Shown: positions 1 through 64,000, counted from the first letter of the stretch. The stretch is DNA of 64,000 nucleotides from Cytophagaceae bacterium (GCA_031420365.1 JANOMP010000343.1:4386-68385), one strand, 5' to 3'. Numbers and translations: made by a program. The notes: generated from the letters alone by a model not told the origin.

Positions 1-1157
1 CGGTCTTCAACTTCATTTCCGTCTTTGTCGGTTTTGCCTTGGTCTGGTCGCCAACCTTCGGCATCTATATTCAAGCCAATTCTTACCACACGATACGGAG
101 CAAGAAATCCATCGTCTATTCCTTGTTTCAACGAATATGTGTAAACAGGGTCGCCAAAATATTCTGAATTACTTGCCGTGTCGGTTTCTTTTGGTGTGGC
201 CGTTAAACCAATATGCGTTGCGTTTTTGAAGTAGGATAAAATTTCTCTCCACGAACTATCTTCTTTAGCACTTCCTCTGTGGCACTCGTCAATTACTATT
301 AAATCAAAGAAGTCTGGTGAAAATTGTTTGTAAACATTGGATGCGTAGTCATAGCCTGAAAGTCCTTGATATAAAGCCAAATAAATTTCAAAACTCTTAT
401 CAATTTGGCGGTGTTTTACCACCGTCATTTTATTTTTAAAATGTTTGAAGTCACCTCTTCGAGTTTGGTCAATCAAAGCATTTCGGTCTGCTAAAAACAA
501 AATGCGTTTTTTTGCTCCACTTTTCCAAAGTCGGTGAATGATTTGAAAAGCGGTATAAGTTTTTCCTGTTCCCGTTGCCATTACTAACAGAATTCTGTTT
601 TGTCCGCCTGCAATGGCTTCCACTGTTCTGTTTACGGCAATTTGTTGGTAGTATCTTGGTTTGCGGTTTGTGCCGTCAAAGTAATATTCTTGCGAAGCAA
701 TTTTTTCCGCTTCGGGTGTCGAGATGCCTTTATATTTCTTGTATTTCTCCCAAAGTTGTTCGGGAGTAAGGAAGTCGTCTAAATCAATCTCGGATTCAAT
801 GTTACCGTCCGTTGCAGTTCGGTCGTGAAATAAAAATCCATCACCGTTGCTACTGAAAACACAAGGGATGTCAAGGATCCTAGCGTAGTCAAGTCCTTGT
901 TGAATTCCTGCCCTCACTGAATGGTTGTTGTCTTTGGCTTCAATGATTGCAATAGGAATATTTGGCTTGTAATAAAGAATGTAGTCGGCACGTTTTCTTG
1001 TTCCTCTTGCTGTTAGTTTACCTCTAACATATATTTTTCCATCAGTAAAAGAAACTTCTTCCAATATTTGCAATTGTGTGTCCCAACCAGCCTTTTCCAA
1101 AGCAGGAGTAATAAACTTGGTGCAAATATCTCTTTCAGAAAGTCCTTTTTTATTCAT
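1..1157 (-). CDS. hsdR: Type I restriction enzyme R subunit (HsdR), N-terminal ~385 codons; gene continues past the left edge
   Basis: Absent from the ORF track because no stop lies inside the window. My minus-strand translation from ATG (1157-1155) reads [26 protein letters not shown]... It carries helicase motifs MATGTGKT (I), DECHRG (II) and GLTATP (III) and stays open to position 1. Confidence 0.9.
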
Positions 1158-1174
1158 TTAAATAAGTATGAATT

Positions 1175-1351
1175 TGATAAAACTAAGTTTAAATAGTGTA
1201 ATATAAAAATTAGTAAATTAATTTAATGCTAGCTAACACAAAAGTCTCATTAAATTAAGGCTATTCCAGATGAATACCAAATTCCAAGTGAATAATTAAA
1301 TACGCAATTTTTATTTTAAAAAGAATTCTAAAACTAAACTTAGTTTTATCA
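1175..1351. repeat. 17-bp perfect inverted repeat pair (TGATAAAACTAAGTTTA at 1175-1191, TAAACTTAGTTTTATCA at 1335-1351) flanking 143 bp
   Basis: Read directly from the sequence. The proximal arm lies 18 nt upstream of the hsdR ATG. TTTATCACA recurs at about 1345 and about 1359. Confidence 0.85.
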
Positions 1352-1571
1352 CAAATAGATTTATCACATTTAATAAAATGTTTTTTCTATATCCTTTGAC
1401 TATTTAAAAGAGTAGGAATTAAGTTATTTATTTTTCGATTAGCCTTTAAGAAAATATTAGGCTTCCAAATAACTATCTTTATTTAGAGCACATTTAATTA
1501 TCCAAATCTAAGATCAAGTAATAAAGTTGTATGTGCATCTGTATGTACATTAAGAAATATTGAAAATTAAA

Positions 1572-1609
1572 AGAAAAAAAAGCCTCATAATTTATAAATT
1601 ATGAAGCTT
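1572..1609 (-). terminator. Rho-independent terminator downstream of tRNA-Val
   Basis: Minus-strand RNA AAGCUUCAUAA-UUUAUAAA-UUAUGAGGCUU forms an 11-bp stem with one G-U pair, followed by a U8 run. Confidence 0.6.
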
Positions 1610-1617
1610 TTATGCTG

Positions 1618-1692
1618 TGGGAGTTGAGGGATTCGAACCCCCGACCCTCTGCTTGTAAGGCAGATGCTCTGAACCAACTGAGCTAAACTCCC
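1618..1692 (-). tRNA. tRNA-Val (anticodon TAC)
   Basis: Reverse complement GGGAGTTTAGCTCAGTTGGTTCAGAGCATCTGCCTTACAAGCAGAGGGTCGGGGGTTCGAATCCCTCAACTCCCA. It has a cloverleaf acceptor stem GGGAGTT/AACTCCC, anticodon stem TCTGC/GCAGA, loop CTTACAA and a GGTTCGAATCC T-arm. CCA is not encoded. Confidence 0.93.
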
Positions 1693-1891
1693 TTTTCCTT
1701 GCCGTTTGGGAGTGCAAAGGTGCATTTTTGATTTATTATTTCCAAATTTTAAGACAAAAAAATATGCTATTTTTTCAAATAATTTAATCACTCTTAAATT
1801 TTTGTCAAAAAAATACAATTATTCAATTCCTTAATAGAAGTATTATTGTTTGTTTTACATTATTTTTGTAAAAACTATTCTAATTTTTAAA

Positions 1892-3085
1892 ATGGCTTTA
1901 GAACAAACTTGGAGGTGGTATGGTCCGAACGACCCAGTGTCTTTGTCAGACGTAAAACAAGCGGGAGCTACTGGCGTAGTAACGGCCTTGCATCATATTC
2001 CGAACGGTCAAATTTGGACTGTAGACGAAATACAAAAACGGAAGGATGAAATTGAGGCCAATGGCCTTTCGTGGTCGGTTGTAGAGAGCGTGCCGGTGCA
2101 TGAAGATATAAAAAAACGGACAGGAAATTATAAATTATATTTAGAAAACTATAAGTCTACTTTAATAAATCTAGCCTCTTGTGGCATAGATACGGTTTGT
2201 TATAATTTTATGCCAGTATTGGATTGGACTCGCACCGATCTTGACTATGAGCTAAAAGATGGCTCTACCGCTTTGCGGTTTGATATAGCAGAATTTTGTG
2301 CTTTTGAACTATTTTTATTGAAAAGGGAGAAAGCAGAATTAGACTATAAACCAGAAATTGTTAAAAAAGCCAAAGTATGGTTTGATAAAGCGGACGATGC
2401 AAAAAAACAAAAATTAGTAAAAAATATAATTGCTGGCCTACCTGGCAGCGAAGAAAGCTTTACCATTGAAGCCTTTGGTAAAGTTTTGGCAACCTATGAT
2501 GGAATAAATGATACTGCTTTAAGAAATAATCTTTACGAATTTATTAAAGAAATTGGCCCAATAGCTGAACAACATAATATATTGTTAGCTATACATCCAG
2601 ATGACCCTCCTTATTCAATCTTAGGTCTTCCTAGAGTGGTAAGTACAGAAGCTGACGCTCAGGCTTTATTAAATGCTTACCCTAGTAAACACAATGGCTT
2701 GTGTTTTTGCACAGGTAGTTATGGTGTGCGTTCTGACAATGATTTAGTAGGTATGGTTGAACGGCTAGGTGATAGATTTAATTTTATTCATCTTAGAGCT
2801 ACAAAACGAGATGAGGACGGAAATTTTCACGAGGCTGATCATTTAGACGGGGATGTAGATATGTTTGGAGTAATGAAAGCTTTATTAAAAGAACAAGAAA
2901 AGCGTAAAACCGAAAATCGAATCGATTATCGACTTCCTTTCCGTCCAGATCATGGCCATAGAATGCTTGACGATCTGAATCCAAACAAAAAAACCAATCC
3001 TGGTTATACTGCAATTGGCCGTTTACGTGGACTTGCCGAATTGCGAGGATTAGAGCTTGGTATTAGAAGGAATTTAGGAATTTAA
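1892..3085 (+). CDS. uxuA: Mannonate dehydratase
   Basis: [39 protein letters not shown]...[15 protein letters not shown] is near-collinear with E. coli UxuA as I remember it. Start moved to the ATG at 1892. Confidence 0.93.
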
Positions 3086-3124
3086 TTATTAACACTATTT
3101 TTGTTTTCAAATAGATACTATTAT

Positions 3125-4132
3125 ATGCCCAAAATTGTCACTTTCGGAGAAATTTTAATGCGACTTTCCACACCTGGATTTCAAAAAATATCCCAAGCTG
3201 AAACTTTTGACTGCACTTTTGGCGGTACTGAAATGAATGTGGCCGCAGCATTGGTAAATTTTGGTTTTGAAGCAACTCATGTGGGAGTTTTCCCCGACAA
3301 TTCCATAGGTAAAAAAGCTAAGGCATTTATTAGAAAACTAGGTATTTCTGATAAAGAGATAGTTTTAAATGGCAAACGAATGGGATTGTTTTTTTTAGAA
3401 ACAGGTGCGGTAAGTAGAGCAAGTCAAATTGTTTATGATAGAGCAGATTCTGCTTTTGCCAATCTCAACCCATCGTGGTTTGATTGGAATGAGATTTTGA
3501 AAGATGCAGATTGGTTCCATTGGTGTGGCATAACTCCAGCTGTGGGCGAAGCCCCTGCAAAAGCTTTGCTTGAAGCACTAAAAGTGGCTAAAAAACTTGG
3601 GATAAAGGTATCTTCTGATATTTATTATAGGAGCAATCTCTGGAACTATGGTAAAACTCCTCAAGAAATATTGCCTGAATTAGCCTCATATTCTAATGTA
3701 ATTTTGGCAAGTAGGAAAAATATTGAGGAAATTTTCGGAATTAGTTCAGAAGAGGAAAAAGGAAAGTTTCAAGACACCTGCAAAAAACTGATGGAACATT
3801 ATCATAACATAGAAAAGGTAATAGACACCGAACGTATTCAGATCTCTGCTTCGCATAACCGCATGAATGCCAGGATGTTTACTAAAGAAGAATATTTTAA
3901 AACAGGAAATTTAGATATTACACACATAGTGGACAGAGTGGGAACAGGCGATGCATTTTTGGGTGGATTTATTTACGGGCAGTTGGTGTATGGCGACAAT
4001 TTAAAATCTCTAGAGTTTGGCAACGCATCTAGTGCATTAAAACATACTATACCCGGGGACCAAAATTTAGTAGATGTGGCCGAGATAGAAAATTTGATGC
4101 TTGGCGATATGAGTGGTAAATTAAAAAGATAA
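3125..4132 (+). CDS. kdgK: 2-dehydro-3-deoxygluconokinase (PfkB family sugar kinase)
   Basis: PfkB motifs (N-terminal GEILMRL, C-terminal DRVGTGDAF) and position directly downstream of uxuA. Start at ATG 3125. Confidence 0.75.
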   Translation: MPKIVTFGEILMRLSTPGFQKISQAETFDCTFGGTEMNVAAALVNFGFEATHVGVFPDNSIGKKAKAFIRKLGISDKEIVLNGKRMGLFFLETGAVSRASQIVYDRADSAFANLNPSWFDWNEILKDADWFHWCGITPAVGEAPAKALLEALKVAKKLGIKVSSDIYYRSNLWNYGKTPQEILPELASYSNVILASRKNIEEIFGISSEEEKGKFQDTCKKLMEHYHNIEKVIDTERIQISASHNRMNARMFTKEEYFKTGNLDITHIVDRVGTGDAFLGGFIYGQLVYGDNLKSLEFGNASSALKHTIPGDQNLVDVAEIENLMLGDMSGKLKR

Positions 4133-4139
4133 TAAAAAA

Positions 4140-4168
4140 GACAGTATGTAAAACTTACTGCCTTTGTT
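4140..4168 (+). terminator. Imperfect stem-loop between convergent kdgK and the LRR gene
   Basis: GACAGTATGT-aaa-ACTTACTGCC pairs at 8/10 positions and is followed by TTTGTTG. Confidence 0.4.
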
Positions 4169-4203
4169 GATAAAAACTATTACTCTATAATACTATTCTT
4201 TGC

Positions 4204-4848
4204 CTAAAACTCAATTCTAAATGCATAGTTTGAGGGTACATTTAGATATGAATTTCTATTAATTGGATTATTTTTTAAGTCTAAATATTTTAAACTTTTT
4301 AAGTTTTTAACCTCTTTTGGAACATATCTTAGGAGATTACCACTCAAATACAAATTTTCTAAGAATTTTAGTTGATTAATACTTTCTGGTATTCGTACTA
4401 TCTTATCGTTTTCTAAATGCAGCGTCTTCAACCTTGGAAGTTTAGATAAAATTTTTAGATTCTCATCTAAGGCTATATTTGATTCGTTGTCTAAAAAAAG
4501 TTCTTTCAAGTTTTCTAAATTAGAGAAATTTACTGGCAAAACATTGAAATCATTGCCACCCAAATCTAATACCTCTAATTTTTTTAGACTAAAAATCTCT
4601 TCTGGAATTAACTTTAGATGATCGTTTCTAATACTCAAATACCTAAGATTTTTAAATTTATCTATACCTATTGGAAAATTCTCGAAATGTTGTTGACTTA
4701 AATTTAACCTTTTTACTTTTTCAGGCTCTTTTAACGCCAATTTAATATCGGTATATTCAATCTCTTGAGAAGTGGGCACTTCTATTTGAGCTTGTAGAAA
4801 ACCGCATGAAAAAATCCAAAATAAAAATGCCCAGCTAATTATTTTCAT
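4204..4848 (-). CDS. Leucine-rich repeat (LRR) protein with signal peptide
   Basis: Repeated LxxLxLxxNxL units (LRYLSIRNDHLKLIP, LEVLDLGGNDFNVLP, LKELFLDN, LKTLHLENDKIVRIP, LENLYLSGNLLRYVP, LKYLDLKNNPI). N-terminus MKIISWAFLFWIFSCGF. Confidence 0.8.
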   Translation of the reverse strand: MKIISWAFLFWIFSCGFLQAQIEVPTSQEIEYTDIKLALKEPEKVKRLNLSQQHFENFPIGIDKFKNLRYLSIRNDHLKLIPEEIFSLKKLEVLDLGGNDFNVLPVNFSNLENLKELFLDNESNIALDENLKILSKLPRLKTLHLENDKIVRIPESINQLKFLENLYLSGNLLRYVPKEVKNLKSLKYLDLKNNPINRNSYLNVPSNYAFRIEF

Positions 4849-4877
4849 TATTAAGCTACAAATCACTTATTTACTTC

Positions 4878-5146
4878 CTACTTAAACTTAAAGAGCCTTT
4901 TAAAAAGGTTATTGTTATTCTCAGTTAAATTATAACCAATTCCGGTTCTAAGCAACAACTGTTGGGTGTCGCCTATGAAATTATAATTTCTATATTGAAT
5001 CTCATTATGCCAGTTCCATTTTTTTATTTATTGCTTGACTTCCAAAGTATATCCAACAATTCCCAATCTCTGATTTTTTGGGCTAAACAATAACTTAAAC
5101 TAAAACATGATAGTATAAAAATCGTAAGCGTTTTTTTAAGTTTCAA
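4878..5146 (-). pseudogene. Decayed N-terminal remnant of a DUF2490-like gene (frameshifted and truncated)
   Basis: My minus-strand translation gives (TTG)KLKKTLTIFILSCFSLSYCLAQKIRDWELLDILWKSSNK*. After a frame change at an A-run it continues KKWNWHNEIQYRNYNFIGDTQQLLLRTGIGYNL... This resembles SWNILNAKFKLNQKWSAFGEAQLRS of the intact paralogue at 10269-10973. Confidence 0.35.
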
Positions 5147-5184
5147 TTTTTATAAGGTCTTAATCAGCAAAATCTCTGTCGCTT

Positions 5185-5346
5185 TTAAATTTTTTTTTTC
5201 TGAAATTTCTGCCTACACCAAGCAAGAAGATTTCTACATTCCTCCTCTGAAAACTGCCTCAGGGCCTTTCTGAGTTCCTTTCTAAAAATTTTTGGCTCAA
5301 AATGTACTTTCTCCAGTATAATTTTTGAATATTCAAAAATGCTCAT
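5185..5346 (-). CDS. Small hypothetical protein (53 aa), below the ORF-track cutoff
   Basis: My translation: MSIFEYSKIILEKVHFEPKIFRKELRKALRQFSEEECRNLLAWCRQKFQKKKI*. Amphipathic and charged, with an ATG start. No family recognised with certainty. Confidence 0.3.
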   Translation of the reverse strand: MSIFEYSKIILEKVHFEPKIFRKELRKALRQFSEEECRNLLAWCRQKFQKKKI

Positions 5347-5409
5347 ATTTATTTTGATTATTTAAGGTTTAACAAAAAAGGGGAATCTGCAAAATGTTAC
5401 TCCCCTTTC

Positions 5410-6689
5410 GGACTAATGAATTGTCTGTAATTAAGTTTTACAATTTGGCAATATTGTATAGTTCCATTCTCCATGAAATAAATGTCTTTTAATGTTGATT
5501 TTTTCAATGTCACTTTTAGATACTTTAATACCTTTTTGATATTTATGTTCGTCTAATTCAGCAATCACCCTCATTCCTTTGGTTGTTTTTACAGAACCGA
5601 TAAGATTAACAACTATCTCATAGCTTTCTAAAGGTATTCCTTTCCAATTTAATGAAATTTGAGAAAATAATCGATGTTCGATTTTATTCCATTTGCTAGT
5701 ACCCGGGGGGAAATGACAAACGGTAATTTGCATATTTGTTTGGTTTGAAAAATTTTGCAATTCTTTTTTCCAAAGATGCAATCGATATCCATTACTTCCG
5801 CCACCATCCGCATTGATTAATAATTTTCGTTGATTGGGATATGTTAATTTTCCCATACAATTCCACCATTTTCGAATACTTTCTACAGCAAACTCTCCAG
5901 TGTCGCAACTTTTCCCAACGTTGACAAAGCCGTTATTTTCGCCTATGTCATACACTCCTGGTGTAGCCTTTTCAGTCCCAAAATCATGCCCTTCAACTTC
6001 TCTAGGGTCTTTTTTTGGACGATATTCTTTGCCATTGTTTTTATAGTTACCAATCAATTCTTTCTTTTTTGTGTCAACGGAAATCACGGGCATGTTTCTT
6101 TCTAAAAATCTATTAGACAGATTGTTAATGTATTCAAATTGAGCGTTCCTGTCTATGTGTTGGTTGCCTTCCAACATTTTAGAGTTTGATTGTAAACTAT
6201 ATCCGAGCTCGTGCAACAACTCTCCAACTACTGTTTTCCCTATAATATACCCTTGCTTTTTAAGCTCAGACTCTATCGTTCGTATGCTTTTGCAAGTCCA
6301 ACGCAAAGGAGATTCAGGGCATCCTCTTGTAACTGGCTCTACCAATGATTCCAATGCCTCTAAAAGTTTGTCATTTTTAACGGTGAGTTTTTTTCTTCCA
6401 CCTCCTTTGACTCTCGTTTTAACCACATTTTTTTTAATATCTGCTAGTGGCAATGCCAATTCTTTTATGCCCTGTATAATGGTAGGCCTTGAAACATTGG
6501 AAAGTTTAGAAATGATACTATTGCCACCATAACCTATCTTTTTTGCCTCTGACCCAAGATATAAACGTTTTTGTTTTTCGTCTAAATGAGGAAGCATTTC
6601 TTTTATTGCAAGTTCTAGTTTTTCCATACTACAATGATACGTAAAATATTTATTAGTTACAAAAGTTATTTACGGACAATTACGTACTC
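5410..6689 (-). mobile_element. ISAzo13-like insertion sequence (about 1.28 kb)
   Basis: A single transposase ORF is flanked by candidate imperfect terminal inverted repeats. These are GGACTAATGAATTGTCTGTAA (5410-5430) and TTACGGACAATTACGTACTC (6670-6689), with 11/12 matches in the inner part. The exact ends and any target-site duplication are not resolved. Confidence 0.65.
5431..6627 (-). CDS. ISAzo13-family DDE transposase
   Basis: Characteristic blocks ISVDTKKKELIGN, LLINADGGGSNG, VCHFPPGTSKWNKIEHRLFS and HGEWNYTI. Confidence 0.85.
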   Translation of the reverse strand: MEKLELAIKEMLPHLDEKQKRLYLGSEAKKIGYGGNSIISKLSNVSRPTIIQGIKELALPLADIKKNVVKTRVKGGGRKKLTVKNDKLLEALESLVEPVTRGCPESPLRWTCKSIRTIESELKKQGYIIGKTVVGELLHELGYSLQSNSKMLEGNQHIDRNAQFEYINNLSNRFLERNMPVISVDTKKKELIGNYKNNGKEYRPKKDPREVEGHDFGTEKATPGVYDIGENNGFVNVGKSCDTGEFAVESIRKWWNCMGKLTYPNQRKLLINADGGGSNGYRLHLWKKELQNFSNQTNMQITVCHFPPGTSKWNKIEHRLFSQISLNWKGIPLESYEIVVNLIGSVKTTKGMRVIAELDEHKYQKGIKVSKSDIEKINIKRHLFHGEWNYTILPNCKT

Positions 6690-6718
6690 TAAATTAACTT
6701 TAAAAAATAATTTAATTA

Positions 6719-7177
6719 TTATTGAATTGATTCGGTCGGGAATATATTCTTTTCTTTTCCATTCTTTTCTTTCCTTTGTTTCTCTTTAATAATTTCTAAT
6801 TTTTTGTTTAAATTATTAGGGGCTTGTTCTTGTTGGTTACTTTTTAAAGTAGAAGAAAAACCACTTGTTTTATAGTTTCTGCCAGACACTTTAAAATTTG
6901 ATAACTCTGACTCATTTGAAACATAAATAGGCCTTAATACCAACTCATTAACGATTTGAGAAGCGGGAACTTTATAATTGGCAGAAGAAGAACTGGCCAA
7001 AATAGACCCAGAATCACTGGCTTGATTTACAAACATTTGCACTTTACTTTTTTCATTTTGTTTAAAGTGGCTCGGTTGTTTATAGTTATGCAAAGAGCCT
7101 AAATTGCTGCTTTGTGCAAATGAACTTGCGTAGCCAAAAATTACAAGTCCCATAATTAATTTTACTATTTTTTTCAT
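6719..7177 (-). CDS. Hypothetical secreted protein (Ser/Asn/Lys-rich)
   Basis: Signal peptide MKKIVKLIMGLVIFGYASSFA. No recognisable domain. Confidence 0.5.
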   Translation of the reverse strand: MKKIVKLIMGLVIFGYASSFAQSSNLGSLHNYKQPSHFKQNEKSKVQMFVNQASDSGSILASSSSANYKVPASQIVNELVLRPIYVSNESELSNFKVSGRNYKTSGFSSTLKSNQQEQAPNNLNKKLEIIKEKQRKEKNGKEKNIFPTESIQ

Positions 7178-7206
7178 TGTTGTACTTATTAAAAGAAATT
7201 TAAAAT

Positions 7207-7986
7207 TTATTTATCAGTGTTGACTATTAAAGGCTGATCAGCACTTGTAATAATGACCTTTGCGTTTGGCGAGTTAGATAATTTATTAAAGGCTTCTATT
7301 GCCTTAAATCTAATTAAAAGTGGAGTAAGCCCTTCTGCGACAATTTTTTGTGCATCTCTTATTCCCTCAGCTTCTATGATTAACCTTTTTGCTTCTTGGC
7401 GTTCTTTATCCAAAACAAACTGCATTCTTTGCGAGTCTTGCTCGGCTTCAAGTTTATCTTCAATAGCCTTAGTAAGTCCTGGAGGCAAAACAATACTTTT
7501 CAGCAAAACCGATTCTACTATAAAGCCTCGATCTTTAAGAGAAGTCATCATAAGTTCTTTTATAGACTTTTCTATCACTGACCTTTGACCGGTATGCATG
7601 TCTTTGGCAAAATATTGAGATGAAATATTTGCTACTGCAGATCTAAAAACTGGCAGTACTACCACTTGCTCATAATTCCTTCCTAGTTTCTCTATCACTT
7701 TTGGAGCATAGCTACCCTCCATACGATATAGTATAGAAACATCCGATTGCACCGTAAGACCTTCTTTTGATGGAAGTGGCACTCTTACCTCCATGTTCAT
7801 GGTGCGGGTAGGCAGTTTAATTATAGAGGTAGTAAATGGATTATACCCTCTAGCTCCTTCCATTAATGGTTCTGCTTTTATTTTGCCAAAAGAACGTTTT
7901 ACCCCAACTTCACCCTGTCTAATTACTGTACAGCTACCTAATATACTTGCCATTGCTAAAACAGCTATCAATTCTCTTTTTTTCAT
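7207..7986 (-). CDS. SPFH/Band 7 (prohibitin-like) lipoprotein
   Basis: Lipobox LGSC, an SPFH core (VQSDVSILYR...VLPVFRSAV...) and a coiled-coil EAEQD...ERQEAKR tail. Confidence 0.85.
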   Translation of the reverse strand: MKKRELIAVLAMASILGSCTVIRQGEVGVKRSFGKIKAEPLMEGARGYNPFTTSIIKLPTRTMNMEVRVPLPSKEGLTVQSDVSILYRMEGSYAPKVIEKLGRNYEQVVVLPVFRSAVANISSQYFAKDMHTGQRSVIEKSIKELMMTSLKDRGFIVESVLLKSIVLPPGLTKAIEDKLEAEQDSQRMQFVLDKERQEAKRLIIEAEGIRDAQKIVAEGLTPLLIRFKAIEAFNKLSNSPNAKVIITSADQPLIVNTDK

Positions 7987-8086
7987 TTGTATTTGTGTTT
8001 AAATAATGTCTTAATCTTAAGACATTACAAACTTAATACCCATATATTAGTTTGGGCTTAAGCTAAAATTAGAAAAATATTAGATT

Positions 8087-9436
8087 TTATTTGGGCAAAA
8101 CCACTTCTATTACAACTCCCTCTTTTTCAGTAGATTGAATAGAAATATTGCCATTATGAAGTTCAATAATGCGTTTGGTGAGCGAAAGCCCAATCCCATG
8201 GCCTTTGGTAGTTTTAGAGTTAGAGCCTCTCACAAAAGGGTCAAAGATTGATAGTAACTCTTTAGAAGATATTACTTTGCTTTTATTTTTGAACTGCAAA
8301 TTAATTTCATTGGCTTTATTTGTCACTTGTATATCAATAATATGGTCTGGTGAATACCTTATACCATTTTCCATTAGATTAAAAAAGGCAGTATATAGTA
8401 GTTGGGCATTCCCCAATAACTCAGGAATTATATCTTGATTGTCATCAAAAGTTATTCGAATCACACTGTTACTATTCTTTTTTAAAACTTCATTTCTAAC
8501 TCTGGAAATTTTATCTAAAATATTAACTAAGGAACGATTTTGGTTATCAATTTGAATGGAGGTAAGGTCTAAAAGGTTATTGCTAAGCTTATTGAGTTGT
8601 TTTACATCGTCCAATACAGAGGTAATCATCAATTTCATTTCATCCGGACTGTCGTTGGCTAAAAGCGAGACCTGGATTTGACCTGTTATAGAAGTGAGTG
8701 GAGTTCTAAGCTCATGGGATGCATTAGAAACAAATGCCCTTTGCGATAAAAAAGCTTTTTGGAGTCTTTCCAACATTTGATTAAAGCGAATAGAGAGCTG
8801 TTCAAATTCGTCTTTTTTATTTCCTTCGTCGAGCCTTATGCCTAGTTCTGAACTTTTAATAGAGTCAATTTTTGAAATCATTTTATTGATAGGAAGTAGC
8901 ATTCTTTTTACAAAAAGCCAACCTGCTAGCGAGCTTATAATAAGCATCACAAGTCCTCCAAAAATTAATATATATGCTAAATTTTGTTGTTTTCTTAACC
9001 CATATTTGTCTATTGCCGAAGCTAATACAATATAAATTTTATTGTTGTTTGTTGTAATTAATCCATATAACTCTCTTTCATTTTCTTTCCAAAAATAGGA
9101 TTTATATTGTTTTATTTTTTCAATATTACCATGATTAAAAACCAGCTGATCTTCCCCACTTTCATAAACTTCTTTATTATTATTATCATAAATAATAATT
9201 TCTTCATCAATTAAAGCAGTGAAGTTGTTTTTATCTAGAAGCTTTAAAAGATCTGGACTGATCTCATTTTTTTTAAAAAAAATTGTCGCAGCAGTTAGTG
9301 CTTCCTGCCTCAGCCGATTTTTACTTTCATTTTGTCTATTATTTTCACTTTGAAAAAAAATAATAAAACAAAAAATAAATACTAAAATAGTAAAAATAAA
9401 AATATAGATTGTTATTAATCGAAAACGTATTGTCAT
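8087..9436 (-). CDS. Sensor histidine kinase (two TM segments, HAMP, HisKA, HATPase)
   Basis: H-box SHELRTPL, N-box LMENGIRYS and G-box GHGIGLSL. Confidence 0.9.
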   Translation of the reverse strand: MTIRFRLITIYIFIFTILVFIFCFIIFFQSENNRQNESKNRLRQEALTAATIFFKKNEISPDLLKLLDKNNFTALIDEEIIIYDNNNKEVYESGEDQLVFNHGNIEKIKQYKSYFWKENERELYGLITTNNNKIYIVLASAIDKYGLRKQQNLAYILIFGGLVMLIISSLAGWLFVKRMLLPINKMISKIDSIKSSELGIRLDEGNKKDEFEQLSIRFNQMLERLQKAFLSQRAFVSNASHELRTPLTSITGQIQVSLLANDSPDEMKLMITSVLDDVKQLNKLSNNLLDLTSIQIDNQNRSLVNILDKISRVRNEVLKKNSNSVIRITFDDNQDIIPELLGNAQLLYTAFFNLMENGIRYSPDHIIDIQVTNKANEINLQFKNKSKVISSKELLSIFDPFVRGSNSKTTKGHGIGLSLTKRIIELHNGNISIQSTEKEGVVIEVVLPK

Positions 9437-10125
9437 TTGTTTTTCAACATATAGCCCATGCCTACAATAGTATGAATTAGCTTATTTGAAGACTCTCTGT
9501 CGATTTTTTTCCTAAGGTAGTTTACATAAACTTCTATAAAATTAGTACCAGTATCAAAATTAATATCCCAGACTTTTTCAGCTATATCTACCTTAGAAAC
9601 TACTCTTCCTTTGTTTCTCATTAAGTATTCTAGTAAGTTAAATTCTTTGGCAGTAAGACTGATAACCGTATTGTTTCGTCTTGCAACTTTCTCTTTTAAG
9701 TCTAACTGTAAATCGGCCACTTGAATCATACTTTCGACTTCTGCGGAAATGGGTTCTAAGCTACGTTTTAGTAAGGCTTTAATCCTAACGAGCAGTTCCA
9801 GAAAATCAAAAGGCTTTATTAAGTAATCGTCTGTACCCACTTCAAAACCTGATAGTTTATCACTTACGCTACCTAAAGCCGTTAGCATCAAGATGGGAAT
9901 TTTTGAATTGGTTTCTCGAATTATTTTGCAAATTTCTATCCCACTCATGTCTGGTAATCCAATATCTAGAATCACTAGGTCATAGATATTTTCATTCAGC
10001 AAGTTTAATGCATCTCTCCCTGTCCCAGCAATATCTGCTATAAAGTTTTGTGTTTGAAGCCCTTTTTTTATAAACGTTGCTACTTTTTCTTCGTCTTCAA
10101 CAATCAAAATATTTTTTGATTCCAT
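9433..10125 (-). CDS. OmpR-family response regulator
   Basis: Receiver domain (ILIVEDE, DLVILDIGLPDMSG, LTALG) plus a winged-helix C-terminus. Overlaps the kinase gene by 4 nt. Confidence 0.92.
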   Translation of the reverse strand: MESKNILIVEDEEKVATFIKKGLQTQNFIADIAGTGRDALNLLNENIYDLVILDIGLPDMSGIEICKIIRETNSKIPILMLTALGSVSDKLSGFEVGTDDYLIKPFDFLELLVRIKALLKRSLEPISAEVESMIQVADLQLDLKEKVARRNNTVISLTAKEFNLLEYLMRNKGRVVSKVDIAEKVWDINFDTGTNFIEVYVNYLRKKIDRESSNKLIHTIVGMGYMLKNK

Positions 10126-10268
10126 GATATTATTCAGAATAAAAATTTATTTAAAAAATAAAAACCTATTATTTAATATTATCTGTTTATGATAACAATG
10201 TAAAAGTAAACGATAGAAATTAAAATGAAATTACAATAAAATTAGATTGTTATTAGAAAAAAAAGATA

Positions 10269-10973
10269 TTACTTTTTCTTTCTTAAGAATTCATGATAAT
10301 AGCCAATTTGAAGGAAATTTTTACCTGTTTCATCATTTATCTTGTAGTCAAATTGAATCAGGTAGCCAAGCAATATGGTTGAGTGTTTTGCAACTTTGAA
10401 ATTTAAATTAAAACTTGCCCTGTTTCTTTCAAAATAGGGAGCTAAGTTAGTAAAAAACAGTTCGTTATACGCTCCAATAGCTATTAAATTCTTTCCTTCT
10501 TTGTTTTTTAAAAGTGGATAAATCACACCTATCCTATTTCTAAATCTATTTCTATAGCCTGATGGAGAAAATCTAAATTCAGTCCGAAAACGATTTTCAA
10601 TTTTAAAAGTATTGATTTGCTGGGTTACTTGTATTTGTGGCCATAAACGAATCTCAGATCTGTTTTTAGGCAAAACAAAATCTCCACCTTCTCCATAAGT
10701 ATCATATTTTCCTCCTGCTAAGGTAAATACAATTGCCTTTTGGGGATGAAAATTAATGCCGCCTTTAAATTCATGATAATTGTAATCGGTATAAAATTGT
10801 AAAGAACGCAATTGAGCTTCGCCAAAAGCACTCCATTTTTGATTTAATTTAAATTTAGCATTAAGAATATTCCATGACCCTGAGCCCTGAGATTTAGCAC
10901 TTAAACTTGCTAAAACAAATAGTGAAATCAGGTTAATTGACTTAAAAAAATCTGAATGCATTCGGTTTTTCAA
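10269..10973 (-). CDS. DUF2490-like outer-membrane beta-barrel protein
   Basis: Signal peptide, alternating beta-strand pattern and an aromatic-rich C-terminus. The family call is from memory of DUF2490-type sequences. Confidence 0.55.
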   Translation of the reverse strand: MKNRMHSDFFKSINLISLFVLASLSAKSQGSGSWNILNAKFKLNQKWSAFGEAQLRSLQFYTDYNYHEFKGGINFHPQKAIVFTLAGGKYDTYGEGGDFVLPKNRSEIRLWPQIQVTQQINTFKIENRFRTEFRFSPSGYRNRFRNRIGVIYPLLKNKEGKNLIAIGAYNELFFTNLAPYFERNRASFNLNFKVAKHSTILLGYLIQFDYKINDETGKNFLQIGYYHEFLRKKK

Positions 10974-10980
10974 TAATAAA

Positions 10981-11673
10981 CTACTTTTTTGCGGTTTTCA
11001 TTTGTATAACATCCACTAAAAAAGAGAATGCCATTGAAAAGTAAATATAACCTTTTGGAATTTCAAAATGAAATCCTTCAGCTAAAAGTGAAACACCAAT
11101 AATCATTAAAAAACATAAAGCCAAAACTTTGAAAGAAGGGTGCTGAGAAATAAATCCGCTAATTGGCTTTGCAGCCGCAAGCATAATAAGTACTGTAACT
11201 ACTACCGCTGTATACATAACCCACAACTCTTGGACCATACCTACTGCTGTTATTATAGAATCAACAGAGAAAACTAAATCCAAAACAATAACTTGAGCCA
11301 ATAATTTAGAAAAAGTTTGTTCTTTACTTTTTCCCAATTCATCGTTATTTTTATCTTCTGTTTTATGGTAAATTTCTTTAGTGCTTTTATAAATTAAAAA
11401 TAGTCCACCAAAAATTAATATTAATCCTTTGCCAGTAATCTCAATGTTTACTATTATAAATAGGGTTTGATCTAATTTCAATATCCAAGAAATGACTCCC
11501 AATAATGCCATACGCATTATAATAGCTAGGCCAATTCCCCAATACCTAAATTTAGCTCTTTGGCTTTCTGGAAGTCTATCAGCTAAAATTGATATAAAAA
11601 TTATATTGTCTATTCCTAAAATAACCTCAAGGGCTATTAAAGATAAAAGTGGAATTAAAGAATCTAAAAGCAT
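10981..11673 (-). CDS. TerC-family integral membrane protein
   Basis: LEVILGIDNIIFISILA and VLDLVFSVDSIITAVG motifs. Start moved to the ATG at 11673. Confidence 0.85.
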   Translation of the reverse strand: MLLDSLIPLLSLIALEVILGIDNIIFISILADRLPESQRAKFRYWGIGLAIIMRMALLGVISWILKLDQTLFIIVNIEITGKGLILIFGGLFLIYKSTKEIYHKTEDKNNDELGKSKEQTFSKLLAQVIVLDLVFSVDSIITAVGMVQELWVMYTAVVVTVLIMLAAAKPISGFISQHPSFKVLALCFLMIIGVSLLAEGFHFEIPKGYIYFSMAFSFLVDVIQMKTAKK

Positions 11674-11808
11674 AATTTGAAATAATTTGATTTGCAAAAA
11701 TATTCGATTTGGTTTGATTAGTTTAATTAGAATAACATTAGAATAAGAAATTGTGATTTAATAGGTCAAAAAGGGGGGTCTGAGAAATGATTTTCTTATA
11801 ATTTGCTA

Positions 11809-12972
11809 TTATAAATATTTTGTTACAAAAACTTCTTTTTCCTTTTGTGATAAACCAAACCTTGTTGCTAAATTTATGTTTTCTAAAAATAGATTTTTGT
11901 CTCTATTTTTTCCATAGAAATTAGCTGCTTGTAAATAAAACGCTTTTTTCTGTTTGTCATCTTTAATTGCATTAAACCATTTGTCTTTTATCGAAAGAAA
12001 GTAGCTGTGCATTTCATTTGATGCGAGTTTCTCATTAATCTTTACCATTAAAAAATTATAGGTACTGGCATCAGGGTAATAATTATAAAGTGTTTCGCAA
12101 ATCTTGGCTGACGCTTTATAATCATTCTGCGATAAATAAAAAACCAATTCTAAGTCCCAAAGCATAGTACTTATTCTTTTTTTGTCCCCTCCTAGAATGC
12201 TGAGATATGATTTTATGGATTCTATATTTGCTTTTTCAATAGTTGACAGGTTTTGTAAATGTTTTATTTGCCATTGTATAATTGTAAAAAACACATCCTT
12301 TTCTCTATTTGAATTTAATTCAAAAGCAGCAGCAGTACTTAAATTATTTATCCAAAAATCAAAGAATTTATTTTCTGTTGATAAAATCACTTTTTTAAAA
12401 ACGTTCCAAGAGTTTTGACTTGATTTTTCAGGCTCAGGCAGCTCATTTATGAACTTATTACATATAGCATTACTTTTTTCATAGTCTTTAAGCATTCTAT
12501 GATAGGTAGCACATTTTACATTTTCTTTGATGGAAGAATCTGTTTTTTTTTCGCAATCTACGCATGAATTACCTCTTTCTGTATCAAATTGCTGGATTAT
12601 TCCTTGAGGAGTTTCTTGAGGTTCTATAAAATAGTATAGGTTTCCACCATTGTCAAAAAATAAGAAAATTGGATAATTTAAAATTCGGATATTCTTTTTT
12701 TCTAAAAGTAAAACTTGCCCTTTATTACTCAGATCTATTTGAAGATTTGTGTAATTATCATTAAAATAGTTTGCTAATGTCTCGTTCTTTAAATTTTCAG
12801 ATAAAGTTTTACAATGCGTACATTCGGGGTGGTAGCATTCTATGAGGACTTTTTTTCCTGTTTTGAAAGCATTTTTTAAAGCTAAATCGAAATCAAAGAA
12901 CCAGTTTATTTGTCCTCGAGAATTTTCAAATGATAACATCAAAATTAAAAAAGCCAAAACTACTTTTTTCAT
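11809..12972 (-). CDS. Thioredoxin-fold domain protein with helical C-terminal domain
   Basis: Signal peptide, a Trx-like N-terminus with CTHC (YHPECTHCKTL) and a second CVDC pair. Confidence 0.6.
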   Translation of the reverse strand: MKKVVLAFLILMLSFENSRGQINWFFDFDLALKNAFKTGKKVLIECYHPECTHCKTLSENLKNETLANYFNDNYTNLQIDLSNKGQVLLLEKKNIRILNYPIFLFFDNGGNLYYFIEPQETPQGIIQQFDTERGNSCVDCEKKTDSSIKENVKCATYHRMLKDYEKSNAICNKFINELPEPEKSSQNSWNVFKKVILSTENKFFDFWINNLSTAAAFELNSNREKDVFFTIIQWQIKHLQNLSTIEKANIESIKSYLSILGGDKKRISTMLWDLELVFYLSQNDYKASAKICETLYNYYPDASTYNFLMVKINEKLASNEMHSYFLSIKDKWFNAIKDDKQKKAFYLQAANFYGKNRDKNLFLENINLATRFGLSQKEKEVFVTKYL

Positions 12973-12989
12973 ATTTTTTGCTATAATAT

Positions 12990-14231
12990 TTATTTTTTCT
13001 TTTTTTTCTTTTTGCGTTTTTCTTGTTCTAATTCAAAATCGTTGATTTCTTTTATCACATCTTTCCAAGTGTGATTTTCTTGATCCGAAAACATTTTTGT
13101 TTCTTCGTAATCTTCTTTTCCAACTTCAATTTTGGGTAATGGACTTCCAATATATTTTTCTATTTCGGTCAAAAGAGGCAATTCTTCATTGCTACAAAAT
13201 GAATAAGCTTGACCTTTTTGTGTGCCTCTGCCAGTACGGCCAATTCTATGTACATAGTTTTCAGGTTCTTCAGGCAAATCGTAATTAATAACATAATCTA
13301 CATTGGGAATATCAATACCTCTGGCACTCACATCAGTTGCAATAAGAATTTTCAGACTTCCTTCTTTCAGGTTTTTCATGGTGTCTTTCCTCTCAATATG
13401 CGTTTTGTCGCTATGAATACTTTCAGTGGCTATTCCTACTCTATTCATAGCTGAAACTACTCTCTCGGCTCTTACTTTAGTACGCACAAAAACTATCATC
13501 TTGCTCTCTGGGTGCTCTCGAACCATCCGCTCTAAAAAGAACCGCTTGTCGTCCATTTCTACATATGCCAAAGCGTGAGTGATGTTTTTAGAAATCGGAT
13601 TATCTGGCGAAATCTGGATTCGAATCGCATTTTTAACTAAGGAATAGGCTAATTTTTTAATTACAGGATTAATAGTTGCGGAGAAAAAAAGGGTTTGTCT
13701 ATTTTTGGGCAAATAACGAATCAAGTCTTCAATATCCTTAATAAACCCAAGATCGAGCATGTGGTCTGCTTCATCTAAAATGAGTACTTGAAGTTCATTG
13801 AAATCTATAAATCCTTGGGAACGAAGGTCAAACATTCTACCAGGAGTACTTACTAACACGTCCACCCCTTTTTGCAGAGCCGCAATCTGAGGTTCCTGAT
13901 TGGTGCTTCCATGTAAGGCTAAAACTTTGATTTTGGTATGCTTTCCAATAGTCCTGAAGACTTCTGTAATTTGCAATGCTAACTCATGAGTAGGAGCCAT
14001 AACAAGTGTATGAATACCCTTTGTTCTACGTTTTTGTTGTATTATTAAATCTAAAATAGGTATCACAAAAGCAGCAGTTTTTCCCGTTCCGGTTTGCGCA
14101 ATTGCTAAAACATCTTCGCCTTTTAAAATGGGTGTAATTGCCTTAAACTGTATATCTGTGGGTTTTTTAAAACCCATTTCCATTAAACTAGCTTTTAATT
14201 CAGCTGCAATTCTGTAATCTTCAAACTTCAT
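12990..14231 (-). CDS. DEAD-box ATP-dependent RNA helicase with poly-Lys tail
   Basis: AQTGTGKT, DEAD, SAT and HRIGRTGR motifs. C-terminus EQEKRKKKKKKK. Confidence 0.93.
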   Translation of the reverse strand: MKFEDYRIAAELKASLMEMGFKKPTDIQFKAITPILKGEDVLAIAQTGTGKTAAFVIPILDLIIQQKRRTKGIHTLVMAPTHELALQITEVFRTIGKHTKIKVLALHGSTNQEPQIAALQKGVDVLVSTPGRMFDLRSQGFIDFNELQVLILDEADHMLDLGFIKDIEDLIRYLPKNRQTLFFSATINPVIKKLAYSLVKNAIRIQISPDNPISKNITHALAYVEMDDKRFFLERMVREHPESKMIVFVRTKVRAERVVSAMNRVGIATESIHSDKTHIERKDTMKNLKEGSLKILIATDVSARGIDIPNVDYVINYDLPEEPENYVHRIGRTGRGTQKGQAYSFCSNEELPLLTEIEKYIGSPLPKIEVGKEDYEETKMFSDQENHTWKDVIKEINDFELEQEKRKKKKKKK

Positions 14232-14254
14232 ATTTTAATGTTTACCTCAAAAGA

Positions 14255-14587
14255 TTATTTCCCTTTGGCCCAACTAATTATATCTTTTTTTGTGTCTTTT
14301 TTCTTTGGTGTATGCCAATCACGTTGTTGTGTTTTTTCACCATCTTTGTTTTTTTGAGCTTCAGAAACAACTATTGCCCTTCCTCCCTGGTTCGAGCCAT
14401 TAAGCGATTTTATTGCTTTCAAGGCCTGGTTATTGTTGGTCATTTCTACAAAACCAAAGCCTTTGTTTTGTCTTGTGGCTTTATCAATTACTATTGTTGC
14501 CGCTTTTACTTCTCCATATTCACTAAAAATAGCAATTAAGTCTTCTTCTTTAAATTTAAAAGGGATGCTCCCCACAAAAATATCCAT
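14255..14587 (-). CDS. RRM-type RNA-binding protein
   Basis: RNP2 IFVGSI and RNP1 KGFGFVEM. Confidence 0.9.
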   Translation of the reverse strand: MDIFVGSIPFKFKEEDLIAIFSEYGEVKAATIVIDKATRQNKGFGFVEMTNNNQALKAIKSLNGSNQGGRAIVVSEAQKNKDGEKTQQRDWHTPKKKDTKKDIISWAKGK

Positions 14588-14592
14588 TTATT

Positions 14593-15300
14593 TTACTTCG
14601 TTAAATTTCTAAAAACATCTTCAAGTGTCTCTCCATTTTTCATTATTGAAGATAAACTATCATCTGCTACAATATTTCCTTTATTAATTATTATTACCCT
14701 ATCGCAAATGGCCTCCACTTCTTGCATTATATGGGTACTCAAAATTATTGTTTTATTTTTCCCAATTTCTTTTATTAAATTTCTAATTTCCACCAATTGA
14801 TTCGGATCAAGACCAGTAGTCGGTTCATCTAAAATTAAAACTTCTGGATCATGCAAAAGAGCCTGAGCCAAGCCCACTCTTTGCCTAAATCCTTTAGAAA
14901 GTTGCTCAATCTTCTTATGCTTTTCGGGGTTTAAGCCCACTAAATTTATTACTTCTCCTATCCTTTTTTTTAATACTTGCCCTGTCATTCCATAAAAACT
15001 ACCTACAAATGTCAAATACTCCACTATATACATTTCTATATAAAGCGGATTATGCTCTGGCAAATAGCCTACTTGTCTTTTACTTTCTAAGGAATCTACA
15101 GAAATAATACTATTGTTTAACATGGCTTCACCAGAAGAGCAACTTATAAAACCTGCTAAAATCTTCATAGTTGTTGATTTTCCAGCACCATTCGGACCGA
15201 GAAAACCCACAATTTCTCCATTGTTTATTGAAAAATTTATTGCGTTAACCGCTATTTGTGAACCATATGATTTCGATAAATTACTGACACTGATTGACAT
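14593..15300 (-). CDS. ABC transporter ATP-binding protein (ABC-2 type), no adjacent permease
   Basis: Walker A GPNGAGKST, signature LSKGFRQR and Walker B LILDEPTTGLD. Confidence 0.9.
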   Translation of the reverse strand: MSISVSNLSKSYGSQIAVNAINFSINNGEIVGFLGPNGAGKSTTMKILAGFISCSSGEAMLNNSIISVDSLESKRQVGYLPEHNPLYIEMYIVEYLTFVGSFYGMTGQVLKKRIGEVINLVGLNPEKHKKIEQLSKGFRQRVGLAQALLHDPEVLILDEPTTGLDPNQLVEIRNLIKEIGKNKTIILSTHIMQEVEAICDRVIIINKGNIVADDSLSSIMKNGETLEDVFRNLTK

Positions 15301-15475
15301 TTCAATAATAAATTATTGTGATAATTATGCAAATTTACGTAATATTTTCTAAGTAAGCTTTGCATTTGGGGGTTTGATTATTAAAATGATGTTGTCTGTA
15401 TCTTGTTAAAAATTGTTAAACGACTTTTTTTAGAAAAATCTTAATGATAGATTTGGATCTATTCTTTTTGCAAAA

Positions 15476-17338
15476 TTGAGGAAAATTAATATTCTTATAG
15501 GTGTTATGCTCTTAGCATTAATAGGCTTAGTGGCATTTCAGTGGTATTGGATTCAAAATGCCATAGCTATTAAAAATGAGCAGTTTGACAAAAAAGTATT
15601 TGAAATTCTGACGGAAAGTAGCCGAAAAATAGAGAAACAAGAGATACTATTTTTGGCGAAACAACGAATGATAAACAATGAGAAAAATAGGCTTATTTCA
15701 ATTTCTAAAAAACCAAACAGCAGCCTTAAAAAAATCAAACTTCAGTCTCAAGATATAGACGTAACTGTTCATTCTCAAACTGATTCAATGAATTTTGCCT
15801 ATTCTGAAGGCAAAGTATTAAAAATTGAGCCTAGAGAGGTGTTTTCTATTGATATAAATAGTAGAAACATGGCTACCAATGATGTGCTAGGGAATAGATT
15901 TTTTATTTTTCCGGAATCAGAAGCTCAATTTATTAAAGGTTTTTTAGATGAAGAACACCGAACTGTTGAACGCTTTAGAAAGCGCTCTTTTGACTTGGCT
16001 CAAAAACAAAAAAGTATAAATGAATTGGTAAATTTAATGAATGATCCAGTTTTTACCGAAGTTTTTCCAAGTCAGAATTTGAGTCAGAGTCAGATTCAGA
16101 GCAAACGAATTGATTTTTATTTTACCCCAGAAAGTGAGCAAACCACAAATTTTAGTATTCAAAAAGGAGATTCTCAACAAAAAAAAGTAAAGAACATTTT
16201 ACCAAAAAAGAAAAATACATTAGAGAAAAACTCTGAAAATTCTGAGAAAGCAGATTTAGTAAAGGATGTTTTTAAAGATTTTATTATGGGTAAAAGATCC
16301 ATTGACGAAAGGCTTGGTCAGCTTATGCTTGATACCTTACTTCAATCGGAATTTAAAAGCAATGGTATTAAAATACCATTTAAATATAGCGTAAAAGATA
16401 ATGGGAACCTAGTTTTTGCTTCCTTTTCCCATAATGAAACTCAAAATCCACTTCAAAAAGCCTATAAAGTTAAACTATTTCCTAACGATTCCTATGCTCA
16501 AGAACAATATTTAAATGTATATTTTCCAGAGAAAGATGATTTTATTTTGGGTAACCTTTGGAATATTTTTGGGAGTTCTCTTTTATTGATTTGTATGGTA
16601 GGTGGTATTTTCTATTACTCAGTAAACACAATGCTAAGTCAGAAAAAACTTTCAAATATCAAAACTGACTTTATCAATAATATGACCCACGAACTTAAAA
16701 CACCAGTTTCTACTATTAGCTTGGCTTTAGAGGTAATTCGAGATAAAGAATTGGAGAAAAATCCTGAAAAAACAGAACGCTACCTAAATATTATTGGGGA
16801 GGAAAATAAAAGATTGGGAACGCAAATTGAGAAAGTTTTGCAAATTGCACAGCTAGAAAGTGGTGACATAAGCCTTAAATTTGAAAATCTTGATATAAAT
16901 GAGGTGTTGAATCAAGTTATAGCTAGCATGGGTGTACAATTGGAACAATTGAATGTAAAAGTTGACACCAATTTAAATGCTGCTATTCCGAATGTTGCTG
17001 CTGATAAAGTCCATTTAACAAGCATTTTTGTTAATTTATTAGATAATGCAATAAAATATTCAAAGGAATTTCCTGAAATTTTATTAAGCACAGAAAATAC
17101 AATTGGTGGAGTAGCAATAAAAATAAAAGATAATGGCATTGGAATCCCCAAAGACCAGATTAATAAAATATTTGACAAATTTTATAGGGTTCCAAAAGGC
17201 AATTTACATGATGTTAAAGGCTTTGGCTTAGGATTAAGTTATGTAAAAAGAATGCTAACATTACATGGTGGAAAAATAGCTGTATCTAGCAAAGTAAACG
17301 AAGGAAGTGAATTTTTTGTGACTCTACCAAACGCTTAA
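15476..17338 (+). CDS. Sensor histidine kinase
   Basis: H-box THELKTPV, N-box LLDNAIKYS and G-box GFGLGLSY. TTG start as in the track; the ATG at 15506 is an alternative. Confidence 0.88.
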   Translation: MRKINILIGVMLLALIGLVAFQWYWIQNAIAIKNEQFDKKVFEILTESSRKIEKQEILFLAKQRMINNEKNRLISISKKPNSSLKKIKLQSQDIDVTVHSQTDSMNFAYSEGKVLKIEPREVFSIDINSRNMATNDVLGNRFFIFPESEAQFIKGFLDEEHRTVERFRKRSFDLAQKQKSINELVNLMNDPVFTEVFPSQNLSQSQIQSKRIDFYFTPESEQTTNFSIQKGDSQQKKVKNILPKKKNTLEKNSENSEKADLVKDVFKDFIMGKRSIDERLGQLMLDTLLQSEFKSNGIKIPFKYSVKDNGNLVFASFSHNETQNPLQKAYKVKLFPNDSYAQEQYLNVYFPEKDDFILGNLWNIFGSSLLLICMVGGIFYYSVNTMLSQKKLSNIKTDFINNMTHELKTPVSTISLALEVIRDKELEKNPEKTERYLNIIGEENKRLGTQIEKVLQIAQLESGDISLKFENLDINEVLNQVIASMGVQLEQLNVKVDTNLNAAIPNVAADKVHLTSIFVNLLDNAIKYSKEFPEILLSTENTIGGVAIKIKDNGIGIPKDQINKIFDKFYRVPKGNLHDVKGFGLGLSYVKRMLTLHGGKIAVSSKVNEGSEFFVTLPNA

Positions 17339-17351
17339 AAACTAAACCCTT

Positions 17352-18029
17352 ATGAAAATACTTTTGGCAGAAGATGACCACAATTTAGGAACATTATTGC
17401 ATGAATATCTGGAGGCTAAGGGCTATGAGGTTATGCTTGCAAAAGATGGGAATGAAGGATTAGATCTATTTTTAAAACACGAATTTGATTTTTGCATTTT
17501 AGATGTAATGATGCCCAAAAAAGACGGATTTGCCTTGGCAAAGGAAATAAAAACCAAAAACTCAGAGATTCCATTAATTTTTTTAACTGCAAAGTCAATG
17601 CAAGATGACACCTTGAAAGGCTTTGAACTTGGGGCGGACGACTACATTACCAAACCGTTTAGTATGGAAGAACTTTTAGTGAGAATAAAAGCAATTCTGA
17701 AACGAACCAAAAAAATGGAAACCGAAGTTGTGGCTGGTCAATATAAGATAGGAAATTACGATTTTTTCCCAAATCAACACGAATTGCAAGCCAATGGTGT
17801 TATTCAAAAACTAACAACCAAAGAGTCAGATTTACTTTTACTTTTTAGTAAAAATTCAAACCGAGTAGTAAGTCGAAGCTATGCATTAAAACTTATCTGG
17901 GGAGACGATTCTTATTTTAATGCCCGTAGCATGGATGTTTATATTACGAAGCTTCGAAAATTTCTAAAGTCTGACCCCAGTATTCAAATCATGAATTTAC
18001 ATGGGGAAGGTTTTAAGCTGGTGTGTTGA
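17352..18029 (+). CDS. OmpR-family response regulator
   Basis: Receiver domain (ILLAEDD, DFCILDVMMPKKDG, LTAKS) plus a winged-helix domain. Confidence 0.92.
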   Translation: MKILLAEDDHNLGTLLHEYLEAKGYEVMLAKDGNEGLDLFLKHEFDFCILDVMMPKKDGFALAKEIKTKNSEIPLIFLTAKSMQDDTLKGFELGADDYITKPFSMEELLVRIKAILKRTKKMETEVVAGQYKIGNYDFFPNQHELQANGVIQKLTTKESDLLLLFSKNSNRVVSRSYALKLIWGDDSYFNARSMDVYITKLRKFLKSDPSIQIMNLHGEGFKLVC

Positions 18030-18393
18030 AGTTTTGGTTTTTCAAGTAGGATATTTGTTCTTTTAACAATTGAATCTCATTTTCTTTAGCATTCAACAAT
18101 TTCTCAAAAAGAGATTCCAATTTTTCGTTTAAGTTTGTTTCATTTATTTTGTTGCCATTTTCCATTGTGTTAGTCTCTTGGATAATCGCATTTTCTTTGG
18201 GACTAAACAATTCAGAAATATCAATCTCTAAAAATTTGACGAGTTTTTCCAAAAACTGAGGTTTAAAAGTTGTTACTTTGCCATTTTCAATACGGTTTAA
18301 AGTGGAGAGATCTATATCCAAGGCAAATGCCAAACCTTTGGCCGTAATGCCTCTCTTTTCTCTAAATAGTCTTATTTTTTCTCCAAAAATCAT
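18013..18393 (-). CDS. XRE-family HTH transcriptional regulator with coiled-coil C-terminus
   Basis: MIFGEKIRLFREKRGITAKGLAFALDIDLSTLNRIENGK is a classic Cro/C1 HTH. The C-terminus LESLFEKLLNAKENEIQLLKEQISYLK is heptad-like. Start set at ATG 18393, because the upstream TTG extension only translates the tandem repeat. Confidence 0.85.
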   Translation of the reverse strand: MIFGEKIRLFREKRGITAKGLAFALDIDLSTLNRIENGKVTTFKPQFLEKLVKFLEIDISELFSPKENAIIQETNTMENGNKINETNLNEKLESLFEKLLNAKENEIQLLKEQISYLKNQNFNTPA

Positions 18394-18395
18394 GT

Positions 18396-18427
18396 GTGAA
18401 ATTGTGAAATTGTGAAATTGTGAAATT
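18396..18427. repeat. Perfect tandem repeat (GTGAAATT)x4
   Basis: Read directly. It lies immediately 5' of the XRE ATG on the minus strand. Confidence 0.95.
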
Positions 18428-18533
18428 TCCAAAAACTTGTGCGAAATCTACAATTTATTGTTCAGAATTTTCAAACAATTTTACAAAAAATTAAAGAATT
18501 TTGATTCATCAGCTGATAACAGTGGGGGAAAAA

Positions 18534-18649
18534 ACCAACAGCCACTTTAAATTTCTGTAGGTTATAAACAAATTTTAAATTTAAATTGCATGAAAAAAGT
18601 ATTTTTGTCCGTTGTGTTAATGTTTTTTGTTTCGTTTGCTTTTGCAGAA
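18534..18649 (+). repeat. Copy 1 of the 116-bp conserved module (56-nt 5' leader plus 60-nt signal-peptide coding)
   Basis: Manual alignment with 19781-19896 and 21409-21524 shows 6-9 mismatches per 116 nt. Confidence 0.9.
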
Positions 18650-18895
18650 AATCGGGCAATTTCAAATCCAAAAAATTTCACGAGTAAAGAAGAAAAAATT
18701 GGTTTACAATTACTTGAAAATTCTACTAGGTGTTTGCAATTGTGGTTTTGCCTCAATTTATCTTGCCGTGATATTTGTATACCTATTGATCAGGAATCCG
18801 ATCTTCCTAGTACTTTAGCCGAGTTTAATAGCATTATGTATGATTGGGAAGTTGCTGCGTGCGATTATGATGATGGTTGGGGAGATAGACCATAA
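18590..18895 (+). CDS. Small secreted Cys-framework protein A (101 aa precursor)
   Basis: Sec signal MKKVFLSVVLMFFVSFAFA|EN. The mature part carries C-x4-C-x3-C-x27-C. Confidence 0.7.
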   Translation: MKKVFLSVVLMFFVSFAFAENRAISNPKNFTSKEEKIGLQLLENSTRCLQLWFCLNLSCRDICIPIDQESDLPSTLAEFNSIMYDWEVAACDYDDGWGDRP

Positions 18896-18972
18896 TCACC
18901 AGAAATAAAATAATAAGATTATAAAGCCTTAGAGAGTAAAGTAAACTTGAAATAATTCAATAACCAATACAA

Positions 18973-19776
18973 ATGACCTATTACACAAGACCTTTTTTTT
19001 TGCTTTTATTTTTTAATGTTGCTTGGGGCCAGACCCTTAAGGCAACTTATAGCTTAGATTTCATTTTTAACGAAAAAACTCCTCATAAAATATCAAAAGA
19101 AAAGTTTTCATTACTTATCTACGATACAAGTGAATCGGTATTTTTAAGCACCCCTGCATTGCATAATGATTCTCTTTTGAAAAGCATGGAAAACCTTCCC
19201 TACAGTAAAAATGGTATTTCCAATATTAAAAGTCCTTTGATAAAAACCCATTTTCAAACAATTATAACTAAAAATTATACAAATAAATTAGTCAAAGTTT
19301 ATGATACTATTTTTACGTTGAAAGGAAATTATTTATTCAATGAGAAATTAAATTGGGAAATAAAAGATAGCACAGCCAAAATTGGAGAATATAATTGCAT
19401 TTTAGCACAGGTATTTTATGCAGGTAGAAATTATGAGGCTTGGTTTACTGATGAAATTCCAATTTCGGATGGCCCCTATTTGTTTTCCGGTTTACCAGGC
19501 CTTATCGTTGAAGTATCAGATGCAAGAAAAAATTATCATTTTAAATTGCTATCATTTGAAAAAAATAATTCAAAAAAAATCAATCATTTTTATATTTCAA
19601 AAAAATCAATTCAATTTGATAGAACTGAATTTCTAAATCTCCGTCTTAGCCATCATAATGACCCAATAGGATTTATGGCAAATACATTGAATATTAAAGG
19701 TCTGGATGAAGATGTACAATCTGATATTAAAAAAAATATAAGTAAACGTAACAATTTCATGGAGTTGAATTGGTGA
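18973..19776 (+). CDS. GLPGLI-family protein A
   Basis: Signal peptide and the motif WFTDEIPISDGPYLFSGLPGLIVEVSD. Confidence 0.85.
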   Translation: MTYYTRPFFLLLFFNVAWGQTLKATYSLDFIFNEKTPHKISKEKFSLLIYDTSESVFLSTPALHNDSLLKSMENLPYSKNGISNIKSPLIKTHFQTIITKNYTNKLVKVYDTIFTLKGNYLFNEKLNWEIKDSTAKIGEYNCILAQVFYAGRNYEAWFTDEIPISDGPYLFSGLPGLIVEVSDARKNYHFKLLSFEKNNSKKINHFYISKKSIQFDRTEFLNLRLSHHNDPIGFMANTLNIKGLDEDVQSDIKKNISKRNNFMELNW

Positions 19777-19780
19777 AAAG

Positions 19781-19896
19781 ACCAACAGCCACTTTAAATT
19801 TCTGTAGGTTCTAAACAAATTTTAAATTTATATTATATGAAAAAAGTATTTTTGTCCGTTGTGTTAATGTTTTTTGTTTCATTTGCTTTTGCAGAG
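19781..19896 (+). repeat. Copy 2 of the 116-bp conserved module
   Basis: Starts 2 nt after the GLPGLI-A stop codon. 6/116 mismatches versus copy 1. Confidence 0.9.
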
Positions 19897-20142
19897 GAAA
19901 TAGTAGTAGAGAAAGTTTCTATCGATAAAAACTTACATAAAGAAGGTTTGGTTTTAAATGCATCAAACGAGAATTCAAAATGCGTTCAAAAGGCCGGGAC
20001 AAATTCTTTAGAAATAGTTACCGTAAATGAAACTGAATGCTTTATATTGAGTTGCAGAGTAGTTTGTTTTGAGGTGGATCGTTTAGTGACTGCAGATGAA
20101 GTTGAAGCTATATATGATCATTTAGACTACATTTTTTGTTAA
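19837..20142 (+). CDS. Small secreted Cys-framework protein B (101 aa precursor)
   Basis: MKKVFLSVVLMFFVSFAFA|EE. The mature part carries C-x4-C-x3-C-x23-C. Confidence 0.7.
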   Translation: MKKVFLSVVLMFFVSFAFAEEIVVEKVSIDKNLHKEGLVLNASNENSKCVQKAGTNSLEIVTVNETECFILSCRVVCFEVDRLVTADEVEAIYDHLDYIFC

Positions 20143-20178
20143 CTTCTTAATCTGCTAGTTCTCTTACATAAATAGTTC

Positions 20179-20221
20179 TTTTGCAACATTAGCGGCATTA
20201 ATACCTGTTAGTGTTGCAAAA
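20179..20221 (+). promoter_or_regulatory. Intercistronic stem-loop (10-bp perfect stem, 23-nt loop) between small gene B and GLPGLI B
   Basis: TTTTGCAACA (20179-20188) pairs with TGTTGCAAAA (20212-20221). There is no T-run after it. Confidence 0.45.
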
Positions 20222-20233
20222 TTTCACACTTAA

Positions 20234-21031
20234 ATGATGAAAAAAAATTATCTCTTTTTGCTTCTTTCTTTACCTTTATCTGCATTTTCTCAGTTTTTCG
20301 AGGCAAAATACGTGGTCAGGTTTAGAGCTAACTTGAACAATGAATCCTTTTCGGAAGAAAATTGTCATTTATTGATAAATAAGTCAACAAACAACTCTTA
20401 CTTTTTTTCAGAAAATTTTTACAAAAAAGATTCCATTGGAAATTTAATTTCAAAAAATAGGCTGTATCGCGATCCTTCAATGCAAGATCCAAACCTTAGA
20501 TTGAAAACGATGTTCTATTTTTTAATTAATAAGGATTTTGAAAAAAAAGAAATAATAACGAATGAAAGAATAGTCACTAAAATTTATACTTATCCACAGG
20601 AGATGAAGTTAAAATGGGAAATGAGTGACGACACATTAACGATAGATAATTATATCTGTCAAAAAGCAACATTAGATTTTGAAGGAAGATCCTATTCTTG
20701 TTGGTTTACTACCGAAATTGCTATCTCCGATGGCCCTTTCAAGTTCTGCGGGTTACCAGGACTCATTTTAGAAATTTCAGATACTGAGAAGCATTATAAT
20801 TTCAAAATGGTGAGTTTCCAAAAAATACAAGAAATCAAATTCAAAAAAATATATAATCAAGAAAAATCAATGGAGGTTTCATTTAACAATTTTAGGAAAA
20901 TCATCAAAGATCACAATGGAAATCCTTCTTTAGCGCTTATGGACGCAGGCTTAAAATTAACAGATGAGCAACTTAAAATGATTAATTTTGAAACAAATAG
21001 AAAGAAATCAAATCCAATTGAAAGACTTTAG
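20234..21031 (+). CDS. GLPGLI-family protein B
   Basis: Signal peptide and the motif WFTTEIAISDGPFKFCGLPGLILEISD. Confidence 0.85.
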   Translation: MMKKNYLFLLLSLPLSAFSQFFEAKYVVRFRANLNNESFSEENCHLLINKSTNNSYFFSENFYKKDSIGNLISKNRLYRDPSMQDPNLRLKTMFYFLINKDFEKKEIITNERIVTKIYTYPQEMKLKWEMSDDTLTIDNYICQKATLDFEGRSYSCWFTTEIAISDGPFKFCGLPGLILEISDTEKHYNFKMVSFQKIQEIKFKKIYNQEKSMEVSFNNFRKIIKDHNGNPSLALMDAGLKLTDEQLKMINFETNRKKSNPIERL

Positions 21032-21077
21032 AATTATCTAAATTCTGAAAATCTAAATAAAAATACATTTCGGCACA

Positions 21078-21284
21078 TTAAGAAAATAGCAACAAACCTA
21101 CTTTATTTTCATTTTTAAAATTGACGAACTTTCCCATAATATAAACTGAGGTATAAAAGTAGCTACCTTGCCATTTTCTGGTTAGTTTAAAAGGGAGAGA
21201 ATTGTATCTAAAGCAGATGCTAAAGTTTTTGTAGTAATGCCTCTCATAATCTTTAAATAGACTTGTTTTTTCTCTAAATATCAT
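21078..21284 (-). pseudogene. Decayed duplicate of the XRE regulator gene (5' part only, HTH out of frame)
   Basis: The nucleotide sequence is alignable to 18230-18393. It shares MIFxEKxxLF and ends back in frame (KFVNF versus KLVKF). The approximately 40 codons that encode the HTH in the intact copy are read in a shifted frame, and the coiled-coil part is absent. Confidence 0.6.
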
Positions 21285-21408
21285 TTTTAAAATTGTGAAA
21301 TTTTCAAAAACTTGTGCGAAATCTACAATTTATTATGTAGAATTTCCAAACAATTTTACCAAATATTAAAGAATTTTGAATCATCAGCTGATAACAGTGA
21401 GGGAAAAG

Positions 21409-21524
21409 ACCAACAGCCACTTTAAATTTCTGTAGGCTCTAAACAAATTTTAAATTTATATTTTATGAAAAAAGTATTTTTGTCCGTTGTCTTAATGTTT
21501 TTTGTTTCTATTGCGTTTGCAGAA
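21409..21524 (+). repeat. Copy 3 of the 116-bp conserved module
   Basis: 7/116 mismatches versus copy 2 and 9/116 versus copy 1. Similarity to copy 1 extends upstream through 21285-21408 into the XRE pseudogene. Confidence 0.9.
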
Positions 21525-21755
21525 GTGTCTGGAAGTAAAAAGAATTCTTTAAGAAAGACTGCTTTTATAAAAAAAGTTAAAAATTCTAATCAAAAAATTA
21601 GAACCCAACCCAAGCCAGTTTTAATGACTTGTTTTTCGTCTTCATGTATAACGTCTTGTGACCCTTCAGATACAGAATACTCTAATACTGCTATTGTTGT
21701 GATACTTGTAAGGTTAGAAAAATATTGTGATTCGATTACGTATAACTACATGTAG
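21465..21755 (+). CDS. Small secreted Cys-framework protein C (96 aa precursor)
   Basis: MKKVFLSVVLMFFVSIAFA|EV. The mature part carries C-x4-C-x3-C-x22-C. Confidence 0.7.
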   Translation: MKKVFLSVVLMFFVSIAFAEVSGSKKNSLRKTAFIKKVKNSNQKIRTQPKPVLMTCFSSSCITSCDPSDTEYSNTAIVVILVRLEKYCDSITYNYM

Positions 21756-21756
21756 G

Positions 21757-21797
21757 AATATGACCCCTCACGTTTTGTAGGGGTCATATTTTTTTTA
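21757..21797 (+). terminator. Strong intrinsic terminator 2 nt after the stop of small gene C
   Basis: 12-bp perfect stem AATATGACCCCT/AGGGGTCATATT with a 10-nt loop, followed by a T-run. Confidence 0.75.
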
Positions 21798-21825
21798 TTG
21801 TTAATTGTTAAATCAACCTAAACAC

Positions 21826-22626
21826 ATGAAAAATATAAAATTACTAATATTTTTGCAAGTTGTACCAATAGCATTATTTTCTCAAAATTTTAAATTTACA
21901 TATGAATTAAGGGCAACACCATTTATTCAAAATTCTTCCAATATCATAAATGAAATTGGCTATTTACATATTAATAAAAATATAAATTCATACTTTTTTT
22001 CAGAGAAGTTTTTGAAAATAGATTCGGCTTATAGAATACTTGATGAACAAAATGTATCACCTTATTCAGCTTTAGAAAACTTTAGCAAATTCAATGCAAA
22101 TTACTTTTTTAAAGAATTTATTGTAAAAAATTATCAAGATTCAAAAATAGAAATTTTTAGAGAATTAGGTATTGAACATTTCAAGTATCAAGTAAAAAGC
22201 GTCTTTCAGTGGGAAGTAAAAAATGAAATTGATACTTTAAACAATTTGATATGCCAAAAAGCGGTTACGACTTATTCAGGGAGGGAATATGTAGCTTGGT
22301 TTACAACAGAATTTCCATTTTCAGACGGCCCGTATGTGTTCAATGGCTTGCCTGGTTTAATTGTTAAAATTGCCGATACAAAAAACCTATTTCAATTTAA
22401 ATTAATTCACTACGAAAAAGAACCAGCATCGTTTATCCTTAAACCATTCAAATACTCAAAGGCACTTCAAATTTCTTTAAAGGATTTTATTAGTTTAAGA
22501 ATTGATTTAACAAACGACCCACTTAAACAATTCATAGATGCTGGTTTCACAATAAAGGATTCTAGAATTCCAGATATGTCGAAGACAAAAATGTCAGATA
22601 AAATAAATTACATTGAAATTGAATAA
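21826..22626 (+). CDS. GLPGLI-family protein C
   Basis: Signal peptide MKNIKLLIFLQVVPIALFSQ and the motif WFTTEFPFSDGPYVFNGLPGLIVKIAD. Start at ATG 21826. Confidence 0.85.
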   Translation: MKNIKLLIFLQVVPIALFSQNFKFTYELRATPFIQNSSNIINEIGYLHINKNINSYFFSEKFLKIDSAYRILDEQNVSPYSALENFSKFNANYFFKEFIVKNYQDSKIEIFRELGIEHFKYQVKSVFQWEVKNEIDTLNNLICQKAVTTYSGREYVAWFTTEFPFSDGPYVFNGLPGLIVKIADTKNLFQFKLIHYEKEPASFILKPFKYSKALQISLKDFISLRIDLTNDPLKQFIDAGFTIKDSRIPDMSKTKMSDKINYIEIE

Positions 22627-22879
22627 ATTGTTGTAATTACTTTCAATTTAGGAATGGTAAATTAATTTGCTCAATTCAATTTTGATTTATAAGAGTTTTT
22701 GAAAAGAAAAAGTTGAAAATGAAAGAAAAAGTTAATTTACAAACACGGCAAATGTCTTGAGGTTAATAAATTTAATTTTAAAGGGCAATAAAAATAAAAC
22801 TAAAAATTGTTTTTTTGGTCTCCAAACCATATCAATTTTGTTCGAAATTACCTATTTGCAAATAGTTGTGAAATTTTTA

Positions 22880-25534
22880 ATGAGTAAAATAACATTTTTT
22901 CGGATAATATTGGTCTTTTTTTGCTTTTTAAAAATGGAAGCTTCTTTTTCACAAATACTAATTTCAGGCAAATTGAGTGAAAAAAGCACAAAAATTCCAA
23001 TTCAAAATGCAAATATTACAATAAAAAAAATAAACTCTAAGGCAATCCTATTCTTCGGATTTTCAGATAAAAAAGGTAATTTTTTAATCGAATCAAATAT
23101 CGATTCAGATTCAGTACAACTGCATATTGGAATAATGGGGTATGCTCCCTTAGTTCTAAACCTTCTAAATTACTCTCAAAGACTTGATTTGCAACTAGAG
23201 CAAGCCGTCATTGAACTTAAAGAACTAAATATAAAACAAGAACCCATCCGTAAATTTGGTGATACGCTAAGCTATGCTATTGGCGAGTTTAAAGACAAAA
23301 ATGATCGAGTACTCGCTGATGTTTTGAAAAGACTGCCAGGCATAGAAGTTGAACCCAATGGCAGAATACTGTATCAGGGCGAACCGATAAATAAGTATTA
23401 TATTGAGGGTTTAGATCTTCTGAATGGTCGATATAAATTAGCAAACGATAACCTAAACATAGACGCTGTGCAAAGTGTAGAGGTGCTTGAAAACCATCAG
23501 CCTATCCGAATGCTGGATAGCACCGTGTTTTCTGATAAAGCCGCAATAAATATTAGGCTTAAAAAAGCAGTTACGAATTCTGGGCAGATAAATTTGGGTC
23601 TAGGTTCAACACCTTTACTTTGGGATATAAATTTAACTCCTATGTTGTTTTCAAAAAAGCTCCAAATGATTTCTACATTTCAGGGCAACAATACAGGCAA
23701 AAATAGTTCTAGTCAACTTATGCAACTTACCCCAGGCACTGTTTTTAGTGATTTAGAGGCCCGCAATAGCGATTGGGTAGGAATTCAACAGCTTTCTAGC
23801 CCCGCCTTTAAAGAAATCAGATGGCTTGATAATAATGTCAAAATAGGGTCAATGAATTTTTTAAAAAAATTAAAAGATGGCCTTGAGTTACGTTTTATAA
23901 GCGATTTTTCAAGTGATATCCAACTTCAAAATGGATCCACCAAAACTACTTTTTTTGATTCCGACAAAGAAAACATTCAACTTTTAGAAACAAAAAGAAA
24001 CAGATTGGGATTTAATTCTTCTAAAACTAGTCTTACGATACAAAAAAATACCAATGATAGGTATTTAAAAAACAGCCTTAAAATAAATGGAATTTGGAAT
24101 AATCAATTGGGGAACATTATTGGTGTTAATGGAGGGTTAAAGCAACAAACAAAACTTCCTGTATTTATTATTTCGAATAGTTATCAAGATTTTTTTAAAA
24201 TAAATAAGACGATTCTTACGCTAAATTCTTCCTCAGGTTTTGAAAATGTAAATCAGTCGTTGTCAATTTCTCCAAGCATTTTTATTGAACTATTTGGCTT
24301 GAGCAAGGCAACAGAATCTGTTCAGCAAAATGTCCAAAAAGACAAAATGTTCACTCAGAATTCTATTCAGTTTATAAAGAAAGTAAAAAAGATTTCTGTA
24401 GAGACCAGCGTAGGTTTTGATCTAAACAAAGAGGTCCTTAGGAGTGGGATAGCACTTGATTTTCCTAACGAACGGACAGTTTTAGGGCAAGATTTTAATA
24501 ACAACCTAAAATGGAGCGAACAAAAATATTACGTAAAATTAATAAATAGATTAAATCACCAAGAATGGAAAATAGCTATTACTACTCCAATTAGCTTCAA
24601 TTCATTTTTTGCTCTTGACGGTGATTTTAAAAAACAACAAACCCTAAAAACATTTGTTTTTGAACCCAGAATTAGCTTAAATCGAGAAATAAAAAATTTC
24701 TGGACATTTAATATAAACATGGGAAAAAGTAATAGGTTTGGAGATATTAACCAAATGTATTTTGGATACATTTTGAACAATTATAGAGATATAAAAAGAT
24801 TCAATGCTCCAGTTCTACAAAGTGTAAACTATTCGGGCAATATAGGATTAAACTATAGAAATCCTGTAAAAAGTACTTTTGGTTCTGTTTCATTTGCTAA
24901 CGGAAAAACCATTTCGAATTTAATCTATACTAACATAATAAATACCAACGGCAGCATTGAAAGAAATGCCTTAGAAAAAAATAATGAAGGATTTTCTCAA
25001 AATTGGAACGGACGAATTGGAAAATATTTTAGAATAATAAAAACTACATTTACGGTAAGAAATAGTGTTTTTTCGCAAAAAGGGGTTCAGGTCATTAATG
25101 AGAATGAGACTTTGGTAAAAACACAAGGAATGAAACCTAGCATTGATGTTACCTCTACTTTGAGCCCTTGGTTTAGTTTTTATTATAATTATAGTTTTTC
25201 GAGCTTTAGAAATAAAGTGGGCCGCGAAATTCGACCAAATGTTGTGCAGGAATCTCAGTTTTTAAACTTAAACTGTTTTACTAAAAATAATTTTAATTTT
25301 AGTGTAAACAATGAAATTTATATCAATAATTTTAATAATCAAAAAAACATATTTACTGATTTTTCTCTAAGAAAAACTATTGGCAAAAGGAAAATTGACT
25401 TAGAAGCCAATTATACAAATATTTTTAATTCAAATACATTACTAACTGTAAGTTCTGGTACATTTTCTTACATCGAAACAGCCTATTTGTTAAGACCCAG
25501 ACAAGCCGTGTTTAAAATTAGGTTTTCTTACTAA
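22880..25534 (+). CDS. Outer-membrane beta-barrel protein with CarboxypepD_reg-like N-domain and plug-like segment (TonB-dependent-receptor-like)
   Basis: Signal peptide MSKITFFRIILVFFCFLKMEASFSQ. ILISGKL...ANITIKK...DKKGNF resembles the CarboxypepD_reg fold. LADVLKRLPGIEVEPNGRILYQGEPI is plug-like. The remainder is a long beta-rich region ending in FKIRFSY. Confidence 0.8.
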   Translation: MSKITFFRIILVFFCFLKMEASFSQILISGKLSEKSTKIPIQNANITIKKINSKAILFFGFSDKKGNFLIESNIDSDSVQLHIGIMGYAPLVLNLLNYSQRLDLQLEQAVIELKELNIKQEPIRKFGDTLSYAIGEFKDKNDRVLADVLKRLPGIEVEPNGRILYQGEPINKYYIEGLDLLNGRYKLANDNLNIDAVQSVEVLENHQPIRMLDSTVFSDKAAINIRLKKAVTNSGQINLGLGSTPLLWDINLTPMLFSKKLQMISTFQGNNTGKNSSSQLMQLTPGTVFSDLEARNSDWVGIQQLSSPAFKEIRWLDNNVKIGSMNFLKKLKDGLELRFISDFSSDIQLQNGSTKTTFFDSDKENIQLLETKRNRLGFNSSKTSLTIQKNTNDRYLKNSLKINGIWNNQLGNIIGVNGGLKQQTKLPVFIISNSYQDFFKINKTILTLNSSSGFENVNQSLSISPSIFIELFGLSKATESVQQNVQKDKMFTQNSIQFIKKVKKISVETSVGFDLNKEVLRSGIALDFPNERTVLGQDFNNNLKWSEQKYYVKLINRLNHQEWKIAITTPISFNSFFALDGDFKKQQTLKTFVFEPRISLNREIKNFWTFNINMGKSNRFGDINQMYFGYILNNYRDIKRFNAPVLQSVNYSGNIGLNYRNPVKSTFGSVSFANGKTISNLIYTNIINTNGSIERNALEKNNEGFSQNWNGRIGKYFRIIKTTFTVRNSVFSQKGVQVINENETLVKTQGMKPSIDVTSTLSPWFSFYYNYSFSSFRNKVGREIRPNVVQESQFLNLNCFTKNNFNFSVNNEIYINNFNNQKNIFTDFSLRKTIGKRKIDLEANYTNIFNSNTLLTVSSGTFSYIETAYLLRPRQAVFKIRFSY

Positions 25535-25555
25535 AATCGTGTATACTTCCATTAC

Positions 25556-27163
25556 CTAGGTCTGAATAACACCTACATTGTACCGTTCTGTAATAGGAGC
25601 ATGATTAGCAGCTTCTATTCCCATGCTCACTATTTTACGAGTTTCGGCAGGGTCAATTACACCGTCCACCCAAAGCCTAGCTGCGGCATAATAAGGACTT
25701 AATTGTTCCTTATATTGCTTCAAAATTTTATCCAATAGTTCTTTTTTTTCCTCCGACCCAATGGTAAATCCTTTAGCTTTTAAGGCAGCTTCTTGTATTT
25801 GTAATAAGGTATTTCCCGCAGCAGCACCACTCATCACAGCCATTTGAGCGGTTGGCCAAGCATAAATCAATCTAGGGTCATAAGCTTTTCCGCACATGGC
25901 GTAGTTGCCTGCTCCATAGCTATTGCCTACAATAAAAGTAAACTTTGGCACCACTGAATTGGCCATAGCATTTACCATTTTTGCCCCGTCTTTTATAATT
26001 CCTCCTTGTTCTGATCTACTTCCAACCATAAAGCCAGTTACATCTTGAAAAAACACCAAAGGAATCTTCTGTTGGTTACAATTCATAATAAATCGAGCTG
26101 TTTTATCGGCCGAATCACTGTAAATAACACCTCCCATTTGAAGCTCTGGTTTGCCACCAGGCTTTTTGGCTTTAACCATTTCTCTTTGGTTAGCAATAAT
26201 TCCCACAGCCCAACCGTCTATTCGAGCCAGCCCACAGATAATGCTTTTGCCATACTCTTTTTTATATTCTTCTAGGCTGCCTTCGTCAACAATAGTTTCT
26301 AATACTGAAAGCATATTATATGGTTTTGTTCTGTCCAATGGTACAATTTTATATACTTCTTCAGGTTTTGATTTGGGAGAAACCGCTTCTTTTCTGTTAA
26401 AACCGGCCTTTAAATTATGCCCAATTTTATCCATTACATTTTTTATTGCATCTAAGCATGCTTTGTCGTTTGGATATTTGTTATCAGTTACTCCTGATAT
26501 TTCAGAATGGGTAGATGCTCCTCCTAAAGTTTCAGCATCCACATCTTCGCCAATTGAAGATTTTACCAAGTAAGGGCCGGCTAAATAAACCGAGCCAGTT
26601 CCTTCAACAATAAACGCATAATCTGACATAATCGGCAAATAAGCTCCCCCAGCTACACAACTTCCCATTATTGCTGCCAATTGAGGAATTCCCATAGAAG
26701 ACATTCGAGCATTATTTCGGAAAATACGTCCAAAGTGCTCTTTATCAGGGAAAATTTCATCCTGCATGGGCAAATAAACTCCTGCTGAATCAACTAAATA
26801 AATTATTGGAAGCCTATTTTCCATTGCTATTTCTTGGGCTCTTAGATTTTTCTTTCCTGAGATCGGAAACCAAGCTCCAGCCTTCACTGTGGCATCGTTA
26901 GAAACTATAACACAAAGTCTAGCTTGAACATACCCTAATACGCAAATCGCCCCACCATTTGGGCAACCACCTTCCGCTTCATAAAGTCCATCACCAGCAA
27001 ATTTGCCTATTTCTACATATTCTGAATTTAAATCCAAAAGATAAAATATGCGTTCCCAGGCTGTTAATTTCCCTTTTTCTTTATGCTTTTTAATTTTTTC
27101 AATACCTCCACCAAGTTTTAGGGTTTCAGTTTTATTATATAGAAGTTCTAAAAGCTCTTTCAT
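25556..27163 (-). CDS. Acyl-CoA carboxylase carboxyltransferase (beta) subunit, probably methylcrotonyl-CoA carboxylase beta
   Basis: 535 aa carboxyltransferase domain with tandem crotonase-like halves. Context is leucine-degradation genes. Confidence 0.8.
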   Translation of the reverse strand: MKELLELLYNKTETLKLGGGIEKIKKHKEKGKLTAWERIFYLLDLNSEYVEIGKFAGDGLYEAEGGCPNGGAICVLGYVQARLCVIVSNDATVKAGAWFPISGKKNLRAQEIAMENRLPIIYLVDSAGVYLPMQDEIFPDKEHFGRIFRNNARMSSMGIPQLAAIMGSCVAGGAYLPIMSDYAFIVEGTGSVYLAGPYLVKSSIGEDVDAETLGGASTHSEISGVTDNKYPNDKACLDAIKNVMDKIGHNLKAGFNRKEAVSPKSKPEEVYKIVPLDRTKPYNMLSVLETIVDEGSLEEYKKEYGKSIICGLARIDGWAVGIIANQREMVKAKKPGGKPELQMGGVIYSDSADKTARFIMNCNQQKIPLVFFQDVTGFMVGSRSEQGGIIKDGAKMVNAMANSVVPKFTFIVGNSYGAGNYAMCGKAYDPRLIYAWPTAQMAVMSGAAAGNTLLQIQEAALKAKGFTIGSEEKKELLDKILKQYKEQLSPYYAAARLWVDGVIDPAETRKIVSMGIEAANHAPITERYNVGVIQT

Positions 27164-27402
27164 GTTATATATATTTTATTTGAAGCACTGTTTTTTAATT
27201 TAACCCACTTTTTAAGTACGTTGAAAACAATATATTTTTTCTTTTACTAGATAAAATTTAATTGTGTTTAAAACAATGTTTATTAAAAGTATTTGATTAA
27301 ATCTTATTAATCATCAAATATGATTAAAATTGTAAAAAGTATAAAATTATTAGTGATATTTGTTTAAATAATAATTAGTACAACAATTAATTTTAATGGC
27401 AC

Positions 27403-28539
27403 ATGGACGAGGATATGAATTTAATTAGGCAGAGTGCAAAAGACTTTGCTGAAACACACATAAAACCTATGGTGATGATTTGGGATGAGACTCAAACTTT
27501 TCCATTAGATCTGTTTAAGAAATTAGGAGAGCAAGGCTTCATGGGAATTTTAGTACCAGAGCGATACCAAGGGTCAGGATTAGGCTATCAAGAATACATA
27601 ACTATTTTAGACGAAATATCTAAAGTTTGCGGTTCTATTGGTTTATCTGTAGCTGCTCATAACTCACTTTGCACCAATCATATATTGAGTTTTGCAACCG
27701 AATCACAAAAGCAGAAATATCTTCCTAAATTGGCGACAGGTCAATGGATTGGTGCTTGGGGACTTACCGAAACGGGTTCGGGTTCTGACGCAGGAGGCTT
27801 GGCAACTGTGGCTCAAAAAGAAGGCGATTATTATATTTTAAACGGGTCTAAAAATTTTATTACCCATGCCATAAGTTCACATGTGGCCGTAGTAATAGCA
27901 AGAACTGGAGAAAAAGGAGATAGCCATGGGATGACGACTTTTATTATTGAAAAAGGAACTGCTGGTTTTTCTTCAGGGAAAAAAGAAAATAAATTGGGTA
28001 TGAGAGCATCTGAAACCGCTTGTTTGTTTTTTGATAATTGTAGAATACATAAAGACCAAGTAATTGGTGAAGAAGGCGATGGATTTATTCAAGCTTTAAA
28101 ATTATTGGATGGTGGAAGGATTTCAATTGCCGCTTTGTCTTTGGGAATTGCTAGAGGAGCATACGAATGTGCTTTAAATTATGCTAATGAAAGAGAACAA
28201 TTTAATCAAAAAATATTTGATTTTCAGTCAGTTGGGTTTAAATTAGCAGAAATGGCCACTGATATTGAAGCAGCTGAGCTTTTAACTAGAAAAGCTGGAA
28301 TGTTGAAAGATAAGGGGGAAAACGTAACAAAGATGGGAGCAATGGCCAAACTTTTTGCTTCAGAAACCGCGGTGGAAGTATCTAATGAAAGTGTTCAAAT
28401 TTTTGGTGGTTATGGTTTTACAAAAGACTTTCCTGCCGAAAAATATTTTAGGGATGCCAAGCTATGTACGATTGGCGAAGGGACATCGAGCATACAAAAA
28501 ATGGTGATTTCTAGAGAAATTAAAAAAGATGCTAAATAG
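27403..28539 (+). CDS. Acyl-CoA dehydrogenase (isovaleryl-CoA dehydrogenase-like by context)
   Basis: ACAD motifs GAWGLTETGSGSDA and QIFGGYGFTKDFPAEKYFRDAK. Confidence 0.9.
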   Translation: MDEDMNLIRQSAKDFAETHIKPMVMIWDETQTFPLDLFKKLGEQGFMGILVPERYQGSGLGYQEYITILDEISKVCGSIGLSVAAHNSLCTNHILSFATESQKQKYLPKLATGQWIGAWGLTETGSGSDAGGLATVAQKEGDYYILNGSKNFITHAISSHVAVVIARTGEKGDSHGMTTFIIEKGTAGFSSGKKENKLGMRASETACLFFDNCRIHKDQVIGEEGDGFIQALKLLDGGRISIAALSLGIARGAYECALNYANEREQFNQKIFDFQSVGFKLAEMATDIEAAELLTRKAGMLKDKGENVTKMGAMAKLFASETAVEVSNESVQIFGGYGFTKDFPAEKYFRDAKLCTIGEGTSSIQKMVISREIKKDAK

Positions 28540-29371
28540 AGATGAAATAGTTTTAGTGGATTGCCCTAGGGATGCTATTCAAGGCTTGAAAGTAATGATT
28601 TCGGCTAAAAAAAAAGCAAAGCATATTAATAATATTTTAAAAAGTAATCTTTTTGATTGGATAGATTTTGGAAGTTTTGTTTCGCCCAAAGCAGTACCTC
28701 AAATGGCTGATACCAAAGAAGTATTGGATAAAATAGTACTTAATAACACAAAGCTTTTGGCTATCGTAGTAAACGAAAAAGGGGCATTAGAGGCATCAAA
28801 TTTCGCAAAAATCACGTATTTAGGCTATCCATTTTCTATTTCAGAAGTATTTCAAAAGCGAAACACCCATTCCACTATTGACGAGTCGTTTGAAAATTTG
28901 AAGAACATCGTTGAAATAGCAAAAAAGTATGTTAAGATTCCAGTAGTGTACATTTCGATGGCTTTCGGTAATCCTTATGGGGAAATTTGGAACAAAGATT
29001 TGGTTTTTGAATGGATAAAAAAAATATCTGACCTGGGCGTTGAAGAGTTTTCGTTGGCCGACACCACCGGTGAAGCTAGTAAAGAACAAATAAAAGAACT
29101 GTTCTCAACCTGTATTCAAAAATTCCCTAACCTTCGAATTGGTGCTCATTTTCATTCAGAAAAAACTAGCAGTTTAGAAAAAATACAAACTGCTTTTGAA
29201 GCGGGTTGTAGAAAGTTTGACGGTGCTATTTTAGGTTTCGGAGGCTGCCCTTTTGCAAACAATGATATGGTAGGCAATATTCCATCGGAAGATTTATTGC
29301 AATATTTTAATAGAGGCAGCAAAATGCAAATTATTGAATTACAGACAAGTTTTCAAAATATGATAGCATGA
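28529..29371 (+). CDS. Hydroxymethylglutaryl-CoA lyase
   Basis: HMGL-like TIM barrel with VDCPRDAIQG, LADTTGEA and GAHFH. Overlaps the upstream gene by 11 nt. Confidence 0.75.
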   Translation: MLNRDEIVLVDCPRDAIQGLKVMISAKKKAKHINNILKSNLFDWIDFGSFVSPKAVPQMADTKEVLDKIVLNNTKLLAIVVNEKGALEASNFAKITYLGYPFSISEVFQKRNTHSTIDESFENLKNIVEIAKKYVKIPVVYISMAFGNPYGEIWNKDLVFEWIKKISDLGVEEFSLADTTGEASKEQIKELFSTCIQKFPNLRIGAHFHSEKTSSLEKIQTAFEAGCRKFDGAILGFGGCPFANNDMVGNIPSEDLLQYFNRGSKMQIIELQTSFQNMIA

Positions 29372-30135
29372 AATACAATTTCATCAAAACAAGTGTAGAG
29401 CACCATGTTTTTAAGCTGACTTTGGCGAGGCCCGAAAAAAGGAATGCCTTTACCCCAACAATGGTAAATGAAATAAATCACGCAATTTTAGAAGCTAACC
29501 TTAACAAAACAGTGCGTTTGGTTCTAATAAATGCTGAAGGATCGGTGTTTTGTGCCGGGATGGATATGAAAATTTTTGAAAACCCTTTGCTTGATACTTT
29601 AAATCCAGAAATTCAAAATCAAAATATTTCTTTAGCTACAGCTATTAGTCAATTAAATAAGCCCAGTATAGCAATTGTGGAAGGTGATGTGATAGCTGGA
29701 GGTTTTTTAATTGTATTAGAATGTACCTATATCTTTGCTAAGAAAGAGGCGAAGTTTTCTTTGCCGGAAGTAAAAAGAGGTATTTTTCCTTTTCAGGTAT
29801 TGGCTTCTTTATTAAAGTATTTACCTCAAAACAAAGCGCTTGATTTATGTATAACTGCCAAAGTTATCTCTGCCAGTAAAGCAAAAGATTTGGGAATAGT
29901 GTATGATTTTTTAGAAGATAGTAATATAAATGCATTAATAAGTAGTATCATTGGCAATGCTCCAAAAGCAATTTATTCAGGTTTTGAAGCAATTAAAATA
30001 CTTGGAGAGTTGTCTGAATCAGAAAAAATTCCTTTTTTACTACAATCTTTGGAGAACTTAAAACAAACAAAGGATGCCAAAGAAGGGATATCTGCATTTT
30101 TTGAAAAAAGAGTTGCTAGATTCCTAAATGAGTAA
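29368..30135 (+). CDS. Enoyl-CoA hydratase/isomerase family protein (methylglutaconyl-CoA hydratase by context)
   Basis: Crotonase fold with KRNAFT, FCAGMD and GDVIAGG. ATGA overlap with the upstream gene. Confidence 0.85.
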   Translation: MKYNFIKTSVEHHVFKLTLARPEKRNAFTPTMVNEINHAILEANLNKTVRLVLINAEGSVFCAGMDMKIFENPLLDTLNPEIQNQNISLATAISQLNKPSIAIVEGDVIAGGFLIVLECTYIFAKKEAKFSLPEVKRGIFPFQVLASLLKYLPQNKALDLCITAKVISASKAKDLGIVYDFLEDSNINALISSIIGNAPKAIYSGFEAIKILGELSESEKIPFLLQSLENLKQTKDAKEGISAFFEKRVARFLNE

Positions 30136-30167
30136 ATCTTAATTAAAAATTTCTTTCGAATAAAAAA

Positions 30168-31079
30168 TCATTTTATAATAAAAATGTTGCTTACAGACCT
30201 TTCACCAGCATGGTCAAATTTTTTATTGTCTGAAGGATAATTTACAACGCCATTTTCTGGTTTTCCAGCAATGTACATGGTAGTGCTTCCCCCACCATCA
30301 AAATTAATGGCATCTTTGCATTTTAGACTTTTTAGCAAGTCAGATAGTTCATACAAACTCATCCCTTCCGCTTCTGATGCTCTACCATCAATGGTTAAAA
30401 TTAAAAGTTTTTTATCTGAAGTTACACAAACGCAAGTACGTGGATGACGGTTATCATTAAAAGCGGTATTTGCTAAAAATTGGGTTTCACCATTTAATAT
30501 CAATAAAGGGCCGGTTAAAAGAACATTTTTAGCTTTAATGCTTTCTTCCCATCCTTTTTCTTTTTCACCTTTTATAATTTTCACTTTGTTTTTATGAATA
30601 GTTAGAGCCGAAATAGCTTGTTTAAAAGGCAAACGTTGTTTTGCTGAAATCCTTGAAGTATCATATACTATATTATTTATTTTTATATAATCCACTGCAC
30701 CTCCATTTTTGATATCAAAAAAACCAGCATTCACCGCAACAAAAGCACTATTGTTTTGAGCTATTTGGCTCGTTGGTTTCAAAATGCCACTAGAATGGTT
30801 GGTTTTTCTAGAAGAATCGGCTGAAGCTAAAGCAAATTTTAGTTTGCGATTCTTGAGCTTTGTTTCTAAGATATTAATATTCTGATTAGAATTGAAAAGG
30901 TTTTTTCTTTCGAAACGATAGGTGGTCCAATAGAGTTCTTTGCCTAAATCTTCTTTCTGTTTATTTGCTTTTGACCAATCAATTTTTATGATTTCTTGAG
31001 AAAAACTGCAAAATGAAACTAGAAAAAGAAACATAAATTTAGGGAAGAGATTTTGCAATTTTGAAGACATTTTGTTCAT
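30168..31079 (-). CDS. Phosphodiester glycosidase (DUF2233/NAGPA-like) family protein
   Basis: VNAGFFDIKNGG, HPRTCVCV, LTIDGR and INFDGGGSTTMY. Confidence 0.7.
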   Translation of the reverse strand: MNKMSSKLQNLFPKFMFLFLVSFCSFSQEIIKIDWSKANKQKEDLGKELYWTTYRFERKNLFNSNQNINILETKLKNRKLKFALASADSSRKTNHSSGILKPTSQIAQNNSAFVAVNAGFFDIKNGGAVDYIKINNIVYDTSRISAKQRLPFKQAISALTIHKNKVKIIKGEKEKGWEESIKAKNVLLTGPLLILNGETQFLANTAFNDNRHPRTCVCVTSDKKLLILTIDGRASEAEGMSLYELSDLLKSLKCKDAINFDGGGSTTMYIAGKPENGVVNYPSDNKKFDHAGERSVSNIFIIK

Positions 31080-31173
31080 TTTTAAAAAAGAGTTAAATTT
31101 TTTTTAAACAAAAATATACAAATTTTTATCTCTTCCGAATCAATACTTAAATTGCGGGCTGAAAAAAAACAGA

Positions 31174-32889
31174 ATGAACAATAGCATATTAAAAAGAAGA
31201 GAAAGAAATTTTTTAGGAGAAGATTTTAAATTGGAGACTTGGAATGATGTGAAGCCCCTTTACGAAAGTTTAAAAAATAGAGAACTTGAAACTAAAGAGG
31301 ATTTAGAAAAGTGGTTTTTTGATCGAAGTGAGTTAGAATCCTATTTGTCAGAAAATATGGCTTGGAGGTATATAAATATGACTTGCGATACTTCAAAGGA
31401 AGAAAACCAAAAAGCTTACCAGTTCTTTGTTGAAGAAATCCAACCAAATGCAGCTATTTATTCTGACGAACTCAATAAAAAAGCTTTAGAGTCTTTTGAA
31501 AGATTTCCTTTAATAGGCTCTGGTTATTCTATTATGATTCGAAACATGAAAAAATCAGTGGAGATATTTCGTGAAGAAAATATAGATCTTGAGACTAAAA
31601 TTCAAATTAAACAAACAGAATATCAGGCTATTACTGGAGGAATGAGTGTAAACATTGAAGGTGCTGAAATGACCATGCCCAAGGCTGCTACTTATTTGCA
31701 AAATACAGATAGGGCCGTAAGAGAAAATGCTTGGAATATAATTTCAGAACGAAGATTTTTAGATAAAGATGCCTTAAACGAAATATTTAATTCCCTGAGA
31801 GATCTAAGGCACCAAGAGGCCGTTAACGCAGACTTCCCAAATTTCAGAGATTATATGTTTGCAGCTATGGGAAGGTTTGATTATACTGCTAAAGATTGTT
31901 TTAAATTTCATGAAGCAGTATCAGAAACTATTGTTCCAATTCTAGAAGAAATGGCCAAAGATAGAAAACAAAAATTAGGCGTAGATCAATTAAAGCCTTG
32001 GGATTTGGGTGTGGATCCTGAAAATAGAGCTGCTTTAAAGCCTTTTCTAAATGCACAGGAACTTTTAGATAAAACAGAATTGTGTTTCGATGAAATAAAT
32101 CCAAAACTTGCAAATTATATTAAGATAATGCGTGCAATGGGTCATTTCGATGTGGAATCTCGAAAAGGCAAGGCAATGGGAGGATATAATTATCCATTAG
32201 AAGAAATTGGAGTGCCTTTTATTTTTATGAACGCCACTAATACTCTTCGAGATTTAGTAACAATGGTGCATGAAGGTGGGCATGCCATTCATTCATTTGA
32301 AGTAAGAGAAATGCCCATAAATGCATTTAGAAATCCACCAATGGAAGTGGCGGAACTGGCTTCTATGGCCATGGAATTGATTTCAATGGAACACTGGGAT
32401 GTGTTTTTTAAAAATGAAGAAGATTTGAAGCGAGCTAAAAAAGAACATTTAGAAAGCACACTTTCTGGTCTCCCATGGATAGCAACAATTGACAAGTTTC
32501 AACATTGGATGTATGAGAACCCAACACATTCTATTGAGGATAGAAACCAAGAGTGGAATAAGATATTGGATCAGTTTTCTGACAATACTACAGATTGGTC
32601 AGGATACGAACATTTTAGAACGAATGCTTGGCAAAAACAACTGCATATTTATGAAGTTCCATTTTATTATATCGAATACGGAATGGCTCAATTGGGGGCC
32701 ATCAGTGTTTGGCGAAATTATAAAAATGATCCCGATAAAGGACTTGACGGTTATTTGGCTGCATTGAAGCTAGGCTACACAAAATCTATAAAAGAAATAT
32801 ATGAAGCAGCTGGAATTAAATTCGATTTTTCAAAACCGTATATTTCAGAATTGATGGACTTTGTGAAAGCGGAATTAAGTAAATTATAA
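31174..32889 (+). CDS. pepF: M3-family oligoendopeptidase F
   Basis: Zinc motif HEGGHAIH and the M3B layout. Confidence 0.85.
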   Translation: MNNSILKRRERNFLGEDFKLETWNDVKPLYESLKNRELETKEDLEKWFFDRSELESYLSENMAWRYINMTCDTSKEENQKAYQFFVEEIQPNAAIYSDELNKKALESFERFPLIGSGYSIMIRNMKKSVEIFREENIDLETKIQIKQTEYQAITGGMSVNIEGAEMTMPKAATYLQNTDRAVRENAWNIISERRFLDKDALNEIFNSLRDLRHQEAVNADFPNFRDYMFAAMGRFDYTAKDCFKFHEAVSETIVPILEEMAKDRKQKLGVDQLKPWDLGVDPENRAALKPFLNAQELLDKTELCFDEINPKLANYIKIMRAMGHFDVESRKGKAMGGYNYPLEEIGVPFIFMNATNTLRDLVTMVHEGGHAIHSFEVREMPINAFRNPPMEVAELASMAMELISMEHWDVFFKNEEDLKRAKKEHLESTLSGLPWIATIDKFQHWMYENPTHSIEDRNQEWNKILDQFSDNTTDWSGYEHFRTNAWQKQLHIYEVPFYYIEYGMAQLGAISVWRNYKNDPDKGLDGYLAALKLGYTKSIKEIYEAAGIKFDFSKPYISELMDFVKAELSKL

Positions 32890-33007
32890 AATTGATTGAA
32901 CTTATATTTATAGTGATTCTTTGAAACTTAGGGCCTTTTAATAAATAATTACTAGATGAAAAAAGCGCCTCAGGGCTCTACTGAGATGCTTTTGCTTTAA
33001 AAAAAAC

Positions 33008-33508
33008 TTAGTTACTGAGATCTACAACAGACTTTTCATTTAAATTTAATTTATTCATTACATTTTGCAAGTTACTTTTATCTATTGTATTTGAAAATTT
33101 TCCAGGAACGACTACTATTCTAAAGATCTTGTTTAATCTCCATTTACTGTTTAGCTTTAGAGGATCAAAGTTGGAATCTAAAAAGATACTAAAATCAGAT
33201 TTGGTGAAATCAAAATTATATTGGTGAATGCCATCAACAGAGGTATAAACTTGAGGAAGACCTTTCCAAATATCTGCCCCGGCTTTATCTACTCCTGCAT
33301 TTTCGTATAATAATAGTACATCAGAATTAAATATCACTGGGTTCAATTTATAAAAGTTTCGATATGTATTTGCAGATGTAAAATCTGCTTTAACTTCGAA
33401 TACTTCAGCTAGAAACTCTTTAGTTATGGGTTGAGGATTATCATTAACCGTACATGAGGTGAAAAAACCTTGTGAAAGTAATAAACCGAAAACTATTATC
33501 TTTTTCAT
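33008..33508 (-). CDS. Hypothetical lipoprotein
   Basis: Lipobox FFTSC. No recognised domain. Confidence 0.5.
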   Translation of the reverse strand: MKKIIVFGLLLSQGFFTSCTVNDNPQPITKEFLAEVFEVKADFTSANTYRNFYKLNPVIFNSDVLLLYENAGVDKAGADIWKGLPQVYTSVDGIHQYNFDFTKSDFSIFLDSNFDPLKLNSKWRLNKIFRIVVVPGKFSNTIDKSNLQNVMNKLNLNEKSVVDLSN

Positions 33509-34091
33509 AACTATACTATTTTAGTGTTTAAATTTCTTATTTAATTCTTAGATGCATAAATCAACGAATAGGTTTGTTAATTAAATTGCAGAAAATAAAA
33601 TTAATTTTCAAGTCCTTAATAATCAGTGTTAAGGCAAATGTTAATGGCTAGGTAAAAGAAAATTGGAGGGCTGTACAGTTTTGATTTTTTATAGAATTGA
33701 AGATAAGTTCGAAGATTAAAATTATCGTTTTTAATTCTATAAGTTCAATTTTTTCTTTAATAATAGGTAAATGAAATTTATCGCAAAATTCTTTACAGCT
33801 AAAAAGGCTGGTGATTTAGGTTTAGAAATATCTGAGAAGTGTTTTTCAATAAGTTTTGTAAGACAAAATCTATGTGAAAGAGGCCTTTCCTATGGAAGTG
33901 GATTTTGTAAAAATAATCTTCTTATCTAATTTTCGTACCAATTTTAAAGGGAAAAACCGAGTAGAAATTGGGAAATGAAAACGTCTATTTTTTAATTTGG
34001 CAGAAAAAAATTCTCCCTCTTAGGAAACTTCAAATGTAGCTTAATTATCACTCATGGAGCAAGAGCTATTTGAGGTGGAATAATTTTCATT

Positions 34092-34580
34092 TTAAATTTT
34101 TTTACTTAAAATCTCTATTAACTTTTCTAAAGCTATTTGGTCTATTTTTGAAAAATCGTTTAAGAAATCAGAATCAATGTCTAAAACGCCTAATACATCA
34201 TTTTTTGAATTAAAAAGAGGTAAAACAATTTCGGATTTAGATGCAGAACTACAAGCGATATGTTCTGGGAAAGCATCAACATCTGGTACTATCACTGTTT
34301 TTTTTGTACTAAAAGAATGCCCACAAACGCCTCGGTCATATCTGATTCTAGTGCAAGCAATTGGGCCTTGAAATGGCCCAAGTACTAGTTCACCCTGATG
34401 GTTGTCTAAATAAAACCCTACCCAATAAAATCCAAAAGCCTGCTTTAAACTAGCTGCTACATTGGCTAGATTTGCAATTAAATCAGTTTCCTCGGCTATT
34501 AAGGCTTCAATTTGGGGAAGTAGCTCCTCATATATGACATTTCTATCATTTGTTTCGCTTAGTAATAGGCCTTCTGCCAT
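34092..34580 (-). CDS. GAF domain protein (free methionine-(R)-sulfoxide reductase-like)
   Basis: YWVGFYL...GPFQGPIACTRI...GVCG...HIACSSASKSEIV matches the YebR/MsrC type. Confidence 0.85.
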   Translation of the reverse strand: MAEGLLLSETNDRNVIYEELLPQIEALIAEETDLIANLANVAASLKQAFGFYWVGFYLDNHQGELVLGPFQGPIACTRIRYDRGVCGHSFSTKKTVIVPDVDAFPEHIACSSASKSEIVLPLFNSKNDVLGVLDIDSDFLNDFSKIDQIALEKLIEILSKKI

Positions 34581-34702
34581 GCTTGGATTAAATATTAACT
34601 ATTAAAAAAAAAATTGAATTTCAAATCTAAGAGAAATTTATGTTTCTTCATTTTTTAGAGTCTTTTATTTTTATCACATTTGTGAAAATCTGTGAAAGAA
34701 CT

Positions 34703-35635
34703 ATGGAAAAACGAGAATATGCTCTATTGGCTGTGGGTGAATTGTTAGGAGATTTTATCGGCTCTGAAATAACAGAAAATTTATATACCTCTTCTAAGTT
34801 TGAAAGGTTTCAGGGTGGGAGCCCAGCCAATCTCGCTGCAAACATGAAAAGATTGGGATATAGAACAGCTATAGTAAGCTGTGTGGGGGATGATAATTTA
34901 GGAAAATATCTAGTGGAACAAGTTAAAAATGTTGGAGTAGATACACAATTTGTGAAATACCATAAAGATGAACCTAGCAGTATTGTTTTGGTTTCCAGAA
35001 CAACTGGTACCCCCGACTTTATTCCTTACAGAACAGCGGATAAAATGCTTTTTTATACGGACATTCCTGATGAGCTTTTGGCAAAGACCTCCATTTTTCA
35101 TACTACTTGCTGGCCTTTAAGTAAACAACCCTCGCAAAAAACTGTTTTAGGTGTAGCCAAAAAAGCCAAAGATTTAGGTTGTATTTTAAGTGCTGACCTT
35201 AATTATGCAGAGCGTGTTTGGCCAGATCGGCAGGAGGCTCATAGCGTAATAAGGGAATATTTATCATTGGGTTCATTGATAAAATTAAGCGATGACGATG
35301 CAGAGCGTTTTTATGGGAAAGTTGTTGATAAACAAAAAGTAATAGAAGATTTTCACAATTGGGGGGCTGAATTAATTTGTTTTACAATGGGTAGCAAAGG
35401 CAGTATTGTTTCGACAGAAAATGGAAAAAATCAAATAGTCAACAAGCCAGAGGCTATCAGAGTTTTAGATGCTACTGGAGCTGGTGATTCGTTTTGGGCT
35501 GGCTTTTTAGCGGCATATTTAGGTCAAATGCCTCCAGAAGTTTGTTCTAAAGCTGGAGCTAATATGGCAAAAATTAAGCTTTCCACATTCGGGCCTATAT
35601 TACATGATTTAGAATTAAAAGACCTTTTAGTTTGA
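34703..35635 (+). CDS. PfkB-family carbohydrate kinase
   Basis: GGSPANLA and DATGAGDSFWAGF motifs. Start at ATG 34703. Confidence 0.8.
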   Translation: MEKREYALLAVGELLGDFIGSEITENLYTSSKFERFQGGSPANLAANMKRLGYRTAIVSCVGDDNLGKYLVEQVKNVGVDTQFVKYHKDEPSSIVLVSRTTGTPDFIPYRTADKMLFYTDIPDELLAKTSIFHTTCWPLSKQPSQKTVLGVAKKAKDLGCILSADLNYAERVWPDRQEAHSVIREYLSLGSLIKLSDDDAERFYGKVVDKQKVIEDFHNWGAELICFTMGSKGSIVSTENGKNQIVNKPEAIRVLDATGAGDSFWAGFLAAYLGQMPPEVCSKAGANMAKIKLSTFGPILHDLELKDLLV

Positions 35636-35691
35636 AAAAGTGAAGAGAAAAAATTAGAATTTTATTGATAGCAGTTTTTTTTTCTTAAAAA

Positions 35692-37404
35692 TCATAAATT
35701 TTGTTTTTTCAATTCTTCAAAAGCAAAGGCTACTGCCCTGGCAGTAAGTGCCATATAAGTAATGGAAGGATTGGCACAAGAAGAAGATGTCATACAAGCT
35801 CCATCGGTTACGAATACGTTTTTAGCACTCCAAACTTGATTGTACTTATTTAGTACCGAATCTTTCGGAGAATTTCCCATTCTTGCTGTACCCATTTCGT
35901 GAATGCAAAGTCCAAAACCTTTTTCATCATCGTATGCTTCAATATTATTAAAACCTGCTTTTTCTAGCATCTCTGCAGCATCATTTTTCATATCTATCCG
36001 CATTTTTCTTTCATTTTCTCCAAACTCAGCAGACATTTTCAAAACGGGTTGTCCCCATTGATCTTTCACTTCGTTTGTTAAAGTGACATGATTTTTAAAT
36101 TCTGGAAGGGTTTCAGCAAATCCCATCATATCGGTGGCCCAAGGCCCAATCTGAGAAGACTTTTCTTTTAAAGTAATCCCAAACCCTTCTTCTTCTTCAT
36201 TTCTTCCTCTTCCGCTTGTTCCTTCGTATCCAAAACCTCGCAAATAGTCTCTTTTGTCATTCCCAATATTTCGAAAACGAGGAACATAAAAGCCGTTAGG
36301 CCTTCTTCCAAAAGTATATTTATTTTCAAACCCTTGGTAAGTGCCTCGAGCCCCTGCAGAAAAATGATGATCCATCAAATAATGCCCCAATACCCCGCTA
36401 TCATTACCTAAGCCATTTGGAAAGCGATTAGAAGTAGAATTTAATAATATGTGGGTTGTACCTAAAGTTGAGGCATTTAAGAAAATAATCTTAGCAGAGA
36501 ATTCTAAAATTTCCTTTGTATTTTGATCTATTACCCGCACCCCGGTCGCTTTGTCTAATTTTTCATTATAGATAATAGAATTAACGATACTTTGAGGTCG
36601 AAGGGTTAAATTTCCGGTTCGTTTTGCTGCTGGTAATGTTGCAGATTGTGTACTAAAATACGCTCCATAAGGACAACCCCTCATACACAAATCTCTACTT
36701 TGGCAGGTGCCACGGCCTAATTCTAGTTGCTCAGGTGTGGGCATTGTTAGGTGTGCTTGGCGAGCGTGTATAATATGTCGGTTTGAAAAATTTGCTTTTA
36801 CGGAATCTTTTAAATGTTCTTCTAAACAAGTTAATGGAAAAGGAGGCTGATAAATTCCATCAGGTAAATGAGGAAGACCATCTCTCGTTCCAGAAATTCC
36901 TGCAAATTTTTCTACATAATCATACCAAGGAGAAATGTCCTTATACCGTATAGGCCAATCGATTGCAATTCCTTCTTTTGCATTTGCCTCAAAATCATGA
37001 TCTCCTAATCGCAAGCTAAGTCTTCCCCAAGTTAAAGATTTACCACCAACTTGCCAACTGCGTATCCAATCAAATCTCTTTTCTTCCACATAAGGGTAAT
37101 CAACATCTTTTACAAAAAAATCCTTTGTAGATTCTGTAATAGTGAAACCTGTACGTTCATGAATAGGGTATTTTTTCATTTCTTGGGTAGGCACAACGCC
37201 TCTATGTGGAAAATCCCAAGGAGCTAACAGGGCTGTTTTATAATCGGTAATGTGCTCAATATTTCTTCCTCTATCTAACATTAAAACTTTAAAGCCTTTT
37301 TCACAAAGTTCTTTGGCAGCCCAGCCACCTGAAATACCTGAACCAACTACAATGGCATCATAGGTTAATTTTTCAGTAGTGTTTTGTTTCATAATCTCAT
37401 ACAA
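35692..37404 (-). CDS. GMC-family FAD-dependent oxidoreductase
   Basis: N-terminal DAIVVGSGISGGWAAKEL (GxGxxG) and a C-terminal GMC domain with HEMGTARMG. Confidence 0.88.
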   Translation of the reverse strand: MYEIMKQNTTEKLTYDAIVVGSGISGGWAAKELCEKGFKVLMLDRGRNIEHITDYKTALLAPWDFPHRGVVPTQEMKKYPIHERTGFTITESTKDFFVKDVDYPYVEEKRFDWIRSWQVGGKSLTWGRLSLRLGDHDFEANAKEGIAIDWPIRYKDISPWYDYVEKFAGISGTRDGLPHLPDGIYQPPFPLTCLEEHLKDSVKANFSNRHIIHARQAHLTMPTPEQLELGRGTCQSRDLCMRGCPYGAYFSTQSATLPAAKRTGNLTLRPQSIVNSIIYNEKLDKATGVRVIDQNTKEILEFSAKIIFLNASTLGTTHILLNSTSNRFPNGLGNDSGVLGHYLMDHHFSAGARGTYQGFENKYTFGRRPNGFYVPRFRNIGNDKRDYLRGFGYEGTSGRGRNEEEEGFGITLKEKSSQIGPWATDMMGFAETLPEFKNHVTLTNEVKDQWGQPVLKMSAEFGENERKMRIDMKNDAAEMLEKAGFNNIEAYDDEKGFGLCIHEMGTARMGNSPKDSVLNKYNQVWSAKNVFVTDGACMTSSSCANPSITYMALTARAVAFAFEELKKQNL

Positions 37405-37487
37405 TTTGCAATATTGAAAAAAATTTCAATTATTAGTAATGAATAATAAATTAGCCAATTTTATTGTTTATTTGCCACATTTTCAGT

Positions 37488-38306
37488 TTAACCCATTAAC
37501 TTAGCTTCTTCCCAAAAAACGTCCATTTCGGCCAAAGTCATTTCGGAAAGCTTTTTACTCATTTCGCTGGCTTTTGACTCTAAATATTGAAAACGGTTTA
37601 TGAATTTTTTATTGGTTCGTTCTAAGGCGGTTTCAGCATTAATATCTATGAAACGTGCGTAATTTACCAAAGAAAACATCAAATCTCCGAACTCGCCTTC
37701 CGCTTTTTCTTTGTCAATAGTTTCTTGGGTTTCAGCATTAAAATGCTCTTTAAATTCCTGCATTTCTTCCTCTACTTTTGCCCAAACTTGGGCTTTTTCT
37801 TCCCAATCGAAACCAACACCACGTGCTTTTTCTTGTATTCGCATGGCTTTCACTAGTGCAGGCAAAGATTTTGGCACGCCACCCAAAACTGACTTATTTC
37901 CTTCTTTAAGCTTAATTTGCTCCCAGTTTTTCTTTACATCTTCTTCGTTTTCTACCACGACATCACCGTAAATATGAGGATGTCTCACAATCAATTTTTC
38001 TGAGATTCCATTAAGTATTTCTTCAATATCAAAATTGTTGGTTTCTGAGCCTATTTTGGCATAAAAAACTAAATGGAGCATCAAATCCCCCAATTCTTTT
38101 TTAATTTCAGAGAAATTGTTTTCTAAAATAGCATCAGAAAGCTCATATGTTTCTTCAATAGTTAGATGTCTAAGGCTATCTAAAGTTTGCTTTTTATCCC
38201 ATGGGCATTTTTCTCTAAGCTCATCCATGATGTCTAAAAGCCTCGAAAAGGCCAGCATCTCATTAGTCCTATTTTTGGGTATTGGGTTGGGTAGTTTTAC
38301 TGACAT
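37488..38306 (-). CDS. mazG: Nucleoside triphosphate pyrophosphohydrolase MazG
   Basis: LREKCPWDKKQT, EETYE and EFGDLMFSLVN tandem MazG repeats. Start at ATG 38306. Confidence 0.9.
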   Translation of the reverse strand: MSVKLPNPIPKNRTNEMLAFSRLLDIMDELREKCPWDKKQTLDSLRHLTIEETYELSDAILENNFSEIKKELGDLMLHLVFYAKIGSETNNFDIEEILNGISEKLIVRHPHIYGDVVVENEEDVKKNWEQIKLKEGNKSVLGGVPKSLPALVKAMRIQEKARGVGFDWEEKAQVWAKVEEEMQEFKEHFNAETQETIDKEKAEGEFGDLMFSLVNYARFIDINAETALERTNKKFINRFQYLESKASEMSKKLSEMTLAEMDVFWEEAKLMG

Positions 38307-38310
38307 AATT

Positions 38311-38979
38311 TTATTTCCATCGAATAGCACATCCTATGGGCTTGGTTTGTTGATTTTTTACAGGTTTGTTTTCAAGAATGTTGGTCAAGGCATCTTCAAC
38401 ATAGTTTTTGGTAATTCCAGCAGGGTCTTGAGGGTTATCGTCAATAGCACCCGAGTATTTAATGATGTATTTGCCGTTTTCTTTTTTCACAATAAATACA
38501 TGCGGGGTTCTTGTAGCTCCAAAGTTTTTTGCAACCTGCTGTTTTTCATCAATTAAAAATGAAAATGTAAAGCCTTTTTCTTTAGAAGTAGCTTGCATGT
38601 TTTCGAGTTTTTCTTCTTCATATGCTTGAGGATCATTAGGATTGATAGCTATAACAGGATACAATTTCAAGGAATATTTCTTATCTAAAGCCAAAAGTCT
38701 ATCTTCATAACTTTTAGAAAATGGACAATAATTGCTGGCAAACACAATAATAAATCCTTTAGCAGAAGGATAGGTAGCAAGTGAATAATTTTTTCCGTTT
38801 ATACTTCGTAAAGTAAAATCATTGACTTCATCTCCAATTCCTAAAACGATACTTGAATTTTTTTCACGGAAACGGTTTTCTTTAGTTTTAAAATTTTCAA
38901 ATTTATATAATCTAAAATAAAAGGCACTAAATAGTACCAATCCAAATAATCCAAAATATTTCATAATTAAATTTGCCAT
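38311..38979 (-). CDS. Thioredoxin-fold (redoxin/AhpC-TSA-like) protein, membrane anchored
   Basis: N-terminal TM segment and an SNYCPFS active-site-like motif. Confidence 0.7.
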   Translation of the reverse strand: MANLIMKYFGLFGLVLFSAFYFRLYKFENFKTKENRFREKNSSIVLGIGDEVNDFTLRSINGKNYSLATYPSAKGFIIVFASNYCPFSKSYEDRLLALDKKYSLKLYPVIAINPNDPQAYEEEKLENMQATSKEKGFTFSFLIDEKQQVAKNFGATRTPHVFIVKKENGKYIIKYSGAIDDNPQDPAGITKNYVEDALTNILENKPVKNQQTKPIGCAIRWK

Positions 38980-39119
38980 TTAAATACAAAAAACGTTAAA
39001 ATTCACAATACTAATTTAAATACCCGCTATAAAGTTTTAAAATCTACTCAGATTTAATTTTTAATTAAAATTCTTAACTCAAATTTCTTAATTTCGAGTA
39101 AAATTAACCTTACTATCAA

Positions 39120-40628
39120 ATGAAAGCCATACTTTGTAAAGAACACGGACTTCCTAATTCACTTGTTTTAGAAGAAATTGCAGCTTTAACTCCTACAAAA
39201 AACCATGTAATTATAGCTGTAATGGCTTGCAGTGCCAATTTTCCAGATACTTTAATAATACAGAATTTGTATCAATTTAAACCCGCTTTGCCTTTTTCCC
39301 CTGGAAGCGAAGTGGCAGGAATAATTAAAGCAATAGGGGAGGATGTCAGGCATTTAAAGGTTGGCGATCGCGTTTTAGCACTTTGCGGTTGGGGCGGTTT
39401 TGCAGAGGAAGTTGAAGTAGAAGCTACTCGGGTTTTCCCTATTTCTTCTGAAATGGACTTTGTTACTGCAGCTTCAATTATGTATAATTTTGGAACTTCT
39501 TTTCATGCATTAAAAGATAGAGCAATGTTGCAAAAGGGCGAAACCCTTTTAGTTTTAGGTGCAGCAGGAGGCGTGGGATTGGCAGCTGTAGAATTAGGTA
39601 AACTAATGGGGGCCAATGTAATTGCAGCTGCATCTTCAGACGAAAAACTATCAATTTGCAAAGACAAAGGGGCAGACTTTTTAATTAATTATTCGAGAGA
39701 TGACTTAAGAGAAAAAATTAAAGAATATACTAATGGCAATGGAGTAGATGTAGTTTATGACCCGATTGGAGATAAATACGCAGAACCTTGTATTCGATCT
39801 ATGGCTTGGAAAGGCCGTTATTTAGTAGTTGGTTTTGCAGCTGGTGAGATACCAAAAATACCCTTAAATTTAGCGTTACTTAAAGGTTGTGCAATTATAG
39901 GAGTTTTCTGGGGGCAATTTGCTAGCTTAGAATCTGCTGAAAACATTAAAAATATTCTAATTCTAGCAGATTACTTTATAAAAGGGCAGCTTAAGCCCCA
40001 CATTTACAAATATTATTCTTTGGAAGAGGCTCCTCAAGCTCTAGAAGATCTAATGAATAGGAAAGTAATTGGAAAAGCAGTTGTAATTCTAAATGATGAA
40101 TTGAGAAATCCTTTGGTCAGTATTACTAAAAAACCTGAAAAACAGGTTTTGGAATTGGAAAGGACAAGTTCTGGAAAAATTTTATTTTTTGACTTCGATC
40201 AGGTAAAAGATTTTGTTGGACAATCGTTTGATTTTACTGAATGGCTTGAAGTAAATCAAGAGATGATAAATGGCTTTGCTGAGGCAACATTAGACAAACA
40301 ATGGATACATATTGATGAGGGAAAAGCAAAGTTTTCTCCTTTTGGAAAGACTATAGCCCATGGCTTTTTAACATTATCGCTTTCTCCACATTTTATGTAT
40401 GAACTTTATGAAGTAAAAAATGCTAAAATGGGGATTAATTATGGCGCAGATAAAGTTAGATTTTTGCAACCTGTTAAAGTCAATACAAAAATAAGAATGA
40501 CCGCTAAGTTGATTGAAGCCGTTGATGTCCCAAATAATGGGTTAAAAATGAAAATTGAAGGCACATATTTCGTTGAAAATAACCCCAAACCAGTCTGTGT
40601 AGCTGAACTTTTAAGCATAATTTATTGA
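39120..40628 (+). CDS. Fusion protein: NADPH:quinone oxidoreductase (MDR family) plus MaoC-like hot-dog dehydratase
   Basis: Residues 1 to about 325 are zeta-crystallin-like (GSEVAG, LGAAGGVGLAAVELGK). The C-terminal approximately 150 aa are MaoC-like (IAHGFLTLSL...GINYGADKVRFLQPV). Confidence 0.8.
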   Translation: MKAILCKEHGLPNSLVLEEIAALTPTKNHVIIAVMACSANFPDTLIIQNLYQFKPALPFSPGSEVAGIIKAIGEDVRHLKVGDRVLALCGWGGFAEEVEVEATRVFPISSEMDFVTAASIMYNFGTSFHALKDRAMLQKGETLLVLGAAGGVGLAAVELGKLMGANVIAAASSDEKLSICKDKGADFLINYSRDDLREKIKEYTNGNGVDVVYDPIGDKYAEPCIRSMAWKGRYLVVGFAAGEIPKIPLNLALLKGCAIIGVFWGQFASLESAENIKNILILADYFIKGQLKPHIYKYYSLEEAPQALEDLMNRKVIGKAVVILNDELRNPLVSITKKPEKQVLELERTSSGKILFFDFDQVKDFVGQSFDFTEWLEVNQEMINGFAEATLDKQWIHIDEGKAKFSPFGKTIAHGFLTLSLSPHFMYELYEVKNAKMGINYGADKVRFLQPVKVNTKIRMTAKLIEAVDVPNNGLKMKIEGTYFVENNPKPVCVAELLSIIY

Positions 40629-40704
40629 ATTTAAAATATATCAACAAACAGACCCTAAAATTTATTTAGATTTAAACCTATGTTTTCAAATCAATAAAAA
40701 GGTA

Positions 40705-41097
40705 TCACCCCATTGGTACAGAATGAACCGCTATTCTATTTCCTTCAGTGTCAATGAATACTCCCATGTAACCAAATTGCTCCGAAATTTGTGTTTTCGG
40801 AACACTAATTTTCCCACCAGCTTCAACAACTCTCGACAAAACCAATTCGACATCTGGATTTGCGTTTAAATAAATTAGCGGACCCTGGTTTTCTGAAGGG
40901 AAATAAAATCCTTTAGCAGTTTTTACCAATGCTCCACCTATTCCTATATTTGGTTCAGGAATTGGAAACAATCGCATTTGAAAACCAGTAAATTCCAAAG
41001 GAATCATTTTAAAATCAAAAATAGTTTCATAAAAATTTTGAGCTCTATTTATGTCTTCTGTAGGTATTTCAAACCAACTTATAGCATGATTTTTCAT
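40705..41097 (-). CDS. VOC (glyoxalase/bleomycin-resistance) family protein
   Basis: ISWFEIPTEDINRAQNFYETIF... is the typical VOC fold. Confidence 0.8.
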   Translation of the reverse strand: MKNHAISWFEIPTEDINRAQNFYETIFDFKMIPLEFTGFQMRLFPIPEPNIGIGGALVKTAKGFYFPSENQGPLIYLNANPDVELVLSRVVEAGGKISVPKTQISEQFGYMGVFIDTEGNRIAVHSVPMG

Positions 41098-41212
41098 TAA
41101 TCTAAATTAAAAATTTACTTTTTAAAAGATAGTATGAACTCTTTTGAAGTCTAATATAAAATCTAATTTAGGTTTTTTATTTCTATTTTTGTTAAAATTT
41201 ATTTATTTATTT

Positions 41213-41920
41213 ATGAAAAGTATTGACGTATGTCTTTCTCCAGATTTATTGCATCTACACAAATTAAATAACTCTATTGTGGTAGTAACTGATATATTTA
41301 GAGCAACATCTTGTATGGTTACTGCCTTTGCTTATGGCGTTAAGAGTATAATTCCTGTTGCTACAGTCGAAGAATGTAAACAATTCCAGATGCGAGGATA
41401 TATAGCTGCAGCTGAAAGAAATGCAGAAAAAGTTGAAGGTTTTGATTTGGATAACTCTCCATTCAGTTATATGGACGAAAGGCTGGTTGGCAATAAAATA
41501 GCAATGACCACAACAAATGGTACCTTGTCTATTGCTAAAGCCAAAAGCGATGCAGTAAAAGTAATAATTGGCGCATTTCTAAACCTTCAAACGGTTGTAA
41601 ATCACCTTAAAAACCAACCGTATGATTTATTAGTTTTATGTTCAGGATGGAAAGGCAGACCCAACTTAGAAGACACTCTTTTTGCAGGGGCCATGGTAGA
41701 TGCACTTAAGGAAGAATATTTTGTAGCAGAAGATTCTGCAATACTTTCAATGAGAATGTATCAACAAGCCAGCGACAATATGGGCAAATATTTAGCTAAT
41801 TCTTCGCATATAAGAAGGATGCAAAATTTAGGAATTCATAAAGACATTGCTTTTTGTTTGGAAAAAAATAAATTTGATATTTTGCCTGTTTTGCGAGGAA
41901 ACGAATTAGTACTATTTTAA
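41213..41920 (+). CDS. comB: 2-phosphosulfolactate phosphatase family protein
   Basis: VVTDIFRATS and TTNGT motifs. Start at ATG 41213. Confidence 0.75.
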   Translation: MKSIDVCLSPDLLHLHKLNNSIVVVTDIFRATSCMVTAFAYGVKSIIPVATVEECKQFQMRGYIAAAERNAEKVEGFDLDNSPFSYMDERLVGNKIAMTTTNGTLSIAKAKSDAVKVIIGAFLNLQTVVNHLKNQPYDLLVLCSGWKGRPNLEDTLFAGAMVDALKEEYFVAEDSAILSMRMYQQASDNMGKYLANSSHIRRMQNLGIHKDIAFCLEKNKFDILPVLRGNELVLF

Positions 41921-42024
41921 AAATTGCGTAATACTTAATTTGCTTGGTTCAAGAATTAAATGCAACAATTAAACTTTTTTTAAAAGGATCTTTCCAAATA
42001 GCGTACTAAAATAAACTTTAGTCT

Positions 42025-42942
42025 ATGAAAGTTCTATGCCTCATTTTTTTTAATTTGCTATTATTTATTTCTTGTGGAAAATATAAAAAAATAGCTCCTT
42101 ATGGTGAATTTAGAATAGAATCTACGCTAGAAGTTGGAAGTTTGGCGCGAACATTTACGGTAGTTTTGCTTAGCACTTATTACTCCGATCAAAATTCATT
42201 TCCAGTTCTAATTGCTATGCATGGCGGAGGCGGAAGTGCAAAGAAGATGGAAGATAGCTACGGATTAAAAGAAAAATCGGAAGAGGAAAAATATATAATT
42301 ATATATCCAGATGGCGTACAAAGCGAAGGAATCTTAAAGGTTAGAACTTGGAATGTGGGTTTTTGTTGCGAATATGCAATGGAAAAGAATATAGATGATG
42401 TAGGTTTTCTTAGTCAAATGATAGATGAAGTAAATAGGATTTACAAATCTAATTCTAAACGTGTCTATGCTACTGGCATGTCGAATGGAGGTATGATGGC
42501 GTATAGATTAGGGTGTGAAATCTCCAACAAAATAGCCGCAATTGCTCCAGTAGCCTGCACAATGGTTACTATTTCTGAATGTAAACCAAAATTCAGCATG
42601 CCTATTATTCAGTTTCATTCAATTTTGGACAAAAATGGCCCATTTAATGGAGGCATTGGAATAAGGGGCATAAATTATCCTGCAGTGGAAAAAGGCATAG
42701 CTAGTTGGGCAGCTATAAATGATTGTAAGAACATTGCTAAAGTGCTGAAGGATGACCAAAATTTTAAGTTAACTGAATGGACTTCCTGTAATTCTCAAAC
42801 CGAAATTCATTATTATTTAACAAAAGACGGAGGCCATTTCTGGCCAGGTGCCCCTATAGTTCGTGCCAGTGCAGATCAACCTTCGAAAGTATTAAATGCA
42901 AACCAATTAATTTTCGATTTTTTTCGAAAACATACGAGGTAA
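42025..42942 (+). CDS. PHB-depolymerase-family esterase (alpha/beta hydrolase)
   Basis: Lipobox, HGGGGSA and the nucleophile elbow GMSNGG. Confidence 0.65.
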   Translation: MKVLCLIFFNLLLFISCGKYKKIAPYGEFRIESTLEVGSLARTFTVVLLSTYYSDQNSFPVLIAMHGGGGSAKKMEDSYGLKEKSEEEKYIIIYPDGVQSEGILKVRTWNVGFCCEYAMEKNIDDVGFLSQMIDEVNRIYKSNSKRVYATGMSNGGMMAYRLGCEISNKIAAIAPVACTMVTISECKPKFSMPIIQFHSILDKNGPFNGGIGIRGINYPAVEKGIASWAAINDCKNIAKVLKDDQNFKLTEWTSCNSQTEIHYYLTKDGGHFWPGAPIVRASADQPSKVLNANQLIFDFFRKHTR

Positions 42943-43064
42943 TATTATTTTTGAGGATAGTTTAAAAATTGTAAAGATTAGAAAATGCCTAGACTTTGTT
43001 CTTTTAAATGAAACCTAGGGCATTAATAATGAAAAAATTATTTCTAATTTGTCTTAAAATTGAA

Positions 43065-43721
43065 TTATATAGCAATATAATAATCTTCTATTTCATGAGG
43101 AAGTACTTTTAGAACACCAGCCAATACCATTAAAACTATTGTTCGGCTAGCATCTTTTTTTTTAATATTTGCTATTTCTGAATATTCCTTGACTGTAATT
43201 TTTCCATTTTTATCTATGAATTCCATCAGTGCTTTTTCTTTTTTTCCAAAGCTAAACTTATAACCTTTATCTTTATTTTGACCTTTTAAAATTTCTCTAA
43301 CTTCCTTACTAGCTTGAATGGACTTATCTTCCACTCTTACATAAGCTTTTCTTTCTTCTGGATTTCCGCTCAAATCTACAAAATGTGGCTTAAATGGACT
43401 TGGTTTAATATCGTAAATTAAAACCCCTTTGTCTCCTTCAACATTTATTTTTTCTACAGAGTAATCTATTAAAGGATAAATATATTTTTCTATATTTTTA
43501 GTGATAATATACTCATCTTCATCAATATATTTTAAACCCTTTATTTCTTTATCATCACTTATGCCAATCATCAATTTGCCACCTTTGGAGTTCGCAAAAG
43601 CCACAACTTCTCTAATGATTTTTTCTGGATGATTGCTTTTAAGTTTAAATTCCAAAAAAGCCCCTTCCCCTCTTTTGACTATATTTTTAAGATCTTTTAG
43701 ATTTTCAGCAAGCTGGTTCAT
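43065..43721 (-). CDS. AlbA_2 (Schlafen-like) putative DNA-binding domain protein with C-terminal wHTH-like region
   Basis: GEGAFLEFKLKS...VVAFANSKGGKLMIGISDDKEIKG is the typical AlbA_2 N-terminal pattern. Confidence 0.7.
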   Translation of the reverse strand: MNQLAENLKDLKNIVKRGEGAFLEFKLKSNHPEKIIREVVAFANSKGGKLMIGISDDKEIKGLKYIDEDEYIITKNIEKYIYPLIDYSVEKINVEGDKGVLIYDIKPSPFKPHFVDLSGNPEERKAYVRVEDKSIQASKEVREILKGQNKDKGYKFSFGKKEKALMEFIDKNGKITVKEYSEIANIKKKDASRTIVLMVLAGVLKVLPHEIEDYYIAI

Positions 43722-43814
43722 AATTGGCTAAATTAAAGCATGCAAATCGTACCAAATATAAGAATTATTTGATTTCAAATATTTTTTTAAAAGATTTTTT
43801 AAAAGATAAATAGT

Positions 43815-43847
43815 TAAAAAAACAAAAAAAACATGCCCAAAGGCATG
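43815..43847 (-). terminator. Candidate intrinsic terminator after the DUF2795 gene
   Basis: CATGCC-caaa-GGCATG stem. On the minus strand it is followed by a long U-run (plus-strand A-run 43815-43831). Confidence 0.5.
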
Positions 43848-43898
43848 CTAATTGTTAAATATCAATGTTTTAGAAAACTTTATTTAAATTACATTAAA

Positions 43899-44120
43899 TT
43901 AGTATTCATCTTCATTAAAAAAGAAATCTTCTTTTGTTGGGTAATCAGGCCATATCTCTTCGATATTTTCATATGGTTGACCATCATCTTCCAACTCTGA
44001 AAGGTTCTCAATTACTTCATTTGGTGCCCCTGACCTTATCGAAAAATCTATTAATTCGTCTTTTGTTGCTGGCCAAGGGGCGTCTTCTAAATAAGATACA
44101 AGTTCTAGTGTCCAGTACAT
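43899..44120 (-). CDS. DUF2795 domain protein
   Basis: YLEDAPWPATKDELIDFSIRSGAPNEVIENL pattern. Confidence 0.75.
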   Translation of the reverse strand: MYWTLELVSYLEDAPWPATKDELIDFSIRSGAPNEVIENLSELEDDGQPYENIEEIWPDYPTKEDFFFNEDEY

Positions 44121-44286
44121 GTTTTCACCCGTTTAAATTAAAGATTCATTTGTAAATTGGCTGCAAAAGTAAAAAAACTTTTTATAAAAAACGCATTTTG
44201 CAAAAAAAAATGTTTAAAATTCAAGTGTTTTTTCGAAAAATTTAATAAAAGACTGAATTTCAGTCCTTTAAAATTTTAAAATTATT

Positions 44287-45045
44287 ATGAATGACAAAGA
44301 AAAACTATTAGAAATTTGTTGTTATTCTCTTTATTCTTGTAAAAATGCAGAGAGAGGAGGTGCGGATAGAATTGAACTTTGTGGCGGTTTTTTAGAAGGT
44401 GGCACCAGTCCTTCTATTGGTTTAGTTAAAGAAGTTTTGGAACAAATTAACATTCCAGTTTTTATTATGGTTCGGCCACGAGGTGGAGATTTTTGCTATT
44501 CAGAAGATGAAATTTTGACAATGATAGCTGATATTGAAATCATGAAAGAATATAAGCCATCAGGCTTCGTTTTTGGATTATTATCTATAGATGGAAAAAT
44601 CGATATTAAAAATACTAAAAGGTTAATAAAAGTTGCTTCTCCTTTGCCTATTACTTTTCATAGAGCTTTTGATAGATGTATTAATCCAGAAAAAGCGTTG
44701 GAAGAATTGATTTGTTTGGGTATACAAAATATATTGACTTCTGGTCAATGTAATTTTGCAATAGATGGCTTTGATAATCTATCGAAATGGGTAAAGTTGG
44801 CAAAAGGAAGAATTCAAATTATGGCTGGAAGTGGCGTAAACTCTAGGAATATTGAAAAAATAGCGGAAACTAATGTGGATGCTTTTCATTTTTCAGCAAA
44901 AAAAGCATTCGAAAGTAAAATGATTCGTACAAACAAAACAATTTATATGGGTGGAGAAGGTATTGATGAATTTCAAAATTATGAGGCTGACATCGAATTA
45001 ATACTCCAAGCAAAAGCAATTATTGAAAAACTAGAAAAAAAGTAA
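44287..45045 (+). CDS. cutC: Copper homeostasis protein CutC
   Basis: LEICCYS...AERGGADRIELC...GGTSPS and HRAFD motifs. Confidence 0.9.
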   Translation: MNDKEKLLEICCYSLYSCKNAERGGADRIELCGGFLEGGTSPSIGLVKEVLEQINIPVFIMVRPRGGDFCYSEDEILTMIADIEIMKEYKPSGFVFGLLSIDGKIDIKNTKRLIKVASPLPITFHRAFDRCINPEKALEELICLGIQNILTSGQCNFAIDGFDNLSKWVKLAKGRIQIMAGSGVNSRNIEKIAETNVDAFHFSAKKAFESKMIRTNKTIYMGGEGIDEFQNYEADIELILQAKAIIEKLEKK

Positions 45046-45739
45046 CCGAATGAGTGTTCATTCTATCAATATAGCTTAAAAAATTGGTATTACTAATGCC
45101 ATTTGCACCTGGATTTATCATGTTTTTAATTCCATGCGAAAAGTGAAGCTCCGGAGTAACTTTAAAATATTCTTTAAAAAGCTCTAAACCCATTCCGTAT
45201 TCAATACAAAAATCACTGGTTTTGGTACTGAAATTATTTATTTGAGCCACTCCCGCTTTTTTATTAACCACATTGGTTTCAAAACCATATTTTACCCCTC
45301 CAAATATAAACATTCTAGAATTGTGTCTTCTTTCGGATTTGTATTTGAGTATCATAGGTATTTCAAACCATGCTTTGTCTACCTGATTATGCTGAATACT
45401 ATCGTTTTCTAATAATTTTCTAGCATAAATGGATACTGATAAAGGTGAAATTCTAAAATCAAAATAATCATTGATATGAAAATTAACTACTCCCCCTGCT
45501 TTGATACCAGAAGAGGAGGGGGAGGTAATGGCATAAATGGTTTTGTTTATATCAGCTAAATATGCATTGTTAAATCTAAGTTTATAAGTAGTGGTAGCTA
45601 TTCCTAGGAAATATCCAAAATGTACTCTTTTGGCATCGTAATCTGGCTGATATTTTATTCTTTCTTGAGAAAAAGAACTTTCAGATAGAGACAATAAACT
45701 TAAAACGATTACAATTTTTTTCCAATGTAAACTGAGCAT
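45020..45739 (-). CDS. Outer-membrane beta-barrel protein, PorT/SprT-like
   Basis: Signal peptide, about 240 aa with an 8-strand-like pattern, directly downstream of ubiE. I recall this synteny for porT in Bacteroidota. Confidence 0.5.
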   Translation of the reverse strand: MLSLHWKKIVIVLSLLSLSESSFSQERIKYQPDYDAKRVHFGYFLGIATTTYKLRFNNAYLADINKTIYAITSPSSSGIKAGGVVNFHINDYFDFRISPLSVSIYARKLLENDSIQHNQVDKAWFEIPMILKYKSERRHNSRMFIFGGVKYGFETNVVNKKAGVAQINNFSTKTSDFCIEYGMGLELFKEYFKVTPELHFSHGIKNMINPGANGISNTNFLSYIDRMNTHSVTFFLVFQ

Positions 45740-46437
45740 ATACCAAATGTTAGGGTTTTTGTGATGATATCTTTAAAACCCGCTTGATTAAAAACCTTTA
45801 CAAATTCTTTGCCATCTGGAAACGCTTTGACAGATTCTGGCAAATAGCTGTAGGCAGAGCTGTCTTTTGACACTATTTTTCCAATAAATGGCAACAATTT
45901 AGTAGAATACAACCAATAAAACTGCTTAAATGGGCTAAGGGTAGGTTTCGAAAATTCAACTATCAAACAAGTACCACCTCGCTTAGTAACTCTATACATG
46001 TCAGTAAGTCCTATAAGTAAATTTTCGAAGTTCCTAACGCCAAATGAAACGATTACAGTGTCGAAAGTATTGTCATTGAACACAAGTTTTTCAGAATCAC
46101 CCAATTGCATTTCTATTTTATCTTGTAAGTTTAGCTTTTTCATTTTTTCTCTTCCAACATGGAGCATACCTTCAGAAATATCGACCCCAATTATTTTTTC
46201 AGGCTTTAAAATTTTGTTGGCTACTATTGCCAAATCGCCTGTGCCAGTAGCAATATCTAAGATTTGATTGTTGACTCTATCTTTAATCATATTTAAGGCT
46301 TTTCTACGCCAATAAATATCAATACCCCCGCTTAGTAAGTGATTAAGAAAATCGTATTTGCCTGAAATACTATCAAACATCTCGGCTACTTGCTTTTTCT
46401 TGCTATCTAAACTATTTTTGTAAGGAACCACACTCAT
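45709..46437 (-). CDS. ubiE: Demethylmenaquinone methyltransferase
   Basis: YDFLNHLLSGGIDIYWRR and ILDIATGTGD SAM motifs. Start at ATG 46437. Confidence 0.9.
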   Translation of the reverse strand: MSVVPYKNSLDSKKKQVAEMFDSISGKYDFLNHLLSGGIDIYWRRKALNMIKDRVNNQILDIATGTGDLAIVANKILKPEKIIGVDISEGMLHVGREKMKKLNLQDKIEMQLGDSEKLVFNDNTFDTVIVSFGVRNFENLLIGLTDMYRVTKRGGTCLIVEFSKPTLSPFKQFYWLYSTKLLPFIGKIVSKDSSAYSYLPESVKAFPDGKEFVKVFNQAGFKDIITKTLTFGICSVYIGKKL

Positions 46438-46475
46438 TTTTTTGATTGTTTTACGATATAACTTGATTTTAATTA

Positions 46476-47519
46476 TCAAAGTTTAGCTTTTAGTAATCCT
46501 TTGTTTATTGCCGATGCAATTCCTGGGCCCTCATATATGAAACCTGAATACACTTGAACCAGGCTTGCTCCTGCATTTAGCTTTTCAATAGCATCTTCAT
46601 AATTACTTATTCCGCCCACCCCAATTATTCCAAAGCATCCTTTTGATTTTTGGAACAAATAAGCAATAACTTCTGTCGATCGTGCCTTTAATGGTTTGCC
46701 CGAAAGTCCACCGGCACCTATGGCATTTATTTTTGAACTTTCTGTTTTTAGATTTTCTCTAGAAAGAGTTGTGTTAGTGGCAATAACTCCTGCTATTTTT
46801 GATTCAATTACAATTTCTACAATATCATCGAGTTGGGAATTAGTAAGATCTGGGGCTATTTTCAATAAAATGGGTTTAGTTTTTTTCTTTAAAGAATTTT
46901 CTTTTTGAAGAAGCTTCAATATCTTAGATAAGGGTTCTTTTTCTTGTAATTCTCGTAAGCCTTGTGTATTAGGTGAAGAAACATTAACCACAAAATAATC
47001 CACTAAATCAAACAAACCGTTAAAAGTTACCAAATAATCGTTAGCTGCGTTTTCATTTTCTGTGGTTTTGTTTTTCCCAATATTGCCACCTACCAGTATA
47101 TCAGAATTTCGTTGCCTTAAATTCTCGATTACTTTTTCTAATCCTTCATTATTAAAACCCATTCGGTTTATCAAAGCCGTATCTTTTTTAAGTCTAAATA
47201 ACCTAGGTTTAGGGTTTCCATCCTGAGCTTTTGGTGTTACAGTGCCTATTTCGATAAATCCAAAACCCAAATTAGACAATTCGTCAATCCATTGACCATT
47301 TTTATCGAAACCTGCGGCTAAACCAATGGGGTTTTTGAATTTTAAACCAAAAACTTCTTTTTCTAATGCTACACTTTTTACTTCAAAAGAGCTTTTAATA
47401 AGCGATGAAATTAAAGGAATTTTACATGCAATAGATAAGCAATCCATTGCAAAATAATGGATTTTCTCAGGATCAAACTTAGAAATAAAAGGGAAAATTA
47501 TTTTTTTGTAAACAGACAA
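46476..47519 (-). CDS. pyrD: Dihydroorotate dehydrogenase (quinone), class 2
   Basis: [27 protein letters not shown] and NVSSPNT motifs. TTG start as in the track. Confidence 0.9.
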
Positions 47520-47779
47520 GATTAATTTTTTTTAATTTATACAAAATTAAGTCTAAAAGCTTGGAATGACAAATTAGCCTGATTGCCAAATAATCAATTC
47601 AATTAGATATAAATAATTCTTAGTATAGTACTATTTTTAATTTTTGTCATTCCTGATTTAAATGCGATATTTTTTCCATTTATCATTGATTACATGTCTT
47701 TAGTATAAATTTCATATCAATTGTTAAAGTTATTTGTAATTTTAATCGAGATTAATTTCTTAAAAAAACTATAAAAACT

Positions 47780-48433
47780 TTGAACCTTTTAAAAGTTTCC
47801 CGAGTTTTTCGTATTGTGGATACAAAGAATAGAATATTAAAATCGGCTGAATTGCTTTTTCTTCGCTTAGGCATTAAGAGCATTACTATGGATGATATTG
47901 CTAAAGAACTTGGAATATCAAAAAAAACTATTTACCTACACTTTATTGATAAAAATCAAATCGTAAATGAAGTTATTTCAATCGCTTTGGAAAGAGAAAA
48001 AATAGAGGCCGAAGTAATTTATAAAAAAGCCAAGAACCCAATTGATGAGATTTTTCTTAGTACTAATAAAATGTATGAAATATTTGAAAATATTAATCCT
48101 GTTATGCTATTCGATTTACAAAAATATCACCCTCAAGCATGGGATAAATATTTAGCATTTAAAATAAACTTTTTAGATATAGTAAAAAGGAATATGTTAG
48201 ATGGAATTCATCAAAAATTGTACAGAAGCGATGTTGATGTTGAAATAATGGCTAAACTAAGAGTTGAATCTGTTGATTTAGCTTTTAATATGAAGATTTT
48301 TTCCCCAAAAAACTTCAAACTTATTACTGTTCAAATCCATTTTATCGACCACTTCATTAGAGGCATTGTAAGCCCAATAGGGCTGGAGATTTATGAAAAA
48401 TACAAGCAAGAATTAAAAATAAATACTTTATGA
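47780..48433 (+). CDS. TetR/AcrR-family transcriptional regulator
   Basis: HTH ITMDDIAKELGISKKTIYLHF. The start is uncertain (TTG 47780 or GTG 47816). Confidence 0.85.
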   Translation: MNLLKVSRVFRIVDTKNRILKSAELLFLRLGIKSITMDDIAKELGISKKTIYLHFIDKNQIVNEVISIALEREKIEAEVIYKKAKNPIDEIFLSTNKMYEIFENINPVMLFDLQKYHPQAWDKYLAFKINFLDIVKRNMLDGIHQKLYRSDVDVEIMAKLRVESVDLAFNMKIFSPKNFKLITVQIHFIDHFIRGIVSPIGLEIYEKYKQELKINTL

Positions 48434-49764
48434 TTAAATACATTTCGCTCTTATTTGTTTTGTTATTTAGCATTACAAAACTTGAAGCCCAATATGCTTT
48501 TAGCATAGAAGAGGCCGTAACCTTTGGATTAAAAAATCACGCAAATGTTAAAAATGCCATAGTTGGTATTCAAGATGCCGAGCTCCAAATTAAAGAAATT
48601 AAGTATGCTGGTTTGCCACTGGTAAATGGGCAGTTTTCTTATACCTACAATGCAATTGTTCCTACTTCGATTTTGCCTGCTAAAACATTCAATCCAAATG
48701 CTGCAGAGGGTGAAATATCCAAAGTAAGATTTGGAGTGCCATGGGGCGGACAGACTGGAATTGGAGTAAATCAATTAATTTTTGATGCTACTTGGTTAGT
48801 AGGGATTCGTGCAGCCGACACCTATCGAAAAATGGCCGCTCAAGAACTGGAGAAGTCGCAAATAGACATAGCAGAAAATGTTAAAAAAGCATATTATTCG
48901 GCTCTAGTGGCTGAACAGCGTGCAAATATTTTTAATTTAAATATTGCTCGTCTTGATTCAGCTATTTTTCAAACAGTGCAGTATTTTAAACAAGGTTTTG
49001 CTGAAAAAATTGATATAGATAGACTAAATGTTCAGAGGAATAATCTAGTAACTGAAAAGCAAAAAATCAAAAATTTAATTGAACTTACTTATCAATTATT
49101 GAAATTCCAAATGTCATATCCAATTGGACAGAAAATTACGCTAACAGACAAACTTGATATTGAAAATGTAAAGTTGATAAGGTCAACATTGGTGGAAGAG
49201 GTAAACCCTCAAAAAAGAATTGAGTTTTCACAAATTGAAACTTCTAGGAAACTTACCTTACTAAACGTAGAAAGAATACAAAAAGGAATTTTTCCGTCTG
49301 TTGCTTTTAATGGTAGTTTTGGGGCTGGACACGGAAATCCTGTTTTTAATCCATTTGAACGATGGTTTCCTAGTTCGGCTTTGTCTTTGGCGGTTAGAAT
49401 TCCTATTTATGATTCAGGTTTAAGAAAAGTACAGATGGAACGGCAACGTTTAAATATCATTAAAATTGATAATGGGGCGGAGTTGTTAAAAGAATCTTTT
49501 AAACTTCAAAATGAACAAGCTAAAATAAACTTAAAAAATGGTTTTGAAAGTTTGGATGTTCAGTCTAGAAATATGGATTTAGCCCAGGAAGTATTAAGTG
49601 TTTCCAAAATAAAGTACCTGCAAGGCGTTGGTTCTAACCTAGAAGTTGTAAATGCCGAGTCGGATCTTAAACAAGCTCAAAATAACTATTTCAGTGCTCT
49701 ATATGATGTTTTAATTTCTAAAGTTGATTTAGATAAAGCCCAAGGTAATTTAATTAAAAATTAA
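48430..49764 (+). CDS. TolC-family outer membrane efflux protein
   Basis: Two OEP repeats and a signal peptide. ATGA overlap with the TetR gene. Confidence 0.85.
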   Translation: MIKYISLLFVLLFSITKLEAQYAFSIEEAVTFGLKNHANVKNAIVGIQDAELQIKEIKYAGLPLVNGQFSYTYNAIVPTSILPAKTFNPNAAEGEISKVRFGVPWGGQTGIGVNQLIFDATWLVGIRAADTYRKMAAQELEKSQIDIAENVKKAYYSALVAEQRANIFNLNIARLDSAIFQTVQYFKQGFAEKIDIDRLNVQRNNLVTEKQKIKNLIELTYQLLKFQMSYPIGQKITLTDKLDIENVKLIRSTLVEEVNPQKRIEFSQIETSRKLTLLNVERIQKGIFPSVAFNGSFGAGHGNPVFNPFERWFPSSALSLAVRIPIYDSGLRKVQMERQRLNIIKIDNGAELLKESFKLQNEQAKINLKNGFESLDVQSRNMDLAQEVLSVSKIKYLQGVGSNLEVVNAESDLKQAQNNYFSALYDVLISKVDLDKAQGNLIKN

Positions 49765-49783
49765 AAAATTTACGAAAAATAAT

Positions 49784-50932
49784 ATGAAACAAAATAGACA
49801 AAAATTTATCATCGCTTTTGCAACTATCATCTTAATAGTATCCGTCGTTTCGTGTGGTAAAAAAGAAGACAACACCCTGTTAGGGAAAAAAGCACAATTA
49901 GCGGAATTAAAAAAAGAGCAACTGGCTGTTAATGATAAAATAACAAATCTTCAAAAAGAAATAGAAAAGCTGGAGCCTTCAAAAGAAGAAAAAGTTAAAA
50001 CCGTGGTGGCATCACCTGTTTTAGCTTCAAATTTTCAACATTTTGTTGAATCTACTGGTAGGCTAGAAGCAGAAAACAACGTATTTGTAAGTCCTCAAAT
50101 GGGTGGAGCTATCACTAAAATTTTTGTAAAAGTGGGAGACTTTGTTACCAAAGGACAAAAAATTGCGACTTTGGATAACTCGATATTGAGAAACTCAATT
50201 CAAGAAGTTCAACTTCAACTTGAAACCGCAAAAACAATTTTTGAAAGACAAAAGAATCTTTGGGATCAAAAAATAGGAACAGAAGTACAATATATTCAAG
50301 CTAAATCTTCTGTGGAATCATTAGAGCGTCGGATTGTAACTTTGCGTTCACAAGATGGAATGAATGTAGTTTTATCTCCAATTTCTGGAGTTGTAGATGA
50401 AGTAAGGCTTAAAGAAGGCGAAATAGCTGCACCAGGTTTGGGTATTTTGAGAGTGGTAAATCTAAATGATTTAAAGGTAGTTGCAAATATTTCCGATACC
50501 TATGCGGGTACCATTTCGAAAGGAAACTTGATCTCCATTAAATTTCCTGATTTAAATAAAGAGATTAAAACTGTTATTAGCTATGTAAGTCAAACTATTA
50601 ATCCGGCTTCTAGGACTTTTACAGTAGAAGCTAAAGTGCCAAATATAGACAAATCGCTAAAGCCTAATCTTTTAGCAATTGTTAGTATTAATGACCAGTC
50701 GAAAGGTGGAGCAATTGTTATTCCACAAAATTTAGTCCAAAACACCGAGCAGGGATCAATAGTTTATGTAATAGAATCAGAAGGAAATAAAAAAATTGCC
50801 CGGTCTAGAATTATAACGTCTGGCCTTACCTATGACGGAAAAGTGGAGATAAAATCTGGCTTAAAAGTAGGTGATACATTAATTACTGAAGGCTATCAAG
50901 AGATTGTTGACGGCCAATTGGTGAACTATTAA
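49784..50932 (+). CDS. RND efflux periplasmic adaptor (MFP)
   Basis: Lipobox VSC, a coiled-coil hairpin and barrel-sandwich hybrid motifs. Confidence 0.88.
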   Translation: MKQNRQKFIIAFATIILIVSVVSCGKKEDNTLLGKKAQLAELKKEQLAVNDKITNLQKEIEKLEPSKEEKVKTVVASPVLASNFQHFVESTGRLEAENNVFVSPQMGGAITKIFVKVGDFVTKGQKIATLDNSILRNSIQEVQLQLETAKTIFERQKNLWDQKIGTEVQYIQAKSSVESLERRIVTLRSQDGMNVVLSPISGVVDEVRLKEGEIAAPGLGILRVVNLNDLKVVANISDTYAGTISKGNLISIKFPDLNKEIKTVISYVSQTINPASRTFTVEAKVPNIDKSLKPNLLAIVSINDQSKGGAIVIPQNLVQNTEQGSIVYVIESEGNKKIARSRIITSGLTYDGKVEIKSGLKVGDTLITEGYQEIVDGQLVNY

Positions 50933-50964
50933 TTCCACATTTACCAATTTTCAAAAATTAATAT

Positions 50965-53900
50965 ATGAAAGATAATAATAATTTACATGAGTCTGACCAA
51001 CTTCCAGAGGCCAAAGGTCTGATTTATAATATGATTGGAGGTTTAGCAAGAAACAAAACTACCGTTTATTTGCTAACTATCCTTGTCACATTTGCAGGCT
51101 ACTTTATATTTAATGGCTTACCAAAAGAACAATTTCCTGAAATAGTTGTCCCTACTATTATTGTACAAACGGTATATGCAGGTACTACACCAGCCGATAT
51201 AGAAAACCTGATAAATAAACCGTTAGAAAAGCAGTTGAAATCGGAAAAAGGGGTGAAAAGCATAAAGTCTAACGCTCTACAAGATATTTCTATAATTTCA
51301 GTGGAATTTCAAACTGGGGTGGATGTTCAAGCTGCCAAAGAAAGAGTGAAAAGTGGCATTGACAAAGCAAAAAGAGATTTACCCAAAGATCTTACACAGG
51401 ATCCTACTGCATTGGAAGTTAATTTTTCAGAATTTCCAATCATGAACATCAATGTTTCTGGAAATTTTCCTTTAGGTAAACTAAAAAGTTATGCGGAGCA
51501 ATTACAAGATAAAATTGAAGCTTTGCCAGAAATAACACGAGTGGATATAATTGGAGCATTAAATCGTGAGGTCCAGATAAACTTGGATATCAATAAAATG
51601 AAGTCGTATGGAATAACATTTTTTGATATTCAGTCCGCTGTTCAAGGAGAAAACGTAAATATTTCTGGAGGCGAATTGAATATTAACGATGTTAGGAGAA
51701 CCTTACGAGTAGCAGGAGAATTTAAAACGATTTCTCAAATAGAGAATTTGATTTTCCGTACTGGCCAGGGTGCCACTGTAAGACTTGGAGATGTGGCTCA
51801 AATTTCTGATTCTAATGCGGAGCGCCAAGATTTTGCCAGACTTGACAACAAATCTGTGGTAACTCTAAATATTATAAAGCGTGGCGGAGAAAATTTAGTT
51901 ATAGCTTCCGAGAAGATTTTTGCAATACTAGATGAGTTTAAAGCTGGTGAAGTGCCCCAAGAGTTAGAAATTACTGTAACAGCTGATTCTTCCGAAAGAA
52001 CAAAAGGGGATATTAATGATTTGATAAATACTGTAGTATTGGGTTTTATATTTGTGGTACTTGTACTGATGTTTTTTATGGGTGTGCGTGATGCTATCTT
52101 TGTAGGGTTATCCGTTCCACTTTCTGCCCTATTGGCTTTCTATCCTTTGTTACTAATGGGTTTTACATTAAATACAATTGTACTTTTTGCATTTTTATTA
52201 GGTTTGGGAATTGTAGTTGATGATGCCATTGTGGTAATTGAAAACTCACATAGACTATTCAATCAACATAAAAATCTAAGCATTGTTGAAGCTGTAAAGC
52301 TGGCAGCTTCAGAAGTATTTGTACCCGTATTATCGGGAACATTAACCACCATCGCTCCATTTTTACCGCTGTTATTTTGGAGCGGAATAGTTGGCGAATT
52401 TATGAAATACTTGCCTTTTACCCTCATATTTACTTTAATAGCCTCTTTAATAGTGGCCTATGTTATGAATCCTATCTTTGCTATTTCTTTTATGAAACGA
52501 GAAGATGAAGAAAAGGCAAAACCTGTAAACTTTTCAGCTATAAAAAAACCACTAATGATACTTTTATCAATTGCTGCGTTTTGTTATGTGATTTCTTTTG
52601 GTGGGAGCACCACCTTTAGAGGATTAGCCAATTTCACACTAATGATTACCATTCTTTATGTATTTAATCATTATATACTTACTCCAAAAATTATCATTCC
52701 TTTTCAGGAAAGGCTTTTGCCAAAATTAAAAACGAATTACAAAAAACTAATCTCTTGGCTTATTAAAGGATGGAGGCCAATTTTTGCCGTTTTAAGTATG
52801 TTTGTTTTATTGATTTTTACTTTTGTTATGATGGGGATTGTAAAACCCAAAGTGATATTTTTTCCAAGTGCCGAACCCGATTATATTTATGTGTATAATG
52901 TAATGCCCATTGGTACCGATGCACTCAAAACCGATATAATGACTCGTGAAATTGAAAAACGAGTGTTCGAAGTTATAAAAGAAAACAAAGCCGAAATGGC
53001 TATTAATTCGGTAATATCTAATGTTGGAAAAAATGCTGGAGACCCTATGAACCAAGACCGTGCGGCTACACCTCACAAGTCTAAGGTCACTATAGCATTT
53101 GTAAGTAAAATAGATAGAGGAAATATTTCTTCACAAGAATTACTAAATAAAGTTAGAGAAAAGCTAAATGGCTTACCAGGAACTGAGATTTCTGTGCAAA
53201 GAGAAAATAATGGCCCCCCCACAGGCAAGCCAATTTCGATAGAAATTATAGGCAAAGAGTTTGATGAAATGATTCGAATCGAAAAAGAGATCAAAGCTAA
53301 AATAGCCGCTGCGGGGATAGAAGGCATTGAAGAGCTAAAATCTGACTTGGTTGTAAATAAGCCCGAAATTATTGTAAATGTGGATAGAGAAAAGGCTTCA
53401 AGAGAAGGTATTAGCTCTGCACAAGTTGCAATGGCTATACGAACGGCCCTTTTTGGTTCAGAAATTTCAAAGTTTAGAGATGCCGAAGACGAGTACCCAA
53501 TTCAGTTAAGACTAAAACAAGAGGATAGAAATCAAGTAGAGAAGTTGTTGAGCATGAATATTACCTACAGAGACATGAATTTGGGTGGGGTATTAAGAAA
53601 TGTGCCTTTGGCTTCCATTGCTAACATTAGTTATTCTTCTACATTTTCACAAATTAATAGAAAAAATAACGAAAGGATGATTACATTAGGCTCAGATGTT
53701 ATAGAGCCTTTTAATCCAACAGAAGTAAATACTGAGATTTTTAAGACGATTTCAGACATAGCTTTGCCTTCTGGTTATAGTATTCGACAAGGGGGAGAAC
53801 AAGAAGAACAGGCTGCAACAGGTGCATTTTTAGCTTCGGCATTTGGAATAGCTATGATCTTAATTTATTTGATTTTGGCGACTCAATTTAATTCAATAGT

Positions 53901-54387
53901 AAAGCCAATTATAATTTTCGTTACGATTTTGTTAAGCTTAATAGGGGTTTTGTTAGGTTTTATGTTATTTGGAAAAACGTTTTCTGTCTTGATGTCTGGT
54001 GTTGGAATAATAGCCTTAGCCGGAATAGTGGTCAAAAACGGAATTCTGATTATTGAATTTACAGACGAACTCCTAGCTAGAGGCTATAGTTTAAAGGATG
54101 CAATTGTAGAAGCGGGTTCAACGCGTCTTACGCCAGTATTGCTTACAGCTGCTTCTGCAGTATTAGGACTAGTTCCCTTGGCTTTTGGCCTTACAATAGA
54201 CTTTGCCGCATTATTTGTAGATCTAAGTTTTAATGTTCACGTTGGAGGCGATAGTGCAGTTTTCTGGAATATTTTGGCTTGGACCATAATATACGGATTA
54301 ACATTTTCAACTATCCTTACCTTACTAATTTTGCCTTGTATGTATTATATCAATGAACGCTTAAAATTGAAACTTTGGAAAAAGTAA
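50965..54387 (+). CDS. RND efflux permease (AcrB/HAE1-like)
   Basis: 1140 aa with 12 TM segments and the conserved GLGIVVDDAIVVIEN. Confidence 0.93.
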   Translation: MKDNNNLHESDQLPEAKGLIYNMIGGLARNKTTVYLLTILVTFAGYFIFNGLPKEQFPEIVVPTIIVQTVYAGTTPADIENLINKPLEKQLKSEKGVKSIKSNALQDISIISVEFQTGVDVQAAKERVKSGIDKAKRDLPKDLTQDPTALEVNFSEFPIMNINVSGNFPLGKLKSYAEQLQDKIEALPEITRVDIIGALNREVQINLDINKMKSYGITFFDIQSAVQGENVNISGGELNINDVRRTLRVAGEFKTISQIENLIFRTGQGATVRLGDVAQISDSNAERQDFARLDNKSVVTLNIIKRGGENLVIASEKIFAILDEFKAGEVPQELEITVTADSSERTKGDINDLINTVVLGFIFVVLVLMFFMGVRDAIFVGLSVPLSALLAFYPLLLMGFTLNTIVLFAFLLGLGIVVDDAIVVIENSHRLFNQHKNLSIVEAVKLAASEVFVPVLSGTLTTIAPFLPLLFWSGIVGEFMKYLPFTLIFTLIASLIVAYVMNPIFAISFMKREDEEKAKPVNFSAIKKPLMILLSIAAFCYVISFGGSTTFRGLANFTLMITILYVFNHYILTPKIIIPFQERLLPKLKTNYKKLISWLIKGWRPIFAVLSMFVLLIFTFVMMGIVKPKVIFFPSAEPDYIYVYNVMPIGTDALKTDIMTREIEKRVFEVIKENKAEMAINSVISNVGKNAGDPMNQDRAATPHKSKVTIAFVSKIDRGNISSQELLNKVREKLNGLPGTEISVQRENNGPPTGKPISIEIIGKEFDEMIRIEKEIKAKIAAAGIEGIEELKSDLVVNKPEIIVNVDREKASREGISSAQVAMAIRTALFGSEISKFRDAEDEYPIQLRLKQEDRNQVEKLLSMNITYRDMNLGGVLRNVPLASIANISYSSTFSQINRKNNERMITLGSDVIEPFNPTEVNTEIFKTISDIALPSGYSIRQGGEQEEQAATGAFLASAFGIAMILIYLILATQFNSIVKPIIIFVTILLSLIGVLLGFMLFGKTFSVLMSGVGIIALAGIVVKNGILIIEFTDELLARGYSLKDAIVEAGSTRLTPVLLTAASAVLGLVPLAFGLTIDFAALFVDLSFNVHVGGDSAVFWNILAWTIIYGLTFSTILTLLILPCMYYINERLKLKLWKK

Positions 54388-54408
54388 GCATTGTAAATTT
54401 GGCTTTAC

Positions 54409-54450
54409 CTAGAAACCTCCTAACTTGTTTAGGAGGTTTCTAGTTTAAAT
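54409..54450 (+). terminator. Intrinsic terminator of the RND operon
   Basis: 15-bp perfect stem CTAGAAACCTCCTAA/TTAGGAGGTTTCTAG with a 5-nt loop, followed by T-rich sequence. Confidence 0.8.
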
Positions 54451-54584
54451 ATTTTCTAGAATAGAATAATAATCAATAAAAGAAAACTTAATAATCCCTT
54501 TTCCTTAATTTCTTGAACAAAATTCAAAGAAAGACTCATAGAATATTGGCTCTTTTTTTGAATATGTTTGTAAAAGCGAAATAA

Positions 54585-55454
54585 CTACTTACTATTTACA
54601 CTTAAAATCTCCACATCAAAAATCAAAGGTGCAAATGGGGGAATCTTTGAGTTTCCTGTAGTTCCATATCCAATAGAAGAAGGAAAAACCAATTTTGCTT
54701 TTTCCCCTTTCTTTAATTTTCCTAGACCTTCCGAAAATCCTGCTATCACATTACCTGCTCCAATAGTATATGGAAATGTTCCACTATCAAAAGAAGTTTC
54801 ATTTAGATACATTCCATTATATTTTACAGACAAAACATCACCCGTTTTTAGAATCTCCTCTTTTGTGGGTTCATTAGTTCTGATAAAACGTAATCCAGTG
54901 CTAGTTTTCTCAGTTACATTCAATTTCTTCTTTTTTATAAACAAATCTATTTTTTCATCTTCAGAAAAAAGCTTTAAAAGCTCTATCTCTAATAAAATAA
55001 CTTCATTTTTGGCGACCCCCGCAGGAGGTGATTCAGCAAATGCTAAATAGGAGGGAATTAAAAATTGTCCTTTCTCTCCTTCTTTTAATAACAACATAGA
55101 AGCCAAAAAACCATCAAACAATTGAGTTCCATACAAATTAATAATTGTGGAATCTTTAGCTATTTTTTTTTCTAACTGAGTCCCGTTTAGCAACCCAATG
55201 GAATAAGCTATATAAAAATCAAATTTCGCTCCACTTATTTGGCCACTGGGGTTTGTATTTATTAAACGATAAAAAATGCCTGTACTTGGGTCTTTAGTAA
55301 AATTAAGAGCGTTTTTATTTGCATAAGCTGTAATAATAGCCTCATTCTCTTTCAGAATTTTGTCCACATCACTTTCAACAAATTTGCCTAAACATGACAC
55401 CATTACCACCGCAGGTAATATCAAAATTACAAATTTTCTAATTTTAAATATCAT
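54585..55454 (-). CDS. FKBP-type peptidyl-prolyl cis-trans isomerase (lipoprotein)
   Basis: C-terminal FKBP domain with VKYNGMYLNETSFDSG...VIAGFSEGL...PPFAPLIFDVEIL. Confidence 0.85.
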   Translation of the reverse strand: MIFKIRKFVILILPAVVMVSCLGKFVESDVDKILKENEAIITAYANKNALNFTKDPSTGIFYRLINTNPSGQISGAKFDFYIAYSIGLLNGTQLEKKIAKDSTIINLYGTQLFDGFLASMLLLKEGEKGQFLIPSYLAFAESPPAGVAKNEVILLEIELLKLFSEDEKIDLFIKKKKLNVTEKTSTGLRFIRTNEPTKEEILKTGDVLSVKYNGMYLNETSFDSGTFPYTIGAGNVIAGFSEGLGKLKKGEKAKLVFPSSIGYGTTGNSKIPPFAPLIFDVEILSVNSK

Positions 55455-55539
55455 GCTTATTTATTCATTTTAAAAGAGTGTATGTTCATTTTCGCCTTAA
55501 AAACGAACATACAGACTAAATATTTATAATAAAATTCTA

Positions 55540-56379
55540 CTATTTAATACCTAAAAGCTCAATATCGAAAACCAATGGAGTATTTGGTGGAATTGATCCA
55601 CCTGCTCCTTGCTCTCCATAAGCTAATGAAGAAGGAATCACAAATGTACTTTTTCCACCTACTTTCATTGTCATTAAGGCTTTATCCCAACCTGGAATAA
55701 CTTGCCCCATCGCAATAGGAAATGAAAACTCTTGTCCTTTAGGATTCTGATCAAATATTTTTCCATCCATAAACTTTCCTACATAATTAACAGATACGGT
55801 TTTCCCTTGCGTTGGCGTTGCCCCAGTACCCACAACATTTTCAAGAAAATAAATTCCATCAATGGTTTTAGTGGCGGTTTTAAGACTTTTTGCTACAAAT
55901 TCTTCAATAAATTTACCTTCATTATTTTTCTTCTCTATCATTGCTTTCTGAAAACCTTCCTTTGTTTGAACTTTGGTCATTTTAACAGTAAATTTCAAAT
56001 CACTTCCCTTTTTGATACCTGGAGGCAAAGGTTGTGTCATGGCATTAAACAAAGAATCAGCACTTACCAATACAGTTGTGCTATCTCCTTCGGCAATGTG
56101 AAATAATGCACTTTCAAAAGAACCCTTAAATTGTCCTTTTTGAAGAGGCACTGTAAAAGGTTGACCTTCTTTATAGCTGTCTTTTATTACGGAATCAGTA
56201 GAAGATTTAATAATAAGGTGAAATGTTACTATATCTCCATCTTTCCCTACTTGGCCAGATTTTCCTTTCTCGTGAATTTGTAATCTATCCCCATCGGCTG
56301 TGGTAGTTACTTTAAATTTATCGCAAGAAGTTAAACCCGCAATAATAAATAGACCTAAAACTTTAGTACTTAATTTCAT
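55540..56379 (-). CDS. FKBP-type peptidyl-prolyl cis-trans isomerase (lipoprotein)
   Basis: VNYVGKFMDGKIFDQN...VIPGWDKAL...PPNTPLVFDIELL. Confidence 0.88.
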   Translation of the reverse strand: MKLSTKVLGLFIIAGLTSCDKFKVTTTADGDRLQIHEKGKSGQVGKDGDIVTFHLIIKSSTDSVIKDSYKEGQPFTVPLQKGQFKGSFESALFHIAEGDSTTVLVSADSLFNAMTQPLPPGIKKGSDLKFTVKMTKVQTKEGFQKAMIEKKNNEGKFIEEFVAKSLKTATKTIDGIYFLENVVGTGATPTQGKTVSVNYVGKFMDGKIFDQNPKGQEFSFPIAMGQVIPGWDKALMTMKVGGKSTFVIPSSLAYGEQGAGGSIPPNTPLVFDIELLGIK

Positions 56380-56409
56380 TAGAATGTATTTTGGTATGAT
56401 TATAAAAAC

Positions 56410-57456
56410 TTAATTTGGTTGTAAAAGCAATTGATTTTTGTAAAACGGCAGCAAATTTAGGAATTTTTCTACTGTTTCCTCTAATGTTTTTAAAGATCTT
56501 CCTCCAGCTGCATTTTTATGACCCCCACCATCAAAATGAGTTCTTGCAATTTCTGAAACAGAAAAATCCTCCACCGATCGAAATGAAATTTTAATTATCC
56601 CGTCCTTTTCAATAAAAATGACGGCCATAACTACATTAGAAATAGAAAGACCATAGTTTACAATTCCTTCAGTATCCCCGCTTTTTGAATTATATCTCTT
56701 AAGTTCACTTTCAGAAATATAAAAATAGCAAATTCTATATTCAGATAAATAAACCATCTTTTTGTTTAAAACATACCCTAAAAACTTAAGTCTATCAAAG
56801 GTATTGTTGTCAAAAAGGTCTCTATAAATCGTACTCGGCCTAACCCCTAAATTGAGTAACTCTCCCGCTATTCTATGTACTTCCGAGTTGGTAGCATCAT
56901 ATTTAAATGAACCTGTATCGGTAATTAGTCCTGTATATAAGCATTTTGCAGTAGCTAAATTTATTTTTGTTTTATAACCTAATTTATCGATAAGCTGAAA
57001 AATTAGTTCACATGTAGATGATGCTTTCTGATTCCAAAATACTAAATCCGCAAAATCCTCTGGCTCTTCATGATGGTCAATTATTATTTTTTTTCCTTTC
57101 GCACCCAAAAGTAATGCTTTCATGTCTTTAACTCTATCAACTGCTGAAAAGTCACAGCAAAATAAAATATCTGCTTGATTAATTAATTTCTCAACAGTAA
57201 TTTTATTTTTTGGATCAAAAACTACAATTTCCTCAACGCCAGGCATCCATCCTAGAAAATCTGCATAATCAGTTGGACTAATGAAAGTTACGCTTTCGAA
57301 ATCAAAACATTTTAAAAAAGCAGTTAATCCTAAGCCTGAGCCAAATGCATCACCATCAGGATTTTGATGGCTTGTAATGACAATATTTTTTGCATTTGAA
57401 AACCAATCATTAAATTTCAGTAATTTCTGTGAATCGTCCGTAAAGTAACTTACCAT
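56410..57456 (-). CDS. DHH-family phosphoesterase (NrnA-like)
   Basis: SHQNPDGDAFGS, DHH and GGGHKNAAGG motifs. Start at ATG 57456. Confidence 0.85.
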   Translation of the reverse strand: MVSYFTDDSQKLLKFNDWFSNAKNIVITSHQNPDGDAFGSGLGLTAFLKCFDFESVTFISPTDYADFLGWMPGVEEIVVFDPKNKITVEKLINQADILFCCDFSAVDRVKDMKALLLGAKGKKIIIDHHEEPEDFADLVFWNQKASSTCELIFQLIDKLGYKTKINLATAKCLYTGLITDTGSFKYDATNSEVHRIAGELLNLGVRPSTIYRDLFDNNTFDRLKFLGYVLNKKMVYLSEYRICYFYISESELKRYNSKSGDTEGIVNYGLSISNVVMAVIFIEKDGIIKISFRSVEDFSVSEIARTHFDGGGHKNAAGGRSLKTLEETVEKFLNLLPFYKNQLLLQPN

Positions 57457-57647
57457 ATCTTTTTTTAAACGCACGCAATTTACGAACCTAATTCGATTTA
57501 ACTTTTAGAACTCCGTTAAAATCTTACATACTTGGACAATTTAACTCGATTTTAAAAAAATAATTCTGATTTTATGAAACCATTTTCTTGTTTTGAAAGG
57601 ATTAAACTAAAATTCATTATTATTGCGAAAATTATTAAAACAACAAT

Positions 57648-58067
57648 ATGTCAAATAACCGGACTTATACCATGGTAAAACCACATGCAGTGGCGGATAA
57701 TCATGTAGGTGGAATAACAAAAATGATAGAAGAAGGAGGATTTAGGATAGTAGCAATTAAAAAACTGCATTTAACAGCAGCCCAAGCTGGCAAGTTTTAC
57801 GGTGTTCATGCAGAGCGCTCATTTTATAGTGAATTATGCGAAATGATGTCGGCTGGTCCAATTGTAGCTATGATTTTAGAAAAAGAAAATGCAGTTGCTG
57901 ACTTTAGACGCTTGATTGGAGCTACCGATCCTGCTGAAGCCACTGAAAACACGATTAGAAAAGCTTATGCAAAATCAAAAGCAGAAAACGCAGTACATGG
58001 ATCAGATTCTGATGAAAACGCAGCAATTGAAAGCTCTTTCTTTTTTAGTGGTTTAGAAAGTTTTTAA
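57648..58067 (+). CDS. ndk: Nucleoside diphosphate kinase
   Basis: [11 protein letters not shown]...NAVHGSDS active-site motif. Confidence 0.95.
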
Positions 58068-58108
58068 ACACTTGATTCAAAATTTTGGTTACAATATACT
58101 AATTGTAA

Positions 58109-58141
58109 CAAGTATCATCCCATAAAGTTGATGCTTGTTTT
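58109..58141 (+). terminator. Candidate ndk terminator
   Basis: CAAGTATCA/TGATGCTTG is a 9-bp stem with one G-U pair, followed by TTTT. Confidence 0.5.
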
Positions 58142-58153
58142 AAATTCTTAATA

Positions 58154-59722
58154 ATGAAATTTTTCGTTTTTGCATTTTTAAGTTTGTGTATTTTAGCATG
58201 TAGGGATGCTGTCACAAAAAAAGAATATATTTCTCCCGATATTCTATTTGGTGAACTTTTTGTTGAAGTTCAAACTCAACAGATTTTTGAAGATTCTAAA
58301 ACATTTGCTGACGCAATTCCAAAATTTAAAGCGAAAGAAATTCTTCTAAAATACACTCAAGAAAAAAATAAACCTGCTTTTGATTTAGCAAACTTCGTAA
58401 GTCAAAATTTTACATTTACTAATCCCCCCATTAAAATAGAAAATAAAAAAGGTTTAGAAGAATACCTTTTAGAAGATTGGAAAAATAGAATTAGAAAACC
58501 ATTTGACGATGGAGGGTCCCTTATACCTACAAGAAATATTTATTTATCTGTTAGTAAATATTCAAACGAGTTAAATTATGGCAGTAATTATTATTCAATT
58601 TTAGGCCTTTTAGCAGCGAAACAAAATATTTTGGCTAAAAATATAGCAGTAAATGCAGTACAATTAGTACAAGATTTTGGCTATATGCCAGCTGGAAACC
58701 GTACTTATTTGTTCGGAAGATCCAACCCGCCTTTTTTATCTTTTATTTTAGAAGAAATTTCAAAAACAAATCCTGAAATATTAAAATTTGCTTTACCTCA
58801 ACTTACCCAAGAATATCAATTCTGGATGTCTGCACAAGACAAAGATGAAAGCCTAAAACAAAAAGAAGCTCAAAATAAGAAAGAGTTAGCATATAAAAGA
58901 GTAGTCTTTTTAGAAAAAAATAATCTTTTAAATAGATATTACGACCCCTTAAATACGCCAAGAGTCGAAGTTTACCGAGAGGATTTGGAATTAAAAAAAA
59001 TAAATGGAAATTGTAATCGATTTCTATTTAAAAACTTAAGAGCTGCTAGCGAAAGTGATTGGGAGCACTCTAGTAGATGGATTTCAAATTTGCAGAAAAC
59101 AGAACAAGTCCATACCCTTCAGATAGCCCCAGTTGATTTAAATGCACTTTTATATCATCTTGAAAAAACTTTGGCTAAGGCATACAAGGCCAATGAACAA
59201 CCTGATTATGCTAGGAGTTTTGAAAACTTAGCAAAAAAAAGAAAAATTATTTTTGATACTTACTTTTGGGATGATACCAAAGGATTTTACTTTGATTATG
59301 ATTTTCTAAACAAAAAAAGAAGCAATGTGTATGCTCTTTCTGGGGTTTTTCCATTATTTGTTGGTTTGGCTAGTGAAAACCAAGCTACAAAAATTGCAGA
59401 ATTGCTGGAAAAATCATTTTTAATGCCAGGTGGCCTTTCCACAACTTTGAATGTTACAGGTTTAATAAATGACGCACCCTTTGGCAGGGCAGATCTACAA
59501 TGGATAGCAATTAGTAGCTTGAGAAAATATAAAAAGAACGCTTTAGCTAATCAAATTAAGGCTAGATGGATAAAAACAAATACGGAATGTTATTCCAAAT
59601 CTGGTGAACTTTTAGAATTCTACAATGTTATAAATCCTGAAAAAAATACTGTAAAGAAAAGCATCAAACCAACAAAAATAGATAAGACTAGTGGAATACT
59701 TTATAAACTATTAAAAGAATAA
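58154..59722 (+). CDS. GH37 trehalase-like protein (divergent; signature motifs degenerate)
   Basis: Collinear with E. coli TreA as I remember it (FEDSKTFADAIPK, GYMPAGNRTY..RSNPPF, QEYQFWM, DWEHSSRW). See the finding for the missing motifs. Confidence 0.65.
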   Translation: MKFFVFAFLSLCILACRDAVTKKEYISPDILFGELFVEVQTQQIFEDSKTFADAIPKFKAKEILLKYTQEKNKPAFDLANFVSQNFTFTNPPIKIENKKGLEEYLLEDWKNRIRKPFDDGGSLIPTRNIYLSVSKYSNELNYGSNYYSILGLLAAKQNILAKNIAVNAVQLVQDFGYMPAGNRTYLFGRSNPPFLSFILEEISKTNPEILKFALPQLTQEYQFWMSAQDKDESLKQKEAQNKKELAYKRVVFLEKNNLLNRYYDPLNTPRVEVYREDLELKKINGNCNRFLFKNLRAASESDWEHSSRWISNLQKTEQVHTLQIAPVDLNALLYHLEKTLAKAYKANEQPDYARSFENLAKKRKIIFDTYFWDDTKGFYFDYDFLNKKRSNVYALSGVFPLFVGLASENQATKIAELLEKSFLMPGGLSTTLNVTGLINDAPFGRADLQWIAISSLRKYKKNALANQIKARWIKTNTECYSKSGELLEFYNVINPEKNTVKKSIKPTKIDKTSGILYKLLKE

Positions 59723-59726
59723 ATAC

Positions 59727-60368
59727 TTATCTCAAATCTACCACTTCTACTCCAGGATATTTAGATTTATCAAATGTAAAAAGAGCGTCAGTTGCAGGTA
59801 CATTAGGTGTAAATTTGTCAATTCTAAAAACGGTTCTTTTGCCAGACTTATCCCAAACTTTCCATGTTTTTATACTTTTATCCGATTTGTTAACAGTAAT
59901 CTGAATTTTAGAGACATTCGATTTGCCGCCTAATGGAGAAAGCTCTACTACTTCATAGAATTTCCCAGCCTCTGTTTTTTCTTCTTTAAAAATGTATTTA
60001 TACCCTTTTTTATAAATAGAATAAATCTTTGTTGGCGAAAAATCAGAATCATCTTTTGGGTCAAATTCTGATATATTCACTTCATTGGTTTCTTTAACAA
60101 AAGTAAATAAGTCTTTGCCGTTATTAAAAATTTCTTGCCCCGCAGTTTTTAATCTAAACTTATTTCCCTTAACTGTTACATTTCCCGTAAAAACATTCGT
60201 GAGTTTAGTACCTGTTCCTTCTACGCCATAGGTAAAGTTTGCATTAAAAGTAGTTAAAGATTTATATTTTGCAGACATAGCGTCTAATATGGTTTCCGCT
60301 TTTTTATCTTGAGCAGCTATCTCAAAACTAAACGTTGCCAGGAACAAAAAAAGAATTCTATTTTTCAT
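59727..60368 (-). CDS. lolA: Outer-membrane lipoprotein carrier protein LolA-like
   Basis: Signal peptide, LolA-like length and pattern, and position directly downstream of ftsK. Confidence 0.7.
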   Translation of the reverse strand: MKNRILFLFLATFSFEIAAQDKKAETILDAMSAKYKSLTTFNANFTYGVEGTGTKLTNVFTGNVTVKGNKFRLKTAGQEIFNNGKDLFTFVKETNEVNISEFDPKDDSDFSPTKIYSIYKKGYKYIFKEEKTEAGKFYEVVELSPLGGKSNVSKIQITVNKSDKSIKTWKVWDKSGKRTVFRIDKFTPNVPATDALFTFDKSKYPGVEVVDLR

Positions 60369-60448
60369 GTGTATTGGTTGAAAATGGTTTGACTAAAGTT
60401 AAGGCTAAGGGTTTAAATCAAAATTAACAAATTGTATTGAAATCTGTT

Positions 60449-62896
60449 TCAATTTCTTTGTAAATTTCTTAAAATTTCTTCTAAATGTTCTAAATCCTTA
60501 ATTACAACCTCCCTGGCTTTGCTCCCTTCAAATGGCCCAACTATTCCGGCTCCTTCTAATTGGTCAATGATTCTACCTGCCCGGTTATAACCTAGTTTCA
60601 TTTTACGTTGAATCAATGAGGTACTTCCCTGTTGATGAATCACTAATAAACGAGCAGCGTCGTCAAACATCGGATCTAATTCTTTAGCATCAAAGTCAAG
60701 GCTATTGGGCTCTTCGTCACCATAAAACTCAGGGAGCAAATAGGCGGATTCATAGGCTCGTTGTTCCCCTATATATTCACAAATATTTTCAACTTCAGGC
60801 GTATCAACAAACGGACATTGTAACCGAATCATTTCAGAACCTGTTGATAACAACATATCTCCATTTCCTACCAATTGTTCGGCTCCACCTGTGTCCATAA
60901 TGGTTCGTGAATCGACTTTGGCAGTAACTTTAAATGATAGCCTGGCAGGAAAATTTGCTTTAATTAATCCAGTAATTACATTTACCGAAGGCCGTTGTGT
61001 TGCTACAATCAAGTGTATACCTATTGCTCTGGCTAGCTGTGCCAGTCTAGCAATAGGCTGCTCTACCTCTTTTCCTGCAGTCATCATTAAGTCTGCTAAT
61101 TCGTCAATAACCAATACTATATATGGTAAATACTTGTGCCCTTTTTCAGGATTTAGTCTTCTTTTTGTAAACTTCGAATTGTACTCTTTGATATTTCTAA
61201 CACCTCCATCTTTTAGTAAATTGTATCGATTATCCATTTCAATACAAAGTGAGTTTAGCGTATTGATAACTTTCTTAGTGTCAGTAATGATAGCTTCTTC
61301 CGAGTTGGGCAACATGGCTAAAAAATGACGTTCTATCTTATTAAAAAGTGTTAATTCCACTTTTTTTGGATCAACCAAAACAAACTTCACCTCAGAGGGG
61401 TGTTTTTTATATAAAAGTGAAGTCAATATTACGTTTAGCCCAACAGACTTACCTTGACCCGTGGCTCCGGCCATAAGTAAATGAGGCATTTTAGCTAAAT
61501 CCGCGATATAAATTTCATTGGAAATGGTTTTTCCTAAAATAATGGGCAATTCATACCCTGATTTCTGAAACTTATCTGATGCTAGAACCGATTTAATAGA
61601 GACCATCTCTCTATTTTTATTCGGTACTTCAATACCAATTGTACCCTTTCCAGGCATAGGAGCAATAATGCGAATACCTAGTGCGGCCAAATTTAGAGCG
61701 ATATCATCTTCTAAGTTTTTTATTTTTGAAATCCTTACTCCGGCATCAGGAACAATCTCATATAAAGTTACTGTAGGCCCAATAGTAGCTTTTATCGACG
61801 AAATACCAATAGCAAAATTATTAATAGTTTCAACAATCTTATTTTTGTTGGCTTCTAACTCTTCTTCACTTACTTTTGGGCCTACATTATTATATTCTTG
61901 AAGTAAAGAAAGTGGCGGATACAAATAGCCCGATAAGTCAAGTTTTGGGTCATATTCGCCAAATTGTCTCAATAAATCGTCGCTCTCTTCTTCTACCAAA
62001 TATTTCTGAAAATCAGTAGGTTGTTCCTCTACCTTTTCCAAAACTATTTCTTCAGGTTTTTCTATTGTAAAAGCAATACCTCCTTTGAATGGCTCTTTAG
62101 GCAAAGCAGAAGGTTCGAAATTTTTTTCTTTGGTTTCTTCTCTAAATTCCTTTTCTAAAATAACCCTCGGCTCAAAAAAGTCTTCCTCTTCTGCTTCCTC
62201 TTCTTCAACAAATTTTCGATTGAAAATACTTTTCGATTTCGTTTTTCTTGAAAAATATTTTGACAAAAGAAAGTCATCTATTTTAGTGAGTCTATGAAAA
62301 AACACCATCCAAATAAACAAAACGAGTAAAATAATAAATATGGACCCAAACCCTAAAAGTTTGAAAAGGAATTCGTTGGAACTATAGCCAATATTTCCAG
62401 ATAAAAGATAGCTCTTAAATTCAAAAACATAAACAAAATATCCTAAGAAAATTGAAATAAAAAACAGGTAGAAAACGCTCCCAATTGTGAAGCGATTGAG
62501 ATTGATTTTAAATAAATCTTCTTTGAAAACCAATCTAAAGCCCGAAAAAAACAAGATTGGAATTACTAAATAAGCGGCAATACCAAACCAAATAAAAATG
62601 AACCAATGAGATATATTTGCACCCAAAAGACCAAGATAGTTTGTTGCTTTTTTTTGCCCTTTCTCTAAAACAGATGAAATACTTTCTTGCACCACATCCT
62701 GATCTGCATTACCTGTAAATAAATAAGAAAAAAAAGAAATCAACAAAAAAACAGAGAGTAAAATTAATATTACTCCAAATATCAAGGAAAGTTGATAATC
62801 TTTAGGCAACAACCCATCACCTGAAAAAGACGGCGAGTCAACTATTTTTTCAGAAGACTTTGTTGTCTTCTTTTTAGTTCTAAATGAGTTAGACAT
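60449..62896 (-). CDS. ftsK: DNA translocase FtsK
   Basis: N-terminal TM segments, Walker A GATGQGKS, VIDELADLMM and a C-terminal gamma wHTH (STSLIQRKMKLGYNRAGRIIDQLE). Start at ATG 62896. Confidence 0.93.
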   Translation of the reverse strand: MSNSFRTKKKTTKSSEKIVDSPSFSGDGLLPKDYQLSLIFGVILILLSVFLLISFFSYLFTGNADQDVVQESISSVLEKGQKKATNYLGLLGANISHWFIFIWFGIAAYLVIPILFFSGFRLVFKEDLFKINLNRFTIGSVFYLFFISIFLGYFVYVFEFKSYLLSGNIGYSSNEFLFKLLGFGSIFIILLVLFIWMVFFHRLTKIDDFLLSKYFSRKTKSKSIFNRKFVEEEEAEEEDFFEPRVILEKEFREETKEKNFEPSALPKEPFKGGIAFTIEKPEEIVLEKVEEQPTDFQKYLVEEESDDLLRQFGEYDPKLDLSGYLYPPLSLLQEYNNVGPKVSEEELEANKNKIVETINNFAIGISSIKATIGPTVTLYEIVPDAGVRISKIKNLEDDIALNLAALGIRIIAPMPGKGTIGIEVPNKNREMVSIKSVLASDKFQKSGYELPIILGKTISNEIYIADLAKMPHLLMAGATGQGKSVGLNVILTSLLYKKHPSEVKFVLVDPKKVELTLFNKIERHFLAMLPNSEEAIITDTKKVINTLNSLCIEMDNRYNLLKDGGVRNIKEYNSKFTKRRLNPEKGHKYLPYIVLVIDELADLMMTAGKEVEQPIARLAQLARAIGIHLIVATQRPSVNVITGLIKANFPARLSFKVTAKVDSRTIMDTGGAEQLVGNGDMLLSTGSEMIRLQCPFVDTPEVENICEYIGEQRAYESAYLLPEFYGDEEPNSLDFDAKELDPMFDDAARLLVIHQQGSTSLIQRKMKLGYNRAGRIIDQLEGAGIVGPFEGSKAREVVIKDLEHLEEILRNLQRN

Positions 62897-63137
62897 TAAG
62901 GTATTTTTATGAGAAAGCAAAATGTAAGACAAATTTAAAAAAATTAGCTGAACATTTACTTAAATACTTATATTTTTGGAAGTTCCTTTTATTCAAAGAT
63001 ACAATTTATTTATTTAAAGTACTTATAATGAACCCAATTATAAAAATAATCGCCTGACTTAAGTTAAAAACTGTTAATAATTTTGTCCTGAGAATATTGT
63101 AAAAACAATTATATTATTAATTTAATTTCTTTAGTAC

Positions 63138-63442
63138 ATGACAAAAAATATACAAATTGATCCTGTAATTGGTGCAACTTATACTGTAAATGATGACAAA
63201 AATTGTTTAAGAGATTCATTCACTATTACAGTTAATCCAAGTTGTCAAAACTCACAACAAATTTTAAATGAAATTGGAGGAAATTCAATTTTAAAGCTAA
63301 TCAATTAATTACGGCAAGTAATATCCTTCAAAGTGGAACAAAAATAAACTATAATGCTGGTAAAGAAATTATTCTTATTCCAGATTTCAAAACAAATACT
63401 GGTGCCGTTTTTAAAGCTCAAATTCAAGGTTGTGGAAATTGA
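63138..63442 (+). pseudogene. Frameshifted C-terminal remnant of a large surface protein
   Basis: Two short abutting frames: MTKNIQIDPVIGATYTVNDDKNCLRDSFTITVNPSC...* and then KANQLITASNILQSGTKINYNAGKEIILIPDFKTNTGAVFKAQIQGCGN*. The latter resembles the A-x-N-x-I...AG-x-x-I-x-L-x-P-x-F...F-x-A tail of Bacteroidota adhesin-like proteins, as recalled from memory. Confidence 0.3.
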
Positions 63443-63583
63443 ATAATTTAAAATTTTAAGCTACTTATTATGGTTTATGCCAAAATTTTCTTTTTCTGCT
63501 ACGAATCCATTTGTTTAATTGGAAGTAAGTCTCTAATAAGAAAAATGGAAATACAGAAAATGGAAATTGAATTATAAAATGAC

Positions 63584-64000
63584 TCAATTCACAATTCCAT
63601 GCGATTTGCCAGAAATGTATTTGGGCTCTTTTATGAGTTTTTTTAACATTTTTATGGACTGGAATGGCCCTTCATCAATAAACATATTAATCACAGCATT
63701 CGACAAGTCACCACCCGGGTCAGAATGTAAAATATAAATTCCACTCACACCATTTTGAGTAGGTTTAAAACTCCATTTGGCATAAAAATCCTTTATTCTG
63801 ATGAAGTCTTTGTCTTCGGGCAATGACTTCCAATTGCAAACATCTTCTGATATAACTTCTTTAGTAATCGCATTTTGAGAAACCTTAATGGTAGCTACCA
63901 AATCTCTATCCGCCGAAGGCCAGGGCATATTTATACGATTGTAATAATCTACATGATTAAAAGTATGTACTTTTAGCACTTTTGCAAATTCTACTTTGTA
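63584..64000 (-). CDS. START/SRPBCC-like lipid-binding domain protein (partial; probably begins beyond the right edge)
   Basis: PWPSADRDLV...KWSFKP...ILHSDPGG pattern. The frame remains open to position 64000. Confidence 0.5.
   Translation of the reverse strand, partial: YKVEFAKVLKVHTFNHVDYYNRINMPWPSADRDLVATIKVSQNAITKEVISEDVCNWKSLPEDKDFIRIKDFYAKWSFKPTQNGVSGIYILHSDPGGDLSNAVINMFIDEGPFQSIKMLKKLIKEPKYISGKSHGIVN

Follow-up and report, generated by a model that had tools for sequence, protein, structure and literature searches.

The locus studied here lies in a window of 64,000 nucleotides (the whole stretch of DNA analysed) and consists of three tandem pairs, each formed by a gene for a small secreted four-Cys protein (s) and a gene for a GLPGLI-family protein, followed by a gene for a TonB-receptor-like outer-membrane barrel. 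This s/GLPGLI/barrel module was previously undescribed and is recurrent over the phylum Bacteroidota; the long-unexplained GLPGLI family thereby gains a testable partner. The nine ORFs listed in an earlier note on this DNA were all found at the coordinates reported there (9/9), and the features of the locus are as follows.

18013–18393, minus strand: XRE-family HTH regulator (HTH_3, E 3e-11), divergent from small gene A
18395–18427: (TGTGAAAT)x4, polymorphic 8-nt tandem repeat (TRF) within the divergent promoter region, immediately 5' of the XRE ATG
18528–18648, plus strand: conserved block A, 62 nt of leader followed by the sA signal-peptide codons, near-identical across the three cassettes
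18590–18895, plus strand: sA, small secreted four-Cys protein of 101 aa with a C-terminal DDGWGD tail (ORF, alignment, AF2)
18973–19776, plus strand: GLPGLI-A, predicted LolA-like/NBL bowl (TIGR01200, E 5e-43; AF2, Foldseek)
19775–19895, plus strand: conserved block B, its first bases inside the GLPGLI-A stop codon; site of the junction in strain L098
19837–20142, plus strand: sB, small secreted four-Cys protein of 101 aa (ORF, alignment)
20234–21031, plus strand: GLPGLI-B (TIGR01200, E 2e-41; PNGase_F-II_N, 30.6 bits vs. a cut-off of 27.6)
21078–21310, minus strand: remnant of an XRE gene duplication, with a decayed 5' part and its upstream region (DNA identity; frame broken)
21403–21523, plus strand: conserved block C (DNA comparison)
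21465–21755, plus strand: sC, small secreted four-Cys protein of 96 aa (ORF, alignment)
21826–22626, plus strand: GLPGLI-C (TIGR01200, E 5e-42)
22853–22874: palindrome TATTTGCAAATA followed by TTGTGAAAT, candidate operator, 6 nt from the barrel ATG
22880–25534, plus strand: 884-aa outer-membrane barrel, Oar/SusC-type TBDT-like; predicted N-terminal extension of CarboxypepD_reg type, then a plug-like region

Recurrence was evaluated by a profile-free test on 80 unrelated GLPGLI loci comprising 141 GLPGLI genes, together with 384 control genes. A small ORF with signal peptide and Cys was present upstream of 36 of the 141 GLPGLI genes vs. 1 of the 384 control genes (p = 2e-21), and the position 5' of GLPGLI genes was about 130-fold enriched in s over control genes. 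The adjacency of small ORFs and GLPGLI genes in other genomes, on which the earlier note had made its reading depend, is thus widely recurrent. Of 36 genes located 3' of s, 35 encoded a GLPGLI protein and none encoded the barrel. Remote relatives of s were found upstream of GLPGLI in Emticicia, Runella, and uncultured taxa, with the barrel also present where the contig permitted. The link to a downstream barrel, also proposed in that note, provided the strongest synteny signal: a homologous barrel followed GLPGLI in 53 of 71 judgeable clusters (75%), the last GLPGLI gene and the barrel gene being separated by a median of 10 nt. The usual operon order was [s]–GLPGLI×1-4–barrel, and flanking genes varied from locus to locus (housekeeping genes or two-component systems). 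The strict 1:1 pairing of s and GLPGLI described earlier holds inside the window but not across the family, in which one s may precede one to three GLPGLI genes and most operons contain no detectable s. An s gene was detected in 37% of clusters and none was detectable in 63%; s is an accessory in about 37% of operons and not an obligate 1:1 partner, and GLPGLI and barrel must therefore have a function independent of s.

Signal peptides of sA, sB, and sC were identical at 19 of 20 positions, and the mature proteins had in common only the skeleton C-x4-C-x3-C...C. The signals are of the classical Sec type, ending AFA↓E, with no lipobox Cys; mature lengths are 82, 82, and 77 aa, instead of the 76–81 aa given formerly. 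None of the three proteins matched a family in Pfam or NCBIfam, and the four Cys were conserved over 14–38 members from several orders; the s ORFs are a family outside the coverage of both databases. The AF2 model of sA displayed a core of beta-hairpin plus helix (pLDDT 85–90), and s cores were acidic in 94% of cases. Seven allelic variants of sC retained all Cys. The dN/dS value was 0.54 for sA vs. 0.19 for both GLPGLI-A and the barrel, and it was below 1 for s wherever the substitution count was adequate. Gene callers predicted s ORFs in 17 contigs. Regarding precursor models for RiPPs and bacteriocins in NCBIfam, the best matches (elgicin, E 0.03; mycofactocin, E 0.075) fell far under the cut-offs. 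The Sec signal, the neighbouring genes, and these sub-cut-off precursor matches are not those of a RiPP or class II bacteriocin locus. In agreement with the previous observation, neither a RiPP maturase nor a C39-ABC exporter is present in the locus and its flanks, and toxin and T9SS C-terminal domains are likewise absent; as for T9SS cargo, s proteins, GLPGLI proteins, and barrel gave no Por_Secre_tail match in Pfam or NCBIfam.

A block of 120 nt, formed by the 5' leader and the signal-peptide codons, is near-identical among all three small genes, and its identity stops at the signal-peptidase site. The block presented no Rfam match and no stable fold. Cassette B is absent from a related strain (L098), in which the deletion junction lies inside the conserved block, indicating that the array changes via recombination at this site. 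Paralogous s genes at two other loci (L037 and L052) likewise had identical 5' ends within each locus. Such blocks would serve as substrates of homologous recombination by which cassettes may be added, removed, and reshuffled.

The divergent regulator scored 43.5 bits with HTH_3 (cut-off 23) and belongs to the XRE family, in agreement with the first description. Its ORF reaches back to a TTG at 18432, a less likely start than the ATG at 18393, which yields 126 aa; the gene was called as 126 aa in ten metagenome contigs. A divergent HTH_3 gene was also present at loci L019 and L094. The decayed XRE copy reported before is real: the DNA at 21143–21308 is 77–83% identical to 18253–18417, corresponding to the XRE 5' end and upstream region. 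The 8-nt repeat TGTGAAAT appeared in 4.1 copies with 100% match (TRF), and metagenome contigs carried 3, 4, or 5 copies, one scaffold having a gap within the repeat. Five of the six copies of TTGTGAAAT in the 64-kb window are located at the cassette locus, and TATTTGCAAATA together with TTGTGAAAT before the barrel gene is a candidate operator. The idea of XRE control as a feature of the module did not hold, because the adjoining regulator was XRE, YdaS-like, Crp-like, TetR, or a response regulator depending on the taxon; XRE is thus not a conserved module component.

All three GLPGLI proteins belong to the GLPGLI family (TIGR01200/Pfam Porph_ging PF09697), with TIGR01200 scores of 147.5, 142.5, and 144.2 bits for GLPGLI-A, -B, and -C, respectively (cut-off 50). 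The GLPGLI motif was invariant in the three, and the paralogues have diverged to about 30% identity. With PF22252 (threshold 27.6 bits), GLPGLI-B scored above (30.6) and GLPGLI-A below (25.7) the threshold, and GLPGLI-C had no match. The AF2 model of GLPGLI-A (pLDDT 90.4) was compared by Foldseek with known structures and shared its fold with 4R4Z and 7ZGN, structures of the PNGase F-II N-terminal bowl-like (NBL) domain (probability 1.00 and TMq 0.49–0.54, at E values from 3.5e-10 to 1.4e-7). Matches were also obtained with P. gingivalis LolA3 (9tp6, E 6.7e-6), with 2w7q (E 1.4e-4), and with many other LolA/LolB structures (E 7e-6 to 1e-3, probability 0.97–1.0, with modest TM-scores of 0.27–0.54); no LolA or LolB model was among the Pfam or NCBIfam matches of the GLPGLI proteins. 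The modelled GLPGLI-A therefore adopts the NBL bowl known from PNGase F-II and is LolA-carrier-like. The view of the family as without assigned function holds for its role, but a structure is available, that of the PNGase F-II NBL domain (4R4Z, 7ZGN; PMC9522356). Of 124 GLPGLI signal peptides, 115 showed Gln at +1 after an SPase-I site, as does that of GLPGLI-A, and none contained a lipobox (0/124). GLPGLI proteins adjacent to s were more basic than the remaining ones (p = 0.007). The binding or chaperone role suggested in the earlier note would be consistent with the predicted LolA-like bowl and with the charge complementarity between s and GLPGLI. GLPGLI proteins flanking s failed to group as a clean clade, the nearest neighbour being itself s-associated in 21 of 38 cases.

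The barrel protein of the window scored 29 bits with CarbopepD_reg_2, under the cut-off of 32.2, and 18.8 bits with Plug (PF07715), under the cut-off of 23.9. Across the barrel family, the N-terminal extension matched PF13620 in 24 and PF13715 in 19 of 28 members (E ≤ 0.01), and weak Plug matches were obtained in 6 of 28 (E ≤ 0.01). The barrel profile matched the SusC N-terminal domain 8aa4 (E 1.3e-8), and the family consensus was ELKEVxVK...GDTLSY...PGIEV, in which ELKEVxVK is TonB-box-like as read by eye from the alignment. For the 22-strand barrel domain (PF00593, PF14905) there was no TonB_dep_Rec match, and OMP_b-brl_3 was matched by only 1 of 28 members; barrels of TonB-dependent transporters (TBDTs) in the PDB were matched only at E 0.13–5.3. 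The barrel may be Oar-type TBDT-like, an identity weakly suggested by sub-threshold matches. The usual direction of transport by TBDTs is import.

We tentatively favour, as a possible explanation of the locus, a scheme in which s is a periplasmic or secreted ligand that evolves fast and is carried by its cognate GLPGLI protein, the latter working with the barrel, probably in export. Under this scheme, the locus would be an envelope module of three parts. Each small gene would give a Sec-exported protein with a core of roughly 40 aa (beta-hairpin plus acidic helix), probably held by two disulfides, which would be bound in the periplasm by the GLPGLI protein encoded by the next gene downstream, which is predicted to be soluble, to be cleaved by SPase-I, and to form a LolA-like bowl. 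The occurrence of GLPGLI proteins in OMV proteomes of T. forsythia (PMC10682907) is taken as a further point for the carrier role. This carrier would cooperate with the single TonB-receptor-like barrel encoded at the operon end, most likely by handing s over for release through the outer membrane, a route like that of PopC via the TBDT Oar. Small protein and carrier would diversify pairwise and the barrel would remain generic, hence the presence of three divergent cassettes with one barrel. The fast evolution of s, its conserved export signals, and the strain differences in cassettes point to a putative strain-specific extracellular role (for instance competition or signalling). Points against the scheme are the 63% of clusters in which no s was detectable, the lack of a clean clade of s-associated GLPGLI proteins, the sub-threshold TBDT matches of the barrel, the usual import by TBDTs, the dN/dS of s below 1 at adequate substitution counts, and an s that is acidic, unlike most pore-forming bacteriocins, and contains no toxin domain.

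Other explanations of the same data were considered. Somewhat unlikely in our judgement is an uptake module, in which the barrel would be an ordinary TonB-dependent importer, GLPGLI the LolA-like protein that accepts a lipid or hydrophobic nutrient in the periplasm, and s an optional element that might, for example, scavenge after release, present a ligand, or modulate the carrier in the periplasm. The core pair would then be GLPGLI and barrel, in line with the 63% of clusters without s; import is the role of all well-studied TBDTs, lipids and hydrophobic moieties are ligands of LolA-type folds, and the varied adjoining regulators (TetR, Crp, response regulator) are usual in nutrient or stress operons. 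A binding-protein gene also typically comes after the TBDT gene in Bacteroidota. Nevertheless, no conserved inner-membrane transporter adjoined the module at the loci compared, three very different s proteins would have to share one barrel, and hypervariable s with conserved export signals and cassette turnover would be unusual in nutrient scavengers. We consider it unlikely that the array consists of toxin-immunity cassettes, with s as a Sec-dependent bacteriocin-like peptide, the downstream GLPGLI as its periplasmic immunity protein, GLPGLI runs lacking s as orphan immunity genes, and the barrel as toxin exit route or functionally unrelated. Polymorphic toxin/immunity and bacteriocin loci do combine a conserved leader or signal with a hypervariable disulfide-rich mature part, and cassette arrays, strain-specific content, and recombination at 5' blocks are also typical of them; arrays of GLPGLI alone are common, and an XRE-type regulator and a phase-variable-looking repeat adjoin the array. 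However, the s core is acidic rather than cationic, a toxin domain is absent, NCBIfam bacteriocin models did not match s, a soluble LolA-like protein of 270 aa would be an unusual immunity protein, and immunity alone leaves the near-constant tight linkage of GLPGLI to the barrel unexplained.

That linkage holds without s, as would be expected if GLPGLI bowl proteins were themselves the cargo, displayed or released at the cell surface by the barrel in a two-partner-like manner, with s as a bowl-riding subunit or co-factor and the same domain in PNGase F-II as a targeting or anchoring module. The strong divergence of the paralogues is like that of surface proteins, PNGase catalysis proceeds without the NBL domain (PMC9522356), and OMV proteomes of T. 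forsythia include GLPGLI proteins (PMC10682907). Nonetheless, export of a folded 30-kDa LolA-fold beta-protein by a TBDT-like barrel has no known precedent and Bacteroides PNGases carrying the NBL domain are predicted to be periplasmic (PMC9522356), which makes this explanation quite improbable. It would be very surprising if the small ORFs were non-functional, as chance ORFs or remnants of a duplicated promoter/leader segment: s lies outside all database families and the DNA conservation of the 5' block extends to non-coding sequence, but the homologues in several orders with invariant Cys and conserved position, the confidently predicted core, the dN/dS of sA, and the gene-caller predictions all argue for functional proteins.

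The closest known systems resemble the locus in part. M. xanthus Oar has a CarboxypepD_reg extension followed by a plug with TonB box and moves protein from the periplasm to the outside (PMC6434023); the barrel family described here also appears to have the extension and a plug-like segment, whereas the Oar system includes neither a LolA-like partner nor a small Cys protein, and plug and barrel were detected here below threshold only. As in SusC/SusD, the N-terminal domain profile of the barrel matches SusC homologues and the presumed binding-protein gene directly adjoins the barrel gene; in contrast, SusD is an alpha-helical surface lipoprotein whose gene comes after SusC, GLPGLI is a beta-bowl predicted to carry no lipid, its 1–4 gene copies usually precede the barrel gene, and glycan-degrading genes are absent from GLPGLI loci. 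LolA/LolB proteins, including P. gingivalis LolA3 (9tp6; PMC13103446, PMC11885536), belong to a fold class in which helices close a bowl or an open beta-barrel, and are soluble and periplasmic, as predicted for GLPGLI, but there is no sequence-level relationship between them, and the operon partner of GLPGLI is a barrel, LolCDE being absent. A homologous domain is the NBL part found in PNGase F enzymes of type II (4R4Z, 7ZGN; PMC9522356), PF22252 being matched by GLPGLI-A (sub-threshold) and -B and 7ZGN having been labelled a GLPGLI family protein by its depositors; there it is fused to the enzyme, whereas GLPGLI stands alone with s and barrel. Finally, s resembles the products of Sec-dependent class II bacteriocin or conotoxin-style genes in its conserved export signal and hypervariable small mature protein, with disulfide stabilisation predicted, and the tandem array, in which every cassette has a partner gene of its own downstream and is subject to gain or loss among strains, recalls class II bacteriocin/immunity loci; by contrast, the locus includes no ABC/C39 exporter or membrane immunity protein, the s core is acidic, its partner is a soluble beta-protein of 270 aa, and the conserved third part is here an outer-membrane barrel.

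All the genes that the earlier note had described from the sequence were reproduced in the ORF list of the window. The minus-strand regulator was assigned to the HTH_3/XRE proteins by Pfam, and the three proteins of about 266 aa encoded directly downstream of the small genes (GLPGLI-A, -B, and -C) matched TIGR01200, the GLPGLI family, with E values of 5e-43, 2e-41, and 5e-42. The 884-aa outer-membrane barrel displayed matches to CarbopepD_reg_2 and Plug, both sub-threshold. No Pfam or NCBIfam match was obtained for the three small proteins of about 100 aa (sA, sB, and sC; s for the family in general). Their first 20 residues were identical in 19 of 20 positions and their mature parts had nothing in common beyond a C-x4-C-x3-C...C skeleton; these mature parts measured 82, 82, and 77 aa, which corrects the 76-81 aa previously given. 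The decayed XRE copy proposed within the array was confirmed at the DNA level. The main features of the locus are as follows.

Features of the window locus
18013-18393, minus strand: XRE regulator gene, its start probably the ATG at 18393
18395-18427: 8-nt repeat (TGTGAAAT)4, directly upstream of the XRE ATG
21143-21308: decayed XRE copy, 77-83% identity with the XRE 5' end and its upstream region
21293-21301: TTGTGAAAT site upstream of sC
22853-22874: TTGTGAAAT site 6 nt before the barrel ATG, adjoining the perfect palindrome TATTTGCAAATA
22880-25534, plus strand: 884-aa barrel gene ending the array

The source genome has a GC content of around 30%. An RND efflux operon at window 47780-54387, with an OEP outer-membrane factor, a 1140-aa AcrB-type pump, and other genes, was ordinary and unrelated to the array.

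Recovery of relatives of the small proteins depended on the search. A word-indexed search of 5.8 billion proteins recovered nothing beyond the window's own three proteins and a single fragment, whereas exhaustive scanning of 1.84 billion cluster representatives with HMMER yielded a dozen more proteins, 79-120 aa long and of the same organization. The four cysteines were invariant in an alignment of 14 sequences; in one of 38 sequences, covering Flavobacteriales, Cytophagales, Bacteroidales, Chitinophagales, and Marinilabiliales, three were invariant and the fourth was present in at least 90%. Ten diverse members matched no Pfam or NCBIfam family, and the database copies are labeled "hypothetical protein." In the AlphaFold2 model a K/E-rich linker is disordered and the core after it is confident (pLDDT 85-90); there a beta-hairpin with three cysteines precedes a helix terminating at the fourth, a modeled geometry that suggests two disulfides. 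Foldseek found no related solved structure for the model (best E 2.3). Judged from their sequences, the s proteins are a real, wider, and new family. An acidic DDGWGD(R) tail after the last cysteine was conserved in an sA-like subgroup (sA, the database proteins P0008 and P0013, and the first s protein of the closely related strain L098, Logan ERR14788468) and absent from the sB-like and sC-like groups. A 456-aa repeat protein (P0011) with five copies of a ...PSCATFCDQIDRTL... unit matched the s profile (E 2e-4); its composition looks non-bacterial, and the match was treated as spurious or the protein as probably unrelated.

The adjacency of s and GLPGLI genes, whose recurrence in other genomes the earlier note had proposed as a check, was found again both in contigs carrying remote relatives and in a sample of diverse GLPGLI loci, 80 in all, taken from representative genomes of GTDB.

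Gene order in contigs carrying remote relatives
L091, metagenome: s, GLPGLI
L092, Emticicia aquatilis: Crp-like regulator, s, GLPGLI, GLPGLI, 887-aa CarboxypepD_reg barrel
L094, metagenome: divergent HTH_3, s, GLPGLI
L095-97, metagenome: divergent YdaS-type HTH, s, GLPGLI, 885-aa barrel

For the sample we used a profile-free criterion, namely an ORF of 50-150 aa just upstream, on the same strand, with a signal peptide and at least three cysteines. Such an ORF preceded 36 of 141 GLPGLI genes vs. 1 of 384 control genes (Fisher p = 2e-21). Nearly all the qualifying ORFs presented the order C...[ST]CG...C, acidic helix, C, and the smallest mature form was of about 34 aa. A homologous barrel occurred in 53 of the 71 GLPGLI clusters with enough flanking sequence (86 clusters in total), in last position in 47 and first in 6, and the gap between GLPGLI and barrel genes had a median of 10 nt. 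An s gene was present in 32 of the 86 clusters; the gene that followed it was GLPGLI in 35 of 36 cases and in none the barrel. The frequent layouts were GB, sGB, sGGB, and BGG (G, GLPGLI; B, barrel), more than one s gene per array was rare (four clusters), and the sG-sG-sG-B order of the window was the richest array among the clusters examined. Operons without s contained no substitute small ORF with a signal peptide, except for a few degenerate cases. These counts and gene orders indicated that GLPGLI and the barrel form the core pair, and that s is a common accessory to it, linked in every case to a GLPGLI gene. Among the carriers, Riemerella anatipestifer has an s homologue (P0126) present on 76 contigs, and E. 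aquatilis carries the module (WP_188769382.1).

The GLPGLI/Porph_ging family is large and made up of paralogues, with members in Porphyromonas, Tannerella, Riemerella, Elizabethkingia, Chryseobacterium, and many environmental Bacteroidota. The family is seldom mentioned in the literature we searched, where no assignment of function was found. The best GLPGLI match among the GTDB representatives scanned reached 37%. In Foldseek, the AlphaFold2 model of GLPGLI-A (pLDDT 90.4) matched the N-terminal bowl-like (NBL) domain of PNGase F-II (4R4Z, E 3.5e-10) and then many LolA, LolB, and related lipid-carrier folds, including LolA3 of P. gingivalis (E 6.7e-6). The NBL domain has been described as structurally unique and of unknown function, with catalysis possible without it (PMC9522356). 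GLPGLI proteins were SPase-I substrates, with Gln at +1 in 115 of 124 and a lipobox in none of these 124 signal peptides; they have been found in outer membrane vesicle preparations of Tannerella (PMC10682907). A motif resembling N-N-P-I-E-L was conserved at the extreme C-terminus (e.g., window 19750-19776, 21005-21031, and 22600-22626), with Asn in at least 90% and Glu invariant in an alignment of 62 sequences; a role as docking peptide for the barrel is conceivable.

Charge differed between the partners. In 94% of pairs the s core was acidic (mean charge -4.3), and GLPGLI proteins adjoining s were more basic than the others (+5.1 vs. +1.9; Mann-Whitney p = 0.007, phylogeny not corrected for). 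A clean s-associated GLPGLI subfamily was rejected, the clustering being only weak (p = 0.012). A Rosetta-stone search found no s-GLPGLI fusions, and the long GLPGLI entries proved to be mis-called starts.

Among 28 members of the barrel family, matches at E ≤ 0.01 were obtained to CarboxypepD_reg in 24, to Plug in 6, and to OMP_b-brl_3 in 1. The family profile matched the N-terminal domain of SusC (8aa4, E 1.3e-8) and, weakly, the barrels of iron-transporting TonB-dependent transporters (TBDT; E 0.13-5), and its consensus (ELKEVxVK...GDTLSY...PGIEV...YQG...IEGLDL) reads like a TonB box plus plug. Because of the extension and Plug matches, the SusC-domain match, and this consensus, we call the barrel TBDT-like, of the Oar/SusC type with an N-terminal extension, a likeness in sequence and not proven membership. 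Its start was called variously by gene callers in different contigs (925, 908, or 866 aa).

Alignment of the three window cassettes revealed a nearly identical block of about 120 nt upstream of and into all the small genes, in which some 60 nt of leader precede the codons of the signal peptide, and identity ended precisely at the signal-peptidase site. The block of cassette B starts inside the stop codon of GLPGLI-A, and cassettes A and C had a further 180 nt or so in common upstream, at 91% identity. The block had no match in Rfam and its minimum free energy did not improve on shuffled sequence (z +0.6 to +1.1); a structured-RNA element was therefore rejected as the explanation of its conservation. 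In L098 (positions 1-4273) only cassettes A and C were present, cassette B and the XRE remnant were absent, and the breakpoint lay inside the conserved block, which points to recombination at the block instead of RNA structure. Protein identity between L098 and the window was 87% for GLPGLI-A, 99% for GLPGLI-C, and 92% for the barrel. The corresponding dN/dS values were 0.54 for sA and 0.19 for both GLPGLI-A and the barrel, the sC/GLPGLI-C pair being too alike to judge. Within the population, ten metagenome contigs held too little variation for dN/dS, and the identical 5' ends of sB and sC made their anchors ambiguous. Paralogous s genes in two further loci (L037 and L052) also presented identical 5' ends and divergent mature parts. 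The window leader motif AACAGCCACWTTAAAWTTCTG occurred as well in L094; the s protein encoded there (P0016) and sA share just 24% identity when aligned over their full length.

The regulator adjacent to the module varied by taxon (HTH_3, YdaS-type, cNMP/Crp-like, TetR, or response regulator). XRE was thus rejected as a conserved fourth component and is local to the clade of the window. The repeat TGTGAAAT upstream of its ATG was found in 3, 4, or 5 copies across metagenome samples, and one scaffold breaks within it; it looks like a slipped-strand candidate promoter element, possibly phase-variable, the latter role being one we infer. Five of the six copies of TTGTGAAAT in the 64-kb window fall in this locus, and the motif is a candidate operator common to its promoters. 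Promoter searches with a sigma-70-type model and with the -33/-7 pattern of Bacteroidota yielded no signal above chance in this AT-rich DNA, and no terminator was detected on the plus strand within the array.

The DNA immediately upstream of the array (window 15476-18029) encodes a histidine kinase together with a response regulator of OmpR type, and the response-regulator and convergent XRE genes share 17 nt at their 3' ends. The direct regulon of PhoP, an OmpR-type regulator of R. anatipestifer, takes in several GLPGLI genes and hypothetical genes near them (PMC9603813); one such hypothetical gene, KYF39_09425, lies upstream of the GLPGLI gene KYF39_09440. Linkage of a two-component system to the module was not seen in the other taxa carrying it. 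Upstream of every s gene of an Emticicia-like group lies a conserved GC-rich hairpin (AAGCCCCC...GGGGGCTT; L091 ~135-200, L092 ~9915-9975, L093, and L018 ~5460-5520) and then a T-rich stretch, and an analogous hairpin lies upstream of both s genes in L062. The element is distinct from the window leader and may be an attenuator or processing site. The Crp/cNMP-like regulator upstream of s in E. aquatilis was broken into two ORFs that overlap, 91 and 106 aa long (L092 9252-9828; L093 3-305), and this assembly may thus contain a frameshift or pseudogene there.

The most economical model, to which we give rather less than an even chance, is a module of ligand, carrier, and barrel. The s protein would cross the inner membrane through Sec, undergo oxidation in the periplasm, be held in the bowl of its cognate GLPGLI protein, and be handed to the TonB-receptor-like barrel, most likely for release. 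The s-GLPGLI pair would be the unit of diversification, with recombination at the conserved 5' blocks driving cassette turnover. Most GLPGLI-barrel operons lack s, so the core pair must have a function of its own, and this keeps three other readings alive, each favored by that same distribution. That GLPGLI and the barrel serve in uptake is unlikely, though the least so of the three; a toxin-immunity relation between s and GLPGLI is less probable still, and GLPGLI itself as the cargo is the most doubtful. A far broader interpretation is rather unlikely as a whole: an undescribed, phylum-wide envelope system of Bacteroidota, in which diversifying four-cysteine mini-proteins and cognate LolA-fold carriers would act as specificity pairs and use a TonB-powered barrel to dispatch or take up a protein, signal or weapon, particular to the strain. 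It would amount to a route of kin discrimination or peptide communication with no characterised homologue of any part, its arrays reshuffled at the leader and signal blocks and its expression tuned by a repeat-number switch.

The GLPGLI family now has three handles, a LolA-like bowl fold, a near-constant TonB-receptor-like barrel partner, and an unannotated four-cysteine protein that is the obvious candidate ligand, and it can be tested by experiment owing to tractable carriers, R. anatipestifer and E. aquatilis among them. Hundreds of the small genes adjoining GLPGLI genes are unannotated or just "hypothetical." If the pairs are specificity determinants, they would define strain-level interaction loci of a new class, in Bacteroidota both host-associated and environmental.

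Our literature search found nothing describing the operon or the small-protein family; the association of s, GLPGLI, and barrel is real, recurrent, and undescribed in the literature searched. Release of a protein through a barrel has an analogue in Oar/PopC (PMC6434023), and if the export reading is true, TBDT-dependent protein secretion would extend beyond that single case and include a dedicated periplasmic carrier. Since its parts have recognisable relatives, the NBL/LolA fold for GLPGLI and the Oar/SusC-type barrels for the barrel, we regard the module as a variant of known envelope transport and partner systems and not as categorically new.

Follow-up and report, generated by a model that had tools for sequence, protein, structure and literature searches.

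Three near-identical leader modules precede three anciently diverged two-gene cassettes in the window (the whole 64,000-nt stretch of Cytophagaceae bacterium DNA that was analysed), and the module is probably a shared expression and export front end that has been recombined among these cassettes. Each module comprises 56-60 nt of upstream sequence plus 20 signal-peptide codons, and the three copies are 92-95% identical. Copy A (18534..18649, +; 56 nt upstream plus the 20 codons) and copy C (21409..21524, +) were delimited by using core searches and identity windows, and copy B (19775..19896, +) by using identity windows and strain contigs; copy B starts right at the stop codon of GLPGLI-1, the gene before it (19775). 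The three copies are arranged as direct repeats. Exact and near-exact searches confined the module to these three places in the 64 kb, with a 44-nt coding core at 18590, 19837, and 21465 (0, 0, and 1 mismatches) and a 27-nt upstream core at 18535, 19782, and 21410 (0 mismatches). The number of module matches expected by chance, determined from dinucleotide shuffles, was 0.00.

A preliminary description of this DNA had reported 6-9 differences over 116 positions, several of them synonymous, and an abrupt loss of similarity at the predicted signal-peptidase site (AFA|E), and both observations were reproduced. Recounting gave 6 differences between A and B, 9 between A and C, and 7 between B and C; both coding differences between A and B were synonymous, as were three of the four between A and C. 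Sliding 20-nt windows from −60 to +59 were identical at 17-20 of 20 positions in all three pairs, and those from +60 onward at 4-9 of 20, again in all three pairs. Module identity thus drops to background within one codon of AFA|E, as a step rather than gradually.

The modules lead into three small secreted 4-Cys proteins, A (101 aa; 18590..18895, +), B (101 aa; 19837..20142, +), and C (96 aa; 21465..21755, +). Their mature parts had been described as unalignable, which is correct at the DNA level and incorrect for the proteins, given that A, B, and C share a homologous C-terminal C-x4-S-C-x3-C...C domain. This homology had been overlooked, as had the GLPGLI gene that is paired with each small gene and makes the repeated unit a two-gene cassette. 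The family was recognised by a Sec-type signal peptide plus a C-terminal domain of ~40 aa (C-x4-6-[ST]-C-x3-7-C...helix...C), both present in A, B, and C. Against the family HMM, proteins A, B, and C scored E = 1e-8, 2e-8, and 6e-6, respectively, a partly circular result, since all three were in the seed together with members from 17 other genomes. A full-library profile search returned 60 proteins, nearly all of 59-113 aa with the domain at the C-terminus, and signal peptides are alike throughout the family (MK[NK]LF...F[AS]FA). In the window proteins, the first 20 residues lack Cys and form a hydrophobic, Sec-like leader with no GG motif and a sequence-predicted Sec cleavage at AFA|E. An AF2 model of protein B contained a beta-hairpin (66-79) and a helix (86-100) with pLDDT 83-89.

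The mature domains are fast-evolving, with dN/dS from 0.76 to above 1. The value for the mature part of protein A was 0.76, the mature part of protein C carried 5-6 nonsynonymous versus 0-1 synonymous changes, and seven protein variants of C were found among strains; dN/dS for the GLPGLI and outer-membrane proteins was 0.14-0.19. The raised values in the mature parts bear out the earlier comparison to diversifying secreted-peptide families. Neither the three small proteins nor seven members from other genomes matched a model in Pfam or NCBIfam, and Foldseek of the small-protein model against the PDB gave nothing better than E = 3.6. A double-glycine-leader bacteriocin or RiPP precursor was considered and rejected on account of the Sec-like leader ending in AFA|E and the missing GG motif. 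No C39, radical-SAM, or lanthipeptide domains were found among neighbours within 10 kb, and NCBIfam matches to RiPP models were noise (E ≥ 0.03). Searches of JGI metagenomes yielded zero matches with a 24-mer and 40 with a 20-mer, all of the latter being unrelated proteins that start with MKKVFLS.

The second gene of each cassette encodes a GLPGLI family protein: GLPGLI-1 (18973..19776, +), GLPGLI-2 (20234..21031, +), and GLPGLI-3 (21826..22626, +; 266 aa in related contigs). All three clearly belong to the GLPGLI family (TIGR01200; Porph_ging in Pfam), scoring 147.5, 142.5, and 144 bits against TIGR01200 (curated cut-off 50 bits), and the name-giving motif is invariant in their three-way alignment (G173 L174 P175 G176 L177 I178). 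Against PF22252 (PNGase_F-II_N, the N-terminal bowl-like (NBL) domain of type II PNGase F; cut-off 27.6 bits), GLPGLI-2 lay above (30.6) and GLPGLI-1 below (25.7) the cut-off, and GLPGLI-3 had no match; a profile comparison to PDB 7ZGN reached only E = 0.82. The best GLPGLI match in the GTDB genome collection, which served as family context, was 37% identical.

The array thus consists of three tandem cassettes, each with a first gene for a secreted protein of ~100 aa and a second gene for a GLPGLI protein, and is closed by one TonB-dependent-receptor-like outer-membrane protein gene (22880..25534, +). The likely start of this protein (MSKITFF...) at 22880 lies within a longer mechanical ORF from 22757. 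Its CarboxypepD_reg domain and weak Plug were sub-threshold in Pfam (CarbopepD_reg_2 28.8, cut-off 32.2; Plug 18.6, cut-off 23.9), barrel models in Pfam were unmatched, and there was no sequence match in the PDB. The trio of small 4-Cys protein, GLPGLI protein, and CarboxypepD_reg outer-membrane protein recurs across Bacteroidota. Roughly 35 of 80 GLPGLI loci from other genomes have a small 4-Cys gene directly upstream, the pair is usually followed by a CarboxypepD_reg outer-membrane protein of ~880 aa (found in the same position in other Bacteroidota), and reverse look-ups for P0033 and P0043 recovered the trio again. Regular pairing of this kind was not described in the literature found that mentions GLPGLI.

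A stable hairpin was found in the interval between small gene B and GLPGLI-2 (20179..20221, +; −20.6 kcal/mol, z = −4.0), and a terminator-like hairpin with a T-run 3' of small gene C (21754..21801, +; −21 kcal/mol, z = −5.0); small gene A has no such stable hairpin. In 20 of 26 family members the interval 5' of the GLPGLI gene contained a hairpin with z < −2 (median −3.8), which suggests high expression of the small protein. A scan for sigma-70 promoters and terminators, uninformative for a Bacteroidetes genome, missed both window hairpins because their loops exceed 8 nt.

Divergent from small gene A lies an XRE-family HTH regulator gene (18013..18393, −; Pfam HTH_3 E = 3e-11), and every related contig has it annotated with a length of 126 aa. 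Four tandem copies of the 8-bp repeat GTGAAATT (18396..18427, unstranded) occupy the divergent intergenic region 2 nt from the regulator start codon; the copy number was 3, 4, or 5 by metagenome assembly, and one scaffold gap falls inside the repeat. The adjoining upstream regulatory region, common to copies A and C only, spans 18428..18533 (+) with GAATTTTG at −94, and is 90.6% identical to 21303-21408, part of the copy located 5' of module C by alignment to the A region (21285..21408, +). In the sister species (L105) this region is 68% identical and GAATTTTG is retained. A 37-codon upstream ORF (18437-18550; also 21312-21425) was rejected as coding: its nine nucleotide differences cause seven amino-acid changes and fall at every codon position, and the sister species has no open frame there.

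Homology between A and C extends ~280 nt further upstream (18253-18589 versus 21143-21464, 75-91% identity) and takes in a decayed duplicate of the 5' portion of the HTH gene. This pseudo-copy (21125..21284, −), in which the frame is broken by indels, is 74.5% identical to 18235-18393, compared to 91.4% for the adjoining intergenic region and module (Fisher p = 9e-6). It differs by 5-7% among strains, and neighbouring genes by 1-2%. The pseudo-copy is a record of a DNA-level copying event.

The modules and the cassettes differ in age. The GLPGLI paralogs share 29-32% amino-acid identity and match at 12 of 42 4-fold sites, against a random expectation of 31%, compared to 14 of 18 in the leader; their 4-fold sites are saturated and the cassettes are old. 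The GLPGLI protein of the sister species is 44.6% identical to GLPGLI-1 and 28-33% to GLPGLI-2 and GLPGLI-3, and its small protein is 41% identical to A (mature part) and 26-33% to B and C. The modules show the opposite pattern, being 91.5-94.1% identical to one another and 74-77% identical to the module of the sister species, so leader and mature phylogenies are not congruent. With 92-94% identity among modules of one genome and only 74-77% to that of the sister species, this is a case of concerted evolution. The same result makes it improbable that selection alone kept the module uniform, that is, that a module as old as the cassettes was frozen by very strong purifying selection, acting on the signal peptide and on a promoter, operator, or UTR, with no copying between paralogs. 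Such selection would fit the non-coding part and signal peptide being the best-conserved stretches between species and the similarity of signal peptides throughout the small-protein family. It predicts comparable similarity of orthologs and paralogs, however, whereas the paralogous modules are 92-94% and the orthologous one 74-77% identical; synonymous sites in the leader are nearly unchanged, and the pseudogene fossil proves copying of DNA.

The non-coding part of the module resembles a Bacteroidetes promoter/UTR, and a promoter function would be consistent with the promoter-like TAAATTTC at −42; other genes of the window carry exact TAnnTTTG motifs at −29 to −58. Against such a function, the best-conserved −7-like box, GAATTTTG at −94, is not part of the module, and copy B lacks it. 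Between species, identity was 68% for the upstream region, 65% for the 5' part of the module, 83% for the signal-peptide codons, 51% for the mature part, and 57% for GLPGLI. The earlier suggestion of selection on the nucleic acid itself is half supported, by the conservation of the non-coding part between species and its promoter/UTR-like character; an RNA stem as its target was unsupported. The latter idea, in which the 56 nt would fold around CCAACAG-N13-CTGTAGG into a cis-regulatory RNA structure of the riboswitch-like or leader type, is very unlikely. The stem is present in all three copies, and in copy A two A-to-G changes opposite T, polymorphic among strains, would preserve the pairing as G-U, although they prove nothing; about six distinct module sequences were available. 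With a contribution of only −4 kcal/mol, the stem does not outperform shuffles: the 59-nt leaders had an MFE of −4 to −4.9 kcal/mol (z = +0.26, −0.33, and −0.97 versus shuffles), copy C favours a different fold, the whole 116-nt modules were less structured than shuffles (z = +0.4 to +1.3), and the stem region carries indels in the sister species. Rfam gave no match at E ≤ 1 in 17900-23000, and only one tRNA in the whole window at gathering thresholds.

Recombination at the modules was also seen among strains. The divergent strain L093 lacks cassette B, with GLPGLI-1 joined via one module to the mature part of C. In this module, B-type sequence runs to −28 and C-type sequence begins at +44, with a loss of 1628 nt, which places the crossover inside the module. 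This recombinant arrangement is carried by one contig of 4.3 kb, assembled from short metagenome reads, and could be an artefact of strain mixing, against which stand diagnostic variants <30 nt apart and private variants of the contig. A search with the L093 GLPGLI-1 variant for a second contig with an A-C junction returned just the one contig. In the Logan contigs, those of three-cassette strains break at the module edge and that of L093 runs through it; the related divergent strain L094 retains the three-cassette order. Some strains diverge by 5-16% in GLPGLI-1 and the outer-membrane protein but by no more than 1-2% in cassette C, and the left edge of this low-divergence block lies in the module. 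A CCA[A/G]CAG polymorphism is shared between modules A and C across different strains. A SNP cluster at 18167-18564, in which copy A of the window differs from other strains, was considered as a conversion tract and was not clean: its alleles pointed in both directions relative to copies B and C, with four of eight toward copy C and three of eight away from it. Taken with the module-cassette discordance and the pseudogene fossil, the L093 crossover and the block edge support the proposal, already made in the preliminary description, that recombination confined to the leader lets it act as a handle, and place breakpoints of related strains in the module.

All ten contigs obtained via protein A and both longer contigs obtained via variant P0005 carried the same three cassettes, which indicates that rearrangement is rare and not programmed. 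Only a slight chance is thus left for a dedicated recombinase acting on the modules, as at Mycoplasma vsa/vsp loci or shufflons. Conserved 5' ends among the copies, the structural polymorphism at the module, and the hypervariable 8-bp repeat adjoining the regulator would suit such switching. The modules are all in direct orientation, though, no recombinase or integrase domain was recorded within 10 kb on either side, and nearly all assemblies have the three cassettes in one fixed order. Recent duplication of a whole cassette, with all parts but the leader then diverging extremely fast, is the least credible explanation: the mature small proteins do evolve fast enough to invite it, but positive selection could not bring the 4-fold sites of the GLPGLI paralogs to random identity, GLPGLI is under purifying selection (dN/dS about 0.19), and cassette A is nearer to the sister-species cassette than to B or C.

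Under the preferred explanation of a recombined front end, the module would most likely be made up of a Sec-type signal peptide preceded by a core promoter, a 5' UTR, or both. Each cassette would pair a small secreted 4-Cys protein with a cognate GLPGLI protein, and all three would feed the single downstream TonB-like outer-membrane protein. The module, far younger than the cassettes, would have been copied between them as DNA by gene conversion or segmental copying. Its sharp 3' edge would be self-maintaining because homology, and hence conversion, ends where the fast-evolving mature domain starts, and purifying selection on the promoter/UTR and signal peptide would add to the uniformity. As direct repeats, the modules would also serve as crossover points at which whole cassettes are deleted (cassette B in L093) and probably exchanged between strains. 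As a working model, the small proteins may be abundant secreted, disulfide-bonded effectors or ligands, each with a specific partner among the GLPGLI proteins, and the outer-membrane protein may be their conduit or receptor.

A more far-reaching possibility, to which we give limited credence, is that the array is a cassette-based diversity system of effectors with cognate partners and the leader as a portable handle. The small 4-Cys proteins would then be abundant, Sec-exported, disulfide-locked inter-bacterial toxins or signals that exit the cell, or are recognised, via the shared TonB-like outer-membrane protein. Every small protein would have a GLPGLI 'bowl' protein as its cognate partner for binding or immunity, and homologous recombination through the portable promoter-plus-signal leader would allow strains to acquire, lose, and trade effector/partner cassettes. 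If correct, this would provide a first function for the large GLPGLI/NBL family. Fast-diverging tandem pairs, a conserved hairpin, a recombination-prone leader, and a hypervariable regulator repeat suggest a specific pairwise interaction under diversifying pressure, and these four features of the array make the GLPGLI question experimentally approachable. A precedent for export of the small proteins by the outer-membrane protein that closes the array may be Oar of Myxococcus, a TonB-dependent transporter that is needed for protein secretion and moves a periplasmic protein outward (PMC6434023). The parallel would serve as a mechanistic lead only.

The Erp or 'upstream homology box' family of Borrelia burgdorferi (OspE, OspF, Elp) likewise combines a conserved upstream region and leader with divergent or unrelated mature parts. 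The shared upstream homology box and recombination in Erp-type genes are named in titles in the reference lists of PMC10016077 and of a second paper. Erp proteins are lipoproteins with a lipobox, scattered on cp32 prophage plasmids, whereas the array described here has a non-lipoprotein Sec signal, a tandem chromosomal arrangement, a two-gene unit, and mature parts that are still homologous; the resemblance is one of architecture only. Highly conserved 5' non-coding and signal-peptide regions with variable mature parts are also present in the vsp, vlp, and vsa arrays of Mycoplasma, which encode repetitive lipoproteins and use site-specific inversions or promoter-repeat switching. The present array has, in contrast, no recombinase and no inverted copies, and is marked by rare homologous recombination events. 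Conotoxin superfamilies and the blp/pln double-glycine-leader bacteriocins join a conserved leader to a hypervariable disulfide-rich peptide, often with a partner gene per peptide. Conotoxins are eukaryotic, and the bacteriocin leaders are of the GG type, with cleavage by C39 ABC exporters. The array described here has a classical Sec leader (AFA|E) instead, and each partner is a GLPGLI protein of 265 aa that carries a separate signal peptide. Multigene families in which a promoter-plus-signal-peptide front end undergoes concerted evolution are already well known from Borrelia and Mycoplasma, and what is new is the system that the front end marks here, a three-gene Bacteroidota unit whose small component has no family model. 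An unrelated Cytophagales MAG likewise contained two tandem small genes that were 100% identical over their first ~70 nt, with GLPGLI partners 42% identical.

The leader module, which comprises 5' sequence and the first 20 signal-peptide codons of the small secreted 4-Cys protein genes A, B, and C, was located by using a 44-nt coding probe and a 27-nt upstream probe. Within the 64-kb window, both probes matched only at 18534-18649, 19781-19896, and 21409-21524 (0-1 mismatches, none expected by chance), the same three copies that the preliminary description had reported. These 116-nt copies differed at 6, 9, and 7 positions in the three pairwise comparisons, in agreement with the earlier manual count of 6-9, and the coding differences, several of which had been recognized as synonymous, were mostly so. 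Identity was then calculated in ATG-anchored 20-nt windows, which scored 17-20/20 from -60 to +59 and immediately afterwards 4-9/20, the background level for DNA of 32% G+C. The loss of identity after the signal-peptide part is thus step-like, as had been proposed.

Each module is followed by a gene for a 96-101-aa protein and then by a gene for a 265-267-aa GLPGLI family protein (GLPGLI-1, -2, and -3; TIGR01200 scores of 142-148 bits), the two genes together forming a cassette. The array ends in a single ~885-aa outer-membrane protein (22880..25534, + strand) that contains a CarboxypepD_reg-like domain and matches Plug weakly, and an XRE-type HTH regulator (18013..18393, - strand) lies upstream and is divergently transcribed. 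Copies A and C have an additional ~280 nt of upstream sequence in common, containing a frame-broken copy of the regulator's first ~50 codons, and the module of copy B starts at the stop codon of GLPGLI-1. The mature parts had been called unalignable, which holds for the DNA but not for the proteins, since A, B, and C all have C-x4-S-C-x3-C followed by a helix and a final Cys. Upstream of the likely start of the outer-membrane protein at 22880, a poly-T indel was observed at 22804-22810 (region 22757-22934), with which the called protein length varies by assembly (925, 908, or 866 aa); this variation is probably an annotation effect, though the indel sits in the promoter region of the gene.

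The sharp boundary had been attributed either to selection on the nucleic acid itself or to recombination confined to the leader. A conserved RNA stem, the first form of selection suggested, was rejected based upon a folding energy of -4 kcal/mol, z-scores of +0.26 to -0.97 relative to shuffled sequence, a different fold in copy C, and the lack of an Rfam match. If it differs from shuffled sequence at all, the module folds less, as would suit a region where translation begins.

Selection on the non-coding part as a regulatory site fared better. Between the window and a sister species (L105), identity was highest in the signal-peptide codons (83%), followed by the upstream region (68%), the 5' part of the module (65%), GLPGLI coding DNA (57%), and the mature part (51%). 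For other genes in the window, exact matches to TAnnTTTG, the consensus of the -7 promoter element in Bacteroidetes, are positioned 29-58 nt upstream. Within the module, TAAATTTC is present at -42, and copies A and C have an extra GAATTTTG at -94 that is retained in the sister species. Given the between-species conservation, the placement of TAnnTTTG, and the position of TAAATTTC, the module would most likely serve as a core promoter and/or short UTR.

Two further sequence elements were noted in the surrounding intergenic DNA. An 8-bp tandem repeat, GTGAAATT, occupies 18396-18427 in the divergent promoter region, 2 nt from the regulator start codon, and one unit is present in the pseudo-copy at 21285-21309. 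Among otherwise 99.9%-identical metagenome assemblies, copy number was 3 in L003, L005, and L009, 5 in L008, and 4 in the window and five distinct contigs (L001, L002, L004, L007, and L010; L095 and L001 are one contig), while L006 has a scaffold gap within the repeat. This repeat could be a "contingency" switch that acts by strand slippage on the regulator or gene A. Additionally, modules A and C, but not B, are preceded by ATCAGCTGAT (18508-18517 and 21383-21392), a perfect palindrome of 10 bp; it could possibly be an operator for the XRE regulator, though its counterpart in the sister species L105 is no longer palindromic.

Recombination confined to the leader was the explanation best upheld. 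The cassettes are old, because the GLPGLI paralogs in the window are only 29-32% identical in amino acids and agree at 4-fold sites at the random level (12/42), versus 14/18 in the leader. The sister species has one cassette and an outer-membrane protein with 57% amino-acid identity to that of the window. Its GLPGLI protein is 44.6% identical to GLPGLI-1 and 28-33% identical to GLPGLI-2 and -3, and its small protein is nearest to A, so cassette A separated from B and C before the species split. The modules show the opposite relationship, with 91.5-94.1% mutual identity and 74-77% identity to the L105 module. Such a pattern, in which the modules cluster by genome and the genes downstream of them by orthology, is the classical signature of concerted evolution. 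Direct evidence of DNA copying is provided by the pseudo-regulator upstream of C, which is 74.5% identical to the live gene and is the fastest-changing stretch among strains, whereas the adjoining intergenic region and module are 91.4% identical (p = 9e-6). Thus, after copying, the regulatory and leader part was constrained or reconverted and the pseudogene drifted. A Cytophagales MAG (L038) represents an independent case of leader-only identity, in that its two tandem small genes are 100% identical over ~70 nt, 85-95% identical to +135, and unrelated beyond, with GLPGLI partners that are 42% identical. Separately, the 51 nt that follow the outer-membrane protein gene of L105 (4063-4113) are 86% identical to 17900-17950 of the window, at the 3' end of the response-regulator gene, which suggests that gene order around the locus differs in that species.

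Strains were compared by using metagenome contigs. The three-cassette order was present in all ten contigs found via protein A and in both longer contigs found via the protein variant P0005. A divergent strain, L093, has the order GLPGLI-1, one module, C mature part, GLPGLI-3, and outer-membrane protein, and lacks exactly one repeat period of 1628 nt (B mature part, GLPGLI-2, and pseudogene). Its crossover falls within the module, which matches the B type as far as -28 and the C type from +44 on. Another divergent strain, L094, retains the order GLPGLI-2, pseudogene, and C, which makes the deletion in L093 derived. For the three-cassette strains, every short-read Logan contig ends at module position -58, whereas L093 continues across the module; a search for a second contig with the L093 junction found none, a caveat given that all of these are metagenome contigs. 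Divergence along L093 is a mosaic: GLPGLI-1 differs by 6-16% and the outer-membrane protein by 4-14%, but the stretch that runs from the module through GLPGLI-3 by ≤1-2%. L092, from a different sample, has the same low-divergence block, and this pattern fits an exchange of cassette C by recombination in which the module formed the left anchor. A CCA[A/G]CAG polymorphism was present in the A modules of some strains and in the C module of one other strain.

Other patches of unusual divergence were observed on these contigs. The window differs from most sister assemblies by ~16-25 SNPs over 20 kb, eight of which are concentrated in 400 nt at 18167-18564 (regulator, intergenic region, and module A), where L004 has the window's allele; this cluster resembles a regulatory-region haplotype that is either imported or balanced. 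In L010 (679-991, window 17507-17819), ~310 nt of the response-regulator gene contain 38 differences and the remaining contig is near-identical, which points to a short tract acquired by recombination with a divergent lineage. The contig L011, of 674 bp and from another sample series, matches the signal-peptide codons plus the first ~12 codons of protein C with 90.7% identity at 129-231; its 5' breakpoint is 4 nt before the ATG, it has no Cys domain, and the sequence to either side is unrelated to the window. Either a rearrangement left this remnant or the assembly is chimeric.

An analogy to diversifying secreted-peptide families had also been drawn, and substitution rates among orthologs of the divergent strains agree with it. 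On small counts, mature A had a dN/dS of 0.76 and mature C had 5-6 nonsynonymous versus 0-1 synonymous changes, so the small proteins are relaxed or diversifying; dN/dS was 0.14-0.19 for GLPGLI-1, GLPGLI-3 (in L092), and the outer-membrane protein. In our working model, the small proteins would be produced abundantly, exported via Sec and cleaved after AFA, disulfide-bonded in the periplasm, and would then each work with its own GLPGLI protein and with the outer-membrane protein common to all, as exported effectors/signals or ligands. Protein export by TonB-dependent transporters is possible, as for Oar and PopC (PMC6434023), a precedent that may apply to the window's outer-membrane protein. 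The GLPGLI literature that was searched gave no function.

The evolutionary mechanism of the array itself is ordinary. Comparable architectures occur in Mycoplasma vsp/vlp/vsa loci and in leader-conserved toxin or bacteriocin families. The Borrelia Erp/upstream-homology-box family is also similar (PMC12018966). Given that the array has no lipobox, GG leader, or inverted sites, and no C39 exporter or recombinase within 10 kb to each side, it is a member of none of these. Its interest is moderate and lies in exposing an unannotated small-protein family and in supplying a testable context for the GLPGLI family.

This family was surveyed with a GLPGLI alignment as query and one genome per species, which resulted in 80 loci across Bacteroidota. 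In approximately 35 of these, a 58-111-aa ORF lies directly 5' of the GLPGLI gene and encodes both a signal peptide and a C-terminal Cys domain like that of A, B, and C; an outer-membrane protein of the same type as in the window, ~880 aa long, usually comes next. Look-ups from two unrelated small proteins both gave the same trio, a conserved system in Bacteroidota. A, B, and C matched an HMM of this Cys domain at E = 1e-8 to 6e-6, scores that are partly circular given that all three are in the seed alignment. A profile search of 1.84 billion representative proteins returned 60 matches, nearly all short with the C-terminal domain. The small proteins are covered by no Pfam or NCBIfam model, and every source-record name encountered was "hypothetical protein". 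In the AlphaFold2 model of protein B, a signal helix leads into a disordered spacer, after which a beta-hairpin and a helix are predicted with confidence (pLDDT 83-89); a PDB fold search with this model gave no match. In 20/26 members of the small-protein family, B and C of the window among them, a stable hairpin is present 3' of the small gene (median z = -3.8), with a T-run in the case of C; this suggests that the small-gene transcript exceeds that of its partner.

More broadly, these secreted 58-113-aa proteins with a C-terminal 4-Cys domain are apparently unannotated and widespread (e.g., L013 2375-2575, L019 5546-5842, and L020 4753-5019), with loci among L012-L091 as well as in L147 and L149. 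Another kind of small peptide was observed in a GLPGLI neighbourhood in a Bacteroidales MAG (L054, 4387-4605), where a gene close to a GLPGLI gene encodes a Cys-rich peptide with a double-glycine leader (MKSLKLNNL...ITGGGSVRVCGCGCC...).
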